Shown here: positions 1-64,000 of the stretch, piece after piece
Layout of the letters: the number at the start of each line of letters is the position of its first letter
Numbering within the stretch: position 1 is the stretch's first letter
Source: Amphiscolops sp. MND2022
Lineage: Eukaryota
Length of the DNA stretch: 64,000 bases
Assembly: GCA_964187785.1 (NCBI GenBank)
Contig: OZ076409.1
Coordinates: 12,340,001-12,404,000 of the forward strand
Reading direction: 5' to 3'
Notes under the pieces: generated by a model
Told to the model about the DNA's origin: nothing
The model's input: the letters and a program-made list of their open reading frames with translations, nothing else
Databases searched by the model: none
Program-made: the position numbers and the translations under genes

Positions 1-381
1 CATTTATATAGCGCACAGTTGATCACTCTACCAGTTTACACCGCCTTTAATTCCTCTCGGATTAAAGAAAATATAACTACTATGATAAAAACGCCGAATT
101 TTCAGAAGCTAAAAGTGTTTGCTCAACGAGAGGCAAGAAAATGTGATAAATTGGACAGACTTTTTTTGTTTGGATTTAAAGCTTTCTTCATCGAACCAAA
201 TATCTGAATCCATTTTTATCATAGTTCAAGCTGACAAATTACACAAGCTCGGTTTGTTGTCAACGCCCACGCCTGGGGGAACTGAAAGGTGAGTAGTTGG
301 TGAAAGGTTTTCGAAAAGGCGTACGACGACAAAAAATCTCAGGCGAGATTATTCGGGGGAAAAAGACTTTCTGGGATTGAA

Positions 382-800
382 AACAAGACGAGGACGTCTA
401 AAGTCGGCGCTATATCTAAGGCTCCAAAAGCGCAAAACATTGTTTTGGAAAAGAAAGCTTGAAATAGTGCCGAAAAATGTAAAAGGGGGGACCCTTCGGG
501 ATTTATTAACATACATTCTGTTGCAAAAGAACAAAGAACTCGAAGGGGGACCCTTTGAGGACATTTAAAAAATTCGGAAAAAGTCGCACAGTGCTGAAAA
601 AATCGAAAGGGGGCCCCTTTGTCTCGTCCGGTTTTGTAGGTCACGTTAAAAAAAAGTAAAAAATGAAAGGGGGACTCTTTGCAATAAGTTTGCATTGAAC
701 GGACTTGGCCTTAGGTGGTTTCAGGATGTAGTCTGAAGGAAGAAAAAGTCACTGCTATAGTCAACATTTTTCCTTAAAAGGAAAACGCGCCGACTAAAAA
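382..800 (-). mobile_element. Helentron-associated (HINE/DINE-1-like) non-autonomous element, copy 1
   Basis: On the minus strand it begins TTTTTAGTCGGCGC and ends GCGCCGACT-TT-AGACG(TCCT)CGTCT-TGTT. This gives subterminal inverted repeats (402-410 / 787-795), a 3' mini-hairpin and T-rich ends. It shares ends with 1074-1420. Confidence 0.6.
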
Positions 801-1073
801 AATCAGCATTTGTAATTTTTTCTCATAGTTTTTTGTCAAAAAATGTCACCTTGTCAAAATTATACAAACATGTGGGCCTTTAGGCTCGAAAAACACATTT
901 TTTAACATCAAAAAAACTGAAACAGCGAACCTCTTGTGAAAAAACGTCGCACAGAGTCAAAAAAGCCGTAGGTCTTGTTCTCCTACTTAGGACCAACTGT
1001 TGTGAAAGTTCTCATTAGTTCCACAGTACCAAAAACAAATGGGTCATCCTCAGAAAAGACAACAGAAAACCTC

Positions 1074-1420
1074 AACAAGCCGGGAACGGCCCAAGTCGGC
1101 GCCATATCTAAGGCTCAAAAAAGAGCAAAAGGACTTCAAAGTGTCAAGTAATCTCTTCTACAGTACCCGCATGAGGAAAAAATTGAAAAATCGAAATTTT
1201 TTTTGGTCTCCCGATAAGTCACATAGTGCCGAAAAATGTAAACGGGGACCTCAAAAAAGCCTAATTAACATCTATCTCAAGTGCCAGTAGAAGTAGTGTG
1301 GCATTTAGTGTTAGTTTAAGTCAGTTTCTAAAGTTTATAAAATCTGTCACTTCGTTGGTCTTAAAAAAAGAAAAGTCACTACTATACTCTGCGTTTTTCT
1401 AGGAAAAGCGCCGACTAAAA
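1074..1420 (-). mobile_element. Helentron-associated (HINE/DINE-1-like) non-autonomous element, copy 2
   Basis: Same architecture as copy 1: AGTCGGCGC / GCGCCGACT subTIRs, GCCG(TTCC)CGGC hairpin then TTGTT at the 3' end, and the shared ATATCTAAGGCTC and AAAAGTCACT motifs. Confidence 0.6.
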
Positions 1421-2272
1421 AAGACAAGAAGTTGTGGAAAAGTTCACTGTGGAAAATTAATATTTGGCAGTGCACAGCGCCGAAAACCCCTATGGGTCTT
1501 CTATGCTGGGAGAACGTTTTTTTTTCTTGATGAAATGTAAAGGGGGACTTTCTGGTGAAAACACTTTTTCGACAAAAATCGCATAGTGCCGAAGAAAACC
1601 CAAAAGGGTGACCCTTTGGTCTTCCTTTTACATTTGCAACCATCAAACAACTTTGGTCCACTGTGGGATTTGATTTCATGTTTTCCTGCTCCTCAGGCCC
1701 CATCACTCGGCAGACACACTCTTGGTAACCTCTATTCCGAATAGAAAGTATTTTCAGCTTTCCACCAACATCTAGTAGATTTTGGCAGAAACTGGTAGAC
1801 TTTTTTTGTTTTCAAAGTCTCGAACCAGAACCAATATAAATTGCTTCTTAGGAAAACTAAAAAAATATTAGCGCTTTCTCACCGTATGATTGCGAATTTT
1901 TCTACGTTATTTCAAGTCAAGGACCATCCGACCATGGAATAACTGCAGCTTGTTCTAAAGGTACGGGCGGTGTTTCAAACGAAGTGTGCTTAAGTTACAA
2001 CATAAAAATTGTTTGTGAAAAAATGTCAACTAACTCTTGCAAGTTAGGTTGAAAACCTCAGGTAAAAAAGTTGTATTATGAAAAGTACTTGATGGTTTCG
2101 CCTATGACTTCCTTGTTGTTTGAAGTTGTCATAAACTGTAACGGAGGGTCGGATTTGCCTGGAAACCAAATAACAATTTTAGAAATTAGAGAATTTTTCA
2201 TTTTAGGGTTAGCGATGAGTATTTCTTTTGGTTATAGAGTTTTTGTAAGTTTGAAACTTTTTTCTTGTTAGC

Positions 2273-2357
2273 AATTGATCTGAATTGAAGCCGAATTATC
2301 CAAAAAATTGGTTTGAAACCAATTTTCTGGATAATTCGGCTTCAATTCAAATCAATT
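2273..2357. repeat. near-perfect 85-bp palindrome (42-bp arms, 1-nt spacer)
   Basis: AATTGATCTGAATTGAAGCCGAATTATCCAAAAAATTGGTTT-G-AAACCAATTTTCTGGATAATTCGGCTTCAATTCAAATCAATT, with 2 mismatches between the arms. Confidence 0.95.
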
Positions 2358-2688
2358 ACGACAAACTTGGGATAAAATAAGATGATTTTGAAAAGGTTTG
2401 CAGTTTTGAGGTGTAAACGGTCGTTTTGGTTCAGGAAAACCCAGTACGTTCATTAATGGTCTGCGCGTTGATTGACTTTGCTATACTAATGCTCTCTGTT
2501 TTAAAAGGTCTGATGCTCAAGGAGACTGGGATTGTTTTTCAAGAGAATGTTTCTTTCTCAGGTTTACTTTTCGCTCCGTTTATCTCCAGTATAATTAACT
2601 CAGTTTCCTTCTTCCAATGGATAAACATACAATTTACTCTCGCGAATTCTAACTGGTCAATTGTATTAACAGAAGAACTAATACTATC

Positions 2689-2966
2689 TGTGTCATTCAA
2701 GAAACTCATGAATGACTTTCCAATGAAACAATCGATGTTGTGATGATTAACAATTAACGTAGGTTATGTAATTTCACTTTTGAGTCAACGATTTACGAGA
2801 AAGTCAGCATGGTTAGTGAAACCTTTTACTTAATTTTGTGGGAAATTGAATACTTAGCTAAATTTGCTGGTATTGTAGATTTGAATCAATTCAACTGAAG
2901 ATTTTACAAACACTGATTTTCTTCTACGAAAACTACCCCACGAAGTGTAGTCGCCCCTAACGGCAA
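2689..2966 (+). repeat. 5' LTR of BEL/Pao element
   Basis: TGTGTCATTCAAG...GCCCCTAACGGCAA, repeated at 8486-8764. Confidence 0.95.
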
Positions 2967-2975
2967 ATTCAAATC

Positions 2976-5900
2976 ATGACAACTCCTTCTCAAGTCCAAG
3001 TGGAACAGAGGGCTAGAAGTTTGTCTTCAAGAAACTTTACCAAAGCATGTAACAGGTATGAGACTTTTCTATCTGAAGTTGAAAAATCTGCCGAAGAAAA
3101 CCAATTGTGTTTTGAAGACATTGTGAATACATGGAGTCTTCTTCAAGAAAAGCAAAATGAGTATTTGCTTAAATTAGACCAAGAAAAGTACGATAATGAA
3201 ATTTCTTGGATTGACGAGCCTGAAAATCGATTTCATGCACTAAGATCAAAAAAGTGCCAACTCGAAATCTTACTGAAAGAAGAGAAAATGAAAAGGGAAA
3301 AAGAGGAACTATATCAGAAAACTATAGAGCTTGCTGAATCAGATGAATTGAAACGTCAAGATGAAATAAAAGAGACAGTTAGAAAAATGAAAGAAAAGTA
3401 CAAGGTTGAAGTCAATCGTTTACACAACATTTGTCAATCATTTGAAAACCTTCCAAAAGTTACAGAACGAGTTTTGAAAAACGTCAAATACGACTTCGAT
3501 AACCAATACAAAGAAGTGAAGTTGGTCATTGATTCTCTTTCTGAATTAGTAAACCAGGAGACAATTTTTGAAAAGGAAAACAAAGAACTCACAGAAATTT
3601 CAACGAAGTTTTTTGATATGATGTATGCCGCCTCCAGTTCGGAACCTTTTCAGTCAGAAAACGGCGGCGGTGATGTTTTGCAAGACAGAAAATCGTTTAC
3701 ACACATGGAAAAGCTCAAGTTTCCTAAGTTCAGCGGAAATTGCAGAGACTGGCCTCAATTCAGAAAAGATTTTGAAAAACAAGTTGAAAATGTGATAAAG
3801 GATGAAGCTACTGTGTCATACGCTCTGAGAAACGCTTTACCAGAAAACATAAAAAGTTTAGTGAGGAATATGAGTGATGATTTGAAAGAAATGTGGCGAC
3901 CTTTAGAAGAACGGTATGGTGATGAAGGTAAAATTGTTGAAATTGTGTTGAACGACATAAAACACTACAAGCCTGTGCGAGAAAATGAAGAACGTCGTCT
4001 GTTGAATTTTATTGATATTATTGAAAAAGCTGATCTAGAACTGAAGTACTTAGGACGTGAATCAGAAATCAAAAATAGTACAATCATTTCAATCATTGAA
4101 GAAAAGCTACCAGACGAATTGAGAAGAAAATGGATAGAACGAATTTATGACAAAGAGGGTACAATTGATAAAAGGGATAAGTTTCCCGGATTCTTGAAGT
4201 TTTTACTCGAAAGAAAAATGGTGATTGAATATGAGATCAATTTGACGAAACGTACCGGAGATGATATCAAAGGAAATGTGAAAATGACCATTTCTAAAAG
4301 TGAAGAAGCTGATTTTTCGAAAAACAAGTGTCTTCTTCATCCGAGTGGAACTCATAAAACCGAAGACTGTCGATTGTTTCTGGACAAAAATGCGAAGCAA
4401 AGAGCTGATATTGTTAAAGATAATCGTGCTTGTTTCAACTGTCTCGTCGCTGGGCACACATCCAGAACTTGTCGCACCAGAAAAGTTTGTAGCAAAGCTG
4501 AATGCGGTGAAAATCATCATCTTCTTTTACACGATGATAATTTTTTGAGCAACAGAAATGAAACAAACTGTTTTTCTGCAAAATGTGATGTTTCAAACAA
4601 CCCAGAAAAAAGTTTACTGCAGGTTATGTCTATTGAAGTCAACTCTGGCTCAAACAAACAAGAAGTATTAGCCCTATGGGATTCTGGGTCTACAGTTTCT
4701 TTAATTCTCAACAATGTAGCAAATAACTTGAAGTTGAGAGGAAAACCTGTGTCGATTACCATGGAAACATTGGGCAGAGTTGTCAAAAAACAAACGAATC
4801 TCTTTGTTATGCAAATCAAGGACCGGAAACACAACATAGTGCAAATTGAAGCTTACGGCGATGACGAAATTTCTAGAGATATGTACAATACAGAACTGCA
4901 GAAAAAACTGTTTCCTGAAGATTTTGCTTGTCAAGATAGTCAGAAAGCTCATATTGGTTTACTCTTAGGTTTGAACGTGGTTCAGTATCATCCTGTGCCT
5001 GTGAAAAGAAAGAATAACTTTGTCTTGTTTGAAAATACTTTTGGTAAATGTGTTGGTGGTAGTAGCTGCCACTCGTCTGGATATTCCTTCACCAAGGTTA
5101 ACTTCGTGCAGACGGCTATCACTATGGAAGATTTCTACAATGTTGAAAACTTAGGAATTGCTTGTAACCCCAAATGTGGCAACTGCCAATGTGGTGGTTG
5201 TCCTCTTGGTTCCTCTGAGTTTTCAATCAAGGAACAAAAGGAGTTAGAAATAATTGAAAAGGGTTTGACTATTTGTGATAAAGTTTGGACTGCAAAGTAC
5301 CCTTTGATAAAAAGTTCGAAACAATTGCCGAATAACTTTCACGTTGCAGAGAAGATGTTATTCACTACCGAAAGGAGGCTCATGAAGGATCCTATTCATG
5401 CGAAAACGTACCAAAGTCAGATCGATGACATGATTGAACGAGGAGTCGCGAAGAAGATGTCAAAAGAAGATCTAGATTATGACGGTCCAGTGCATTATAT
5501 CAGCCATCATGAAGTACTAAAGCAAGAGTCAGCTTCTACTCCTTGTCCAATAGTTTTCAACGCCTCTGCAAATTACAAAAGTCACGTTTTAAATGAGTAT
5601 TGGGCTAAAGGACCCGATCTACTGGGCAATCTTTTGGGCATTCTAGTCAAATTTAGAGAAAATTTTGTGGGCTATATCGACGATGTGAAAAAAATGTATC
5701 ATACAGTGCGACTAGATCCTAAAGATCAACAGACACATCGTTTTTTGTGGAGAGATTTCCGACAAGATGATAAACCAGACCATTATATGATGCAAGTGGT
5801 TTCTTTTGGTGACAGACCCGCAGCAACAATTGCTCAGCTCGCCTTAAGGAAAACAGCGGAAATGGCGAATGACGAGTACTCGGAAGAAAAAAAGGTTGTT

Positions 5901-8456
5901 CTAAGTTCAACTTATATGGATGACATTGTCGACAGCGTCCATGATCATGACGTAGCCACTAAACGAACTAAAAAAATTGATGAAATGTAAGCTGAAGGAT
6001 CTTTTAAAATCAAAAACTGGATTTATTCAGGTCATAAGGAGCCGCCATCTGATATAGTAGGTCTCGCAGCTCATGAAAAAGTTTTGGGACTTTACTGGAA
6101 TTTGCAGAAAGATGTTTTTGTTTTCAAGTCGAAAATTGTCATCAAGCCAAAATCGGGAAAAGAACCCATCAAATCGTACCATGCTGCAGAGGATCTCAAA
6201 AGGGATGGTATTGACAATTTAACAAGACGACAAGCTTTGAGTCAAGTCAATTCCATTTACGACCCCTTAGGATTAGCAACACCATTCATTCTGAAAGCTA
6301 AAAAACTGATGCGAAAAACATGGAAATCAGAAGAAGCTTCTGATTGGGATGATGCCTTGTCGGATGAACTCACTACTGAATGGATTTTGTTGTTTCAAGA
6401 ACTTTTTGAAATGACCGAAATTGAGTTTGTGCGTTGCATTAGACCGTATCACAATGTTGGTGATCCAATACTTGTCATATTCAGTGATGCCTCCAAAGAT
6501 GCATATGGGGCAGTTGCCTACGCGGTATGGACTCTCTCAAACGGGACTAATGAAGCTAGGTTAATTGTTGCTAAAAGCAGACTAGCCCCGAAGAAGCAAA
6601 TATCTATTGTACGACTGGAATTGTGTGGTGTTTTGGTTGCTGTCAGACTAAAAAAGTTTCTTTTCAAACATTCCCGACTCCATTTTAAAGATGTGAAGTT
6701 CCTTTGTGATTCTGAAGTTGTGAGAGCAATGATACAAAAGGACTCCTATGGTTTCAACTCTTTCACTGGAGTGAGACTGGGCGAAATTCAGGAAACTGAA
6801 AATCGGAACGCTTTCTATTGGGTCTCAGGTGAAGTCAATGTAGCTGATTTAATTTCTAGAGGGTCTTCTCCGAAAGAACTCAGAGTTGATAGCAAATGGC
6901 AAACAGGACCTTCATTTCTCAAAAATCTTGTGTTTGAATGGCCCCTTGAACAAAAAATGTATGCGTAAGAGCTACTGCCAGAAGTTATTTCCTGCAAAAG
7001 TTTTCTAGTTAATCAAAGAAATTCAACTCCTTTTGTGGAATTTGACACTACTAGATTTTCGAATGTTAACTCACTTGTACGAACTGTTGCCCGAGTGTTG
7101 TCAGTTTGTTCTTCAAGATCGTTCAGGAAAGTGAAAGATACGCCAAATACCGAAAAAGTGAAAGAAGCCTGGGAATTTATAGTGAGGTCTGAACAAAACA
7201 AGATTATGACAGATTTTGAAGCTGGAAAATTTGATTCATTGGGTGCTTTTTTGGACCCGAATGGAATTATTCATGTGGGGCGGAGGATTCAACAGACAGT
7301 GCCTTTAATTCCAAAGTCGCCATTAGTTGAACTCTTGATCAAAGATGCTCACGAAATGGGACATGGTGGAGTTTTACACACAGCCAGCAAAGTCAGAACA
7401 AAAGTTTGGGTTTTTCATTTGTTGAAACTAGTAAAATATATCCTGAAGAAATGCACAGGTTGCAAAATTTTCAACAAAACCAGAGCTGTTCAGTTAATGG
7501 GAGCACATACTGATGAAAGAACTCAACTTTCATATCCTTTCTCAAGCATATGCGTTGATCTTTTTGGACCGTATGAAGTTAAGGATTGCTTCAGAAAATC
7601 AACTGTAAGGAAAGTGTATGCGGCTATTTTTACATGTTTGTTTTCCAGAGCAGTTTACTTGGACATTGTTCTGAGCTACTCAACAGAAGAATTTTTGCAA
7701 ACATTCCGAAGATTTGTTACTATAAGAGGTTACCCCGAGGTGATTCATTCAGATTCTGGCACACAATTAGTTGGTGCAAACAGGCAACTCCAAAGTGTTT
7801 ATCGAGTTCTCGATCCTGACATTTTGTCAAAAGAACTGCTTTTCAAAGGAGTTAGATGGGAGTTTGCACCAGGCTGTGCACCTTGGCGTCAAGCATGTGC
7901 AGAATCATTGATCGCTTCTGTGAAAAAATGTTTGTTCTTCGCAATTGGTAGTCAAGTTTTATCCCTTATCGAATTCCAGACAGTGCTGTTTGAGAGAGCT
8001 AATTTGCTCAATGATCGTCCAATTGGCAAGCATCCTACTCAACCCGAAGATGGTTTTTATTTGTCTCCCAATAGTCTTCTACTTAGCCGAACAATGAATC
8101 AATCGGTGCCTTTCATCCATGTCAAAACAGAAAAGATGGCTCGACATAAGCTAGTTGAGACTATTATGAATTCGTTCTGGAAGAAATGGCGGCAGTCTTT
8201 CTTGCCTCAAATGGCCTGCTACAAAACCTGGAAAAAAGAACGGAAGAACGTTCAAGCCGGCGATGTAGTTTTGTTAGAGGATCAAAATGCAATTCGAGGT
8301 ATTTGGAAGATTGGCATTGTAAAAAACGTCTACCCTGGACGTGATAATCTTGTGAGAGATGTGGAAGTTGAAGTTGTGAGTAAAGACGGATCCAAGACAC
8401 TTTTGTCTCGGCCAATACAAAAATTAGTCATTATTGTGCCCAAGGATGAACAGTAA
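2976..8456 (+). pseudogene. gag-pol: BEL/Pao Gag-Pol polyprotein with two in-frame TAA stops (5988-5990, 6966-6968)
   Basis: ORFs 2976, 6084 and 7035 share one frame. Motifs: Gag PKFSG..W..F; triple Cys/His cluster (CLLH..H..C, CFNC..GH..C, C..C..HH.LLH); protease WDSGS; RT YMDD; RNase H FSDAS/RLEL/DSE; integrase H-H-C-C, VDLFGP, SDSGTQ and E; C-terminal FWKKW...W..G.V...PG.D..VR. Confidence 0.95.
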
Positions 8457-8485
8457 GGATGTAACCTTGGTAACCCCGCCCGGAG

Positions 8486-8764
8486 TGTGTCATTCAAGAA
8501 AACTCATGAATGACTTTCCAATGAAACAATCGATGTTGTGATGATTAACAATCAACGTAGGTTATGTAATTTCACTTTTGAGTCAACGATTTACGAGAAA
8601 GTCAGCATGGTTAGTGAGACCTTTTACTTAATTTTGTGGGAAATTGAATACTTAGCTAAATTTGCTGGTATTGTAGATTTGAATCAATTCAACTGAAGAT
8701 TTTACAAACACTGATTTTCTTCTACGAAAACTACCCCACGAAGTGTAGTCGCCCCTAACGGCAA
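8486..8764 (+). repeat. 3' LTR of BEL/Pao element
   Basis: Copy of 2689-2966 with one extra A and two substitutions. Confidence 0.95.
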
Positions 8765-8840
8765 ACTATCTAAGGCAAATCTTCGTGCAAAGTAAAACAC
8801 AGAGTGCCGAAAAATTCTTAGGTAGCTACCAGAATAGAAG

Positions 8841-9098
8841 TTAAAAGGTCTGATGCTCAAGGAAACTGGGATTGTTTTTCAAGAGAATGTTTCTTTCTTA
8901 GGTTTACTTTTTGCTCCGTTTATCTCCGGTATAATTAACTCAGTTTAATTCACCCAATGGATTAACATGCAATTTTACTCTCGCGAATTCTAACTGGTCA
9001 ATTGTATTAACAAGAACTAATACTATCTAAGGCAAATCTTCGTGCAAAGGAAACCACAGAGTGCCGAAAAATTCTTAGGTAGCTACCAGAAAAGAAGT
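8841..9098 (+). repeat. second copy of a ~260-bp tandem duplication; carries the empty BEL insertion site
   Basis: TTAAAAGGTCTGATGCTCAAGG...AATACTATCTAAGGCAAATC...GCTACCAGAA matches 2501-2688 joined to 8771-8840. Confidence 0.9.
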
Positions 9099-9733
9099 TT
9101 CATTGAACATATTCTGTGTAGACAGAAACAAGTTTTAAGTGGAATAATGACTTCTATAGCCCCAATCGACTTGAACATTTTTCTGTGATCCAGACGTTTT
9201 ATGGAACAAACAAGATTTTGGTATATATAACCAACCATATATCAAAAAAGAACCAAAGTCAGAAGTTATCTATTCAGAAACGATTGTTTCGAGACACTGA
9301 AGCAGCCAAAATTACAACATGCATCTTTCGCTAGTATTATTCTCTCGCCAAGATTCCCATATAGAACCATCACAAAAGCATGGATCCATTTTCACTCAGT
9401 GTTGTCCAAAGTGTGCCAAATAGGGGACTACCCTGAAATAGGTGAATGTGAATGATGCAGTGCATTTTTCCCGGGTTTTTTCCATCAGTATTATTGTCGA
9501 TGTAAAACAAGACCCCCGCTATTTTTTCCGCTTTCAATTGGCTCACAATGGACGCCTAATCGAAAATTCACCCCCTCCTTAGTGAAACTCAATTTACTTC
9601 GGATATAACTTGTGTAAGCTTTTGTTCGTTTTGAGTGAAAAATACAGCTCAATTGACTGGTTAGAAATTGATATTAATGAAGGTTTTGGACAATTATCAT
9701 CTCACTTACTAAATACCATGGATGGGTATGCCC

Positions 9734-10618
9734 CCCAGTGTTCGTAGCCATGGAACCCTTGCCATGATCATGGTAAATCTTGCTAAATCATGGTTAACCA
9801 TGGTACCCTTGTCAAGATCATGGCAAACCATGATACATGGAACGCTTGTCAAGATCATGGCAAGATCATGGCAAGATCTTGACAAGATAACCATGGTAAG
9901 ACATGTAAGCTGGTATTAATTGTGCATTATTTATTCTTTTCGCAAAAATTCCTTGTCTGCAATTTCTGAAACAGCCATTGTAATAACTTGGGACATAACA
10001 TTTTTTGATCGAAACTAGTTTTTTAATTGAAATTTATTCAAAACTTGTTCAATAATTTTCTGCACCTTATGACCGAGTTTTGTTACTTGAGAGCACGGCA
10101 TTGTTACAACTATCATAAATTATCATACAAAGCAAACTCCGAATCCAGATATTGCAACTTGCGGGTTTGCGATATCGGTGTGAAAATCAACTTTTCTAGC
10201 TATGATCGGTTTACATTTATGCAAATCATGCTATTACATTTTCTATTGAGGTAATGGATTCTAATTACTGAAGTTTGAGAATGCAATAAAAATTTATAAT
10301 GGTCGGAGCAGAAACGTTTTTCCTTTAATGTCTTCGAGTATCAGTTTTTATTCTGTATAATCCTATACATGTCTGTTTTTTGGTCCGAATATATTTTTAG
10401 ATACTAGTTACAATTTGAAAACAAGATCGCTGAATTTTCCAAAAGTTTCGCTAATGGTACCATGGAACCCTTGCCAAGATCATGGTTAATCATGGTTAGC
10501 CTTTGCACGATCTTGCATGGCCATGGTATCCTTGCCAAGATCATGGCAAGATCTTGGCAAGGCTAGCAAGGAACTTGCCATGGATCTTGGCAAGGGTACC
10601 ATGGCTTCGAACACTGGG
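9734..10618. mobile_element. non-autonomous TIR DNA transposon (CACTA/EnSpm-like MITE)
   Basis: ~31-bp TIRs CCCAGTGTTCG(T/A)AGCCATGG(A/T)ACCCTTGCCA, flanked by CC/CC (2-bp TSD). Arrays of CAAGATCATGG / CAAGATCTTG subterminal repeats at both ends. No transposase ORF. Confidence 0.8.
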
Positions 10619-11999
10619 CCGATGAAAGTTTTACGAACAAATAGAAAATCATGGGTGGACAATAAAGTGAAGCGAGAAATGGACAAGACGCCCGCTGAGC
10701 AGCGGAATATTTTCGGTCCAAAACAGTTCTACAACTATATAAATTTGGGGCTCAAGAATAGCCAATGCACTATGAAAAAAAGTTCGAAGAAAAATTCTTT
10801 GATTCAACTTGGTTCATTTTTAAGTCAACACCTAATTTATTATTTCTGCAAAAGCTGACCATTTTTGTATTTTCGACACTATGCGACTTACCGCGTGACG
10901 TGAAACAGTTCGAAGACAATTTTCGAAAAATATTTTCCACAACTTTTAGTTTTTGAGGCTTTCTGTAAAGGAAATAAGTTTCCCGAGTCTTGGGTGTGAC
11001 CTCTTGGTTGCTTTTGATACTTTGGAACAGATGAGTTTTCTTGAAGATTGTGGAAAATACCTCTTTTCATGTTTGTTTTTGGGTCATTCCCCGGTTTTCT
11101 TCTTACGTGGGAAACTGCAAAAACATTTTCCCTTTGAAGGTTCACTCCAAATCTAATGATTATGCTTGGAGTTTTATGAATATTAAATAATTCACGAAAG
11201 AGTTCGAAAAGGAGTTTTACGTTTTCAAATAATTTTTTTTTGGAAATTGTGCACAAAAACTTGTCTGATATCTTTCCGAAACTCTACCGGCAGCTACACA
11301 TTTCAATCCTGAGCCTATGGGTTTTCTGATTGAAGTAAATTTTCGGAAAGGTTCCAAAATTGTTACTGGGTTGTCGAAAATTGAGAAAATTCGAAAATTC
11401 TTACACCTTTGTTGTAAACTCGAAGAACATCATCGTACTTTCTTTCCCAAATTGCGTTTTGAAAATCTTATTGTTTCAACGTTCAGGTGAATGGAATTTC
11501 TATTCCACAAAATTTTCGTGGTTTGAACAAAAATTTGGATTGATTTGTCAAAAAACGTGCTTTTTGTGGTTTATCGGGTTTTGGGGTGTTTTTGAGGCCA
11601 TTTCCAACAATATTGCAGTTATAACTTCAATATTGCGTACTGGATACCAGGACTAGTCATTTTTAATATTTTTAAAACCTCCTTATGCAAGGAAGTAGCT
11701 TAAAATTTGTACAAAAAGGTGCATAAAATGTGTTGAAAATTTAAAATTCTCAGTTTTGGCATAAATTGGGTTATTCTGAGGAAACTTTCTGCCATAAAAA
11801 ACGCAAATTCATGTTCACAATACGTGCTGCTGTGGACCTAATATCATCATCTTAATCTATTGGTAGTATTTAATTTTATTATTTTCCACTGTCAAAGTTT
11901 TCTAGTCTCAAATAAAAATTCACTGGAAGTGTCAGAAATAGGCAAAATGTCGAATTTTTGAGGTCACTTTTGAACATTTTCCAACCGAAGTCTCCAAAG

Positions 12000-13070
12000 T
12001 TTTTCTCAAGTGCCTACTGGACTACAAGTCCAATCATTGTTGAATGTTTGCCAACATTCTACCTTCAAAACGATCCAAAAACTACATATAAGCTGCATAA
12101 AAACGAGAAGATGTTGAACTTTTTAGATCTTTCGATTCATTTCGAGTCATTCTGGAGTGTTTTTGAAGCAAAACGCTGTAACGTACGCCTCAATAGATTT
12201 CCTGCATAGCTTTCGTTTTTTCGTTTTGACTGCGTCAGAACTTAAAACGAAAGCTCTCGGAAATTGTACAGAAATTGCATCAAAACGACAAAAACTTTAT
12301 ATTTATCGACATTTTCTGAGTCAATTTGAGGCATTTTCTATTACAAATTGTGTTTATCGATCAACGAAAGCTCACCGAAACGAGAAGTATTTCCATTGTA
12401 TATGGGGTTTAACCTTCTAGTCCACGAAGTCTATCGATAAAATGACAAAAACTGCATAAACACATTGAAAATTTGGAAACTTTGGGTTTTAGTCAAATTC
12501 GGTGCCAGTTTGAGATATTTTTCAACCTAAAAACCCCAATTATCTCTTCTTAAAAGACTACTGGACAACAAGCTTGTTCCTTGTTGACTCTTTTCAACGT
12601 TCCGATCTACGAAGTCTGTCGTAAATTTGACAAAAATTGCAGAAAAACTTTGAAAATTGGTAAATTTTCCGTTTTTTGTCATTTTCAGTTTCAATGTGAG
12701 AAACTCTTCGCTTAGAAAACAGCAATTATCTCTTCAAAAAGCCTACTGGAAAACGGTGTCCTGCCATGTTGAGCGCTTTCAACATTCTAGTCCACGAAGT
12801 CTATCAAAAATTTGACAAAAATGCACAAAAACGTAAAAAATAGAAAAGTTTTGGAATTTTTGTCTTTTTTGGGGTAATTTTCACTGACAAAACCGCATTT
12901 ATCTTTTCATAGTATTTTATTGGACAACGAATTCGTGTTTTTTGGACGTTTTCAACATTCTAATCCACGATTTTTATCGAAAAATGACAAAAATTTCATA
13001 AAAACATTGAAAATTGCAAAATTTTTGACTTTTGTCGTTTTCGGGGTCATTATGTGTCATTATGGGTTCA
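12000..13070 (+). repeat. degenerate tandem repeat, ~185-bp period
   Basis: Recurring CTACTGGA (~12013, 12558, 12743) and TTCTAGTCCACGAAGTCTATC-like motifs (~12415, 12600, 12786, 12957). Confidence 0.6.
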
Positions 13071-13199
13071 TTTTTGTCATTGCCAAAAAAGGTGACAAAT
13101 CTCTACTAAAACATATCGCACGAAGTTAAATTTACGTGAGTTGAATTCTATGGGTAACGCCATTTAAGGTGGATATAAAATTCGTGCTTGGCAAATTTT

Positions 13200-15270
13200 G
13201 TAAAAAAAAACCGTTTGATATAAATTTTTTCCTTTCCCATATGAAATATGGGCGGAACATAACAAACGAGACCGATTACATGAAGTTTGGTGGAAGGAAT
13301 CCAGCAGCGACCTGAAACAATCAGTTTATGCAAAACTGAGAAACCTCACTGAAGCGCTTATTAGATCAAAAAACGATAAAAAGTACAAAACAAATTCGAA
13401 CAGAGTTATGATATGAAAACTTTCCATCGGCAACCTAATGAAATGGTCGGCAAACTCCAACATTCTATTTTTTTCTTATTTCAGCAATTCTAGTGACATA
13501 TCAAAGTTCAACGATTACTTCCCTAAAGTAGGCACTAAGCTGGAAAAAGCCATCAGCTTTACACCATACTCTTCTATATTGGAGAACCAAGTACAATCAA
13601 AGTTCCTTAAACCTGTCTCTGAGAATGAAATCGGAAACATAATACAAAAATTGAAGAATGAGAGATCCTCTGGTTCCGATGGCATTTCAAATAAAATGTT
13701 GAAACTTGCATCTTCAGTCAATGTTACATCTTTAACAATATTAATGAACAGGAGTATGGAAAGAGCTACTTTTCCTCATGTACTAAAAATAGCTAAAGGT
13801 ATTCCAATTTACAAGGAAGGAGATAGTGAAAGTTTTGAAAATTATAGTCCATTATAACGAACAATGTATAAGAGAATAGGGTTTTAGATTATATAAATGC
13901 ATTTCAATTACAGTCACCATCGCAGTTTGGGTTTAAGAACAGGTTTAGATGGAAAAATTCCTGCCTGTTGTGCTTTTTTTCGATTTGAAGAAAGCTTTTG
14001 ATACCAACAATCATTCGATTTGCTGGAAGAATTAGAGTGTAAGGTTTCAGGGGACCAGTACAGAATTTGTTCAAGTCATATCTTCAGGGCAGAAAATAGT
14101 ACGTACAGTCGGTCAAAATAATTCATACCTTCGAAGTATAATGTGTGGTGTACCTCAAGCGTGAGTGGTTGGGCCGTCATTTCTCATTTTGTATGTTAAT
14201 GACCTTCCAAATGCAGCGACTTTTCGTGTAACCCTTTCGCCGATGATACCAGTGTTCTTGAGCGTATTACAAACTTCAATCTTTCCATTCTAAATCAAAC
14301 TATTCGGGATATTGATACTTGGAGGAGAGGAAATCGACTCAAATGTAATGTAGATAAATCGAAAGCTGTGGTGTTTGCCAACAAAGTGAATCAAGGTTTG
14401 AACTTCGAAGAATATCAAATAGTCATTAAACCGCAATTGAAATACCTAAGTATTGTGATAGATGATAAACTAACTTTCTGTGATCATGTATTGAGACTTA
14501 GAAACGAACTACTGTTCTGTAATTACATCGTTCTCTGAACCAGGAATTACCTAACAAGATCGCAATTGCTTTTCTATTATAAGACACGACACATGTTAAT
14601 GCAATTATACAGGACAGAGTTCTCATTTATGGCTGCACCGCATATTGTAATCTTGATCCGGTCTTGAAGATCCAAAAGCGAATTATTCGAAACTTTTGTT
14701 TTCTTTCTAAGTATGCCAGCGTGTCAGACTATTCGGTAGCAAATTACCTCCCATCGGTATATGAACTTAATGTCTATAAACTTTAAAGTTCATTGTCAGA
14801 TCGATCCGCTGTGAGCATCAGTAATAGTCTACTGGTACCTCGTTGAATTGGGTAAGGACTCAGGTCTGCGAAAAAAAACGAAGTCTGTGTCCGTTTCGGA
14901 AAAAGAAAGAAGCTCGACCATTCACTTCAAAAACGAATACCCGAACTTTATAACAAAATGTTTGAAACATCAATATTGGCTCAGTCAGATGAAATTTGTA
15001 GTTTCCATGACAAAAATGCTAATCGATGTTGTGACGAATTCTCCTCCATTTTGTTCTGGGAAACCAGGACATTGTTGGTTTTGTTTACTACCTCTCACCC
15101 TTGTAGTAGTTATTGTACTGTGTGTGACGGGCCTAACCCAGCCTGCTCTGTACGGTGTCTACTGGGTTCTCTGATGCTGGGTAGCCTTTGGTTTGAAGTT
15201 TGTACAGTCTTGTAGAATCTTCTTTTTTGGGTTGAAAGGTTATTTTCTGAGAACCCAGTAGATACCTACC
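13200..15270 (+). mobile_element. decayed non-LTR retrotransposon (CR1/L2-group LINE) ORF2 and 3' UTR
   Basis: ORF 13438-13857 (FNDYF..., EIGNIIQKLKN..SSGSDGISNKMLK, FPHVLKIAK.IPIYK.GD...NY.P), followed by broken RT motifs QFGF, DLKKAFDT, CGVPQ, FADDT and KYL..VIDDKLTF. Confidence 0.85.
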
Positions 15271-16114
15271 TGCCAAAATAACTTCCCAATAGCTCACCAG
15301 TAGAGCCACGGTCCTCAAGTTATTTCAACTTTATGTCTCAAAAAATTATTGGAAATCAATAGATCAAATTGTTTCGAACAAAAAAAAGATATAATAGTTG
15401 CCACGCCTCCAAATTTCATTTCGAGTCAATCAGGCTCTCATTACGCGGGCTCCGGCCTTTGAGAGTCTGTTCCATATCATGATGTGCGTTGTAAACGATC
15501 GTTGAATAATAAGTTTTTCTACTTTTTAATATGCGATTTGTTAATTTCATCATGGAATTGATAAATTCAATTATTATAATTCTTAATATTATAACGTTAC
15601 AAGTTCGGATGAAGCGTGCTGGGTTAAATGGCAACTCTTCTTCTAAGCACCAACATATTAACTAGAAAGTGGAGTAAAAAATGGAGATTTAGCAAAGTTT
15701 GGAAAAACAAACGTAACACAGATTGTGATTTTCCTCCCCATACACAAATAAATTTGTGGGGGCGGAAAATAAAATTGCATCACTTTCACTCTTTCCTTGT
15801 CTTCATCACAGGGTCCTTGAACCTGGCTGAAGTAAGTTTCCAACCAGCTGTTGTTAGCTCTCACACACCACGTTTTTTATGAGACACAAGTTTGAGCTTA
15901 GTTGTTTTAGAAACCAATGAAACTTTTTTGGCTGTTGTGATATTGACTGACCGTTGGGTTTGCCCAACTTGCACGAGGTGGAAATCATTTTCTACTAAAA
16001 CAAATTTTTAGTGTTGAATTTATTAAGAAACCGTGGAGTCAGTTTGAAGAGCAACAAACAGTAGCTAAACAGTAGCTCTGTCTACAACATAGACTTCTTG
16101 CATCGAAAAAACGC

Positions 16115-16460
16115 TTTTTAGTCGACCTTTTCGATAGAGAACGCAGACTTAGTAGTGGCTTTTTTCAAGACTTTTTCAACAGACACATTTCGATATAAGT
16201 TGTAACTAATTTGCTCCGACTTTTTGGCCTAGCGATTTCCAGGCTTGGTGATGGGGACTGAGAAGCAGAAGTATGCGGGTTCGAGTCCCGCAATAGAGCA
16301 AGTTTTCTATGCTTGCAAAGGTAAAGGAAAGACCAAACTGGCCCCTTTTCAAGGTCAGCACTGTGTGACTTTTTTTCTTCATTTTTAAAATCGATACCCC
16401 TTTCAATTGCTAGCAAAAACGAAGCGTTTTGTGAGCATAGAGTGGCCCTCCAATGCTATT
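16115..16460 (+). mobile_element. degenerate HINE-family copy containing a B-box/tRNA T-arm-like motif (3' end uncertain)
   Basis: Starts TTTTTAGTCGACCTTTTC...GAACGCAGACTTAGTAGTGGCTTTT, resembling the reverse complement of the end of 1074-1420. GCGGGTTCGAGTCCCGC occurs at ~16275-16291. Confidence 0.45.
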
Positions 16461-18171
16461 TACTGAAGATTTTTTCTGAAACAAATTTTGGAAAAATGAT
16501 CAAAAAAAACTTTTCCCCACAAAATTTTCGGTTTTTTGAGCTTTTCTGTCAAAGAAAACAGTGTTCCGAGTATCAAGATTGACCTCTTTGGTTTTTGTTT
16601 TTTTTGTGGAACTGATGAGTTTATATCTTTCAATAATGGTGGAAAAAAATTACGATTTTTTGGCTCTTTGCGACTTTTTTCAGTTTGTTCGGTATTTTCC
16701 TGAAAATAGGGTTCTCTTTTTTGCAAATTAACAATTCCGTAAATTGAAAAAAAATTGAGAGATTGCGTACTCTCGAATTGGCTATTTTGTTTGCGCTGGT
16801 CGATGGAAGACATCGATTTCGGAAATAATTTGGAAGTTCAATTCAATTAGAGTTTTGTTTTTAAAAATGATCAAATCGTTCGAATCCAAAAAATAAAAGT
16901 TGTCCAGACAACAGAATAATAAGTATGCCAGCTATTTTGAGACACAGGAAGGTTGTCGTAGTCGCTGAAGTAGACTAAGAATATTTCCATTCAATTCGAA
17001 TTTGGTTGTTGGAGTATTACTTATTAATGTCTCAAACAAAAGGCACCCAAATTATGAAGTGGTTCAATAAAATCATGAAGAGGCGTGCTCTCTGAAGTTT
17101 GGGCGTGTCTCCAAAACAACGTATATGACGTCATAATCTCTTCCGTTTCCATGAAAACGTTTCAAATTCAGACGCAGATTTGTTTCATCGATCAAGAATT
17201 TCACAACAGGAGGAGTTTGATGGCGCTTGAGAGGATGCTTTTATCTAGCCGGTCGTAAGACTCAGTGGAGCCTGCAGGTATATTGGACATCCAACTAATG
17301 TGAAATATCGCCTCATTTTTGCCTAGAAACCGAACTTCGCTTCACTTTGAAGTATTTTTGGTTGAGAGCTTCCTTGTGTTCGTATATGGGTCACTTCCAT
17401 CTGAGTTCAATGCTCACTTTACTATGTTTTTCGGATGTTGATGTTAAGCTAAATACAGCAAGAGGCCTGGTTGTAAAATCAGTATTCACTGAAGTATAGT
17501 TCAATAGTAATAGACTATTTATGACATGAAAGTACTCATATAACTGGTATCTGCAAGCTGCTGGACAAACCGGAACTTGTTATTCTAAAGGTGCCAGGCT
17601 TCTCGGCTGTACTTGATTTTTTGAACGGTAGCACTTCTAACATTTCATTTTGTAGGCAATCCATTCGTTCAGGACCTGTTTTTACAATGAATCGCTCAAA
17701 ACATGCTTCAGTTAAATACGTGAGAACATTGTCTAGCATTGAAGAACCTAATTCCACTTTAAAAGATCCTAATAAAAATCCATAACTTTTTAAAATATAC
17801 CTTTCCAAACGAAATTTGATCATAACTCAGTGTGATTTAGGCAAAAGTAAACTTGATTTAAAATCGTACTTTTCCGTGCATTGGATTTGATCAAGTAAAT
17901 TAGATTTAAACAAGCAACCGTATAGGAAAGAGAAATCAACTTTTAATTATACTTTTTAGGTAACTGTTACCTCGTATATGGGTTCCTTCGCCAAGCATCT
18001 AGGTAAATAGCTCAAGGTATAAAAAACTGTTGAAGTAGAACTTCAAGATTGAAAAGCAGAATATGAAAAGCAAATGAATATCTGAATTTATCGATGTCTA
18101 GCAATTTTGACAGGTGTTAGTAAATAGACTGTTCACACTTATGCGTTTTGTCTAGCACTAAGGTTAACTTT

Positions 18172-18572
18172 TGAGCTGTTAAAAAGTTGTGTGGTGGTTT
18201 CTTTTAGGAGTGTTAGTACTGACATAAGAAGTCTAAGATTTTAACAGCGGAGTCGTCTTATCTTATATCTTGTAGCTAGCTAGTTCTGAGAACAATCTAT
18301 TTCTGAGATCTCAGTTATCGAAGTGCGGGAGGAAGACCGATTGTTAGGATGAATTCTCAATTTCTCCGAGTAGATATATTCTATTAACTAGGGTAGGTTA
18401 CATCAATTAACAATGTGACAGCAACAGGATGAATCAGGGGAGCTTGATACAGGATCTATTAAATGAAGTTTCTTAGCTTCTAAATTAGATTACATTTACT
18501 AATTGCTTTGGTTAAGAGTTCAGAGTATTTCAGATTTATAGAATCTTTGAGGACATGCATCATGGCATCACA
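18172..18572 (-). repeat. 3' LTR of the giant Gypsy element
   Basis: Plus strand TGAGCTGTTAAAAAG...CATGGCATCACA, same length as 35693-36093. Confidence 0.97.
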
Positions 18573-19630
18573 ATCAACCGGGAATTTAAAATAAATTACA
18601 TATATGCACTTTGGGTTTGAGGAGTTCTAGAAGTTTTTGTTATATGCATGGGTTTGTTTCATATGTGTTGTACTAGAGTTGTATGAGTTTCGTTTTGTAG
18701 AGTACCATACTTAAGGAGTGAGAACAACCTAAGACGATTTGACTTCTTACGTCATAGACGATTCAATTGGTGCAAAAAGGTTCAGGCAAGGTTCAAGTTC
18801 TTTCAGTTTCTTTGACTGACAAGTTCTTTGAAGTTATTGTTGACAACTATTTATCATTTCATGTTTCTTTTTCGTATCAGCCATCAGCTTGTTTGAAAAA
18901 ATTCTTTCATCAACATGAGTTAGTCAGCATTGAAAACTTTTCAAGTTGAAGAATTAAAGCGTGAAGTTGTCAATGAGTTGTGAACCAACATTGGCGGGTA
19001 TGTGAACCAAAAGTGAAGAAGTTTCGAAAAGTCAAGGTTCAAGTGAGAGTTCCTTTTCAACGAAAGTGAAGAGTAGAGCAGAGGCAAAAGTTGAAAAAAA
19101 ACTTTGGCAATTTCAAGTTTCAAACATTAGAAAACTAGAAGGGACATTTTTTAAGAGTTCCAAAGAAAAATTTGGAAAATTTTTGGGAATGCTTTTGGGG
19201 ATTAAAACAAAGGTGTAGAACATGTTTTGTAAAAGAAAAAATTTTTGTCCAAAAATCTTAGAAAATTTCTTGTACTGTAGGTAGGACTTGTGTTCTGTAA
19301 AAGATGGGTATTGGAGATATATTTTTGAAGTGTATTATAGATGTATCAACATAATTAGATAAGATTAAGTTATTGTACTATACACAAGACAATAGGAGCA
19401 GATAATATTGTGGTTACAAAGATAATTATCGGTAGAATTTTGAAGGGATTTTGCAATAATGGGGTAATTAGAATGCGATTACAGAAGAATAAGATTATAT
19501 AAGAGTATATAGCACTAAAGATTAGGGAAGAGTATATAGCATTACACTGTATTAAAGTTATAATTTGATTAAAATAAGTTACAGGTTATATTGGTTAAAA
19601 GTGATTATACAGTTCAGTTTGAAAATTGAG

Positions 19631-19852
19631 TCAAGTTTTGATTATAATGTTTGAAATTTGGAGTGGAGTATAGTCCATTAGAGTTTGAAGACCAGTCAAG
19701 AAGTCAGCATTTGAGGTGTGAAGACCAGTCAAGAAGTCATCGTGGAGTGTGAAGACCAGTGACGAGGACAAAATTTGGCAACGTCGATGAACCCAAAGTG
19801 GAGATGGATGTTGTTGACCATCGAGTGTGGGTGGAGTGAAGAGTTTCAGCAT
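19631..19852 (-). CDS. small orphan ORF (73 aa) with a 33-bp internal repeat (DFLTGL(H/Q)T)
   Basis: ATG-started, same strand and codon bias as the element. GAAGACCAGTCAAGAAGTCA is repeated. Coding status is uncertain. Confidence 0.3.
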   Translation of the reverse strand: MLKLFTPPTLDGQQHPSPLWVHRRCQILSSSLVFTLHDDFLTGLHTSNADFLTGLQTLMDYTPLQISNIIIKT

Positions 19853-19969
19853 GTGTAGGAGTTTTTTGAAGGAGTGATCGACAGCTACATCTCAAACATC
19901 ATTGAAGAAGGATGATGGATTCAAGAAGAGATGGAGTTGAAGAGTGATAAAAGTAAGTAGAATATTGTT

Positions 19970-20422
19970 TTAGTTGTAGAGAGGATGTTGTTGAGGTGGG
20001 TGTGCCTGATGTTGATGAGGATCATAGTGTTCGAGTTTCTGGGTATATCCAAAACTATGAAGCATCTCGTTAAATGCGTTTGTGGCTTCGTGTAGGGCAG
20101 CTTGAAAATATTGGTCTTTAGACGTGAACGCCGAGTTTAACACAAAAACGACGTTAGAAGCCGTTTCACAAATGGCAATTTTTGGTCCGGCGACATGAAT
20201 CCTTGAATATTGTTCAAATGTAATGTGTTTCTTTTTGATTTGGGCGACATTATATAGGACTTTCAGAAAGACGATAAGAGATTTTGGCGATATTTTATTG
20301 TTATTGATCTCCAGGGAAATTTTGTAGGCCTTTGTGTGAAAAATAGCTGCTTTTAGGCTATGAACTTTTGAGTGGCTGGAAGTCATTGTTATTATATCTT
20401 GTATTTCAGCGTTGGGGGCCAT
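19970..20422 (-). CDS. orphan accessory ORF (150 aa) of the Gypsy element
   Basis: Intact ATG-to-stop ORF in good context (GTCATGG), preceded by a pyrimidine-rich tract. Globular-like composition with a Q/H/P tail. No family recognised. Confidence 0.6.
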   Translation of the reverse strand: MAPNAEIQDIITMTSSHSKVHSLKAAIFHTKAYKISLEINNNKISPKSLIVFLKVLYNVAQIKKKHITFEQYSRIHVAGPKIAICETASNVVFVLNSAFTSKDQYFQAALHEATNAFNEMLHSFGYTQKLEHYDPHQHQAHPPQQHPLYN

Positions 20423-20841
20423 GACGAGAGAGTCCTGTAGAAGACGAAAAAGGAGAAGTGGAGATGTTCTGAAAGAGAATGGAAGGAGGAGGAAGAAGAA
20501 TGGATGTTTCTAAAACAAAGGAAGTGTAAGAAGAATGACAATATCAAGTCAAAGATGTACAACAAAATTGGGTGCTATAATGTATCATATGTAGTGTTGT
20601 GCTATATTGTCTTGTATGTCTTGTATTGTAGTTTTTTTTGATAGAAATAGTTAGCTTTTTGACATGTACTGTAGGAAAAAATAGTGTACTTGAAAAATAG
20701 TCCTGAGATTTCATTCAAAAGCAAGAATTTACTTTAAATAAGTAGGTAAAAATGAAAATACCTTTTATAATGTGCCACAGATGTATCATAGAGTGTACCA
20801 GAGAAGAAAAATTAGGAACTTTATATTACCTGTAGAAGAGT

Positions 20842-22224
20842 TTAATGAAGATTAGTTGAGTTAAAAAGAGTAGTTATAGTTTCCAAAGCAGATTGGATTG
20901 CTTGGGATGGTTGAGTGATGCGTTGAGAGTCTAAATCGAGTGTCTGAAGGAGTTTGTGTGTTCTGTCGTAGCAGTGTAGTATATGTGTGAGTGTTGTGAT
21001 AGATGTTTCAGAGGAGTTTCGTTTATAGGGTTCAAGTAAACTTGTTATGTCGCGAAGTGTTCGATTGTTTAATACAGAGGAAAGTTTGTCAGGAGCGTTT
21101 TTTATGGGTGAAGCGTGTGCTTTATGTTCAGTTTTTTGTTCAGCTTGTACCATGAAAGAGATAGTTTTGGCAGAGATAAAGAGAAGTTCATTGTAGGAAT
21201 ACGTTTGCTTGTAGAGTGCTGTATAGTACGTTCTATCTTTATCGTCAAGTGGAGAAGATACTAGGTGTTTAATAACAGTAAGAGGTTTGGCAATTTGAGT
21301 AGGAATGTTGCAAGGCAACAAAAAATCATCGTAATGTATGAGATATTCTTGAGGTACAATAAGTGGGCGTGAAGTATTGTTGTATGGAAGCAAACAGATA
21401 TATTGTTTTATAGGGTCATAGTTTCGAAGGTAGCCTGTTATACAGGAGTGGTCCAGAGTGTACATATTTGTCATTGTGAACAGTGATGTATATTTGTAAT
21501 TGACAAAAATGTGATTTTGGGGTTTCGTGTATTGCAGGAATTTAGTATATGTTTGATGATGAGTAGCTTTTTGTGCTATAGAGAGAAAAAATGGATCAGA
21601 TTCATCTGTTTTGAGATCGTATATAGAAGGTCGAAGAAAATTGAATTGGAGAGAGAAAATTTTAACTCCGTTTTTGACCCAATATTGGTATGGACCCATT
21701 ATTTTGGAAGCAATGGATGTGAAGAAGTCTTGATTTTTGTCAAATAAGCGAAATGAATAGTCAGTAGGATGCATATATAGAGAAGTTGGCTGTGCTTTGG
21801 AGACGAACTCGTCAGTAGAAAGAATTGAGGTCAAATAATCGTCGCGGTTCGTGCAAAGTGAAATTTTTGAAGGTATTGAAGGAGGATATATTGGTGATGA
21901 AAGAAAGATTGGATTTTTCATAATTTCATATCGTTTTTTTGGAGGAGGTGGTGTCGATTGTGTATGATCAGTATCATCTTGTGGAGGAGTTGGTTTTGAA
22001 TTTTCGTTTTCAACTGTTGTGTGTTCTATTGGTTCAAGAAAAGTTGGAGGTGTTTGTTCTGAAGTCTCAATATAGAAAACAGGAGAATCATTTGAAAGAG
22101 GTCTAGTTATAAGATCTGTTGGGGTTGCTTGTTCAAGCTGAGTTTGTAGGTCAATTTGTGCTTGTGTCATTGTTTTAAAAACATCAACAATCACAGTGTT
22201 ATCTATTCCAAGAGGCCTTAGCAC
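20842..22224 (-). CDS. orphan accessory ORF (~460 aa) of the Gypsy element
   Basis: Long uninterrupted frame in AT-rich DNA downstream of env. Contains PPPPKKRY (NLS-like). No family recognised. Confidence 0.75.
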   Translation of the reverse strand: MLRPLGIDNTVIVDVFKTMTQAQIDLQTQLEQATPTDLITRPLSNDSPVFYIETSEQTPPTFLEPIEHTTVENENSKPTPPQDDTDHTQSTPPPPKKRYEIMKNPIFLSSPIYPPSIPSKISLCTNRDDYLTSILSTDEFVSKAQPTSLYMHPTDYSFRLFDKNQDFFTSIASKIMGPYQYWVKNGVKIFSLQFNFLRPSIYDLKTDESDPFFLSIAQKATHHQTYTKFLQYTKPQNHIFVNYKYTSLFTMTNMYTLDHSCITGYLRNYDPIKQYICLLPYNNTSRPLIVPQEYLIHYDDFLLPCNIPTQIAKPLTVIKHLVSSPLDDKDRTYYTALYKQTYSYNELLFISAKTISFMVQAEQKTEHKAHASPIKNAPDKLSSVLNNRTLRDITSLLEPYKRNSSETSITTLTHILHCYDRTHKLLQTLDLDSQRITQPSQAIQSALETITTLFNSTNLH

Positions 22225-22433
22225 TTTAAAGTGAAAGTACTATAAATTACACTAACGAGTGGATTTATCAACTTTAGTTGAAGAGTTTTTGAAGACGGTT
22301 ATTATTGGAGAAGTATTGTTGGGCTGAGGAAGATGAACTTCTGCAAGAGTTTCGAGCGGTGGAGGAGTAGCAATTGTGAAGAGATAGTAGGGAAGTGTAC
22401 TGAAAGAGAGTTACAGAAAAACTGAGAGAGTGT

Positions 22434-25141
22434 TCAAGAAAATGGAGGAGGAAAAGGATAGTTTATCCGCGAATAGATTTTAATTGGTGTATCCGTAGTA
22501 GAAGTGACAGGATTGTTAATTAAAGTGTCATGTTGAGTAGTTAGATTGTCATTCGAGTGAAAGTTTTTATGAGTATAATTAGAAAGTGGAGGATGTTGAA
22601 CAGGAGAGAAAGGAAGTGGAGCCGTTTCATGGTGAGAATTGTGGTGTCGTTTCGGAAACAAGTTAAATTTAGGAAATTGAATTTTGTTAGGACGTTTAGT
22701 GTAGAAAGGTGGAGGGGAAGTAACATCTGTAGAATGGTTAATTAGATTTGGAGAAGTGTCAATAAAATTATCTAAAGATTTGGATTTTAAAATCGTACTT
22801 TTGGGTTTTTTGTTTTGAGTCTCATGGAGGTCACTGACCATTCGTGCTGTAAGCACATTAAAAAAACCATGTGCTATAGAACTAAATAAAGTAATATTAT
22901 TTTTGAGATTATATTTAATAGATATTGTTTTGTAAAGTTTTACAATGAGTGTAAGAGTAGCTTGTACGAAAAGAAATGTAGAAAAGTATGTACCACATTG
23001 TGTGAGAATGTAACAAGGGTATCCAAAAAGTGCAATAAAAGCATCTGAAAACCATGTAGGTTTAAAAAGAGGAGTTTAATTCAAGAGTTTATCATGGAGT
23101 CCTATACGTAATGTATTGTAAGGATTACCAGAGTCTTGAGGGGAATCTGCATCGTAATTTGGAGTATTAGATGAAATGAAGGAATAACTAAGAGCTTTGC
23201 CTAGTAATTGGAGTGTAGAATCAGAATGTTTAGAAAATAAAATACGGTTCCAAAATTGATCAAGTTCTGCATTTGAATATATACCAGCATCTTGGGCTGT
23301 AAAAGTATTAGGGCGTATTGTAGTTTTGATTTGTGAAGGTGTAATCATTAGTGGAGGTTTGCGTTTAATAGGTTCAGTTCCAAGAATGTAAAAATCTTGA
23401 TCGTCTGAATCAGGATCTAGTTCAATAATGTTACGTGGATTATTATCACATGTAATTGGTGTAGCATAATCATAAGTTTGTCTTGTAATAGGATCAACGT
23501 ACATTAAGGTATCTTTAAAATGTATTGGTATACGGTCAAAGCATCTATCTGCTTTGTATAAAGGAGATAGAAAATGAGGACAGTCGTAAAGCCAGGCGGT
23601 TGAGCCTTCAACGTATAAGAAGTTACTTCTATTACCGGTTAAGAGAAAACCAGCAAGTTGAGGGTTTTGTACTGACATTGCGAGTATTGTAAGGAGTTGG
23701 TTTCGTTCTAGTTCACATATTGTATGAAGAGTATTTAGTTCTTGTACTGTCATTGATCGGAAAACATGATTAATAGTATAATCGATTTTGGTGTTTATAT
23801 GTGCATCATAATCAATGGTAGCAAAATTGTTTGAGACATTTAATGCAGGGAATACAAATTTGTTATTTGAAGTGTCTAATACTATTTTACCAGAAATATA
23901 TTCATCAATCATGGAATGAGGATTGGGTTGTCCTGTATGCATATTGAAACCATCAATGTATGTTACAAAAAGGTCTGAAAATTGTGTAGAATAAAGAGGG
24001 TCTGGTTTACCACAAAAGGTTTGTGCTGTAGGAAAAACTTCAAACTTGAAAGACTTGGATTATTTGGATGTTGTGTATGAGGAGCATAAACATAGGGATG
24101 TTCTGTACCTTTGATACCAGAAGCTGTTTTAGATTTTATTGGATGTGGAGAATGTACAAAAGAGTCTGTTTCAATCCAATATCTATCTTCAATTTTAGTC
24201 ATACGTCCAATAAAGTCTTGTAAGGTAAAAATTAGACAATAATCATCAGTGAACCAAACAAAAGTAAAATGAGTTTTTGTAGTGGGTTTACAGAAACCAT
24301 CTGCAAAATAGCAGGGTAATGTATGTCCATCGATTATCATGTCATTAGATGTGTCATCATATGTAAGTTCCACTTCAGAAATTTCTAGCCGCCAACTAAC
24401 TAAGTTGACTTCGAATTGATGATGAGCAGGACAGTTATGATAAGGGTTTTGAGTAGGGTCATATATCCAGTTTTTATCAGCAGGCATAAATGTAAATGTA
24501 CCTGTATACATTTCGTTCAATTGATATACAGTGAAAGGGGTTTGATATTGTTCTAAACGTTCTTGAAAACAATGATCTTCTAAGAGTGTAAAAGTTTTGT
24601 TGTATTGAAAGTTATTCAGTATTTTATCATTTGTACCATTTAAATGTCTCATAATGTTTTTACATTCTACTGGATCAAGAGTAACAGGGAGCGGTAATAT
24701 ATTATGATTCCATACGGTTCTATCAACACGACGGTATTTTACGGAACCTTGAAAGCATATTTTCCTTTCTTTCTTTGCATAAGCAACACATTTAAAAGCT
24801 TTGATGCGTTTAGCTTTTGCTCGGACATATACACGGGCTTTAACACTTGCATGCTTAATGTCGGAAGGAGCTTCAGTGCATTGTTTTACATTGAGTAGAT
24901 TAAATTGTCTCAGATTGTGTTGTTTTGCACAGTCATAATGAGAAACCATGAGATTTGTAATATTCGGGTCATCCGATGGAAGATAGTTTTCTGTGTCAGA
25001 GGGTGTTATGGGTATGGAAAAAGTAGAGTTAAATAAATGTAAATAAAGAATTAGATGTGTTATGTAAAAGGTTGTGTAGGGTTTAAAAAGATGTTGTATA
25101 TTTAGGACCGGAATATGGGTTACAGAAGACAATGTTGCCAT
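22434..25141 (-). pseudogene. env: envelope glycoprotein, chuvirus/gB-like class III fusogen (one frameshift ~24048, one TAA at 23076-23078)
   Basis: Hydrophobic signal (FYITHLILYLHLFNSTFS), then HYDC...NLLNVKQC, a Cys-rich ectodomain with NxS/T sites, TFCG..LYST..SDLFV and ICELERNQLLTILAMSVQNPQLAGFLLTG...G...LYDC...CFDRIPI...DPITR...ITC. Reading through the stop gives a TM region and then the in-frame ORF 22434-22856 as cytoplasmic tail. Confidence 0.8.
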
Positions 25142-26324
25142 ATGTGATAGTGGGTATATTGAGATCGCGTTCAAATTCAATATGTACTACTTCAAAAGGA
25201 GCAGGAGAGGTTTTATGTTCCATTTTAAAGACGTGAAATATTGGGTGTGGATATAATCCTTGAAATTTGACTTTGACTTCAAACTTAAGTTCTAGATTTG
25301 ATGTCTGGAGGCGTTTTAGTTCTGTTTCTTTGCGTTTGTGCGATAAGAGGTCGTTGTTGTTAATGAAACGTTCTGCAAGAATTGGAAATCGGGGATCGTT
25401 TTAAGGGTCGTAGATGGTTATACCATCGACTCTTAGTGGATAGTCAGCAAAATTTGGAGTTGGAGGTCTAGAGTGTTCTGCAGTATAGTGTTCGGGCAGT
25501 CTAATATGTGCAGGAACAGGAGTAGGGATTACCACTTGTGAGAAAAGGTCTCCTGATAAAAATGCAGTCTGAGGGTTAGATGAGAGTAGTGAAGCGGTTT
25601 CAAAACCAGAAGTAAAATAAGGAGATTGGAAGAGTTCTGAAGATGGTGTGTCAGAGGACAATGGTTGAGCGTGTTGTCGTACAAGTCGTAATGCAGAAAT
25701 GCTAGAAAGAGCCGAAAAATTGAGTGTTGAAGTGTCTGTACTAAGTCTACGTGAAGGAAGGTCACGAAGATTATATCTATGTTTAGGTACAAAAAGTAAG
25801 CTTGTGTCTTGTGATGGAGCGTAGTCTGAAGTATTATTGTCTAAAAGATTTGAGAGTGATGTAGAGGGTTTTCGAAGAGGTTTTAATGGTGGATAAAGTT
25901 TTGAAGAAGTAGTGCTAAGTTCGGAAGGTAATTTTAGTGAAGGTAGCTTTGTATATTCGGTATCAGGGATTTGTACAAGATTAAGTTGAGGTTGTAGTCT
26001 AACAGTTTTGATAGCTGTAGGATGTTTGTATGTTACGTATTGTTCAACACTTTCAGGGTTTGGTATATGTATAATAGGAGTGTTAATAGGAGTTTGTTGA
26101 GGACGAGTGTTTATAGGAATTTCAGTTATAGGTGGTCTGTGAAGAAGGGAGGAAGAGGTGGTTTCAGAGATGTATGATCTTGATCTTTTAGAAGGAGTAG
26201 TAGGAGTTACATTACTAGAGTTTGTAGTACTAGATACTGAAGATTCAGGTGGGGAAGGAATACTTGGAGCTGATGGAGATATATCAGAGGGAGGATCCAG
26301 GGTTGTTGAAGTGTTTTCAACAGG
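25083..26324 (-). pseudogene. S/P/T-rich ORF3 between pol and env (~410 codons, one internal TAA at 25401-25403, no ATG start)
   Basis: The frame is open from 26324 through the 25401-25661 ORF, and after one stop it continues to 25083, overlapping the env start. Contains PSAP and LYPPL. Confidence 0.6.
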
Positions 26325-26410
26325 TTATGTTTGAGATAACTTGTTATGGGTTATATTTCATTCAACTGGTGTGACTAGTTTTGAGTGAGCCAACGGATAG
26401 AATGACTGGA

Positions 26411-29400
26411 TTACAGTTTTGAAGGTGTAATAAAAAGTCTATAATCTAATTTGGGTTGTTGTCGTAGTTTAGAAGTAGTTTTTGTGGTTCTGTCATTTAG
26501 AGGAGGAAGTGAAGTTGTTTGGTTATTAGATGAGTGTCTTGATCTGTCACTAGAGACATTAGTGTGAGGGGTATTAATTATATGTCTATACAAGGAGTTG
26601 TCATTGGTTGAGGGAGTCAAAGACTTGTCATTGGATGTTATAGATGGTGTATTCTGATTGGATGTACTAAATGATGATGGTGTTACAAATGTTTGGGAAT
26701 CTTCTTCTGACAACGATTCGTCTGAGTTAAAAGGAGAAGAATCACTGTTTGCATATTTGATAGGTTGTGGAATTTGAAATTGAGTTGTGTCTGAAAAGCG
26801 CATAAAACTACGCATGTGTGGATATAAAAGTGGTTCTTTTGGATAATATGGAATTAATTGATTTCTGTGGACGTGGACTGTAGAGCCATCTTGTGCAAGT
26901 AGTTCGTATGTGACGTCTGATAATCTGTCAAGAATTTTGTATGGTCCAATCCGAAGGGGTTTTAGTTTGTCAGAAAAGTGAACGTGTGTAAAATTGCGTT
27001 TTAAAACAAAGGTACCAATAGGAAGGGGTTTACCTTCATGGTAAGTTTTTGTAATATAGGCGTGTGAATTGATTTTTCTTAGAGTGTTTTCGTATACTGT
27101 AGAATAAATTTGTAACATAGCAGTTTCTACAGCGAGAAACCAATGTGGAATGGGTTTTGAAAGTGTTTTATAGAAAAATGGGTTTAAATCTGATTTATCA
27201 TAATGGGAGTGTGCTGGAAGTTGAGAGCAATATCGTGAAATACATGTTTTAGAGGTGTCTCGGTTAAGGTTCAAATCAAATGTAAGGGGTATTCTGGGTC
27301 GGGTGTGGAAAACAATTTCGTGAGGTGAAATGTTGAGTTCTGAAAGTGGTTGTGAATTATGTGCATAAGCGTACATATGGACTTGGAATGCCCAATCTTT
27401 AGGTGTGTCATGTAAGAACATTCGTAAATGGGTACCAAGATTTCTGTTTTGTACTTCAACAAGGCCGTTTGTCCAAGGAGAGTAAGCTGTTTTAGGAGAC
27501 TGACGAATTCCCATAAGTGTGCAAAGGTGTGCCATTTCTTTATTAACATATTCTGATCCACAATCAGTGACAAGATATATGGGTGGTCCAAATTTAATAA
27601 TCCAATGGTGTAGGAGAATTTTGATAGCAGTCTTTGCGTTGTTTGATTTGATGGGTACTGTAACAACAAAGTGACTAAAAGCGTCAATTATCACGTGTAT
27701 ATAGGATTTGTTGTGAGAAGGAGGATTAATAGGTCCTTTAGTGTCCATTGAAATTCGATAGTTGAAAGATGGAGCATGTTCTGAAAATGATTAAGTAGGA
27801 GCAGTTTGAATTTTCATATTAAAGTGTTTGTTTCGTTGACATTCAATACAATCATGTATGAAAATGGAAAGCCATTTTTCAAGGTATGGAATGTAGTTAT
27901 ATTGTTTGAATGTATTGTAGGTGCTTTTCATACCAGTATGAGAGTGTTCATGGAGTTTGTTAAAGACAGTTTTAAACAGTCGGAAAGGAAGGCATATACG
28001 AATAGTGTCTTGTACAAAATTTGGAGTAGAGGATTGGTTGATAACAGTGGGGTTTGTAATATATAGACAAATAAGATTTGTGGATTCGTCAATGAAAAGT
28101 TGTGAAAATCTTTTGTAATAAACATGTAAAAATGGAGTACCAGTGATAAGAGGTGTTACAAATTCGGGTTTTTCATTGTTTAATAACCAAGAATAAACAG
28201 TTCTAAGAACCGGATCTTGGGATTTTTGATGTTGAAGAGTTTTTATGTCCAATGAGTAATCATCTGGAAGGAAGAAACCTTGAAAATAGTTTTTGTACTT
28301 AAAAAATGATGTATCATTGAAAGGTATGATTTGTTGACAGTGTGTGAGAGATGGTAAATTTGGTTGTACATTTATTGCAGAAATTGATTTTTGTGAGGTA
28401 GTGTGAGTTGGTTGTTTAAGAGTAGAATAATTTTCTGTTTGTAATGTTGTATCTTGTAAGAAGGAAGAGTCAGATTTTGGAATTCTGGTGTAAATATGAT
28501 CTGCGTCATCACTTGTAACGTCTATCATTAAGTAAGAGAGATTGTTGATGGAGGGTTTTGTTGTTCTTTTTTGTAGGTGTCTTGAACTTAGTTTGAAAAG
28601 GAGTTATGGATTTGAATGAGAAGGATTGTAACGGTTTGACAACAATGTCTTTTCCTTTATCATTGATTCGAATAGAGAATTGATCTGTACCATAATCAGC
28701 AAGAACTGGATGAGAGTCATGTTTTTGATGAGGTAAAATTTCTTCATGTTTCATAAAGTAATGTACAGGTTTAAGAGTGTTATCTTGTAAAAGTGCAAAA
28801 TCGATTTGTGGTGGGAGGTGTTTATGTTTTAATTGGTTTAGTTGTAATTCAGCTTTTGTAAAGGAGCGACTCAACATATCGGCAACAGAGAGATTTTTTC
28901 CAGGAGTATGAATTATTTTGAGTTTTGAAAATTTTGTCAATTGCATTTGAGCTCTGTAGAAACGATGACTGAGATTACCTTTCTTTGTAAAACAATGTAA
29001 TAAAGGTTTGTGATCAGTAAAATTGTGCATTGTATGGGGAGAACCTATGATGAGAAATTCATAGATTTGAAGTGCGTGTACTATACCAAGAAGTTCTCTA
29101 TCAAGTGTGGAGAGTTTTTGTTCTTGTGGATTAAGTATACGAGAGTTGTACGATATGACTTTCATTTTGTTTTGTTCATTCAATTGAAATAAGACAGCGC
29201 CTAATCCAATAAGGGAAGCGTCAACTGTAATGAAAAATGGATGTTTTGTATTTGGTATTGTTAATTCTGTTTCAGAAGTGAGAGACATTTTAAGTTTTTG
29301 GAATAGACTTTCGTGTTCGTCTGTCCATTTCCAAGGAGTGTTCTCATGTAAAAGATCGTAAAATGGTTTGAGGTTAATATGTAGTTTTTCAATAAATTTG

Positions 29401-32400
29401 GTGTAAAAATTGAGTGCGCCAATGAAACTCATTAGAGCAACTTTGCCAGTTGGAGAAGGGATCTTATGAATAGCTGCAGTTTTTGAATGAATTGGTTTAA
29501 TTGTATTGTAACCAATTTCATGTCAAAGGAATTTGACTTTAAGAAGCATGAAAAAGGATTTTTCAGGGGCTAGTTTAAGATTTGTTTTGTACTAATATTG
29601 TGTAGTTGTTCTATGAGTTGGAACATGTGTTCTTTTGAATCAGATAAAAGTAATATATCGTCAATGTAGACAAGAGCGAAACCTTGTTCTATAAGAGTTT
29701 TAAAGAAAGTAGACATTTGTTTTGTAAAGAAGTTTGGTAGTCCTTTGAGACCATAAAAGCTTCGGATAAAAGCGAAAAGTTTATCTCCGGAGGAGAAACT
29801 AGTAAGTTTTATAGTATCTTCGTCAAGAGGTGTATGTGCATAGGCATACATAAGGTCAATAGCAGATTTATTTGTACTTTTTATTTGCGCGTGCTAGTTG
29901 TGGAGCAAGAGGTTCAATAGGCCAAGATTCATCGGATTGTTCTGTATTGGAGTTAAGATGTCGAGCGTCTAATACACATTTTATTGTATCTCCCTTGGGG
30001 ATTATAATAAGAGGGTTTAAATAAGTTGTGCCATAAACGGGTTTGTCTTGAGGAGAAGAACCAATTTGTTTAATAATGTTATATTTTTCGAGTTCTTTGA
30101 GAAGTACGTTAAGTTTGTCTCGGTAGTGGATAGGGACTTTGGAAGGACGTTGTGTCATAAGTTGAGCATTTGGTTTAAGTCGTACACGAAATGGTGTTGA
30201 AATTTTTCCAACATCGTTTTTATGAGTTGCATAACATGTTTTATATTTGAGTAACATATTGCAAAGAGTAATGTATTCTGAATCTGTAAGTTCAGAAAAT
30301 TGGAAGTTAAATTTATTAATAAATTTCAGATTTTCAGAAGTATATGGTAGAGAAGGAAAAATGCGTTTTTCGGAAGTATGAGAAGTAGGCTGAACGTTAT
30401 ATAAAGGAGAAGTTTGATTTGGAATGTCGTTATTTGCAATATGAATTTGATGTAGAGAGAATTGAGGAGGAAGGGTTGTAGTATCATCATATTGTACAAT
30501 ATAGTTGGTCTGTGGAAGTGGTTCAGTAATATCAGGATGATAAGTATGGGTAACGTTATGTATTAAAGTATTAATGTCGTTAACTTGGAAGAATTTAGAT
30601 TTTTCATTAGTAATTGGAACTTCAATGTATCCAATATGTCCTGTAGGTAGGGTTGCAATATGTTTTGAAGTGTTCTGAGTAATAGTTGCACAAATATCTG
30701 GCTTGTCGTCTGTAAATACTTCAATGAAATTGAAATTTGTACGGAATTTGGTAGAAAAAAACGTATGAGGTACTGAAGGAAAGAAGTGGTTTTGTGGTGT
30801 GGTTGTAAAATGAAGATTATGATAATTTTTGATCGGAAAGTGTGCAATTTTTGAAGATTTGGGTTTTAGACGTATCTGAGTTTTCGAGTTAATTCTATTA
30901 ATGTAAGAGAAGTATGGATAATCTTTAGATAGGAGTGTTGTGAATTTTGCATAATTTGGGTGTGTTTTTGATTGGTATTTAAATTCGAGTGTAAAATCTT
31001 GTATGTTTATGTTTTGTATATTGTCTTCAAAGAATGGTGTGCCAAGGATGTTGTATTTGATATCAGCTACTGCGAAAGGTACTGAAAAGTAACGAGAGTT
31101 TTCATGAATAGTGGTGTTCAAAATTATATTTGCATAATGTAAAATAGGAACTTCAGTTTGGTTTGCAACGGTTAATGTTTTGGAATTTCGAGTTGGTCCA
31201 ACATCAGAGGTGTGATTTAATCTAATATCTAGGAGTTTTGTAAGAGTTATGTATGTTGGGTAATTGAGTACAGAAATGGAAGCACCGCTATCTAGGAGGA
31301 ATGCAATTTCTAATCTAGATGGGTTGTCTCTTTGTACTATACTTGATGGGGTGTGTACATATAGTGTATAAAACCAACTTGTAGATGTGACAGCATTTGC
31401 CATTGCTGTTGGGTGATACATGTGTACTTCAAATTTGATAGGGTCAGTTTGGTCTTGTTGTTGTATCATATTGACTTTATTTCTAGAATTGGAGTGTGAG
31501 CGAGATCTAGAAAATCTAGAGTCTCTTGGTCTTGAAGGTGGTCTATATGAATTTGTGTACTTGGTGAATTTGTTATCTCTTGAATAGGAGCGTGATCTGT
31601 ATCTAGGACGAGAGTTTTGTCGATATGGGGATCTATAAGAAGATCTGTAAGGAGAACGGTAAGATCGAGAATCACGTTTGTATGTATCATATCCTGATCT
31701 AGAGTAGTGTGGAGGAGTAGTACTTTTGTCGTAACGAAATCTGTCTCTATCTCGAGATGTAGAACGGTATCGGTTTTGTGAATAATTTTTGTTGTAAGAG
31801 TTGTCTCGTGAGGAACTTCGACTTCGGTATCGATTATCATTGTGTTTTGTTCTGTCATTGGAAGGGGAACGAAAGTACTGAACGAATGATTTTTGTGGAG
31901 ATTTTGATCGAGCATATGCTTCTCGTTTATCTTCATCATCTCGTTGTTTTTTGAAACAGGCAGAAATGGAGTGATTTGTTCTATGACAGTATGAGCAATG
32001 TTTTTTATATGCAGGTTTATTTTTGTTATTTGGGTCTTTGGGTTGTGTATACATAAGTTGTTCTTGAGATGAGTGATCAAGAGTTTGAGTGTTCAATTGT
32101 TTTGTAATATTATTAATTTCAAGTGCAAGATCATGTGTTCTGATTTTGTCGTTTGCTATGTCTTCAGCATCAACAAGTTTTACTAATGTATGAAAAGGAA
32201 TTGAAGGTTCTAGAATAGTGGAGGTGTGTTTTACTTGTCTTTTATTTGCAAAATCTTTAAGGTTTTTTGGAAGTCCTTTTGTAAAGGCTTCATTACCTTT
32301 AAGGTTTATAGTAGATGCATTCTCATTACACCAGCCTTTTTCAACCAGCTGTTGAAATTTGAGTGCAAAATGACGTACTGTTTCATTATCTTTTTTTGTT

Positions 32401-35000
32401 AAATTAAGGGCTTCAACTTGAGCATAGTAAGCGTTCTTTTGTGAAGAAAATTGTTTTTTGAAAGCTTGTACAAAAGCGTGCCAATCATGTTTATAAGTGT
32501 CGTTTAAACGAATGTACCAGCTTAGTGCTGTACCTGTTAAAGAGCATTGTATGAAAACCATGCGACGGGCGTGCCAAAATTTATATTCATGTTCCGATGT
32601 AGGTTGTAAACCTAAGGAAAATGTAACACGTGCCTCAATATGTTGTAAATACTCTTCAGGTGTATAGTTGTGATCGAGTCCATCAAAAGGTTTAATGGGT
32701 TCTGATATAGAATTGGAAGAATTAATATATGTTGGGTGTGACATAGTGTTATGAGACATAGTAGATGCAGGTGTTGTATTGTATGTGGGGTTATTGGAAA
32801 TATTAGGTAAAGAAGTAGTTGAAGTACTATGAAAGTGAGGGTTAGTTCTAATTGTTGTTGAAGGAGGATTTGGTATTTGAAATTGAGAAGTTTGTAATGT
32901 AGGAGTGATTGTATTGGATGTATGTTGGGAAGAAAAAGTATTTAATTGATTGGATGTATTGTAATTTATTTGAGATAGTTGTGTATTACTTGGGTTAGTT
33001 TTGGTGAGACTGTATGATAATGGATTAGTTAATATAGGTTGTAATGGAGGTCGAGAAAGATGTCTGGCAGTGGTATAGTTTGTAGATGGGTTGGAATGGA
33101 TGGTGTTAATGTTTAAGGTAGTTTGTGTAGTTTGTACTGAATTGGTTTGAGCTGGAGTATAATTCGAAGTTTGTATTTCAGAAGATGATGGTGGAGTTGG
33201 TGTTTGAAAATGTACTGTATTATTGTTTTGTGCAATGTAGGGTGTATTTGATGAGCTTTGTTGAGGAGTGTCATGGGTGTTTATTTGAGTTGAAAATTGG
33301 GGTGGAACAGAAGGTGGATTACAATTTCGAGGAGATAGTGTTTGTGTCTGAGAGGGTTGAGTAATGTTAGTATTAGATGTAGATAAAATAGAGGTATTGT
33401 CTGGATTTGTATTTGAAGTGTTGTCTTGATTTTGGTTTGTAAATTCATTTTGTGTGATATTGTGGGTAGGAATTATTAAAAGATTTGAATCATCGGTTAT
33501 TGTAAAACTTCGTGTATTTTGTACTGTTTCTTCAGAAAATTCTGATGTATTGTGAATTTTATTTGTTTCAGAAGGATTTGGTTGTTGCATATCTGAGATT
33601 TGTGATAATGGTGGGTATGATGGTTGTTCTTGAGGAGGATCAGGATTTTGAAAAAGATTAACAAGGGCTTCTTGTTCTGGAGATTCTTGTTCTGATTGTT
33701 CTGATTGTTGTCTTGTATATGAAGGTTCAACACTAGAGGTTTGTTCTTCAGGAATTGTTTCATGAGAAGTATCAGGTGTAGTAAAGGGTCTGTTATCTGA
33801 TGTTTCAGAATGTTCAAGTACAAAGTTGTGATCTAAGTTTATTTGTTCAAAATGTGTAACATTTAATGAAGTAAGATCTCGGTAATGTAAATGTTTGTTT
33901 TCATTTTTTACGATGTATGGTAAGAGTTCTATATGTGTTAATATTTGAGGGAAGTTAACATAGGCTTGTTGATCTTTTTGTTCCCAAAATAGTTGGTAGT
34001 TAAATCTAAGAAACTTTAATAAGAATTGTGTAAAAATTTTGACTTGAGGTATAGTGTCATCTGTAAGAATAATGTTGTTATAGAATCTGTACTGAAAATG
34101 TTTTATTTGTAAGATATCTCGTTGTAACCAATAATGAGGATTATCATGTCGTTGGACTTTCGTGTCAAGATCTGGGACCTCGAAATATTCAGATCTGTGT
34201 TTTAGTTCTTGTAAATGAGAAGGACGATAAGGTGGTGTGTCTTGGTTTTCATTGAATTCAATGAGTTTTTGCATGTATGTGTGAAAAACATCTTGTATAG
34301 AAAGTGTAATATTTTGTGGGTGTATAGTTCTAAAAAATGTTCCAAGGTTTATTCCTTTAACAGGGTTAAAAATAACTTGAAAAGGGATTTGTGATGGTGT
34401 AATATCAAGTGTTTTATAGTGGATATAATATAGATAAGAATCACAATGTTCTCGTACTAATGAAATAGTATGTAATATATGGGGTTCTGTTTCAAATGGA
34501 AGTGGGTTTGTGTACTGAAAGATAATGTTTTGTAGAACAGGTGTTACATCTTGTATAAGAGATCGATTTTGTCTTTTGTCAGTAGTGACTGTTAATGGAG
34601 TGGGAAGCATTATATGATATTAAGTTTGATTAGTACAATAAGATTGCCATAGAGGATAGATGTATCGGAAAAGAAGATATTTTGTATTGAATTGTGAATT
34701 ATATGGAAAAATTTGCTCTATGAAAACAACTTGTAAGAAAAAAGTAAGTGCAACACTTATGAAAAGAAGGAATGGGTATTGTATATATTGAATAAGTGTA
34801 TGGAAAGTGTGGTAGATACTAAGTAGTCCAAAAAGAGGTAGTACTATACTTGTTAACATAGAAGAAAAAGGTTGTACTTCAAAGTTTTGGTATGAATGAA
34901 ATTAAGAATTTGTCCAGAAAGAGTGCAAGACCGGCAATGATAGCAACAAAAACCAAAAGCAGACAATGAGTTTAACTATAGTGTCCACTGAAGGCGGCAT
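26411..35000 (-). pseudogene. gag-pol: Gypsy Gag-Pol polyprotein (leader-Gag-PR-RT-RH-IN), disrupted by several stops and frameshifts
   Basis: Capsid-like PFDG..., LTGTALSWY..W..F...F; zinc knuckle CSYCHRTNHSISAC; protease LLDSGAS; RT VYIDD; RNase H VDAS..GLGAVL, RELL, TDHKPL, ADMLSR; integrase HEHSH..CIEC, IDAFSH, TDCGSEY, NGLVE and IGPYKI. Lesions near 34903, 34621, 29868, 29585, 29524, 28520 and 27791. Confidence 0.93.
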
Positions 35001-35672
35001 ATACAATAAAGTTCTTTTAGAGTATGTCAAAGGAGTTGTACAAAAATTTGTTGTATATAGGTGTATGAAAAATGAAAGTTATATAAAGAAATATGTGATG
35101 TATGTGTTATATATTTTAATTGTTATGTATTTGGATCCGTAAGCTAGTTTTAAAAGAGTTTTGTATGTTATTTGTACTATAGAGGAGAGAACAAGAAAAG
35201 TATTATAATTATATTATGTAAAAAATATGTGTTATATATGTGTGCCAACTTTAAAGTTGATCCAAGCGGCTAGAACCAAGGAGATTTCTACTAGCTGGAA
35301 TCGCTGGATAGCACTGAAGAAGGGCCAACACGTATCGCACGTCTGCGGTTGGAACGGAAGAAAGAGAGAAAGCCAACACAAATTCACTCAGTGGTGGTTG
35401 GAACGAAAATTTTACTGACAGGAATTACGTCAAGAAACGTAGTCAGAACCAAGAAATATGAATGACAGGAATTACGGTGAGGAACGCAGTCAGAACCATA
35501 GCAACACGGATCAATTTCAAATAGAAATTGGTTGCAACGTTGAAGTTAGTAACGATAGGCGATATTGAGAGGTGGAGAAACTGTGTGTCGAACAAAGAGG
35601 TAGCGTATGAGAAAGTCGAGGAAAGAGGTACAACAATTGTAGATGTGTGAAATAAATGGGAGAGAAAAAAGA

Positions 35673-35690
35673 ATTTTCTTGGTCGCACCA
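35673..35690 (-). promoter_or_regulatory. primer-binding site (TGGTGCGACCAAG...) 2 nt downstream of the 5' LTR
   Basis: The minus strand reads LTR-CA|AT|TGGTGCGACC, complementary to a tRNA ending GGUCGC-A-CCA. The isoacceptor is not determined (possibly Gly). Confidence 0.75.
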
Positions 35691-35692
35691 AT

Positions 35693-36093
35693 TGAGCTGT
35701 TAAAAAGTTGTGTGATGGTTTCTTTTAGGAGTGTTAGTACTGACATAAGACGTCTAAGATTTTAACAGCGGAGTCGTCTTATTTTATATCTTGTAGCTAG
35801 CTAGTTCTGAGTACAATCTATTTCTGAGATCTCAGTTATCGAAGTGCGGGAGGAAGACCGATTGTTAGGATGAATTCTCAATTTCTCCGAGTAGATATAT
35901 TCTATTAACTAGGGTAGGTTACATCAATTAACAATGTGACAGCAACAGGATGAATCAGGGGAGCTTGATACAGGATCTATTAAATGAAGTTTCTTAGCTT
36001 CTAAATTAGATTACATTTACTAATTGCTTTGGTTAAGAGTTCAGAGTATTTCAGATTTATAGAATCTTTGAGGACATGCATCATGGCATCACA
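35693..36093 (-). repeat. 5' LTR of the giant Gypsy element
   Basis: Upstream of the PBS and gag on the minus strand; about 99% identical to 18172-18572. Confidence 0.97.
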
Positions 36094-38029
36094 CTTTCAA
36101 TGTCAATCTGTTACAAAAACCAACTGATACATTTTTCGCAATGGCAACGCTAGATCTTTCAATGTTACTTTTCATAGTGCCGTATCGATACAGTCCAAGA
36201 TTCCTGTCATTTAGCTGTTGCCTTGCTGGAGCCATGAGAACATTCATTGAATCGTTAACGTATTCTTTAATTTTGGCTTCAAATCCAGAAATGAAATTTC
36301 CAACCATGGTTATCCTTGGGGAATAAAGTGGCAACATTTTATATGGACAAATATCATACACGTTGAGGTTTTATATTCCATGATGGCATCGAGCATTGCC
36401 CATGATGTAAAAGCAGTTAGAAGAGGCCTAAAATTATCTACTGAACTATGAAAATGCATAAAATTCAAGGAAAAAGTTTTGACATTTTTGATTCATGTTT
36501 TCATCCTATTTTCAAGGAAACACTCAATTCAAGGACACACTACACTAAGTAACTGATTTTGTTATCGATACTAGTACCTATCCTACGAAATTTTTAATTT
36601 AGCACGAAAAGTTACTGAAAATGTCAAAACAAAAACGCGGGAACTTTTTCGATTTTAGGTCATTCTGCCGTTATCTTCGTATCTAGAAAACTGCAAATTT
36701 TTCTTGACAAAAAACTACTGTATTGATAGTAGCTTCGCCTGGAGGCTATTGAATAATACTTGGCAAAAAGGGTCAAAAGATATTTTACCGTTTACGATGA
36801 ACATTTTATACTATTTCTATTTGAAACGCGTACTGATAGCTGCATGTTTCAATGCTGAGTCTGTTGAACGTCTATTTCAGGAAATCATCGATTGGCAAAA
36901 AATGGGAAAAATTCAAAAACTGCAGTATTCTATTCAACAAGAGCTACAAAAATATTGAGTTCATTCGTCGTTGTACAGTTTGATGATTTTAAATCAACAA
37001 ACTTTGCGGATGTTTTGGTTATTTCGACAACTTTGCGGCCATTTTGAAGCACTCTTCTAAAAAAAGCCCGCAGATCCTTTTTTAAAACACTTACCAAATA
37101 CCGGGTTCAGTTGTTGTGGAATCCCTAAAAATTTCTAAAATTTTACGAAATCGCTCTAATGATTTTCAAAGAAAGTGGGTGGGAATTTTGTTATATTTGG
37201 ATACTTCGATTAATTTTGGTACATGTCTACATACAAAACCGCCACTTTCTCCTCTAAAAACATACTGCCTGCCTAATTAAATAAAGCGTTTAGAGCTTTT
37301 TGGAACTTCTAAATCTTGAAAGTATTTTTTTTTCAAAAATCTTTAAAACGAATGAAATTTTAATTTCGACTACTTTACGGTCTTTTGAGGCAGTTTATGA
37401 ACACAAATCTTCAAAGAAGCGTACTGAAAACTACATTCTTCGTTATTGAGTTTTTGTGGTGTCGACTCCACGAAATCACCGATTTTTACAGAAATTTCAA
37501 AGATAAATGTCGAATGTATGAGATTTTTGGACTTTTGACTATTTTGAGTTTTCAATAATTTTCTGCACGAAGCGGGGTATTTTGCATCAAAGAAACATTG
37601 ATGATCAAACAACATTTCTTTGTTCACAAAACGTTCCAAATATGTCTGAAAAATGTGGATTTTTTTGTCGAAAAACCTATTGCTCAATTTGTAAAATACG
37701 CCCCTCCGGGGCACACGATTATTTCTGCTTTTATACCCTTTCAGAAGCAAAAAAAGGTAGCCAGAGAAACTATTTCCAAGACAAAAGAGAAGTCAGCAAA
37801 AGTAAAAAAAAAGACGGAGCAAGTTAGTTAATTTCAGGTACAATTGATTAAAACAATATTGCAGTAATTCTATACCACGTAGAGAAATTGCACAATTTAC
37901 ATGTGATACCGCCATATAGTCTGTGTAGAGGTATTTAAATCGAAGAGGGAAGAAAAGTAAAGATTTGAATCGAATGAAATTTCTACTTGTGCAAAAGATT
38001 TTGAGTGTATACTGGAGTCTATGGTTAAC

Positions 38030-38170
38030 CTCCACCCGATTCTTGAAGAGTAGAGCTGTAACGGTCTACCTGCTTCAAGAGAGGTCAACCAATACTAAGA
38101 ACCCAGTAGACACTTGTACTGTGCAGGCTGGGTTAGGGCCGTCTTACCCAGTACATTTTGTCTACATCAT
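38030..38170 (-). repeat. dispersed repeat homologous to the LINE 3' UTR at 15115-15240
   Basis: AGAACCCAGTAGACACTTGTACTGTGCAGGCTGGGTTAGGGCCGTCTTACCCAGTACA aligns to the reverse complement of 15115-15171. Confidence 0.7.
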
Positions 38171-38379
38171 GGGAGTAGTGAAATTAACAAATAGCAAATC
38201 AGAGGAAAACAAAATTTGCACAAGGAACCGAAAGAATAATCAATAAAAACGGAAAAATACTTAACAAAACCATTTTATGCGACAAAGACAAACTATTCAC
38301 CAAAATTCCGCAAATAAGCGATATTTTTCCCATCGAACATAGTAGGTCTCTTGAAAAATTACTGGAAACGAACACCTTT

Positions 38380-41300
38380 GGAGAGTTAGACATTTAAAAA
38401 ACTAAAATGCTGGATATAATCACCATTTTTTCAGAACGTATCCCCCATGGAAGTACACTAAAGTAAGCCATTTTGAGAGTTAAAAACCAAAAAAAAACTA
38501 TAATGCTGGACATAATCAAATATTTATCAAACCGACAGAACTTATCTCCTATGGAAGTACACTAAAGTAAGCCATTTTGAGAGTTAAAGACAATTGAAAA
38601 GTTAAAATGCTGAAAAAAGTCAATACTTTTTAGAAACGACAGAACCTATCACGTATGGAAGTACACTAAAATGAGTCATTTTGAGAGTTCGAGACAAATG
38701 AAAAACCAAAATGCTGGACATAATCAACAATTTTTCAAACCGACAGAGCTTATCACCCATTGGAAGTACACTAAAGGGAGCCATTTTGAGAGTTAAAGAC
38801 AAGTAAAAAAACCAAAATGCTGGATATAATCAACATTTTTTCAAACCGACAGAGCTTATCACCTATGGAAGTAGACTAAAGTGAGTCATTTTGAGAGTTA
38901 AAGACAAATAAAAAATCAAAATGCTGGACATAATCAACAATATTTCAAACCGAGAGAACATATCCCCTGTATAAGTATACTGAAGTAAGCCATTTTGAGA
39001 ATTTAAGACAAATGAAAACCTAAAACGTTTGACATAATCAACAATTTTTCAAACCGACAGAATTTATTCCATATAGAAGTACACCAAAGTAAGCCATTTT
39101 GAGAGTTAAAAACAAATAAAAACTAAAATGCTGGACATAATCAACTATTTTTCAAACCGACAGAACTCATTCCCTACGGAAGTAGACTAAAGTAAGCCAT
39201 TTTGAGAGTTAAAGACAATTGAAAAGTTGAAATGCTGGAAATAATCAACAGTTTATAGAAACGACAGAACTTATCACGCATGGACGTACACTAAAACGAG
39301 TCATTTTGAGAGTTCAAGACAAATTAAAAACCAAAATGCTGGACATAATCAACAATTTTTCAAACCGACAGAGCTTATCACCTATGGAAGTACACTAAAG
39401 TGAGTCATTTTGAGAGTTAAAGACAAATAAAAAACCAAAATGCTGGACATAATCAACAATATTTCAAACCAAGAGAACTTATCCCCAATGGAAGTATACT
39501 GAAGTAAGCCATTTTGAGAGTTAACGACTTTTGAAAAGTTAAAATGCTGGAAAAAATCGAAAATTTTTCTAACCGAGAGAACTTATCCCCTATGTAAGTA
39601 TAATGAAGTAAGTCATTTTGAGAGTTCAAGACAAAAGAAAACCTAAAATTCTTGACAATCAACATTTTTTCAAACCGACAGAGTTTATTCCATATAGAAG
39701 TACACTAAAGTGAGTCATTTTGAGAGTTAGGGACAAATAAAGAACCAAAATGCTGGACATAATCAACAATATTTCAAACCGAGAGAACTTATCCCCTGTA
39801 CAAGTATACTGAAGTAAGCCATTTTGAGAGTTCAAGACAAAGGAAAACCTAAAATGCTTGACAATCAACACTTTTTTAAACCGATAGAATTTATTCTATA
39901 TAGAAGTACACTAAAGTAGGCCATTTTGAGAGTTAAAAACAAGTAAAAACTAAAATGCTGGACATAATCAACTATTTTTGAAACCGACAGAACTTATTCC
40001 CTACGGAAGTAGACTAAAGTAAGCCATTTTGAGAATTAAAAACAATTGAAAAGTTGAAATGCTGGAAATAATCAACAATTTTTAGAAATGACAGAACTTA
40101 TCACGCATGGAAGTACACTAAAGTGAGTCATTTTGAGAGTTCAAGACAAATGAAAAACCAAAATGCTGGACATAATCAACAATTTTTCAAACCGACAGAG
40201 CTTATCACTTATGGAAGTACCCTAAAGTGAGTCATTTTGAGAGTTAAAGACAAATAAAAAACCAAAATGCTGGACATAATCAACAATTTTTAAAGCCGAC
40301 AGAGCTTATCACCTATGGAAGTACACTAAAGTGAGTCATTTTGAGAGTTAAAGACAAATAAAAAACCAAAATGCTGGACATAATCAACAATATTTCAAAC
40401 CGAGAGGACTTATCCCCAATGGAAGTATACTGAAGTAAGCCATTTTGAGAGTTAAAGACTTTTGAAAAGTTAAAATGCTGGAAAAAATTGAAAATTTTTC
40501 CAATCGAGAGAACTTATCCCCTATGTAAGTATAGTGAAGTAAGTCATTTTGAGAGTTCAAGACAAAAGAAAACCTAAAGTGCTTGACAATCAACAATTTT
40601 TTAAACCGTTAGAATTTATTCTATATAGAAGTACACTAAAGTAGGCCATTTTGAGAGTTAAAAACAAGTAAAAACTAAAATGCTGGACATAATCAACTAT
40701 TTTTGAAACCGACAGAACTTATTCCCTACGGAAGTAGACTAAAGTAAGCCATTTTGAGAGTTAAAAACAATTGAAAAGTTGAAATGCTGGAAATAATCAA
40801 CAATTTTTAGAAATGACAGAACTTATCACGCATGGAAGTACACTAAAGTGAGTCATTTTGAGAGTTCAAGACAAATGAAAAACCAAAATGCTGGACATAA
40901 TCAACAATTTTTCAAACCGACAGAGCTTATCACTTATGGAAGTACCCTAAAGTGAGTCATTTTGAGAGTTAAAGACAAATAAAAAACCAAAATGCTGGAC
41001 ATAATCAACAATTTTTAAAGCCGACAGAGCTTATCACCTATGGAAGTACACTAAAGTGAGTCATTTTGAGAGTTCAAGACAAATGAAAAACCAAAATGCT
41101 GGACATAATCAACAATTTTTCAAACCGACAGAGCTTATCACTTATGGAAGTACCCTAAAGTGAGTCATTTTGAGAGTTAAAGACAAATAAAAAACCAAAA
41201 TGCTGGACATAATCAACAATTTTTAAAGCCGACAGAGCTTATCACCTATGGAAGTACACTAAAGTGAGTCATTTTGAGAGTTAAAGACAAATAAAAAACC

Positions 41301-44300
41301 AAAATGCTGGACATAATCAACAATATTTCAAACCGAGAGGACTTATCCCCAATGGAAGTATACTGAAGTAAGCCATTTTGAGAGTTAAAGACTTTTGAAA
41401 AGTTAAAATGCTGGAAAAAATTGAAAATTTTTCCAATCGAGAGAACTTATCCCCTATGTAAGTATAGTGAAGTAAGTCATTTTGAGAGTTCAAGACAAAA
41501 GAAAACCTAAAGTGCTTGACAATCAACAATTTTTCAAACCGACAGAGTTTATTCCATATAGAAGTACACTAAAGTAAGCCATTTAGAGAGTTAAAGACAA
41601 ATGAAAAGTTAAAATGCTGGAAATAATCAACAATTTTTAGAAACGACAGAACTTATCACCTATGGAAGTACACTAAAGTGAGTCATTTTGAGAGTTAAAG
41701 ACAATATAAAAGTTGAAATGCTGGAAATAATCAACAATTTTTAGAAACGACAGAACTTATCATGCATGGAAGTACACTAAAGGGAGTCATTTTGAGAGTT
41801 AAAGACAAGTAAAAAAACCAAAATGCTGGACATAATCAACATTTTTTCAAACCGACAGAGCTTATCACCTATGGAAGTAGACTAAAGTGAGTCATTTTGA
41901 GAGTTAAAGACAAATAAAAAATCAAAATGCTGGACATAATCAACAATATTTCAAACCGAGAGAACTTATCCCCTATATAAGTATACTGAAGTAAGCCATT
42001 TTGAGAATTTAAGACAAATGAAAACCTAAAACGTTTGACATAATCAACAATTTTTCAAACCGACAGAATTTATTCCATATAGAAGTACACCAAAGTAAGC
42101 CATTTTGAGAGTTAAAAACAAATAAAAACTAAAATGCTGGACATAATCAACTATTTTTCAAACCGACAGAACTCATTCCCTACGGAAGTAGACTAAAGTA
42201 AGCCATTTTGAGAGTTAAAGACAATTGAAAAGTTGAAATGCTGGAAATAATCAACAGTTTATAGAAACGACAGAACTTATCACGCATGGACGTACACTAA
42301 AACGAGTCATTTTGAGAGTTCAAGACAAATTAAAAACCAAAATGCTGGACATAATCAACAATTTTTCAAACCGACAGAGCTTATCACCTATGGAAGTACA
42401 CTAAAGTGAGTCATTTTGAGAGTTAAAGACAAATAAAAAACCAAAATGCTGGACATAATCAACAATATTTCAAACCAAGAGAACTTATCCCCAATGGAAG
42501 TATACTGAAGTAAGCCATTTTGAGAGTTAAATACTTTTGAAAAGTTAAAATGCTGGAAAAAATCGAAAATTTTTCTAACCGAGAGAACTTATCCCCTATG
42601 TAAGTATAATGAAGTAAGTCATTTTGAGAGTTCAAGACAAAAGAAAACCTAAAATTCTTGACAATCAACATTTTTTCAAACCGACAGAGTTTATTCCATA
42701 TAGAAGTACACTAAAGTGAGTCATTTTGAGAGTTAGGGACAAATAAATAACCAAAATGCTGGACATAATCAACAATATTTCAAACCGAGAGAACTTATCC
42801 CCTGTACAAGTATACTGAAGTAAGCCATTTTGAGAGTTCAAGACAAAGGAAAACCTAAAATGCTTGACAATCAACACTTTTTCAAACCGATAGAATTTAT
42901 TCTATATAGAAGTACACTAAAGTAGGCCATTTTGAGAGTTAAAAACAAGTAAAAACTAAAATGCTGGACATAATCAACTATTTTTGAAACCGACAGAACT
43001 TATTCCCTACGGAAGTAGACTAAAGTAAGCCATTTTGAGAGTTAAAAACAATTGAAAAGTTGAAATGCTGGAAATAATCAACAATTTTTAGAAATGACAG
43101 AACTTATCACGCATGGAAGTACACTAAAGTGAGTCATTTTGAGAGTTCAAGACAAATGAAAAACCAAAATGCTGGACATAATCAACAATTTTTCAAACCG
43201 ACAGAGCTTATCACTTATGGAAGTACACTAAAGTGAGTCATTTTGAGAGTTAAAGACAAATAAAAAACCAAAATGCTGGACATAATCAACAATTTTTAAA
43301 GCCGACAGAGCTTATCACCTATGGAAGTACACTAAAGTGAGTCATTTTGAGAGTTAAAGACAAATAAAAAACCAAAATGCTGGACATAATCAACAATATT
43401 TCAAACCGAGAGGACTTATCCCCAATGGAAGTATACTGAAGTAAGCCATTTTGAGAGTTAAAGACTTTTGAAAAGGTAAAATGCTGGAAAAAATTGAAAG
43501 TTTTTCCAATCGAGAGAACTTATCCCCTATGTAAGTATAGTGAAGTAAGTCATTTTGAGAGTTCAAGACAAAAGAAAACCTAAAGTGCTTGACAATCAAC
43601 AATTTTTCAAACCGACAGAGTTTATTCCATATAGAAGTACACTAAAGTAAGCCATTTTGAGAGTTAAAGACAAATGAAAAGTTAAAATGCTGGAAATAAT
43701 CAACAATTTTTAGAAACGACAGAACTTATCACCTATGGAAGTACACTAAAGTGAGTCATTTTGAGAGTTGAAGACAATATAAAAGTTGAAATGCTGGAAA
43801 TAATCAACAATTTTTAGAAACGACAGAACTTATCATGCATGGAAGTACACTAAAGTGAGTCATTTTGAGAGGTCAAGACAAATGAAAAACCAAAATGCTG
43901 GACATAATCAACAATCTGTCAAACCGACAGAGTTTATCACCTATGGAAGTACACTAAAGTGAGTCATTTTGAGAGTTAAAGACAAACAAGAAACCAAAAT
44001 GCAGGACATAATCAACAATTTTTCAAACCGACAGAGCTTATCACCTATGGAAGTACACTAAAGTGAGTCATTTTGAGAGTTAAAGACAAATAAAAAACCA
44101 AAATGCTGGACATAATCAACAATTTTCTAAACTGAGAGAACTTATCCCCTAAGTATACTGAAGTAAGCCATTTTCAGAGTTAAATGCTGGAAAAAATCAA
44201 AATTTTTTTTCCAAACGGAGAGAACTTATCCCCTATGTAAGTATACTGAAGTAAGCCATTTTGAGAGTTCAAGACAAATAAAAAACCTAAAATGCTTGAC

Positions 44301-47300
44301 AATCAACAATTTTTCAAACCGACAGAATTTATTCCATTTAGAAGTACACTAAAGTGAGTCATTTTGAGAGTTAAAGACAAATAAAAAACCAAAATGCTGG
44401 ACATAATCAACTATTTTTCAAACCGACAGAAATTATTCCCTATGAACGTACACTAAAGTAAGCCATTTTGAGAGTTAAAGACAAATAAAAAACCAAAATG
44501 CTGGACATAATCAACAATTTTCTAAACTGAGAGAACTTATCCCCTAAGTATACTGAAGTAAGCCATTTTCAGAGTTAAATGCTGGAAAAAATCAAAATTT
44601 TTTTTCCAAACGGAGAGAACTTATCCCCTATGTAAGTATACTGAAGTAAGCCATTTTGAGAGTTCAAGACAAAGGAAAACCTAAAATGCTTGACAATCAA
44701 CAATTTTTCAAACCGACAGAATTTATTCCATTTAGAAGTACACTAAAGTGAGTCATTTTGAGAGTTAAAGACAAATAAAAAACCAAAATGCTGGACATAA
44801 TCAACAATTTTTCAAACCGACAGAAATTATTCCCTATGAACGTACACTAAAGTAAGCCATTTTGAGAGTTAGAGACAATTGAAAAGGTAAAAGGCTGGAA
44901 AAAATCAAAAATTTTTTTTTCAAACCGAGAGAACTTATCCCCTATGTAAGTATACTGAAGTAAGCCATTTTGAGAGTTCAAGACAAAGGAAAACCTAAAA
45001 TGCTTGACAATCAACACTTTTTCAAACCGACAGAGTTAATCCCATATAGAAGTACACTGAAGTAAGCCTTTTTGAGAGTTAAAAAGAAATAAAAACTAAA
45101 ATGCTGGACATTATCAACTATTTTTCAGACCGACAGAAATTATTCTCTATGAAAGTACACTAAAGTAAGCCATTTTGAGAGTTAAAGACAAATAAAAAAC
45201 CAAAATGCTGGACATAATCAACAATTTTCCAAACTGAGAGAACTTATCCCCTATGGAAGTATACTGAAGTAAGCCATTTTGAGAGTTAAAGACATTTGAA
45301 AAGTTAAATCGCTGGAAAAAAATTTTTTTTTCAAACGGAGAGAACTTATCCCCTATGTAAGTATACTGAAGTAAGCCATTTTGAGAGTTCAAGACAAAAG
45401 AAAACCTAAAATGCTTGACAATCAACAATTTTTCAAACCGACAGAATTTATTCCATATAGAAGTACACTAAAGTGAGTCATTTTGAGAGTTAAAGACAAA
45501 TAAAAAACCAAAATGCTGGACATAATCAACTATTTTTCAAACCGACAGAAATTTTTCCCTATGAACGTACACTAAAGAAAGCCGTTTTGAGAGTTAAAGA
45601 CAATTGAGAAGTTAAAATGCTGGAAATAATCAACATTTTTCAAACCGACAGAGCTTATCACCTATGGAAGTACACTGAAGTGAGTCATTTTGAGAGTTAA
45701 AAACAAATAAAAAACCGAAATGCTGAACATAATCAACAATTTTCCAAACTGAGAGAACTTATCTCCTATAGAAGTATACTGAAGTAAGCCCTTTTGAGAG
45801 TTAAAGGCATTTGAAAAGTTGAAATGCTGGAAAAAATCAACAATTTTTTTCAAACCGAGAGAACTTATCCACTATGTAAGTATACTGAAGTAAGCCATTT
45901 TGAGAGTTCAAGACAAAGGAAAACCTAAAATGCTTGACAATCAACACTTTTTCAAACCGACAGAGTTTATCCCATATAGAAGTACACTGAAGTAAGCCAT
46001 TTTGAGAGTTGAAAACAAATAAAAACTAAAATGCTGGACATAATCAACTATTTTTCAAACCGACAGAAATTATTCCCTATGAAAGTACACTAAAGTAAGC
46101 CATTTTGAGAGTTCAAGACAAACAAAAACCTGAAATGCTTGACAATCAACAACTTTTCAAACCGACAGAATTTATTCCATATAGAATACACTAAAGTGAG
46201 TCATTTTGAGAGTTAAAGACAAATAAAAAACCAAAATGCTGGACATAATCAACTATTTTTCAAACCGACAGAAATTATTCTCTATGAACGTACACTAAAG
46301 AAAGCCGTTTTGAGAGTTAAAGACAATTGAGAAGATAAAATGCTGGAAATAATCAACATTTTTCAAACCGACAGAGCATATCACCTATGGAAGTACACTA
46401 AAGTGAGTCATTTTGATAGTTGAAGACAAATAAAAAACCAAAATGCTGGACATAATCAACAATTTTCCAAACTGAGAGAACTTATCCCCTATGGAAGTAT
46501 ACTGAAGTAAGCCATTTTCAGAGTTAAAGACAATTAAAAAACCAAAATGCTGGACATAATCAACAATTTCCCAAACTGAGAGAACTTATCCCCTATGGAA
46601 GTATACTGAAGTAAGCCATTTTGAGAGTTAAAGACATTTGAAAAGTTAAATCGCTGGAAAAAATCAAAATTTTTTTTTCAAACGAGGAGAACTTATCCCC
46701 TATGTAAGTATACTGAAGTAAGCCATTTTGAGAGTTCAAGACAAAAGAAAAACCTAAAATGCTTGACAATCAACAATTTTTCAAACCGACAGAATTTATT
46801 TTATATAGAAGTACACTAAAGTGAGTCATTTTGAGAGTTAAAGACAAATAAAAAACCAAAATGCTGGACATAATCAACTATTTTTCAAACCGACAGAAAT
46901 TATTCCCTATGAACGTACACTAAAGTAAGCCATTTTGAGAGTTAAAGACAAAGGAAAACCTAAAATGCTTGACAATCAACACTTTTTCAAACCGACAGAG
47001 TTTATCCCATATAGAAGTACACTGAAGTAAGCCATTTTGAGAGTTAAAAACAAATAAAAACTAAAATGCTGGACATTATCAACTATTTTTCAAACCGACA
47101 GAAATTATTCCCTATGAAAGTACACTAAAGTAAGCCATTTTGAGAGTTAAAGACAATTAAAAAACCAAAATGCTGGACATAATCAACAATTTCCCAAACT
47201 GAGAGAACTTATCCCCTATGGAAGTATACTGAAGTAAGCCATTTTGAGAGTTAAAGACATTTGAAAAGTTAAATCGCTGGAAAAAATCAAATTTTTTTTG

Positions 47301-50300
47301 CAAACGGAGAGAACTTATCCCCTATGTAAGTATACTGAAGTAAGCCATTTTGAGAGTTCAAGACAAAAGAAACCCTAAAATGCTTGACAATCAACAATTT
47401 TTCAAACCGACAGAATTTATTCCATATAGAAGTACACTAAAGTGAGTCATTTTGAGAGTTAAAGACAAATAAGAAACCAAAATGCTGGACATAATCAACT
47501 ATTTTTCAAACCGACAGAAATTATTCCCTATGAACGTACACTAAAGAAAGCCGTTTTGAGAGTTAAAGACAATTGAGAAGTTAAAATGCTGGAAATAATC
47601 AACATTTTTCAAACCGACAGAGCTTATCACCTATGGAAGTACACTAAAGTGAGTCATTTCGGGAGTTAAAGACAAATAAAAAACCGAAATGCTGGACATA
47701 ATTAACAATTTTCCAAACTGAGCGAACTTATCTCCTATAGACGTATACTGAAGTAAGCCATTTTGAGAGTTAAAGGCCTTTGAAAAGTTAAAATGCTGGA
47801 AAAAATCAACAATTTTTTTCAAACCGAGAGAACTTATCCACTATGTAAGTATACTGAAGTAAGCCATTTTGAGAGTTCAAGACAAAGGAAAACCTAAAAT
47901 GCTTGACAATCAACTATTTTTCAAACCGACAGAAATTATTCCCTATGAAAGTACACTAAAGTAAGCCATTTTGAGAGTTCAAGACAAACGAAAACCTGAA
48001 ATGCTTGACAATCAACAACTTTTCAAACCAACAGAATTTATTCCATATAGAATACACTAAAGTAAGCCATTTTGAGAGTTAAAAACAAATAAAAACTAAA
48101 ATGCTGGACATAATCAACTACTTTTCAAACCGACAGAATTTATTCCCTATGGATGTACACTAAAGTAAGCCATTTTGAGAGTTAAAGACAATTGAAAAGT
48201 TAAAATGTTGGAAACAATCAACAACTTTTAGAAATGACAGAACTTATCACCCATGGAAGTACACTAAAGTGAGTCATTTTGAGAGTTCAAGACAAATAAA
48301 AAACCAAAATGCTGGACATAATCAACATTTTTTTAAACCGACAGAGCTTATCACCTATGGAAGTACACTAAAGTGAGTCATTTTGAGAGTTAAAGACAAA
48401 CAAAAAACCAAAATGCTGGACATAATCAACAATTTTTCAAACTGAGAGAATTTATCCCCTATGGAAGTATACTGAAGTAAGCCATTTTGAGAATTAAAGA
48501 CATTTGAAAAGTTAAAATGCTGGAAAAAATCAAAAATTTTTTTCAAACCGAGAGAATTTATCCCCTGTATAAGTATACTGAAGTAAGCCATTTTGAGAGT
48601 TCAAGACAAAGGAAAACCTAAAATGCTTGACAATCAACAATTTTTCAAACTGACAAAATTATTCCATATAGAAGTACACTAAAGTGAATCAATTTGAGAG
48701 TTAAAGACAAATAAAAAACCAAAATGCTGGACATAATCAACAATTTTTCAAACCGAGAGAATTTATCCCCTATGTAAGTATACTGAAGTAAGCCATTTTG
48801 AGAGTTCAAGACAAACGAAAACCTGAAATGCTTAACAATCAACAACTTTTCAAACCGACAGAATTTATTCCATCTAGAATACACTAAAGTATGCCAATTT
48901 GAGAGTTTAAAACAAATAAAAACTAAAATGCTGGACATAATCAACTATTTTTCAAACCGACAGAACTTATTCCCTATGAAAGTACACTAAAGTAAGCCAT
49001 TTTGAGAGTTAAAGACAATTGAAAAGTTAAAATGTTGGAAACAATCAACAACTTTTAGAAATGACAGAACTTATCACCCATGGACGTACACTAAAGTGAG
49101 TCATTTTGAAAGTTCAAGACAAATAACAACCAAAATGCTGGACATATTCAACAATTTTTTAAACCGAGAGAACTTATCCACTATGTAAGTATACTGGAGT
49201 AAGCCATTTTGAGAGTTCAAGACAAAGGAACACCTAAAATGCTTGACAATCAACACTTTTTCAAACCGACAGAGTTTATCCCATATAGAAGTACACTGAA
49301 GTAAGCCAATTTGAGAGTTGAAAACAAATAAAAACTAAAATGCTGGACATAATCAACTATTTTTCAAACCGACAGAAATTATTCCCTATGAAAGTACACT
49401 AAAGTAAGCCATTTTGAGAGTTCAAGACAAACGAAAACCTGAAATGCTTTACAATCAACAACTTTTCAAACCGACAGAATTAATTCCATCTAGAATACAC
49501 TAAAGTAAGCCAATTTGAGAGTTTAAAACAAATAAAAACTAAAATGCTGGACATAATCAACTATTTTTCAAACCGACAGAACTTATTCCCTATGGATGTA
49601 CACTAAAGTAAGCCATTTTGAGAGTTAAAGACAATTGAAAAGTTAAAATGTTGGAAACAATCAACAACTTTTAGAAATGACAGAACTTATCACCCATGGA
49701 CGTACACTAAAGTGAGTCATTTTGAAAGTTCAAGACAAATAACAACCAAAATGCTGGACGTATTCAACAATTTTTTTAAACCGAGAGAACTTATCCACTA
49801 TGTAAGTATACTGAAGTAAGCCATTTTGAGAGTTCAAGACAAAGGAACACCTAAAATGCTTGACAATCAACACTTTTTCAAACCGACAGAGTTTATCCCA
49901 TATAGAAGTACACTGAAGTAAGCCATTTTGAGAGTTGAAAACAAATAAAAACTAAAATGCTGGACATAATCAACTATTTTTTAAACCGACAGAAATTATT
50001 CCCTATGAAAGTATACTAAAGTAAGCCATTTTGAGAGTTCAAGACAAACGAAAACCTGAAATGCTTGACAATCAACAACTTTTTAAACCGACAGAATTTA
50101 TTCCATATAGAATACACTAAAGTAAGCCATTTTGAGAGTTAAAAACAAATAAAAACTAAAATGCTGGACATAATCAACTACTTTTCAAACCGACAGAATT
50201 TATTCCCTATGGATGTACACTAAAGTAAGCCATTTTGAGAGTTAAAGACAATTGAAAAGTTAAAATGTTGGAAACAATCAACAACTTTTAGAAATGACAG

Positions 50301-53300
50301 AACTTATCACCCATGGAAGTACACTAAAGTGAGTCATTTTGAAAGTTCAAGACAAATAAAAACCAGAATGCTGGACATAATCAACAATTTTTCAAACCGA
50401 CAGAGCTTATCACCTATGGAAGTACACTAAAGTGAGTCATTTTGAGAGTTAAAGACAAATAACAACCAAAATGCTGGACATATTCAACAATTTTTTAAAC
50501 CGAGAGAACTTATCCCCTATGGAAGTATACTGAAGTAAGCCATTTTGAGAGTTAAAGACATTTGAAAAGTTAAATTGCTGGAAAAAATCAAAAAATTTTT
50601 TCAAACCGAGAGAACTTATCCCCTATATATGTATACTGAAGTAAGCCATTTTGAGAGTTCAAGACAAAGGAAAACCTAAAATGCTTGACAATCAACAAAT
50701 TTTCAAACCGACAGAAATTATTCCATATAGAAGTACACTAAAGTGAGTCATTTTGAGAGTTAAAGACAAATAAAAAACCAAAATGCTGGACATAATCAAC
50801 AATTTTTCAAACCGAGAGAATTTATCCCCTATGTAAGTGTACTGAAGTAAGCCATTTTGAGAGTTCAAGACAAACGAATACCTGAATTGCTTGACAATCA
50901 ACAACTTTTCAAACCGACAGAATTTATTCCATATAGAATACACTAAAGTAAGCCAATTTGAGAGTTAAAAACAAATAAAAACTAAAATGCTGGACATAAT
51001 CAACTATTTTTTAAACCGACAGAACTTATTCCCTATGGATGTACACTAAAGTAAGCCATTTTGAGAGTTAAAGACAATTGAAAAGTTAAAATGTTGGAAA
51101 CAATCAACAACTTTTAGAAATGACAGAACTTATCACCCATGGAAGTACACTAAAGTGAGTCATTTTGAAAGTTCAAGACAAATAAAAACCAAAATGCTGG
51201 ACATATTCAACAATTTTTTAAACCGACAGAGCTTATCACCTATGGAAGTACACTAAAGTGAGTCATTTTGAGAGTTAAAGACAAATAACAACCAAAATGC
51301 TGGACATATTCAACAATTTTTTAAACCGAGAGAACTTATCCCCTATGGAAGTATACTGAAGTAAGCCATTTTGAGATTTAAAGACATTTGAAAAGTTAAA
51401 ATGCTGGAAAAAATTAAAATTTATTCAAACCGAGAGAACTTATCCCCTATGTAAGTATACTGAAGTAAGCCATTTTGAGAGTTAAAGACATTTAAAAAAT
51501 TGAAATGCTGGAAAAAATCAACAATTTTTCAAACCGACAGAATTTATTCTTTGTAGAAGTACACTAAAGTAAACCATTTTGAGAGTTAAAAACAAATGAA
51601 AACTAAAATGCTGGACATAATCAACTATTTTTCAAACCGACAGAACTTATCTCCTATGGAAGTACACTAAAGTAAACCATTTTGAGAGATAAAAACATTT
51701 GGAAAGTTAAAATGCTGGAAATAATCATTAATTTTCAGGAACGACAGAACTTATCACATTTGGAAGTACACTAAAGTGAGTCATTTTGAGAGTTCAAGAC
51801 AACTGAAAAACCAAAATGCTGGACATAATCAACAATTTTTCAAACCGACAGAGCTTTTCACCCATTGGAAGTACACTAAAGTGAGTCATTTTGAGAGTTC
51901 AAGACAAATAAAAAATCAAAATGCTGGACATATTCAACAATTTTTCAAACCGACAGAGCTAATCACCTATGGAAGTATACTGAAGTAAGCCAATTTGAGA
52001 GTTAAAGACTTTTGAAAAAATAAAATGCTGGAAATATTCAACAATTTTTCAAACCGACAGAATTTGTTCCATATAGATGCACACTAAAGTGAGTCATTTT
52101 GAGAGTTAAAGACAAATAAAAAACCAAAATGCTGGACATAATCAACAATTTTTCAAACCGAGAGAACTTATCTTCTATGGAAGTATACTGAAGTAAGCCA
52201 TTTTGAGAGGTAAAGACATTTGAAAAGTTAAAATGCTGGAAAAAATCAAAATTTTTTTAACCGAGAGAACTTATCCCCTATGGAAGTATACTGAAGTAAG
52301 CCATTTTGAGAGTTCAAGACAAATGAAAACCTAAAATGCTTGACAATCAACAACTTTTCAAACCGACAGAATTTATTCCATATAGAATACACTAAAGTAA
52401 GCCAATTTGAGAGTTAAAAACAAATAAAAACTAAAATGCTGGACATAATCAACTATTTTTTAAACCGACAGAACTTATTCCCTATGGATGTACACTAAAG
52501 TAAGCCATTTTGAGAGTTAAAGACAATTGAAAAGTTAAAATGTTGGAAACAATCAACAACTTTTAGAAATGACAGAACTTATCACCCATGGAAGAACACT
52601 AAAGTGAGTCATTTTGAAAGTTCAAGACAAATAAAAACCAAGATGCTGGACATATTCAACAATTTTTTAAACCGACAGAGCTTATCACCTATGGAAGTAC
52701 ACTAAAGTGAGTCATTTTGAGAGTTAAAGACAAATAACAACCAAAATGCTGGACATATTCAACAATTTTTTAAACCGAGAGAACTTATCCCCTATGGAAG
52801 TATACTGAAGTAAGCCACTTTGAGATTTAAAGACATTTGAAAAGTTAAAATGCTGGAAAAAATTAAAATTTATTCAAACCGAGAGAACTTATCCCCTATG
52901 TAAGTATACTGAAGTAAGCCATTTTGAGAGTTAAAGACATTTGAAAAATTGAAATGCTGGAAAAAATCAACATTTTTTCAAACCGAGAGAACTTATCCCC
53001 TATGTAAGTATACTGAACTAAGCCATTTTGAGAGTTTAGGACAAAGGAAAACCTAAATTGATTGACAATTAACAATTTTTCAAACCGACAGAATTTATTC
53101 TTTATAGAAGTACACTAAAGTAAACCATTTTGAGAGTTAAAAACAAATGAAAACTAAAATGCCGGACATAATCAACTATTTTTCAAACCGACAGAACTTA
53201 TCTCCTATGGAAGTACACTAAAGTAAACCATTTTGAGAGATAAAAACATTTGGAAAGTTAAAATGCTGGAAATAATCATTAATTTTCAGGAACGACAGAA

Positions 53301-56300
53301 CTTATCACATTTGGAAGTACACTAAAGTGAGTCATTTTGAGAGTTCAAGACAACTGAAAAACCAAAATGCTGGACATAATCAACAATTTTTCAAACCGAC
53401 AGAGCTTTTCACCCATTGGAAGTACACTAAAGTGAGTCATTTTGAGAGTTCAAGACAAATAAAAAATCAAAATGCTGGACATATTCAACAATTTTTCAAA
53501 CCGACAGAGCTAATCACCTATGGAAGTATACTGAAGTAAGCCAATTTGAGAGTTAAAGACTTTTGAAAAAATAAAATGCTGGAAATAATCAACAATTTTT
53601 CAAACCGACAGAATTTGTTCCATATAGATGCACACTAAAGTGAGTCATTTTGAGAGTTAAAGACAAATAAAAAACCAAAATGCTGGACATAATCAACAAT
53701 TTTTCAAACCGAGAGAACTTATCTTCTATGGAAGTATACTGAAGTAAGCCATTTTGAGAGGTAAAGACATTTGAAAAGTTAAAATGCTGGAAAAAATCAA
53801 AATTTTTTTACCCGAGAGAACTTATCCCCTATGGAAGTATACTGAAGTAAGCCATTTTGAGAGTTCAAGACAAATGAAAACCTAAAATGCTTTACGATCA
53901 ACAATTTCTCAAACCGACAGAATTTATTCCATATAGAAGTACACTAAAGGAAGCCATTTTGAGAGTTAAAAACAAATAGGAACTAAAATGTTGGACATAA
54001 TCAACTATTTTTCAAATCGACAGAACTTATTCCCTATGGAAGTACACTAAAGTAAGCAATTTTCAAAGTTAAAGACAATTGAAAAGGTAAAATGTTGGAA
54101 ACAATCAACAACTTTTAGAAATGACAGAAGTTATCACCTATGAAAGTACACTAAAGTGAGTCATTTTGAGAGTTTAAGACAAATAAAAAACCAAAATGCT
54201 GGACATAATCAACAATTTTTCAAACCGACAGGGCTTATCACCTATGGAAGTACACTAAAGTGAGTCATTTTGAGAGTTAAAGACAAATAAAAAACCAAAA
54301 TGCTGGACATAATCAACAATTTTTCAAACCGAGAGAACTTATCCCCTATGGAAGTATACTGAAGTAAGCCATTTTGAGAGGTAAAGACATTTGAAATGTT
54401 AAAATGCTGGAAAAAATCAAAATTTTTTAAACCGAGAGAACTTATCCCTAGGTAAGTATACTGAAGTAAGCCATTTTGAGAGTTCAAGACAAATGAAAAC
54501 CTAAAATGCTTTACTATCAACAATTTCTCAATACGACAGAATTTATTCCATGTAGAAGTACACTAAAGGAAGCCATTTTGAGAGTTAAAAACAAATAGGA
54601 ACTAAAATGTTGGACATAATCAACTATTTTTCAAATCGACAGAACTTATTCCCTATGGAAGTACACTAAAGTAAGCAATTTTCAGAGTTAAAGACAATTG
54701 AAAAGGTAAAATGTTGGAAACAATCAACAATTTTTAGAAATGACAGAAATTATTACCTATGGAAGTACACTAAAGTGAGTCATTTTGAGAGTTTAAGACA
54801 AATAAAAAATCAAAATGCTGGACATAATCAACAATTTTTCAAACCGACAGTGCTTATCACCTATGGAAGTACACTAAAGTGAGTCATTTTGAGAGTTAAA
54901 GACGAATAAAAACCAAAATGCTGGACATAATCAAGAATTTTTCAAACCGAGAGAACTTATCCCCTATGGAAGTATACTGAAGTAAGCCATTTTGAGAGTT
55001 AAAGACATTTGAAAAGTTAAAATGCTGGAAACAATCAACAATTTTTAGAAACGACAGAACTAATCACCTATGGTAGTACACTAAAGTGAGTCATTTTGAG
55101 AGTTCGAGAGAAATGAAAAACCAAAATGCTGGAAATACTTAAAACTTTTTTTTAACCGTTAGAGATTATCACCTATGGAAGTACACTAAAGTGAGACATT
55201 TTGAGAGATAAAGACAAATAAAAAACCAAAGTGCTGGACATAATCAACATATTTTCAAACCGAGAGAACTTATTCCTTATGGAAGTAACTGAAGTAAGCC
55301 ATTTTGAGATTTAAAGACAATTGAAAAGTTAAAATGCTGGAAACAATCAACAGTTTTTAGAAACGACAGAACTTATCACCTATGGTAGTACACTAAAATG
55401 AGTCATTTTGAGAGTTCGAGAGAAATGAAAAACCAAAATGCTGGAAATACTTAAAACTTTTTTTTTAACTGTTAGAGATTATCACCTATGGAAGTACACT
55501 AAAGTGAGACATTTTGAGAGATAAAGACAAATAAAAAACCAAAGTGCTGGACATAATCAACATATTTTCAAACCGACAGAGCTTATCGCCTATGAAAGTA
55601 CACTAAAGTGAGCCATTTCGAGGGTTAAAGACAAATAAAAAACGAAAATGCTGGACATAATCAACAATTTTTCAAACCGAGAGAACTTATTCCTTATGGA
55701 AGTAACTGAAGTAAGCCATTTTGAGAGTTGAAGACATTTGAAAAGTTAAAATGCTGGAAAAAATCAAAAAACTTTCAAACCGAGAGAACTGATCTCCTAT
55801 ATAAATATACTGAAGTAAGCCATTTTGAGAGTTCAAGACAAATGAAAACCTAAAATGCTTGATAATCAACAATTTTTCAAACCGACAGAATTTATTCTAT
55901 TTAGAAGTACACTAAAGTAAGCCGTTTTGACAGTTGAAAACAAATAAAATTTAAAATGCTGGACATAATCAACTTTTTTTCAAACCGACAGAATTTATTC
56001 CTTATGGAAGTACACTAAAGTAAGCCATTTTGAGAGGTAAAGACAATTGAAAAGTTAAAATGCTGGAAACAATCAACAATTTCTAGAAACGACAGAACTT
56101 ATCACCTATGGAAGTACACTAAAGTTAGTCATTTTGAGAGTTCGAGACAAATAAAAAACTAAAATGCTGGACATAAACAACAATTTTTCAAACCGACAGA
56201 GCTTATCACCTATGGAAGTACACTAAAGTGAGTCGTTTTAGGAGTTAAACACAAATAAAAAGCCAAAATGCTGGACATAACCAACAATTTTTCAAACCGA

Positions 56301-59300
56301 GAGAACTTATCCCCTATGGAAGTATACTGAAATAAGCCATTTTGAGAGGTAATGACATTTGAAAAGTTAAAATGCTGAAAAAAATCAAAATTTTTTCAAA
56401 CCGAGAGAACTTATCCCCTATGTAAGTATACTAAAGTAAGCCATTTTGTGAGTTCAAGACAAAGGAAAACCTAAAACGCTTGACAATCAACAATTTTTCA
56501 AACCGACAGAATTTATTCCATATAGAAGTACACAAAAGTAAGCCATTTTGAGAGTTTAAAACAAATGAAAACTAAAATGCTGGACATAATCAACTATTTT
56601 TCAAAAAGACAGAACTTATCCCCTATGGAAGTACACTAAAGTAAGCCATTTTGAGAGTTAAAGACATTTGAAAAGTTAAAATGCTGGAAACAATCAACAG
56701 TTTTTAGAAACGACAGAACTTATCACCTATGGTAGTACACTAAAGTGAGTCATTTTGAGAGTTCGAGAGAAATGAAAAACCAAAATGCTGGAAATACTTA
56801 AAACTTTTTTTAACCGTTAGAGATTATCACCTATGGAAGTACACTAAAGTGAGACATTTTGAGAGATAAAGACAAATAAAAAACCAAAGTGCTGGACATA
56901 ATCAACATATTTTCAAACCGAGAGAACTTATTCCTTATGGAAGTAACTGAAGTAAGCCATTTTGAGATTTAAAGACAATTGAAAAGTTAAAATGCTGGAA
57001 ACAATCAACAATTTTTAGAAACGACAGAACTTATCACCTATGGTAGTACACTAAAGTGAGTCATTTTGAGAGTTCGAGAGAAATGGAAAACGAAAATGCT
57101 GGAAATACTTAAAACTTTTTTTTTAACTGTTAGAGATTATCACCTATGGAAGTACACTAAAGTGAGACATTTTGAGAGATAAAGACAAATAAAAAACCAA
57201 AGTGCTGGACATAATCAACATATTTTCAAACCGACAGAGCTTATCGCCTATGAAAGTACACTAAAGTGAGCCATTTCGAGAGTTAAAGACAAATAAAAAA
57301 CGAAAATGCTGGACATAATCAACAATTTTTCAAACCGAGAGAACTTATTCCTTATGGAAGTAACTGAAGTAAGCCATTTTGAGAGTTGAAGACATTTGAA
57401 AGTTAAAATGCTGGAAAAAATCAAAAAACTTTCAAACCGAGAGAACTTATCCCCTATGTAAGTATACTAAAGTAAGCCATTTTGTGAGTTCAAGACAAAG
57501 GAAAACCTAAAACGCTTGACAATCAACAATTTTTCAAACCGACAGAATTTATTCCATATAGAAGTACACAAAAGTAAGCCATTTTGAGAGTTTAAAACAA
57601 ATGAAAACTAAAATGCTGGACATAATCAACTATTTTTCAAAAAGACAGAACTTATCCCCTATGGAAGTACACTAAAGTAAGCCATTTTGAGAGTTAAAGA
57701 CATTTGAAAAGTTAAAATGCTGGAAACAATCAACAGTTTTTAGAAACGACAGAACTTATCACCTATGGTAGTACACTAAAGTGAGTCATTTTGAGAGTTC
57801 GAGAGAAATGAAAAACCAAAATGCTGGAAATACTTAAAACTTTTTTTAACCGTTAGAGATTATCACCTATGGAAGTACACTAAAGTGAGACATTTTGAGA
57901 GATAAAGACAAATAAAAAACCAAAGTGCTGGACATAATCAACATATTTTCAAACCGAGAGAACTTATTCCTTATGGAAGTAACTGAAGTAAGCCATTTTG
58001 AGATTTAAAGACAATTGAAAAGTTAAAATGCTGGAAACAATCAACAATTTTTAGAAACGACAGAACTTATCACCTATGGTAGTACACTAAAGTGAGTCAT
58101 TTTGAGAGTTCGAGAGAAATGAAAAACGAAAATGCTGGAAATACTTAAAACTTTTTTTTTAACTGTTAGAGATTATCACCTATGGAAGTACACTAAAGTG
58201 AGACATTTTGAGAGATAAAGACAAATAAAAAACCAAAGTGCTGGACATAAACAACAATTTTTCAAACCGACAGAGCTTATCACCTATGGAAGTACACTAA
58301 AGTGAGTCGTTTTAGGAGTTAAACACAAATAAAAAGCCAAAATGCTGGACATAACCAACAATTTTTCAAACCGAGAGAACATATCCCCTATGGACGTATA
58401 CTGAAATAAGCCATTTTGAGAGGTAATGACATTTGAAAAGTTAAAATGCTGAAAAAAATCAAAATTTTTTCAAACCGAGAGAACTTATCCCCTATGTAAG
58501 TATACTAAAGTAAGCCATTTTGTGAGTTCAAGACAAAGGAAAACCTAAAACGCTTGACAATCAACAATTTTTCAAACCGACAGAATTTATTCCATATAGA
58601 AGTACACAAAAGTAAGCCATTTTGAGAGTTTAAAACAAATGAAAACTAAAATGCTGGACATAATCAACTATTTTTCAAAAAGACAGAACTTATCCCCTAT
58701 GGAAGTACACTAAAGTAAGCCATTTTGAGAGTTAAAGACATTTGAAAAGTTAAAATGCTGGAAACAATCAACAGTTTTTAGAAACGACAGAACTTATCAC
58801 CTATGGTAGTACACTAAAGTGAGTCATTTCGAGAGTTCGAGAGAAATGAAAAACCAAAATGCTGGAAATACTTAAAACTTTTTTTAACCGTTAGAGATTA
58901 TCACCTATGGAAGTACACTAAAGTGAGACATTTTGAGAGATAAAGACAAATAAAAAACCAAAGTGCTGGACATAATCAACATATTTTCAAACCGAGAGAA
59001 CTTATTCCTTATGGAAGTAACTGAAGTAAGCCATTTTGAGATTTAAAGACAATTGAAAAGTTAAAATGCTGGAAACAATCAACAATTTTTAGAAACGACA
59101 GAACTTATCACCTATGGTAGTACACTAAAGTGAGTCATTTTGAGAGTTCGAGAGAAATGAAAAACGAAAATGCTGGAAATACTTAAAACTTTTTTTTTAC
59201 CTGTTAGAGATTATCACCTATGGAAGTACACTAAAGTGAGACATTTTGAGAGATAAAGACAAATAAAAAACCAAAGTGCTGGACATAATCAACATATTTT

Positions 59301-62300
59301 CAAACCGACAGAGCTTATCGCCTATGAAAGTACACTAAAGTGAGCCATTTCGAGAGTTAAAGACAAATAAAAAACGAAAATGCTGGACATAATCAACAAT
59401 TTTTCAAACCGAGAGAACTTATTCCTTATGGAAGTAACTGAAGTAAGCCATTTTGAGAGTTGAAGACATTTGAAAGTTAAAATGCTGGAAAAAATCAAAA
59501 AACTTTCAAACCGAGAGAACTTATCTCCTATATAAATATACTGAAGTCAGCCATTTTGAGAGTTCAAGACAAATGAAAACCTAAAATGCTTGATAATCAA
59601 CAATTTTTCAAACCGACAGAATTTATTCTATTTAGAAGTACACTAAAGTAAGCCGTTTTGACAGTTGAAAACAAATAAAATTTAAAATGCTGGACATAAT
59701 CAACTTTTTTTCAAACCGACAGATTTTATTCCTTATGGAAGTACACTAAAGTAAGCCATTTTGAGAGGTAAAGACAATTGAAAAGTTAAAATGCTGGAAA
59801 CAATCAACAATTTCTAGAAACGACAGAACTTATCACCTATGGAAGTACACTAAAGTTAGTCATTTTGAGAGTTCGAGACAAATAAAAAACTAAAATGCTG
59901 GACATAAACGACAATTTTTCAAACCGACAGAGCTTATCACCTATGGAAGTACACTAAAGTGAGTCGTTTTGAGAGTTAAACACAAATAAAAAGCCAAAAT
60001 GCTGGACATAACCAACAATTTTTCAAACCGAGAGAACTTATCCCCTATGGAAGTATACTGAAGTAAGCCATTTTGAGAGGTAATGACATTTGAAAAGTTA
60101 AAATGCTGAAAAAAATCAAAATTTTTTCAAACCGAGAGAACTTATCCCCTATGTAAGTATACTGAAGTAAGCCATTTTGTGAGTTCAAGACAAAGGAAAA
60201 CCTAAAACGCTTGACAATCAACAATTTTTCAAACCGACAGAATTTATTCCATATAGAAGTACACAAAAGTAAGCCATTTTGAGAGTTTAAAACAAATGAA
60301 AACTAAAATGCTGGACATAATCAACTATTTTTCAAAAAGACAGAACTTATCCCCTATGGAAGTACACTAAAGTAAGCCATTTTGAGAGTTAAAGACAATT
60401 GAAAAGTTAAAATGCTGGAAACAATCAACAATTTTTAGAAATGACAGAACTTATCACCCATGGAAGTACACTAAAGTGAGTCATTTTGAGAATTCAAGAC
60501 AAATGAAAAACCAAAAAGCTGGACATAATCAACAATTTTTCAAACTGAGAGAACTTATCAACTATGGAAGTATACTGAAGGAAGCCATTTTAAGAGTTGA
60601 AGACATTTGAAATGTTAAAATGCTGAAAAAAATCAAAAAAATTTCAAACCGAGAGAACTTATCTCCTATATAAATATACTGAAGTAAGCCATTTTGAGAG
60701 GTCAAGACAAATGAAAACCTAAAATGCTTGACATAATCAACAATTTTTCAAACCGACAGAATCTATTCCATATAGAAGTACACTAAAGTGAGTCATTTTG
60801 AGAGTTGAAGACAAATAAAAAACCAAAATGCTGGACATGATCAACAATTTTTCAAACCGAGAGAACTTATCCCCTATGTAAGTATACTGAAGTAAGCCAT
60901 TTTGAGAGTTCAAGACAAATAAAAAACCGAAATCCTTGACATAATCAACAATTTTTCAAACCGAGAGAACTTATCCCCTATGGAAGTAAACTGACGTAAA
61001 CCATTTTGAGAGTTAAAGACATTTGAAAAGTTAAAATGCTGGAAAAAATCAAAAATTTTTCGAACCGAGAGAACTTATCCTCTATGTAAGTATACTGAAG
61101 TAAACCATTTTGAGATTTAAAAACAAATAAAAACTAAAATGCTGGACATAATCAACTACTTTTCAAACCGACAGAATTTATTCCCTATGGAAGTACACCA
61201 ATGTAAGCCATTTTGAGAGTTAAAGACAATTGAAAAGTTAAAATGCTGGAAATATTCAACAATTTTTAGAATTGACAGACCTTATCACCTATGGAAGTAC
61301 ACTAAAAAGAGTCATTTTGACAGTTCAAGACAAATAAAAAACCAAAATGCTGGACATAATCAACAATTTTTCAAACCGAGAGAACTTATCCCCTATGGAA
61401 GTATACTGAAGTAACCCATTTTGAGAGTTAAAAACAAATAAAAACTAAAATGCTGGACATAATCAACTACTCTTCAAACCGACAGAATTTATTCCCTATT
61501 GAAGTACACCAAAGTAAGCCATTTTGAGAGTTAAAGACAATTGAAAAGTTAGAATGCTGGAAATATTCAACAATTTTTAGAAACGACAGAACTTATCACC
61601 TATGGAAGTACACTAAAAAGAGTCATTTTGACAGTTCAAGACAAATAAAAAACCAAAATGCTGGACATAATCAACAATTTTTCAAACCGACAGGGCTTAT
61701 CACCTATGGAAGTATACTAAAGTGAGTCATTTTGAGAGGTAAAGACAAATGAAAAACTAAAAAGCTGGAAATAATCAACAATTTTTCAAACCGAGAGAAC
61801 TTATCCCCAATGGGAGTATACTGAAGTAAGCCATTTTGAGAGTTAAAGACATTTGAAAAATCAAAATGCTGGAAAAATTCAAAATTTTTTCAAACCGAGA
61901 GAACTTATCCCCTATGTAAGTATACTGAAGTAAGCCATTTTGAGAGTTCAAGACAAATAAAAAACCGATATTCTTGACATAATCAACAATTTTTCAAACC
62001 GAGAGAACTTATCCCCTATGGAAGTATACTGACGTAAACCATTTTGAGAGTTAAAGACATTTGAAAAGTTAAAATGCTGGAAAAAATCAAAAAATTTTCG
62101 AACCGAGAGAACTTATCCTCTATGTAAGTATACTGAAGTAAGTCGTCATTTTGAGAGTTCAAGACAAAGGAGAAAATAAAACGCTTGACAATCAACAAAT
62201 TTTCAAACCGACAGATTTTTTTCCATATAGAAGTACACTAAAGTAAGCCATTTTGAGAGTTAAAAACAAATAAAAACTAAAATGCTGGACATAATCAACT

Positions 62301-64000
62301 ACTTTTCAAACCGACAGACTTTATTCCCTATGGAAGTACACTAATGTAAGCCATTTTGAGAGTTAAAGACAATTGAAAAGTTAAAATGCTGGAAATATTC
62401 AACAATTTTTAGAATTGACAGACCTTATCACCTATGGAAGTACACTAAAAAGAGTCATTTTGACAGTTCAAAACAAATAAAAAACCAAAATGCTGGACAT
62501 AATCAACGATTTTTCAAACCGACAGGGCTTATCACCTTTGGAAGTGCACTAAAGTGAGTCAATTTGAGAGTTGAAGACAAATGAAAAAAACAAAAATGCT
62601 GGACATAATCAACAATTTTTCAAACCGACAGGGCTTATCACCTATGGAAGTACACTAAAGTAAGCCATTTTGAGAGTTAAAGACAATTGAAAAGTTAAAA
62701 TGCTGGAAACAATCAACAATTTTTAGAAATGACAGAACTTATCACCCATGGAAGTACACTAAAGTGAGTCATTTTGAGAAATCAAGACAAATGAAAAACC
62801 AAAAAGCTGGACATAATCAACAATTTTTCAAACTGAGAGATCTTATCAACTATGGAAGTATACTGAAGGAAGCCATTTTAAGAGTTGATGACATTTGAAA
62901 AGTTAAAATGCTGAAAAAAATCAAAAAAATTTCAAACCGAGAGATCTTATCTCCTATATAAATATACTGAAGTAAGCCATTTTGAGAGGTCAAGACAAAT
63001 GAAAACCTAAAATGCTTGACATATTCAACAATTTTTCAAACCGACAGAATTTATTCCATATAGAAGTACACTAAAGTGAGTCATTTTGAGAGTTGAAGAC
63101 AAATAAAAAACCAAAATGCTGGACATAATCAACAATTTTTCAAACCGAGAGAACTTATCCCCTATGGAAGTATACTGAAGTAACCCATTTTGAGAGTTAA
63201 AGACATTTGAAAAGTTAAAATGCTGGAAAAAATCAAAAATTTTCGAACCGAGAGAACATATCCTCTATGTAAGTATACTGAATTAAGTCATTTTGAGAGT
63301 TCAAGACAAAGGAAAACATAAAACGCATGACAATCAACAATTTTTCAAACCGACAGATTTTTTTCCCTATAGAAGTACACTAAAGTAAGCCATTTTGAGA
63401 GTTAAAAACAAATAAAAACTAAAATACTGGACATAATCAACTACTCTTCAAACCGACAGAATTTATTCCCTATTGAAGTACACTAAAGTAAGCCATTTTG
63501 AGAGTTGAAGACAATTGAAAAGTTAGAATGCTGGAAATATTCAACAATTTTTAGAAACGACAGAACTTATCACCTATGGAAGTACACTAAAAAGAGTCAT
63601 TTTGACAGTTCAAGACAAATAAAAAACCAAAATGCTGGACATAATCAACAATTTTTCAAACCGACAGGGCTTATCACATATGGAAGTATACTAAAGTGAG
63701 TCATTTTGAGAGGTAAAGACAAATTAAAAACCAAAAAGCTGGACATAATCAACAATTTTTCAAACCGAGAGAACTTATCCCCAATGGAAGTACACTGAAG
63801 TAAGCCATTTTGAGAGTTAAAGACATTTGAAAAATCAAAATGCTGGAAAAATTCAAAAATTTTTCGAACCGAGAGAACTTATCCTCTATGTAAGTATACT
63901 GAATTAAGTCATTTTGAGAGTTCAAGACAAAGGAAAATATAAAACGCTTGACAATCAACAATTTTTCAAACCGACAGATTTTATTCCATATAGAAGTACA
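38380..64000. repeat. ~104-bp satellite DNA array with higher-order repeats (runs off the window end)
   Basis: Monomer AAAATGCTGGACATAATCAACAATTTTTCAAACCGACAGAGCTTATCACCTATGGAAGTACACTAAAGTGAGTCATTTTGAGAGTTAAAGACAAATAAAAAACC and variants, head-to-tail for ~25.6 kb (roughly 245 units). Confidence 0.99.

Follow-up and report, generated by a model that had tools for sequence, protein, structure and literature searches.

A BEL/Pao-lineage retrotransposon with a candidate primer that splicing of its own RNA would assemble

How does an LTR retrotransposon start reverse transcription when no TGG-type primer-binding site (PBS) follows its 5' LTR? The question is raised by an element of about 6.08 kb in total, located at 2689-8765 on the plus strand of the window, that is the whole 64-kb stretch of DNA analysed here. 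As reported in a first-pass annotation, no TGG-type PBS is present and the 9 nt ATTCAAATC (2967-2975) are fully complementary, in antiparallel orientation, to GATTTGAAT inside the LTR (2878-2886), from which priming by the element's own RNA, with transcription starting around 2878 and the RNA 5' end acting as the primer, had been proposed. While the general idea of a tRNA-independent priming by the own RNA gains independent support from covarying relatives, this detailed mechanism is unsupported. Instead, a Tf1-like self-priming, where the primer is assembled by host splicing of the element's own RNA, appears fairly likely, since a TGG-type tRNA site is absent and the 11-12 bases past the LTR correspond to the exon joint that removal of a predicted LTR intron would create.

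Identity, boundaries and surroundings of the element

The element and its flanks comprise the following features:

2684..2688 (2683-2688 if 6 bp), no strand: left TSD, 5 bp, the TSD of the relative L004 also being 5 bp
2689..2967, plus strand: 5' LTR, beginning with TG and ending with ..GGCAAA (end at 2966 under the 6-bp reading)
2976..5990, plus strand: gag-protease-RT part of the polyprotein, with DUF1759 and partial RVT_1, closed by an in-frame premature stop
5991..6968, plus strand: RT end and RNase H region, with Peptidase_A17, in the same frame and closed by a second premature stop
6969..8456, plus strand: integrase region, with Integrase_H2C2, rve and DUF5641, in the same frame
8478..8485, plus strand: polypurine-tract position, weak, with a GGAG end like that of the relatives
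8486..8765, plus strand: 3' LTR, with a second copy of the predicted intron at 8610-8676
8766..8770, no strand: right TSD

The two LTRs, 279-280 bp in length, show 3 differences over 279 aligned columns. The TSD can be read as 5 or 6 bp, leaving the LTR end ambiguous by one base (2967 or 2966, respectively); the former is more likely as the TSD is 5 bp in L004, the only relative with both flanks, and as the register of the relatives (LTR ending with ..ACA, followed by TTC) agrees with it. In turn, while ATTCAAATC does abut the gag ATG at 2976, the 9 nt previously counted between LTR and ATG are probably 8.

The polyprotein is in one frame, interrupted by premature stops at 5988-5990 and 6966-6968, and is colinear with that of the intact relative L003. 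DUF1759, Peptidase_A17, DUF5641 and Integrase_H2C2 score above the Pfam cut-off; RVT_1 and rve are below it, yet the order is that of BEL/Pao (protease, RT, RNase H, integrase). The closest named homologues originate from corals and echinoderms, with roughly 35-48% identity. The LTR length, the total length and the TSD are within BEL/Pao ranges (0.2-1.2 kb for LTRs and 4.2-10 kb for elements; PMC8742986). Compared with a polypurine tract of about 10 nt and LTRs ending with CA as BEL/Pao criteria, the element has a weak tract ending with GGAG and both its LTRs end with AA. Because of the two premature stops, the window copy is probably not autonomous, so that any mechanism proposed below is that of the element's family rather than of this copy. 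No tRNA gene was found in the window by ARAGORN. With no TGG in the first 6 nt past the LTR, the element is filed here, from its sequence, as a variant of the BEL/Pao lineage and not as a canonical tRNA-primed member.

Besides, both LTRs end with ..GGCAA(A) instead of CA (2960-2967 and 8758-8765), perhaps by substitution or as an unprocessed end; by eye, the LTRs end with CA in 19 of 20 relatives and with CG in L015.

Regarding the surroundings, the element is inserted in a host repeat (2501-2688 and 8766-9099), which recurs 257 nt further on. A near-perfect hairpin with 42-nt arms, 95% complementary, lies outside the element at 2273-2357; over 2200-3200, nothing reached the Rfam gathering score, and nearly all of the many sub-threshold matches to miRNA models fall on this hairpin. 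At 9734-10618, 36-nt inverted ends flank internally repetitive DNA in a MITE-like arrangement, and a 139-aa ORF at 13438-13857, examined by eye, resembles a piece of a non-LTR retrotransposon protein. Further downstream, a strong G-over-C skew (0.33-0.51) extends across 18 kb (~18000-36000), where no tandem array was found at a score of at least 200, and a 104-nt satellite array of about 190 copies or more occupies 38300-64000.

Complementarity across a predicted intron of the LTR

Taken alone, the 9-mer would be modest evidence: when the LTR was dinucleotide-shuffled 20,000 times, 0.83% of the shuffles contained it, or 5.9% when allowing six start offsets, and 14 of 5,483 internal 9-mers own a comparable partner. 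Though real, this match is incomplete as the description of the pairing, which continues from the acceptor into the predicted exon 1, thus reaching 12 nt and taking in the ATG. The parts involved are as follows:

2808..2811, plus strand: end of predicted exon 1 (CATG), putative 5' part of the primer, from the joint pairing
2812..2878, plus strand: predicted 67-nt spliceosomal intron within the LTR, GTTAGT..TTGTAG, 70% A+T
2879..2886, plus strand: start of predicted exon 2 (ATTTGAAT), putative 3' part of the primer, with probable cleavage near 2885/2886
2967..2978, plus strand: PBS position, pairing over 12 nt (over 11 nt if begun at 2968) with the predicted joint and including the gag ATG

Four exon-1 and eight exon-2 bases together pair 12/12 with 2967-2978. 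In the DNA of the window, the contiguous match is limited to 8-9 nt, and 11-12 nt are only reached across the predicted splice joint. Among the 84 GT-AG pairs of the LTR, 2812-2878 gives the best match and the runner-up gives 7, while none of 600 random internal 34-mers reached 12 (best 10) and none of 1,500 reached 11 in a further control. Besides, the segment exhibits the features of a spliceosomal intron, namely GT donor, YAG acceptor, ordinary length and A+T-richness, and its donor is the top one of 11 with a generic donor matrix blind to the primer site. The 9-mer first noticed consists of the acceptor G, identical to the last base of exon 1, followed by the eight bases of exon 2. As G2878 is the last base of the predicted YAG acceptor and the joint pairs 12/12, an RNA start at 2878 is unsupported.

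The match also has the shape expected of a primer: it begins at the very point where the minus strand would be initiated, covers about 11 bases without a flaw and goes no further. As for an upstream start, an AGTC precedes the donor by 27-29 nt in four loci and by 9-10 nt in two, both spacings being present in the window, which is not consistent enough for calling a start site.

Joint matches and covariation among the relatives

A metagenome scan returned 71 related loci, 30 of which have a gag start with an LTR end upstream, the other 41 being unscored as the LTR/gag junction is missing or too degenerate. Six of the 30 are repeats of L002 or L031, leaving 24 loci and, among them, 16 distinct scorable ones. 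No relative was found among the viral contig and genome contig collections searched. A blind scan using guessed ATGs missed L010, L012 and L055 and gave chance matches; it was superseded by fixed LTR ends, which in the relatives were mostly set by eye after that scan, both LTRs with flanks being present only in the window and L004.

A perfect joint match of 10-14 nt, flush with the LTR end, is present in 10 of the 16 scorable loci, namely L002, L003, L010, L012 and L055 (11 nt each), L009 and L057 (10 nt each), L021 and L031 (14 nt each) and L026, where the first LTR-end call gave 0 and the 10 nt appeared only after a post-hoc 120-nt upstream shift taken from the mock-end scan described below. 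The match includes one G-U or mismatch in L018 (14 nt) and L051 (11 nt), is contiguous over 11 nt with no need of an intron in L004, L014 and L015, and is weak in L006 (9 nt). In the truncated L007, L008, L022 and L024, the donor would lie beyond the contig, and what is left of the LTR shows a YAG along with 9 contiguous matching nt; L017, L038 and L062 are too short or deleted for scoring. Several loci being close kin (L003, L018, L021), about 11 distinct primer types are represented rather than 16. In L062 (~670-730), intron and exon 2 seem to be lost, exon 1 being joined to the primer site via a short shared end.

In the intron-bearing loci, the pairing continues 67-316 nt upstream, across an intron of that length with ends that are always GT..AG, the acceptor of L026 being AAG; the contiguous match thereby grows across the joint from 8 to 11 nt in L010, from 5 to 14 nt in L031 and from 5 to 10 nt in L057. 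In a ranking blind to the site, the pairing donor takes first place in 10 of 13 loci, shares it in one and comes third in two.

Covariation in related BEL families, proposed as a check along with the original 9-nt match, could be followed in this set. The exon-2 letters vary by lineage (e.g. ATTTGAA, GTTTCGAA, GATTGGAA or GGTAC), as do the exon-1 letters, and each primer pairs best with its own site. In cross-pairing, the window primer scores 11 at its own site and does not exceed 6 at any of the 15 others, high off-diagonal values being confined to a coral-type group sharing letters. In a null test with 1,500 random 25-mers for each family, no more than one control equalled the observed score in 12 of 17 rows. 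Higher numbers of controls did so for L009 (3 of 1,500), L051 (11), L006 (21, with a score of 8 in this test), L018 (426) and L026 at its first end call (1,500 of 1,500), the null being a perfect-match test, which L018 and L051 fail while both hold one wobble or mismatch. The match is specific to its position: when a mock LTR end was slid 150 nt either way, a score of at least 11 was obtained once among the 4,998 positions lying over 3 nt from the called end.

No TGG-type site was seen in the 20 relatives checked. The most distant locus, L063 (32% RT identity, on a long outer branch), has such a site at ~70-90, two bases past a CA, and may be regarded as a natural tRNA-primed control.

The LTR of L004 holds, in contiguous form, exactly the post-splicing letters of L003, L018 and L021. 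In an RT tree made of search hits only, L004 nests among intron-bearing rows (supports 98/92 and 95/90), which favours a precise intron loss, and its joined form in DNA could then be an indirect sign of intron removal from RNA. L014 and L015 lie in a basal fork that is not resolved in this tree.

Proposed mechanism, alternatives and known systems

In the course of replication, transcription would begin at or before 2808 and the cap-proximal intron would be spliced out, after which the joint would fold onto 2967/8-2978, with about 80 nt looped out. A Tf1-like cut after base 7-8 of exon 2, probably by the element's RNase H, would free a 3' end, and the RT would copy U5, then jump to the 3' R. 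The intron of the 3' LTR would usually stay unspliced and thus be inherited by the progeny, its rare splicing giving intron-less LTRs like those of L004. LTR elements renew the site at each cycle by copying the primer into it; here, plus-strand copying of the primer would likewise rewrite the site, so that the match stays perfect. With a confidence only slightly lower than for splice-assembled priming itself, we lean towards a broader reading, where a broad and old BEL/Pao branch of marine animals would have swapped the tRNA primer for a spliceosome-built one originating from an LTR intron, splicing would gate replication, and the intron would persist since splicing would take out only one of the two copies that are transcribed.

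Several alternatives have to be weighed, the best surviving of which, albeit unlikely, is a primer acting in trans, where a separate short spliced RNA from a 5', 3' or solo LTR would prime a genomic RNA left unspliced at both ends. Intron inheritance would then be explained without any copy escaping splicing, and the covariation data fit equally well. The poly(A) signals are divided, as 15 of 19 relatives have AATAAA or ATTAAA downstream of the acceptor and the window LTR has neither; this absence, like the AAA end of the LTR, also weighs against the splice-assembled primer. Against it, the cis helix folds readily, the predicted mean probability of the helix in the spliced leader being 0.89-0.98 for five of six start points (it drops to 0.36 from the farthest start tested, 2740), and the intron-less families with a contiguous match resemble Tf1, which primes in cis.

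Marginally less probable again, the spliced hairpin could be real but regulatory, acting in translation, packaging or dimerisation, with priming left to another molecule, e.g. an internal tRNA fragment. The helix of the window does include the gag ATG, and the main-clade site TTCGAAAYCC (L002, L003, L012 and L021) resembles the tRNA T-loop motif plus one extra base, which may hint at where the primer came from. Truncated tRNA primers are also known for Ty5 and copia, according to the sections consulted of PMC10886601. However, the gag ATG of the relatives is 17-389 nt from the LTR end while the match starts flush with that end, and the ~11 site sequences would each need another tRNA fragment, yet each fits its own joint. 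Translational control as a conserved role was rejected, the ATG distance varying from 8 to 389 nt.

It is also conceivable, though improbable, that no splicing occurs and that the intervening segment is merely looped out in the folded RNA, both pieces pairing with the site. Splicing is indeed a prediction here, and L004, L014 and L015 require no intron; a looped segment, however, would account neither for the GT start, AG end, strong donors and 67-316 nt length common to all intron-bearing loci, nor for the unspliced leader, where the 9-bp helix has a predicted probability of 0.00 from all of the same six starts.

The start around 2878, with the first 9 bases as the primer, has become more doubtful still. 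Folding alone would allow it, as an RNA starting at 2878 is predicted to form the 9-bp helix (0.82-1.0 per pair), but the duplex amounts to -7.2 kcal/mol vs. -12.5 kcal/mol for the joint, the short contiguous matches of L010, L031 and L057 do not reach 9 nt, and the covarying upstream bases as well as the splice signals are left unexplained. Finally, a chance match in A+T-rich DNA, a reservation made from the outset and suggested by the p of ~0.008-0.06 for the 9-mer alone and the many windows read, is next to negligible given the 12-nt joint match, the outcome of the null tests and the fact that such a match, in different letters, recurs in 15 of 16 scorable loci.

If priming by a splice-assembled primer is true, replication of these elements would be tied to the spliceosome, they would escape tRNA-fragment control at the primer site, and an intron would be inherited through reverse transcription and, at times, precisely lost. 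Such self-priming would also explain the annotation of BEL elements as 'PBS-less'. The literature found places self-priming in Ty3/Gypsy, so that BEL/Pao would represent a second origin. Neither BEL/Pao self-priming nor a splice-built primer was encountered in the literature searched, which left most subscription papers, Repbase notes and supplements outside. By word look-up, primer, PBS, tRNA and intron do not occur in PMC3118150, and nothing on priming appears in PMC12440569 and PMC9094657. The sections consulted of PMC554778 do not discuss the PBS, and BEL/Pao self-priming is not reported in those of PMC554778, PMC8220671, PMC5443660, PMC3601003, PMC6934838, PMC10886601 and PMC3286476.

Regarding known systems, the element shares with the Belpaoviridae (PMC8742986) the set and order of domains, the LTR length and the genome size. 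Members of this family are described by ICTV as tRNA-primed, their site pairing over 18 nt with the 3' end of the host tRNA-Arg or tRNA-Gly (PMC8742986), and the window element differs in having no such site. A primer encoded by the element itself is the likeness shared with a second group. Cer7-type BEL elements are said to encode their own tRNA-like primer, from a tRNA-like gene in the internal region, unlike the exon joint in the LTR considered here.

The closest functional parallel lies with Tf1 and Tf2 of Schizosaccharomyces pombe, Tj1 and Tf1/sushi elements, which have no tRNA site either and where, as far as the consulted parts of the sources describe them, about 11 LTR-derived bases are complementary to a site adjoining the 5' LTR and the primer has to be released by a cut. 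In Tf1, it is the first 11 bases that anneal to the site, the RNase H cut falling between bases 11 and 12 (PMC7175516 and PMC4600332, in the sections consulted). The primer of Tf1 is thus contiguous, whereas that of the window would be split in the DNA by the predicted intron and may begin downstream of the RNA 5' terminus. A complementary stretch of about 11 LTR bases without interruption, as in Tf1/sushi, is found in L004, L014 and L015 but not in the window. Besides, priming is experimentally shown for Tf1 and deduced here from the sequence, and Tf1/sushi elements belong to Ty3/Gypsy while the window element has BEL/Pao domains. All in all, the element is not a member of Tf1/sushi, though it would work like Tf1.

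Follow-up and report, generated by a model that had tools for sequence, protein, structure and literature searches.

A 17.9-kb envelope-bearing Ty3/Gypsy element with three candidate accessory genes in the genome of Amphiscolops sp.

Introduction

Regulatory and accessory genes are textbook features of vertebrate retroviruses. The Gypsy-type 'retroviruses' of invertebrates are, to our knowledge, treated as having three genes at most. Here, we ask whether a Gypsy-type element in Amphiscolops sp. MND2022 exceeds this number, i.e., whether the open reading frames (ORFs) around its envelope gene are genes of the element, passive cargo or chance open frames. The element lies in a stretch of 64,000 nucleotides (GCA_964187785.1, contig OZ076409.1, positions 12,340,001 to 12,404,000), referred to as the window, and all positions are given within it. 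A preliminary description had proposed a complex, probably enveloped lineage with accessory genes. The envelope family and the selected extra genes of that proposal stand, but its membrane leader and its 73-residue ORF do not, and the envelopment and the gene functions are what we infer from the sequences. Overall, we judge it likely that the locus is a dead Ty3/Gypsy insertion with a chuvirus-type Env and three selected, probably spliced accessory genes.

A single insertion of a high-copy element

Positions 18172–36093, on the minus strand, are a single insertion of a high-copy endogenous retrovirus-like element of about 17.9 kb from Ty3/Gypsy (Metaviridae). All genes and motifs below are on this strand. 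The two LTRs, 401 nt each with TG...CA ends, form a direct repeat (5' LTR 35693–36093, 3' LTR 18172–18572) with 4 mismatches and 99.0% identity. They are flanked by a target-site duplication, AAAG on the sense strand, found upstream at 36094–36097 and after the 3' LTR at 18168–18171. A primer-binding-site-type motif, TGGTGCGACCAAG (35678–35690), begins 2 nt past the 5' LTR and is exact in 9 of 11 copies. Its core, TGGTGCGACCA, is conserved 2 nt past the LTR both in the subfamily of this copy (A) and in a sister subfamily (B), and one pattern search for a complementary tRNA gene gave 0 matches. At the other end, the 3' untranslated region of 1.4 kb (18573–19969) closes with CCCGGTTGAT, which adjoins the LTR at the place expected for a polypurine tract. 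Copies of family A conserve this motif, and B has a similar one; no classical polypurine tract was found beside the 3' LTR. The LTRs, the duplication and the primer-site-type motif had been reported in the preliminary description, and all are present.

Between the LTRs, gag-pol, the Ser/Pro/Thr-rich ORF3, env, ORF465 and ORF179 follow each other on a single strand. This is the order described earlier, with the former '460-aa' ORF now counted as 465 codons and the '150-aa' ORF as 179 codons, or 150 residues from its first Met. The sense strand contains 8–14% G in every part, including the non-coding ones, while the flanking DNA contains 17–18%. The studied copy is mutationally dead, as gag-pol, ORF3 and env are all broken.

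A first look at the LTR gave 2858 candidates genome-wide. The ten further copies that were fetched are all collinear at full length across all ORFs, with about 94–99% identity per BLAST segment, except for copy-specific deletions and one internal duplication. A perfect 4-bp duplication, different in sequence each time, is found in 10 of the 11 copies, at the outer LTRs only. The earlier worry that the extra ORFs might be missing elsewhere, or carry target-site duplications of their own, is answered by these copies. Within copies, the LTR pairs are 97.8–99.75% identical (11 copies), and in one copy of subfamily B the LTRs are identical, which bears out the recent activity proposed before. The subfamily B element is about 18.8 kb with the same gene order as family A, and its ORF3 (477 codons), env (925 codons) and ORF465 homologue (577 codons) are open. 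Env is 53% identical between A and B, and the synonymous sites are saturated.

The length could also be explained if the 17.9 kb were a composite, in which transposons are nested in an ordinary Gypsy element. The locus is about twice as long as the env-bearing Gypsy elements considered here from a published table (about 7–12 kb by their LTR positions; PMC13524379), and another retroelement and a satellite are located in the same window. However, the internal order is identical in all ten other copies, the sole direct repeats of at least 60 nt within 18172–36093 are the LTRs, subfamily B shares the layout, and the base composition is uniform throughout. The collinear copies, the repeats, the position of the duplications and the layout of subfamily B refute a nested composite, and we give it practically no weight compared with a single long element.

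Gag-Pol and the class of the element

The gag-pol gene (26411–34610) is ancestrally a single ORF of about 2,735 codons. In this copy it is interrupted by frame changes near 29868–29893, 29522–29570 and 28509–28603 and by an in-frame stop at 27791–27793. At each of these breaks the frame is open in other copies. Of 13 full-length copies examined, not one had a fully open gag-pol. From the gag ATG (34608–34610), a conserved N-terminal Gag region extends to about 33825, and further downstream we find Retrotrans_gag (Pfam; 32337–32552), a CCHC knuckle (31956–31997), an Arg/Ser-rich stretch (31476–31826), the protease motif LLDSGAS (31278–31298), the reverse transcriptase motif YIDD (29657–29668), RNase H (about 28929–29327), the integrase HHCC motif (27839–27952) and the integrase core (27476–27763).

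The Pfam families are Retrotrans_gag, RVT_1, RT_RNaseH_2/RT_RNaseH, Integrase_H2C2, rve and SH3_Tf2-1, in the order PR-RT-RH-IN with the integrase last. Among solved structures, yeast Ty3 Gag-Pol is the best match to Pol (E 9.6e-46), followed by a caulimovirus polyprotein (1.5e-25) and foamy virus (1.3e-15). By its Pfam families and its best solved relative, Pol is of the Ty3/Gypsy type, in agreement with the class assigned earlier. A Pfam search of the element found none of the BEL/Pao families DUF1759, Peptidase_A17 and DUF5641, which rules out BEL/Pao (Anakin-type) membership. Membership in the Retroviridae is ruled out by a Pol closest to Ty3 together with an Env of family PF24664.

To study selection, the variants among 11 copies were divided into those shared between copies and singletons, and each set was counted as nonsynonymous/synonymous (N/S). 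In gag-pol, the shared variants are 21/83 and the singletons 308/153.

The envelope gene

The env gene (22434–25186, about 918 codons) is open in copies a and f and appears to code for a chuvirus-like class III fusion glycoprotein. Its landmarks are a first Met at 25139–25141, a hydrophobic anchor at about 22950–23030 and a long Pro/Ser/Thr-rich tail. In the studied copy, it is damaged by a frame change within 23963–24059 and an in-frame stop at 23076–23078. The match to PF24664 scores 79.3 bits in family A (copy a) and 96.1 bits in B, where the Pfam cut-off is 27 bits, and the env gene of the preliminary description is thus a real viral envelope gene. The same family is present in 45 of 47 database relatives. 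In BFVD, 11 of the best 13 matches are named, and all of these are glycoproteins of chuvirus-like or related arthropod-hosted viruses (chu-like, qin-related, xinmovirus), with E-values from 2.7e-9 to 1.6e-4. From these sequence matches, Env can be assigned with confidence to the fusion glycoproteins of the Monjiviricetes/chuvirus (Jingchuvirales) type, a Pfam family of class III. The shared variants in env are 8/29 and the singletons 147/62.

A class III fold is suggested by the Pfam match together with weak fold matches. The Env model has a mean pLDDT of 34.5, and only residues 125–310 reach 50–76. In a comparison with 48,161 solved chains, herpesvirus gB or rhabdovirus G make up 3 of the top 6 matches, in the fusion domain and at weak Z-scores of 4.5–5.2. 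For residues 125–310, the matches to HSV-1 gB domain I (Z 5.2, rmsd 4.9, 133 aligned residues), HCMV gB (Z 4.9) and Chandipura G (Z 4.5) are all below the level that the tool regards as clear. A simple hydropathy scan finds a hydrophobic N-terminus at residues 8–30 of the B env and an anchor at residues 731–749 of the A env, as in a type I membrane protein. Particles of this element would then probably be enveloped.

The additional open reading frames

ORF3, ORF465 and ORF179 match no Pfam family, no fold and no atlas entry. Nevertheless, the variation among copies and subfamilies strongly supports that all three are genes of the element kept by purifying selection.

ORF465 (20842–22239) is open in the studied copy, with the first Met at 22168–22170 and the stop at 20842–20844. 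It is open in 76 of the 91 best-scored genome matches, and in a 67%-identical subfamily in 88 of 90. ORF179 (19970–20509), which is small and basic, is also open here, with its first Met at 20420–20422, and in 133 of the 150 best-scored matches. All these counts are from the best-scored of thousands of candidates and are biased towards good copies. ORF465 aligns to its homologue of 577 codons in subfamily B (41% identity, E 9e-59), while no counterpart of ORF179 is detectable in that subfamily. The structure model of ORF465 has a mean pLDDT of 33.0. In ORF465, the shared variants are 3/17 compared with 70/27 for the singletons (p 3e-6), and in the two wrong frames the shared variants become N16/S2 and N20/S3. 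ORF179 has few shared variants, 0/6 compared with 27/13 (p 0.003), and its wrong frames show stops and a nonsynonymous excess among these.

ORF3 (25083–26324, 413 codons) has a conserved C-terminal part. In copies a, c, f, j and k its frame is open; here it is broken by an in-frame stop at 25401–25403. ORF3 of A and B share 38% protein identity (E 8e-35), and the shared variants are 5/16 compared with 58/49 (p 0.016). The protein contains a conserved basic cluster and an invariant YPxL motif, whose Y144, P145 and L147 are the same in all 12 sequences compared. In Pro-rich proteins, late-domain-like motifs are expected by chance.

Could these be chance non-coding frames? The sense strand has only 8–12% G, and therefore TAG and TGA are rare, which together with the absence of any family, fold or atlas match is what such frames would look like. 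However, the synonymous excess of the shared variants in the three ORFs is specific to the frame and gone in the other two, and untranslated regions of the same composition show neither a synonymous excess nor a long open frame kept across copies. For ORF3 and ORF465, chance is refuted by the A/B alignments at E 8e-35 and 9e-59 and by the frame-specific excess, and as an explanation of the extra ORFs in general we hold it to be highly improbable.

A second alternative is that genes captured from the host or another foreign source are carried as passive cargo, useless to the replication of the element. Captured ORFs, located between pol and env or downstream of env, are known in LTR retrotransposons (from the parts of PMC6431247 drawn on here). 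It also fits this alternative that the three ORFs match no family, and that the last ORF of subfamily B is unrelated to ORF179 while lineage D has yet another unrelated ORF at this position, which resembles repeated capture. On the other hand, inert cargo should decay, but the shared variants favour synonymous changes as much as those of gag-pol and env do, and ORF3 and ORF465 are still open and homologous although the synonymous sites between A and B are saturated. The ORFs also have the extreme G-poor composition of the element, and therefore any capture must be old. We regard passive cargo as quite unlikely. The interpretation as selected genes agrees with the claim of the preliminary description that the extra genes belong to the element: they are collinear in all ten other copies, under frame-specific purifying selection and, for ORF3 and ORF465, conserved in B. 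Where that description had proposed dN/dS per ORF, the N/S counts show for all three ORFs the synonymous skew of gag-pol and env.

For ORF3 it can further be asked if it is a separate gene, or a recoded extension, either of the C-terminus of Pol or of the N-terminus of Env. ORF3 lacks any Met codon in both subfamilies, it starts 87 nt past the pol stop, its 3' end overlaps the start of env, env is at +1 relative to it in both A and B, and the database protein P0267 reads continuously from ORF3 into env. Against recoding, there are several stops in all frames between pol and ORF3, and the frame from pol to ORF3 is -1 in A but +1 in B. A fusion with Env would bury the Met and signal-like N-terminus that Env has of its own, and P0267 is a lone fused protein that may be a mutated copy. 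Recoding is in our opinion rather unlikely, if slightly less so than passive cargo. A separate, spliced ORF3 is favoured instead. When a generic donor matrix was used to look for splice donors, no strong one proved to be conserved in both subfamilies.

Two further ORFs of the preliminary description do not appear to be genes. The hydrophobic 93-codon 'membrane leader' (34620–34901), in the 1.07-kb leader, which had been listed ahead of gag-pol, is parted from gag by the stop codon 34620–34622. No counterpart of at least 110 residues is seen in the ORF maps of a B2 copy; the shared variants are N3/S4, which favours neither reading. The possible 73-residue ORF (19113–19334) lies inside the 3' untranslated region. 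It is not a gene, since it is open in just 2 of 11 copies and has shared stop variants; a synonymous excess is missing in all frames.

A possible life cycle

We suggest that a full-length RNA would start from the 5' LTR and yield, on translation, one Gag-Pol polyprotein of about 2,735 residues. It would consist of the conserved N-terminal region, a low-complexity linker, the capsid-like domain, one CCHC knuckle, the Arg/Ser-rich stretch, protease, reverse transcriptase, RNase H and integrase. Reverse transcription would be primed by a tRNA at TGGTGCGACCA, and the DNA copy would be integrated with a 4-bp duplication. Env, with its signal-like N-terminus, membrane anchor and long cytoplasmic tail, should allow particles to exit one cell and enter another. 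In Drosophila, the envelope of gypsy allows such cell-to-cell passage of particles.

ORF3, ORF465 and ORF179 would probably be expressed from subgenomic RNAs made by splicing, to the benefit of the element itself; their expression, splicing and accessory function are proposed here from the layout and the selection. ORF3 is likeliest a downstream exon spliced to an upstream exon that carries the AUG, like CERV of Cer1. The invariant YPxL and the basic cluster would be in keeping with a function in particle release or in the export of RNA, which we think possible but somewhat doubtful.

It can be speculated that a lineage of the Metaviridae has here independently evolved a genome like that of complex retroviruses. 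It would have a chuvirus-derived envelope and at least three accessory genes from several spliced RNAs, ORF3 would be a Met-less exon that acts in RNA export or budding, as CERV or retroviral Rev/p6 do, and sister subfamilies with near-identical copies would still be transmitting as enveloped particles. We lean slightly against this full scenario, taken as a whole. If the extra genes do control RNA export, budding or host defence, this would be a case of convergent retroviral genome complexity and would provide new protein families for the study of virus-host biology. An envelope-bearing Gypsy element with three further genes, which are kept by selection and resemble no known proteins, is present in a single genome in thousands of copies that belong to several subfamilies.

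Relation to known elements

In complex retroviruses (lentiviruses, deltaretroviruses and spumaviruses), gag-pol-env is accompanied by several small genes around env, and the retroviral envelope is of class I. The present element resembles these in layout only, i.e., in small genes around env that would be reachable only through subgenomic RNAs and in a strongly biased composition of the sense strand. Its Pol is nearer to Ty3 than to foamy virus (E 9.6e-46 vs 1.3e-15), its Env is probably of class III, and no homology was found between its proteins and any retroviral accessory protein.

The comparisons that follow refer to portions of the cited papers. Ty3/gypsy elements that carry an env of class III or chuvirus-like type have been described across animals (Chary & Hayashi, eLife 2026, PMC13524379), and a chuvirus-like glycoprotein beside gypsy POL genes is reported in the same paper. 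The 'errantiviruses' with HSV/gB-type ENV share with our element a Ty3/gypsy Pol, gag-pol-env within one LTR pair, an envelope of class III and a large number of near-identical copies. However, those considered here from Supplementary file 1 of PMC13524379 span about 7–12 kb and not 17.9 kb, while our element has one gene between pol and env, two genes after env, and a Gag extended by about 680 residues before the capsid-like domain. In the portion of PMC13524379 used here no accessory genes are described, and its search left out other ORF arrangements; the primer-site string of our family is absent from its table. The 'undescribed system' of the preliminary description must therefore be narrowed. 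An envelope of this type in Gypsy elements has already been published, and the candidate novelty is the multi-gene layout of 17.9 kb only, for which no match was found in the literature searched. The element also adds a Ty3/Gypsy host for a chuvirus-type glycoprotein, which bears on how frequently retroelements capture the envelopes of RNA viruses.

Cer1 of C. elegans (Sun et al. 2023, PMC10309623) also has a gag-pol without an intervening stop. Its CERV, an ORF after pol, provides the final exon of a spliced mRNA with the first exons in gag, and is needed for the export of genomic RNA. ORF3 is similarly located after pol; it has no Met, and no match to it was found beyond its own lineage. In the text of PMC10309623 considered here, Cer1 lacks env and has a single gene of this kind, whereas our element has env and two more genes, and the splicing of ORF3 is a proposal.

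Extra ORFs and giant size are known from Vesta and Juno of bdelloid rotifers, plant Ogre, planarian Burro and foamy-like ERVs of fish, the last of which reach about 17 kb through accessory ORFs (all as given in part of PMC6431247). Like our element, these exceed about 10 kb and carry additional ORFs, either after env or between it and pol. However, the extra ORFs have recognisable domains in Burro and the rotifer elements or lie upstream of gag in Ogre, and the foamy-like ERVs are true Retroviridae; here, three orphans are combined with a chuvirus-type envelope.

Finally, the Anakin elements of mosquitoes belong to BEL/Pao and have captured a chuvirus glycoprotein (Dezordi et al. 2020, PMC7642597). 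They share with our element a chuvirus-like glycoprotein downstream of pol in an LTR retroelement, and extra genes are not described for them in the sections of that paper used here. In contrast to Anakin, Pol of our element has Ty3/gypsy families and lacks Peptidase_A17 and DUF1759. These two families, and DUF5641, are instead found in the neighbour at 2961–8456, a second retroelement of the BEL/Pao Pfam families which, together with a satellite, lies in the same 64-kb window.

Anatomy and class of the element

The element in the window is itself inactive, but the 17.9-kb Ty3/Gypsy family of endogenous retrovirus-like elements to which it belongs is very abundant and was active recently. That family is called family A below (subfamily A where it is compared with its diverged sister, subfamily B). 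The window element lies on the minus strand at 18172-36093, and both these coordinates and the gene order of the preliminary description proved right. A repeat search within 16000-38500 gives one pair of direct repeats of at least 60 nt, and alignment of the ends defines them as LTRs of 401 nt (35693-36093 and 18172-18572), which start with TGTG, end with CTCA and differ at 4 positions. AAAG is present at both outer LTR ends. Two bases past the 5' LTR begins TGGTGCGACCAAG, a TGG-initiated motif of the kind predicted to pair with the CCA end of a tRNA. A pattern search for a tRNA gene matching this primer site gave 0 matches, and the primer string is not in Supplementary file 1 of PMC13524379. 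There is no classical polypurine tract beside the 3' LTR (18573-18582, minus strand); the conserved motif adjoining this LTR is CCCGGTTGAT in A and CCCGGTCGGA in B.

All genes are on the minus strand. In the window copy gag-pol runs from 34619 down to 26411 in five stop-to-stop pieces, with three frame changes and one in-frame stop. It is followed by ORF3, a Ser/Pro/Thr-rich ORF (26324-25083) in two stop-to-stop pieces with one in-frame stop, and by env (25186-22434) in three such pieces, with one frame change and one in-frame stop. After env there are two stop-to-stop ORFs, named by their codon counts: ORF465 (22239-20842) and ORF179 (20509-19970).

In the family, gag-pol is a single long frame of roughly 2,735 codons (element positions about 1475-9683). 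Each break of the window copy is open in other copies, and none of the 11 full-length copies is open throughout gag-pol. Judged by its sequence, the element is Ty3/Gypsy in type, because (i) it matches the Pfam families Retrotrans_gag, RVT_1, RT_RNaseH_2/RT_RNaseH, Integrase_H2C2, rve and SH3_Tf2-1, (ii) its motifs come in the order CCHC knuckle, protease LLDSGAS, RT YIDD and integrase HHCC, and (iii) the best match of Pol among solved structures is the yeast Ty3 Gag-Pol (E 9.6e-46), followed by a caulimovirus polyprotein (1.5e-25) and foamy-virus Pol (1.3e-15), while (iv) the BEL/Pao families DUF1759, Peptidase_A17 and DUF5641 are absent from the Pfam matches of the window element.

The N-terminus of Gag, about 265 residues (33825-34610, minus strand), belongs to no known family and has been conserved in both subfamilies (BLASTP identity 40%, E 3e-52). 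A low-complexity linker of about 400 residues separates it from the capsid-like domain, and a Gag profile has no match in the Protein Data Bank. Between the CCHC knuckle and the protease, about 120-150 residues (31476-31826, minus strand) are rich in Arg/Ser(/Tyr) and recall the RS domains of splicing factors. This stretch is kept in kind in both subfamilies; in the B element L038, gag residues 746-895 contain 29 R, 42 S and 19 Y per 150.

The sense strand is very G-poor (G 8-14% vs C 21-29%) in every part of A and B, including the LTRs and untranslated regions. In the flanking DNA G and C are about equal at 17-18%, and a distant envelope lineage, lineage D, has 17.7% G. In variants private to one copy, C>T and G>A changes are similarly frequent and the spectrum is roughly strand-symmetric; thus, the bias is not due to recent editing after insertion.

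Copies and insertion history

The LTR has 2858 first-look candidates in the 1.07-Gb eukaryotic assembly, and the 40 that were scored are 97-100% identical. Ten further full-length copies all align collinearly with the window copy along its entire length of 17.9 kb, and their BLAST segments are about 94-99% identical to it, apart from private deletions in four copies (b, d, i and k) and one internal duplication in copy c. The 4-bp duplication is perfect in 10 of the 11 copies, each with its own sequence, and matches at three of four bases in copy c. The primer motif is exact in 9/11 copies, and the LTR pairs are 97.8-99.75% identical.

A unit of this size could also be produced by nested insertions or by a chimeric assembly. 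Both are ruled out, since the copies are collinear and 10 of the 11 carry a perfect 4-bp duplication of their own. This shows that the whole 17.9-kb unit has been inserted repeatedly through an integrase.

The accessory genes are under purifying selection

Among the ten other copies, the 413-codon frame of ORF3 is open in five and a 409-codon frame in a sixth; ORF465 and ORF179 are open in the window copy and in 2 and 6 of the ten, respectively. Genome-wide, ORF465 is open in 76 of the 91 best-scored matches (the top of 9229 first-look candidates) and ORF179 in 133 of 150 (the top of 3924), samples that favour good copies.

Variants private to one copy arose mostly after insertion, while variants shared by at least two copies were inherited from replicating ancestors. 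The two classes were therefore compared among the 11 copies. Copies with a BLAST match covering less than 90% of a segment were left out of the nonsynonymous/synonymous (N/S) counts, as were codon columns that contained gaps, had three or more states, or had two states separated by more than a single base change. Only 4 copies passed the filter in the integrase-core segment, so zero variants were counted there. Shared and singleton N/S were 21/83 and 308/153 for gag-pol (Fisher p 2e-18), 8/29 and 147/62 for env (p 4e-8), 5/16 and 58/49 for ORF3 (p 0.016), 3/17 and 70/27 for ORF465 (p 3e-6), and 0/6 and 27/13 for ORF179 (p 0.003).

The synonymous excess is gone when the shared variants are read in the two other frames, with N/S of 16/2 and 20/3 for ORF465, 11/5 and 15/2 for ORF3, and 4/0 and 3/1, plus shared stops, for ORF179. 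In the untranslated regions the same test gives a synonymous excess in no frame. ORF3, ORF465 and ORF179 are thus genuine accessory genes of the element, all three of them orphans and all subject to purifying selection. The several accessory genes claimed in the preliminary description are borne out by this frame-specific excess.

These genes resemble nothing named. Pfam gave nothing credible for any of the three up to E 5, profile searches of the Protein Data Bank with the ORF465 and ORF3 alignments gave nothing below E 0.6, and the ESM Atlas held no usable match for ORF465 or the C-terminal part of ORF3. In word-index searches with ORF465 and ORF3, all relatives were unnamed and came from one source. 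An exhaustive profile search with ORF465, in a library without protein names, gave 561 matches. Those listed, 150 in number, seem to be fragments or further members of that family, with no recognisable outside relative among them. An AlphaFold2 model of ORF465 from an 18-sequence alignment was unusable (mean pLDDT 33.0), and a search of predicted viral structures (BFVD) with it gave an incoherent list.

The envelope is of chuvirus type

The env frame is open over 917-919 codons in two of the ten other copies and over 892 codons in a third. Against Pfam PF24664 (Monjiviricetes_fusion), where the cut-off is 27, the full env of copy a scores 79.3 bits and the env of subfamily B 96.1 bits. The N-terminus of Env is hydrophobic, a hydrophobic anchor lies about 170-200 residues from its end, and the tail is rich in Pro/Ser/Thr. 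Judged by its sequence, Env is a chuvirus-type glycoprotein.

The structural comparisons are weaker. A profile search of the Protein Data Bank with the Env alignment gave nothing below E 0.6, and a word-index search with env found only relatives that were unnamed and came from one source. The AlphaFold2 model from 12 sequences has a mean pLDDT of 34.5, and only residues 125-310 reach 50-76. Among the 13 best BFVD matches of this model 11 are named, and all of these are glycoproteins of chuvirus-like or related arthropod-hosted viruses, including Tacheng Tick Virus 4, Gurupi chuvirus-like 1, a xinmovirus, a collembolan qin-related virus and Wenling crustacean viruses 14 and 15. Their E-values are 2.7e-9 to 1.6e-4, but the TM-scores are only about 0.1; with so poor a model, the fold matches are weak. 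Compared with 48,161 solved chains, the better-modelled part has matches to domain I in HSV-1 gB (Z 5.2), HCMV gB (4.9 and 4.6) and Chandipura virus G (4.5), scores too low to stand alone. A class III fold is likely for Env.

Sister subfamilies and other envelope lineages

The database protein P0029 is 53% identical to the window env and marks subfamily B, whose env is free of stops in 31 of its 50 best genome matches. Two B elements compared here are about 18.8 kb long, with LTRs of 340 nt that are 100% and 99.4% identical. Their gene order is that of A: gag-pol, a 477-codon ORF3 lacking Met, a 925-codon env, a 577-codon ORF and a 318-codon ORF. In one B copy all four ORFs downstream of gag-pol are open. 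Its one frame break, in the protease region, could be taken for a programmed -1 gag/pol frameshift, which is rejected: the second copy is continuous there, so the break is specific to one copy and gag-pol is a single frame in B too.

By BLASTP, Pol is 57% and Env 53% identical between A and B, ORF3 38% (E 8e-35), and ORF465 and the 577-codon ORF 41% (E 9e-59); similarity between ORF179 and the 318-codon ORF was not found. Estimates of dN/dS for the two subfamilies come to 0.14-0.43 and are unreliable, because synonymous sites have reached saturation (pS about 0.7). It follows from this saturation that ORF3 and ORF465 have been kept open across a long divergence. A further subfamily, whose copies are 98-99% alike, has an ORF465 with 67% identity, which stays open in 88 of the 90 best matches.

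Other envelope lineages are more distant. The lineage of the env relative P0025 is open in 47 of its 63 best genome matches, and lineage D, defined by P0047 with 27% identity to the window env, in 11 of 13. In lineage D, pol abuts env without an ORF3. The ORF that follows env there is unrelated, encodes a coiled coil and has at least 409 codons; the ORF465 family shows no similarity to it by hhalign. A gene in this position is thus common in these lineages, but its identity varies. In all three lineage D loci (L039, L041 and L042), the strand opposite the post-env ORF carries two antisense ORFs, one of 158 and one of 160 codons.

Env genes of the PF24664 type fall into five or more diverged lineages across the genome. 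For each lineage the first-look candidates number in the thousands (single queries give 8,650-12,554), and there are many copies that are open and 97-99% identical. Elements with such an env must account for a considerable part of the genome.

Proposed working and expression of ORF3

The family has the anatomy of a replication-competent element, has integrated repeatedly and has been under selection in six coding regions. By analogy with Ty3/gypsy and retroviral biology, transcription would be driven by the LTR, reverse transcription would be primed by a tRNA and followed by integration, and Env would mediate exit from and entry into cells.

ORF3 lacks a Met codon in all 11 copies of family A and in B, and between pol and ORF3 there are stops in every frame. 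In one database protein, P0267, the reading runs directly from ORF3 into env. ORF3 contains a YPxL that does not vary among 12 aligned sequences, as well as a basic stretch, HRYNLR..RRLS, that is conserved, and PPxY motifs occur in Env tails. The YPxL and PPxY resemble late-budding motifs, for which chance matches are likely in Pro-rich proteins.

The closest precedent for ORF3 is the post-pol ORF of Cer1 from C. elegans (PMC10309623). This ORF is the final one of five exons in an mRNA that starts with exons from gag, and its product, CERV, is required for the export of unspliced genomic RNA; Cer1, too, has no stop between gag and pol. Splicing of ORF3 is putative. We tentatively favour a reading of ORF3 as a spliced CERV-like or p6-like helper, a possibility somewhat short of even, because it is Met-less and stop-separated from pol, has the Cer1 precedent, and carries the YPxL and the basic stretch. 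A scan for donors with a generic matrix found no splice donor conserved between A and B.

Relation to described elements

Chary & Hayashi describe, from across the animal phyla, Ty3/gypsy elements that carry an env, with envelopes of the F or the HSV/gB type (PMC13524379). The chuvirus-like glycoprotein of mosquito BEL/Pao elements, the Anakin elements (PMC7642597), also adjoins gypsy POL in that study, and a chuvirus-type envelope in a Gypsy element is therefore already known. Their search was confined to the arrangements GAG-POL-ENV and GAG-ENV-POL. In part 1 of 34 of the paper's Supplementary file 1 the elements are about 7-12 kb from LTR to LTR, compared with 17.9 kb here.

According to the review PMC6431247, additional ORFs can be captured by LTR elements, either after env or in the interval from pol to env. 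The review applies "giant" to elements above 10 kb or so, and it cites the planarian Burro, at more than 30 kb, and the foamy-like ERVs of fish, at about 17 kb. Small accessory ORFs, one coding for a fusogen-like membrane protein, are described from Drosophila MDG1-group elements (PMC11952523). Literature searches found no described element with the same multi-gene layout; the family may be catalogued in the further tables or the sequence files of PMC13524379. The interest of the family rests mainly on the accessory genes and the Met-less ORF3.

Neighbouring features in the window

A BEL/Pao retroelement lies at 2961-8456 on the plus strand, with DUF1759, RVT_1, Peptidase_A17, Integrase_H2C2, rve and DUF5641 in one frame with two in-frame stops. 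BEL/Pao elements are not known outside animals, so an animal host is assumed here. The right 40% of the window (38300-64000) is a tandem array of about 190 or more copies of a 104-bp satellite, whose plus strand is rich in A (42%, with T at 26%).

Follow-up and report, generated by a model that had tools for sequence, protein, structure and literature searches.

A class III, chuvirus-G-like env gene in a large, probable Ty3/Gypsy-type endogenous retrovirus of an invertebrate

The Drosophila errantiviruses gypsy and ZAM carry an env of the baculovirus F type. Other envelope classes have also been recruited, and Chary and Hayashi (eLife 2026, PMC13524379) described both gB-type and chuvirus-like env genes in Ty3/Gypsy elements across Metazoa. 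Their set contains 114 arthropod gypsy elements with a chuvirus-like glycoprotein, and their screen applied a filter of 1000 nt to the POL-ENV gap. Accessory ORFs are not discussed in that paper, in which the word 'accessory' has 0 occurrences. An earlier note on the present DNA had read one of its genes as a class III fusogen serving as env of a Gypsy element, and had cautioned that gB-type env was already reported from invertebrate Gypsy elements; the work of Chary and Hayashi bears out that caution. The pairing of a class III env with a Ty3/Gypsy element is real, evolutionarily maintained and already described in other invertebrates. Here we analyse one such locus within a window of 64,000 nucleotides, the whole stretch of DNA that was read.

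ORFs, Pfam, an intact paralogue and structure searches identify a defective env gene of about 900 codons, encoding a class III (chuvirus-G / gB-like) fusion glycoprotein, on the minus strand at 22434-25141. Its start codon is an ATG at 25141, exactly the boundary given in the earlier note. The gene is broken into three stop-to-stop pieces, slightly wider than the ORFs from which that note worked, at 23963-25186 (407 aa), 23076-24059 (327 aa) and 22434-23075 (213 aa). Pieces two and three lie in one common frame and are parted by a single premature in-frame stop at 23076-23078 (minus strand), directly before the membrane-proximal/transmembrane region, which intact copies read through. Pieces one and two are in different frames. 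The frame change falls at 24040-24048 (minus strand), where alignment shows the window copy to lack one base near 24044 relative to an intact copy, and contigs from two public runs have one extra base at this position relative to the window copy. The three ORFs had been proposed to join through one frameshift and one stop into a protein of about 900 aa. The frames read in this way, and in L002, a paralogue that is naturally intact, 98% identical and alike in start and end, env is a single unbroken ORF of 902 aa. With two lesions in env, at least four in gag-pol and one in the accessory ORF X, the window copy is a dead element.

The element that carries env measures 17,922 bp (18172-36093, minus strand) and encloses the gene between pol and the 3' LTR. 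Alignment of both ends defined a 5' LTR of 401 bp with TG...CA termini at 35693-36093 and a 3' LTR at 18172-18572, both on the minus strand and identical at 397 of 401 positions (99%). The flanks hold a 4-bp target-site duplication, CTTT, at 36094-36097 and 18168-18171. Two nucleotides past the 5' LTR, a 13-mer beginning TGG (35678-35690, minus strand) is a candidate primer-binding site; no purine-rich tract adjoins the 3' LTR. The gag-pol region, at 26411-34619 on the minus strand, is in at least five pieces in the window copy, and ORF and Pfam analysis revealed Retrotrans_gag, a CCHC knuckle, a DSG protease motif, RT, RNase H, an integrase Zn domain, the integrase core and an SH3 domain. The gag-pol ORF of the element is about 2,700 aa long, and in another copy (L048) it forms a single ORF, at least 2381 aa long, in which Pfam positions give the order gag-RT-RH-IN. 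Domain content and order in Pfam are the basis of the Ty3/Gypsy placement, the Gypsy-typical families RT_RNaseH_2, SH3_Tf2-1 and Integrase_p58_C being present together with Integrase_H2C2 and rve. A separate, true BEL/Pao element lies elsewhere in the window, at 2961-8453, in which the same search found Peptidase_A17, DUF1759 and DUF5641. The stretch at 18172-36093 very probably represents a complex endogenous retrovirus of the Ty3/Gypsy type, in a defective copy and with a class III env, and the carrier counts as an errantivirus as Chary and Hayashi broadly use the term.

Membership of env in a viral fusogen family was established by Pfam. The middle piece of the window copy alone matches PF24664 (Monjiviricetes_fusion) with an E value of 1.6e-19, which excludes a chance match, and with 69.8 bits; the intact paralogue scores 85.8 bits, and both values lie above the curated cut-off of 27 bits. 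No other Pfam family matched env at E <= 1, Glycoprotein_B (PF00606) included, and a PDB sequence search gave no match at E <= 10. The motifs quoted in the earlier note are present in the translation (HYDC...FNLLNVKQC and CELERNQLL...AGFLLTGNRS...C...C...DPITRQT...C), and aligning 27 homologues shows the columns of the CELER...LAG(Y/F)LLTGNR...DPITRQT motif to be conserved. All 14 ectodomain cysteines are present in at least 22 of these 27, and five are invariant. Because it is encoded within an LTR retroelement with RT and integrase, env belongs to the chuvirus-G protein family and not to the virus order. A scan of viral contigs with the env alignment gave seven pattern matches, with 0 relatives among them.

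Intact env is a 902-aa type I membrane protein. A signal-like hydrophobic helix lies at residues 21-39; this N-terminal stretch is short, and we therefore infer the signal peptide. The ectodomain of about 650 aa has in the model a long central helix (445-489), and the membrane anchor, at about 700-742, coincides with a hydropathy peak in 19-residue windows starting at 716-718 and with helices of the model. The cytoplasmic tail of 160 aa contains PPFY, part of the PPxY-type PPPFY already noticed and present in the translation. Furin sites of the form R-x-K/R-R number 0 in the intact paralogue and 0 across all 27 aligned homologues. The elongated multi-domain ectodomain with its long central helix, and a single C-terminal anchor without obligatory furin priming, are class III traits. 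Structure searches placed the Jingchuvirales glycoprotein family as the closest predicted structures, with no class I or F proteins among the matches listed, in line with the class III, chuviral-G outcome that had been expected. Judged from the predicted structure, env shares its fold with herpes gB, the profile match being to PF24664 alone. The AF2 model is moderately confident (pTM 0.37; 371 residues below pLDDT 50, parts of putative domain I among them), and TM-scores to gB are low (0.2-0.3) because the domain orientations differ and because of those 371 residues. A trimer prediction with three copies of residues 440-700, in which the alignment was not used, scored 0.00 with the partner's own fold uncertain and speaks neither for nor against a trimer.

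The host genome, of 1.07 Gb, contains the element family in great abundance. From 8644 first-look candidates, 122 env matches were scored, 121 besides the window's own, at 98% identity; by our own count 89 of the 122 fall within open frames no shorter than 908 aa. An env ORF of 898-902 aa was found in 24 of 41 fetched copies, a fraction biased upward because the copies were taken from the best-scoring matches. The dN/dS of env is 0.10-0.11 (mean 0.11 over 276 pairs). The env genes of L002 and a second copy, L037, differ by 126.5 synonymous and 51.5 non-synonymous changes; of the 178 differences, 120 are at third codon positions, and both shifted frames give a dN/dS of 1.19. By these substitution patterns, env is under strong purifying selection across the ectodomain, transmembrane region and tail. 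Its position between pol and the 3' LTR was found in 12 of 12 sampled copies, and the arrangement recurs in a sister family, where env is 52-54% identical and 31 of 50 scored copies have no stop, and in a distant element (L050). Identity to full-length distant homologues in alignment A2 falls to 23-30%, and in a distant relative env and pol have diverged together. PPxY or P(T/S)AP motifs recur in the env tails of distant homologues, which hints that the glycoprotein itself may recruit budding machinery.

The host genome was searched for arthropod families, with 0 matches among six candidates for 7tm_6 and 0 candidates for Chitin_bind_4. Molluscan haemocyanin and the nematode cuticle collagen N-terminal domain likewise gave none, and a homeodomain positive control gave 82 matches. 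The host mitochondrial COX1 has 11 in-frame TGA codons, and its motifs read best with AGR as Ser, ATA as Met and AAA as Lys, as in the mitochondrial code of invertebrates; a search with ARAGORN revealed no tRNA next to the gene. On these grounds we take the host to be a non-arthropod invertebrate, the negative marker searches counting as weak evidence.

Three further ORFs flank env on the minus strand. ORF X (25083-26324), of about 418 aa in intact copies, has a stop at 25398-25400 in the window copy, contains no Met codon and runs about 59 nt into the beginning of env; its dN/dS is 0.07 in frame versus 1.0-4.3 in shifted frames, and it had no match in Pfam or PDB. ORF Y (20842-22170), about 440 aa from its ATG, is open in the window copy, of no known family, and has a dN/dS of 0.07-0.09. 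It has 268 homologues at E <= 0.001, of which the 120 listed show 63-99% identity and stem without exception from genomic ENA contigs; a homologue 39-49% identical lies downstream of the sister-family env. ORF Z (19970-20422), about 150 aa from its ATG, is also open and of no known family, with a dN/dS of 0.03-0.05. When X, Y and Z were compared by BLASTP with every ORF of loci L050-L056, nothing scored below E 0.3. Complex retroviruses retain regulatory genes, much as this family may retain X, Y and Z.

Chuviruses have the gene order G-N-small-protein, and ORF Y was considered as a viral nucleoprotein. This idea is unsupported, since Pfam gave nothing significant, PDB nothing and the ESM Atlas no usable match, hhalign comparison of the Y alignment with the ORFs that follow env in L050, L053 and L054 reached probabilities of at most 0.3, and BLASTP was equally without support. 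The AF2 model of ORF Y has a pLDDT of 32. A broader reading, which we hold to be possible but doubtful, is that of a complex errantivirus, infectious or recently so, of a non-arthropod invertebrate host, with a class III env and three selected accessory genes of no known family; in its boldest version Y and Z would be relics of the negative-strand RNA virus that donated env, and the env tails would carry their own ESCRT-recruiting late domains.

Alternative origins for the locus were weighed against these data. The env-like ORF could be an endogenous chuvirus fragment, a non-retroviral EVE nested in or chimeric with a Gypsy copy or lying beside it, and the available part of Dezordi et al. 2023 does report that the Gypsy sequences next to Jingchuvirales glycoprotein EVEs were for the most part fragments, with no clear Gypsy capture. 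In contrast, env here sits between pol and the 3' LTR, inside one 99% identical LTR pair with its target duplication, the arrangement holds in all 12 sampled copies, the sister family and the distant element, and a Pfam search detected no L-polymerase or nucleoprotein homologue nearby; the EVE origin is already contradicted, and we assign it a negligible probability. Just as remote is a carrier of the BEL/Pao type. Among retroelements that carry a chuvirus-like env, the mosquito element Anakin is the best known, and the RT-RH-IN order is common to BEL/Pao and Gypsy. However, Peptidase_A17, DUF1759 and DUF5641 had no match in the carrier although all three occur in the true BEL/Pao element of the same window, the Gypsy-typical domains are present, and the host lacks arthropod markers, the last being weak evidence.

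An improbable but more substantial alternative concerns function, namely that the glycoprotein is kept for a non-entry job (receptor interference, superinfection resistance or an intracellular role) while the element spreads by ordinary intracellular retrotransposition. Receptor blocking is what Dezordi et al., in the accessible part of their work, propose for solo chuvirus-like glycoproteins in mosquitoes, and the copy numbers are very large, as is typical for intracellular retrotransposons. Yet selection on the in-element env (dN/dS 0.10) extends over the entire ectodomain, the transmembrane region and the tail, the 14 ectodomain cysteines and the motifs of the central helix are all retained, env co-diverged with pol in the distant relative, and an interference-only protein would have no need of an intact anchor and tail in every lineage.

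For a Ty3/Gypsy element that uses Env for entry, the likely sequence of events can be outlined. Env would be expressed, pass through the secretory pathway, trimerise and become incorporated into budding Gag-Pol particles. The target cells may, as in the case of Drosophila gypsy, be germline cells reached from the neighbouring soma. There the putative internal fusion loops of Env would insert into the target and refolding around the central helix would merge the membranes, so that fusion driven by Env would let the element pass between cells and not merely within one.

The family adds a well-documented case to the recently proposed long partnership of class III fusogens with animal Ty3/Gypsy elements, with a dN/dS of 0.1 and its frame-shift control as quantitative evidence that the element needs env. 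It also supplies many naturally intact env ORFs that are usable for a direct fusion test. The gap between integrase homology in pol and env homology is about 1.8 kb. As this exceeds the published 1000-nt filter, large elements like the present one may be missed by published screens, and element size and spacing together suggest that length- or spacing-filtered screens may overlook large complex elements. The three selected accessory ORFs raise the question of which extra functions invertebrate endogenous retroviruses need.

The HSV/gB-type ENV errantiviruses of Chary and Hayashi resemble this family in having a class III gB-like env downstream of a Ty3/gypsy gag-pol, many intact and nearly identical copies in each genome, and an env that co-diverges with pol and conserves its ectodomain cysteine pattern. 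The present element differs in its 17.9 kb, its ~2,700-aa gag-pol ORF and its extra selected ORFs; we did not find in Chary and Hayashi the complex layout in which env is flanked by the conserved ORFs X, Y and Z, each with a dN/dS under 0.1. Five short env peptides do not occur in the available part of their supplementary tables, which give coordinates and not sequences. Its order is GAG-POL-ENV, unlike that of their nematode, bryozoan and flatworm elements, and its host gave no arthropod markers, whereas the 114 chuvirus-like gypsy elements have arthropod hosts. With Jingchuvirales glycoprotein G (PF24664) env shares the passed HMM, the cysteine/motif pattern and the closest predicted structures, but G is encoded by a negative-strand RNA genome and the present env by a DNA-integrated LTR retroelement, with a longer tail (160 aa). 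Anakin (Dezordi et al. 2020, PMC7642597) is likewise an LTR retroelement with a chuvirus-like glycoprotein downstream of pol, but is a BEL/Pao element of mosquitoes, whereas the present carrier is of Ty3/Gypsy type in another host group. Herpesvirus gB (PDB 2gum, 3nw8 and others) has no sequence-level match to env and is about 10-12% identical in structural alignments. Drosophila gypsy and ZAM provide the lifestyle model, a Gypsy element using env for cell-to-cell transfer; their env is class I-like, of the baculovirus F type and with a furin site, whereas the env described here is class III and has none.

The envelope gene (env) is broken in the window into three stop-to-stop ORFs on the minus strand, piece A (23963-25186, 407 aa), piece B (23076-24059, 327 aa) and a third piece (22434-23075, 213 aa). 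Piece B and the third piece are in one frame, with a single stop (23076-23078) between them; pieces A and B lie in different frames. The env ATG (MATLSS...) is at 25141, the end coordinate in the earlier note. Alignment with an intact copy revealed that the window env is 1 base shorter near 24044, and the extra base is also present in contigs from two public runs. A natural copy in the same genome, L002, carries an uninterrupted 902-aa ORF that starts and ends where the window env does. The intact ORF of L002 and the extra base in other copies thus confirm the earlier description of a ~900-aa protein interrupted by one frameshift and one stop. The window copy of the element is non-functional.

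Searching the animal's own genome for env (1.07 Gb, 1929 contigs) gave 8644 first-look candidates, 122 of which were scored. Besides the window's own match, the other 121 are 98% identical at the protein level, and by our count from the table 89/122 sit within frames open for 908-927 aa. Those contigs examined from among the thirteen lowest-numbered of the assembly measure 59-104 Mb each. An env ORF of 898-902 aa was found in 24 of the 41 copies fetched (L002-L042), namely 12/29 in L002-L030 and 12/12 in L031-L042, the latter picked for an open env frame; the choice of copies leans towards good ones, making the intact fraction an upper estimate. The family also occurs in contigs of two organisms; one contig spans 7.5 kb of the stretch compared (19900-27385) at ~96% identity, and further contigs match env and pol at ~82-98% identity.

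The Pfam family PF24664 (Monjiviricetes_fusion, 'viral fusion glycoprotein') matches piece B with E 1.6e-19 and 69.8 bits against a cut-off of 27, piece A only weakly (E 1.3e-3) and an intact paralogue with 85.8 bits. No further Pfam family matched this paralogue at E <= 1, and a sequence search of the PDB gave no match to env. In a scan of 1.84 billion representative proteins, 2187 matched env at E <= 1e-3, and 259 of these reached E <= 1e-30. We aligned the L002 protein with 26 homologues, two nearer (80% and 52% identity) and the others at 23-30%. Five cysteines are invariant, each of the 14 ectodomain cysteines is present in at least 22 of the 27 sequences, and the CELER...LAG(Y/F)LLTGNR...DPITRQT block is conserved, in line with the chuvirus-type cysteine and motif pattern pointed out in the earlier note. 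An AlphaFold2 model from this alignment (mean pLDDT 60, pTM 0.37; domain cores 70-90) contains a 45-residue central helix (445-489) and a disordered tail. Among predicted viral structures, Foldseek placed glycoproteins of chu-like, chu-related, xinmo- and qin-related viruses at the top (E 8e-29 to 6e-23), followed by rhabdo-like G (from 1e-17) and then herpes gB (~1e-12); among solved structures, all 50 of the 50 matches listed were herpesvirus gB, the best at E 3e-12. Chuviral G and herpes gB are among the hits that the earlier note expected. None of the lists is headed by a class I or class II protein, the result that would have refuted the earlier reading. A language-model atlas agrees, and the chuvirus/gB-like reading of env is supported.

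The intact env protein contains no furin site. A short N-terminal hydrophobic helix (21-39) is, we infer, a signal sequence; a hydrophobic anchor at ~700-742 is followed by a tail of 160 aa that carries PPFY at 811, the PPxY motif noted previously. PPxY or P(T/S)AP late-domain-like motifs occur in the tails of 11 of the 27 aligned homologues (the window PPPFY region is 22650-22700), or 12 with the sister-family env P0034, whose anchor was missed by a crude hydropathy threshold. This is far above the chance expectation for short motifs. Such motifs suggest that the glycoprotein tail may recruit budding machinery.

Direct repeats 17,521 bp apart define LTRs of 401 bp each (18172-18572 and 35693-36093; minus-strand element), which align with 397/401 positions identical and have TG...CA ends. 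The element measures 17,922 bp, and a 4-bp duplication at its flanks reads CTTT on the plus strand. Its Pfam domains run Retrotrans_gag, RVT_1, RT_RNaseH_2/RT_RNaseH, Integrase_H2C2, rve and SH3_Tf2-1/Integrase_p58_C, and its translation shows a CCHC knuckle and an LDSGAS protease motif. A Pfam search of the env element found none of the BEL/Pao signature families DUF1759, Peptidase_A17 and DUF5641, although the same kind of search recovered all three in an unrelated element at 2961-8453. We therefore read the carrier, from its domain families and their order, as probably of Ty3/Gypsy type, and the Gypsy carrier proposed earlier holds at the level of domain content. The gag-pol region, split into at least five pieces in the window, is one ORF elsewhere, of at least 2381 aa in the copy L048 and 2307 aa in L046.

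Other features of the element were also recorded. Intact copies have gag-pol as a single giant ORF of ~2,700 aa, and a Ser/Thr/Asn/Pro-rich stretch of ~690 aa with no family match lies upstream of the gag domain (window 32550-34619, minus strand; L048). A candidate primer-binding site begins 2 nt past the 5' LTR (35678-35692); no purine-rich tract adjoins the 3' LTR (18573-18620). The sense strand is G-poor (A 34.6, C 24.3, G 10.3, T 30.9%; flanks 19.1% G), and a GC skew of 0.33-0.51 delimits the element borders in the composition profile. In the copy L047 (G000:C5:44453252-44461952), the place where the 5' half would be expected is taken up by the 3' portion of a second copy, itself degraded (pol end, X, pieces of env, Y, Z), so members of the family have inserted in tandem or within one another.

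In 12 more copies, picked for an open env frame, the 3' half has the same order every time (12/12): pol end, X (415-418 aa), env, Y (449 aa stop-to-stop), Z (179-190 aa), ~1.4 kb of non-coding sequence and the 3' LTR. The 276 pairwise comparisons among the 24 env ORFs average 0.097 for dS and 0.010 for dN (ratio 0.11). Between L002 and L037, another copy, env has 126.5 synonymous and 51.5 non-synonymous differences, and 120 of the 178 are third-position changes; when this alignment was read in the two shifted frames as a control, dN/dS was 1.19. Env was under strong purifying selection while the family's sub-lineages diverged, as expected if lineages need env to propagate, and this result is independent of the good-copy sampling bias. 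The sister family P0034, whose env is 52-54% identical, is also abundant (50 matches scored of 12,555 candidates, 31 without a stop). In a more distant Gypsy element, on the 13,166-nt metagenome contig L050, gag (26% identity), PR-RT-RH (36% over 807 aa), IN (35%) and env (27%) are each homologous to those of the window family, indicating that env and pol diverged together. The L050 env is 763 aa and PF24664-like.

The extra ORFs X (25083-26324), Y (20842-22170) and Z (19970-20422) are open in 12/12 sampled copies (L031-L042), with dN/dS of 0.03-0.09. In-frame values are 0.07 for X and 0.07-0.09 for Y, against 1.0-4.3 and 2.4-5.0 in shifted frames. All three evolve under purifying selection. 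None matched Pfam, the PDB or the language-model atlas, and sequence comparison lent no support to Y and Z being a chuvirus N and a small protein co-captured with G. Y has 268 homologues at E <= 0.001; the best 120 of these are 63-99% identical and all from genomic ENA contigs, and full length is retained down to 64-70% identity. A Y homologue 39-49% identical, split in that copy, lies directly 3' of a sister-family env. X overlaps the env start by ~59 nt and has no Met codon in the copy read, so its translation would have to use splicing or another non-standard route. L050 carries two ORFs past env (368 and 312 aa) without similarity to X, Y or Z, and two other env-carrying sequences, L053 and L054, have a long ORF of no known family after env.

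For env, the analysis establishes its fold and family, where it lies in the element, that it is intact in many copies and that selection maintains it. By homology with class III fusogens, env would be a trimeric type I membrane protein. It could be taken into budding Gag-Pol particles and merge membranes via internal loops and refolding about the central helix; such fusion might then drive cell-to-cell transfer of the element.

Elsewhere in the window, the BEL/Pao retroelement at 2961-8453 (plus strand; DUF1759, RVT_1, Peptidase_A17, Integrase_H2C2, rve, DUF5641) consists of three consecutive ORFs with stops between. A satellite array of period ~104 bp lies in the 38389-64000 region, where 13-15 copies were counted as far as 40 kb; judging by the even AT skew of 0.22-0.25, it probably extends to the window end. 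The genome gave 82 homeodomain matches, and no match to arthropod cuticle protein, insect odorant receptor, molluscan haemocyanin or nematode collagen families. Mitochondrial COX1 has 11 in-frame TGA codons, and its conserved motifs, in our reading, fit best under the invertebrate mitochondrial code. The host is accordingly taken to be probably an invertebrate outside the arthropods.

In the portions consulted, Dezordi et al. 2020 (PMC7642597) describe BEL/Pao 'Anakin' elements, and Dezordi et al. 2023 had at that point not seen any clear capture by Gypsy. Chary and Hayashi (PMC13524379) report, in the text and partial table considered here, 1512 env-bearing Ty3/gypsy elements across Metazoa, 221 of them typed ENV_HSV, so this kind of element is already in print and, set against that material, ours is a new member. 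A literature search on LTR elements with a gB-type env and additional ORFs turned up nothing closer. Whereas their filter, as given there, admits a POL-ENV gap of <=1000 nt and an overall length of <=10 kb, the element here is 17.9 kb long, with ~1.8 kb between integrase and env homologies. It also differs in its three extra ORFs, accessory genes being no topic of that paper ('accessory' occurring 0 times in the text considered), and this complex gene content (X, Y and Z) is the part worth pursuing.
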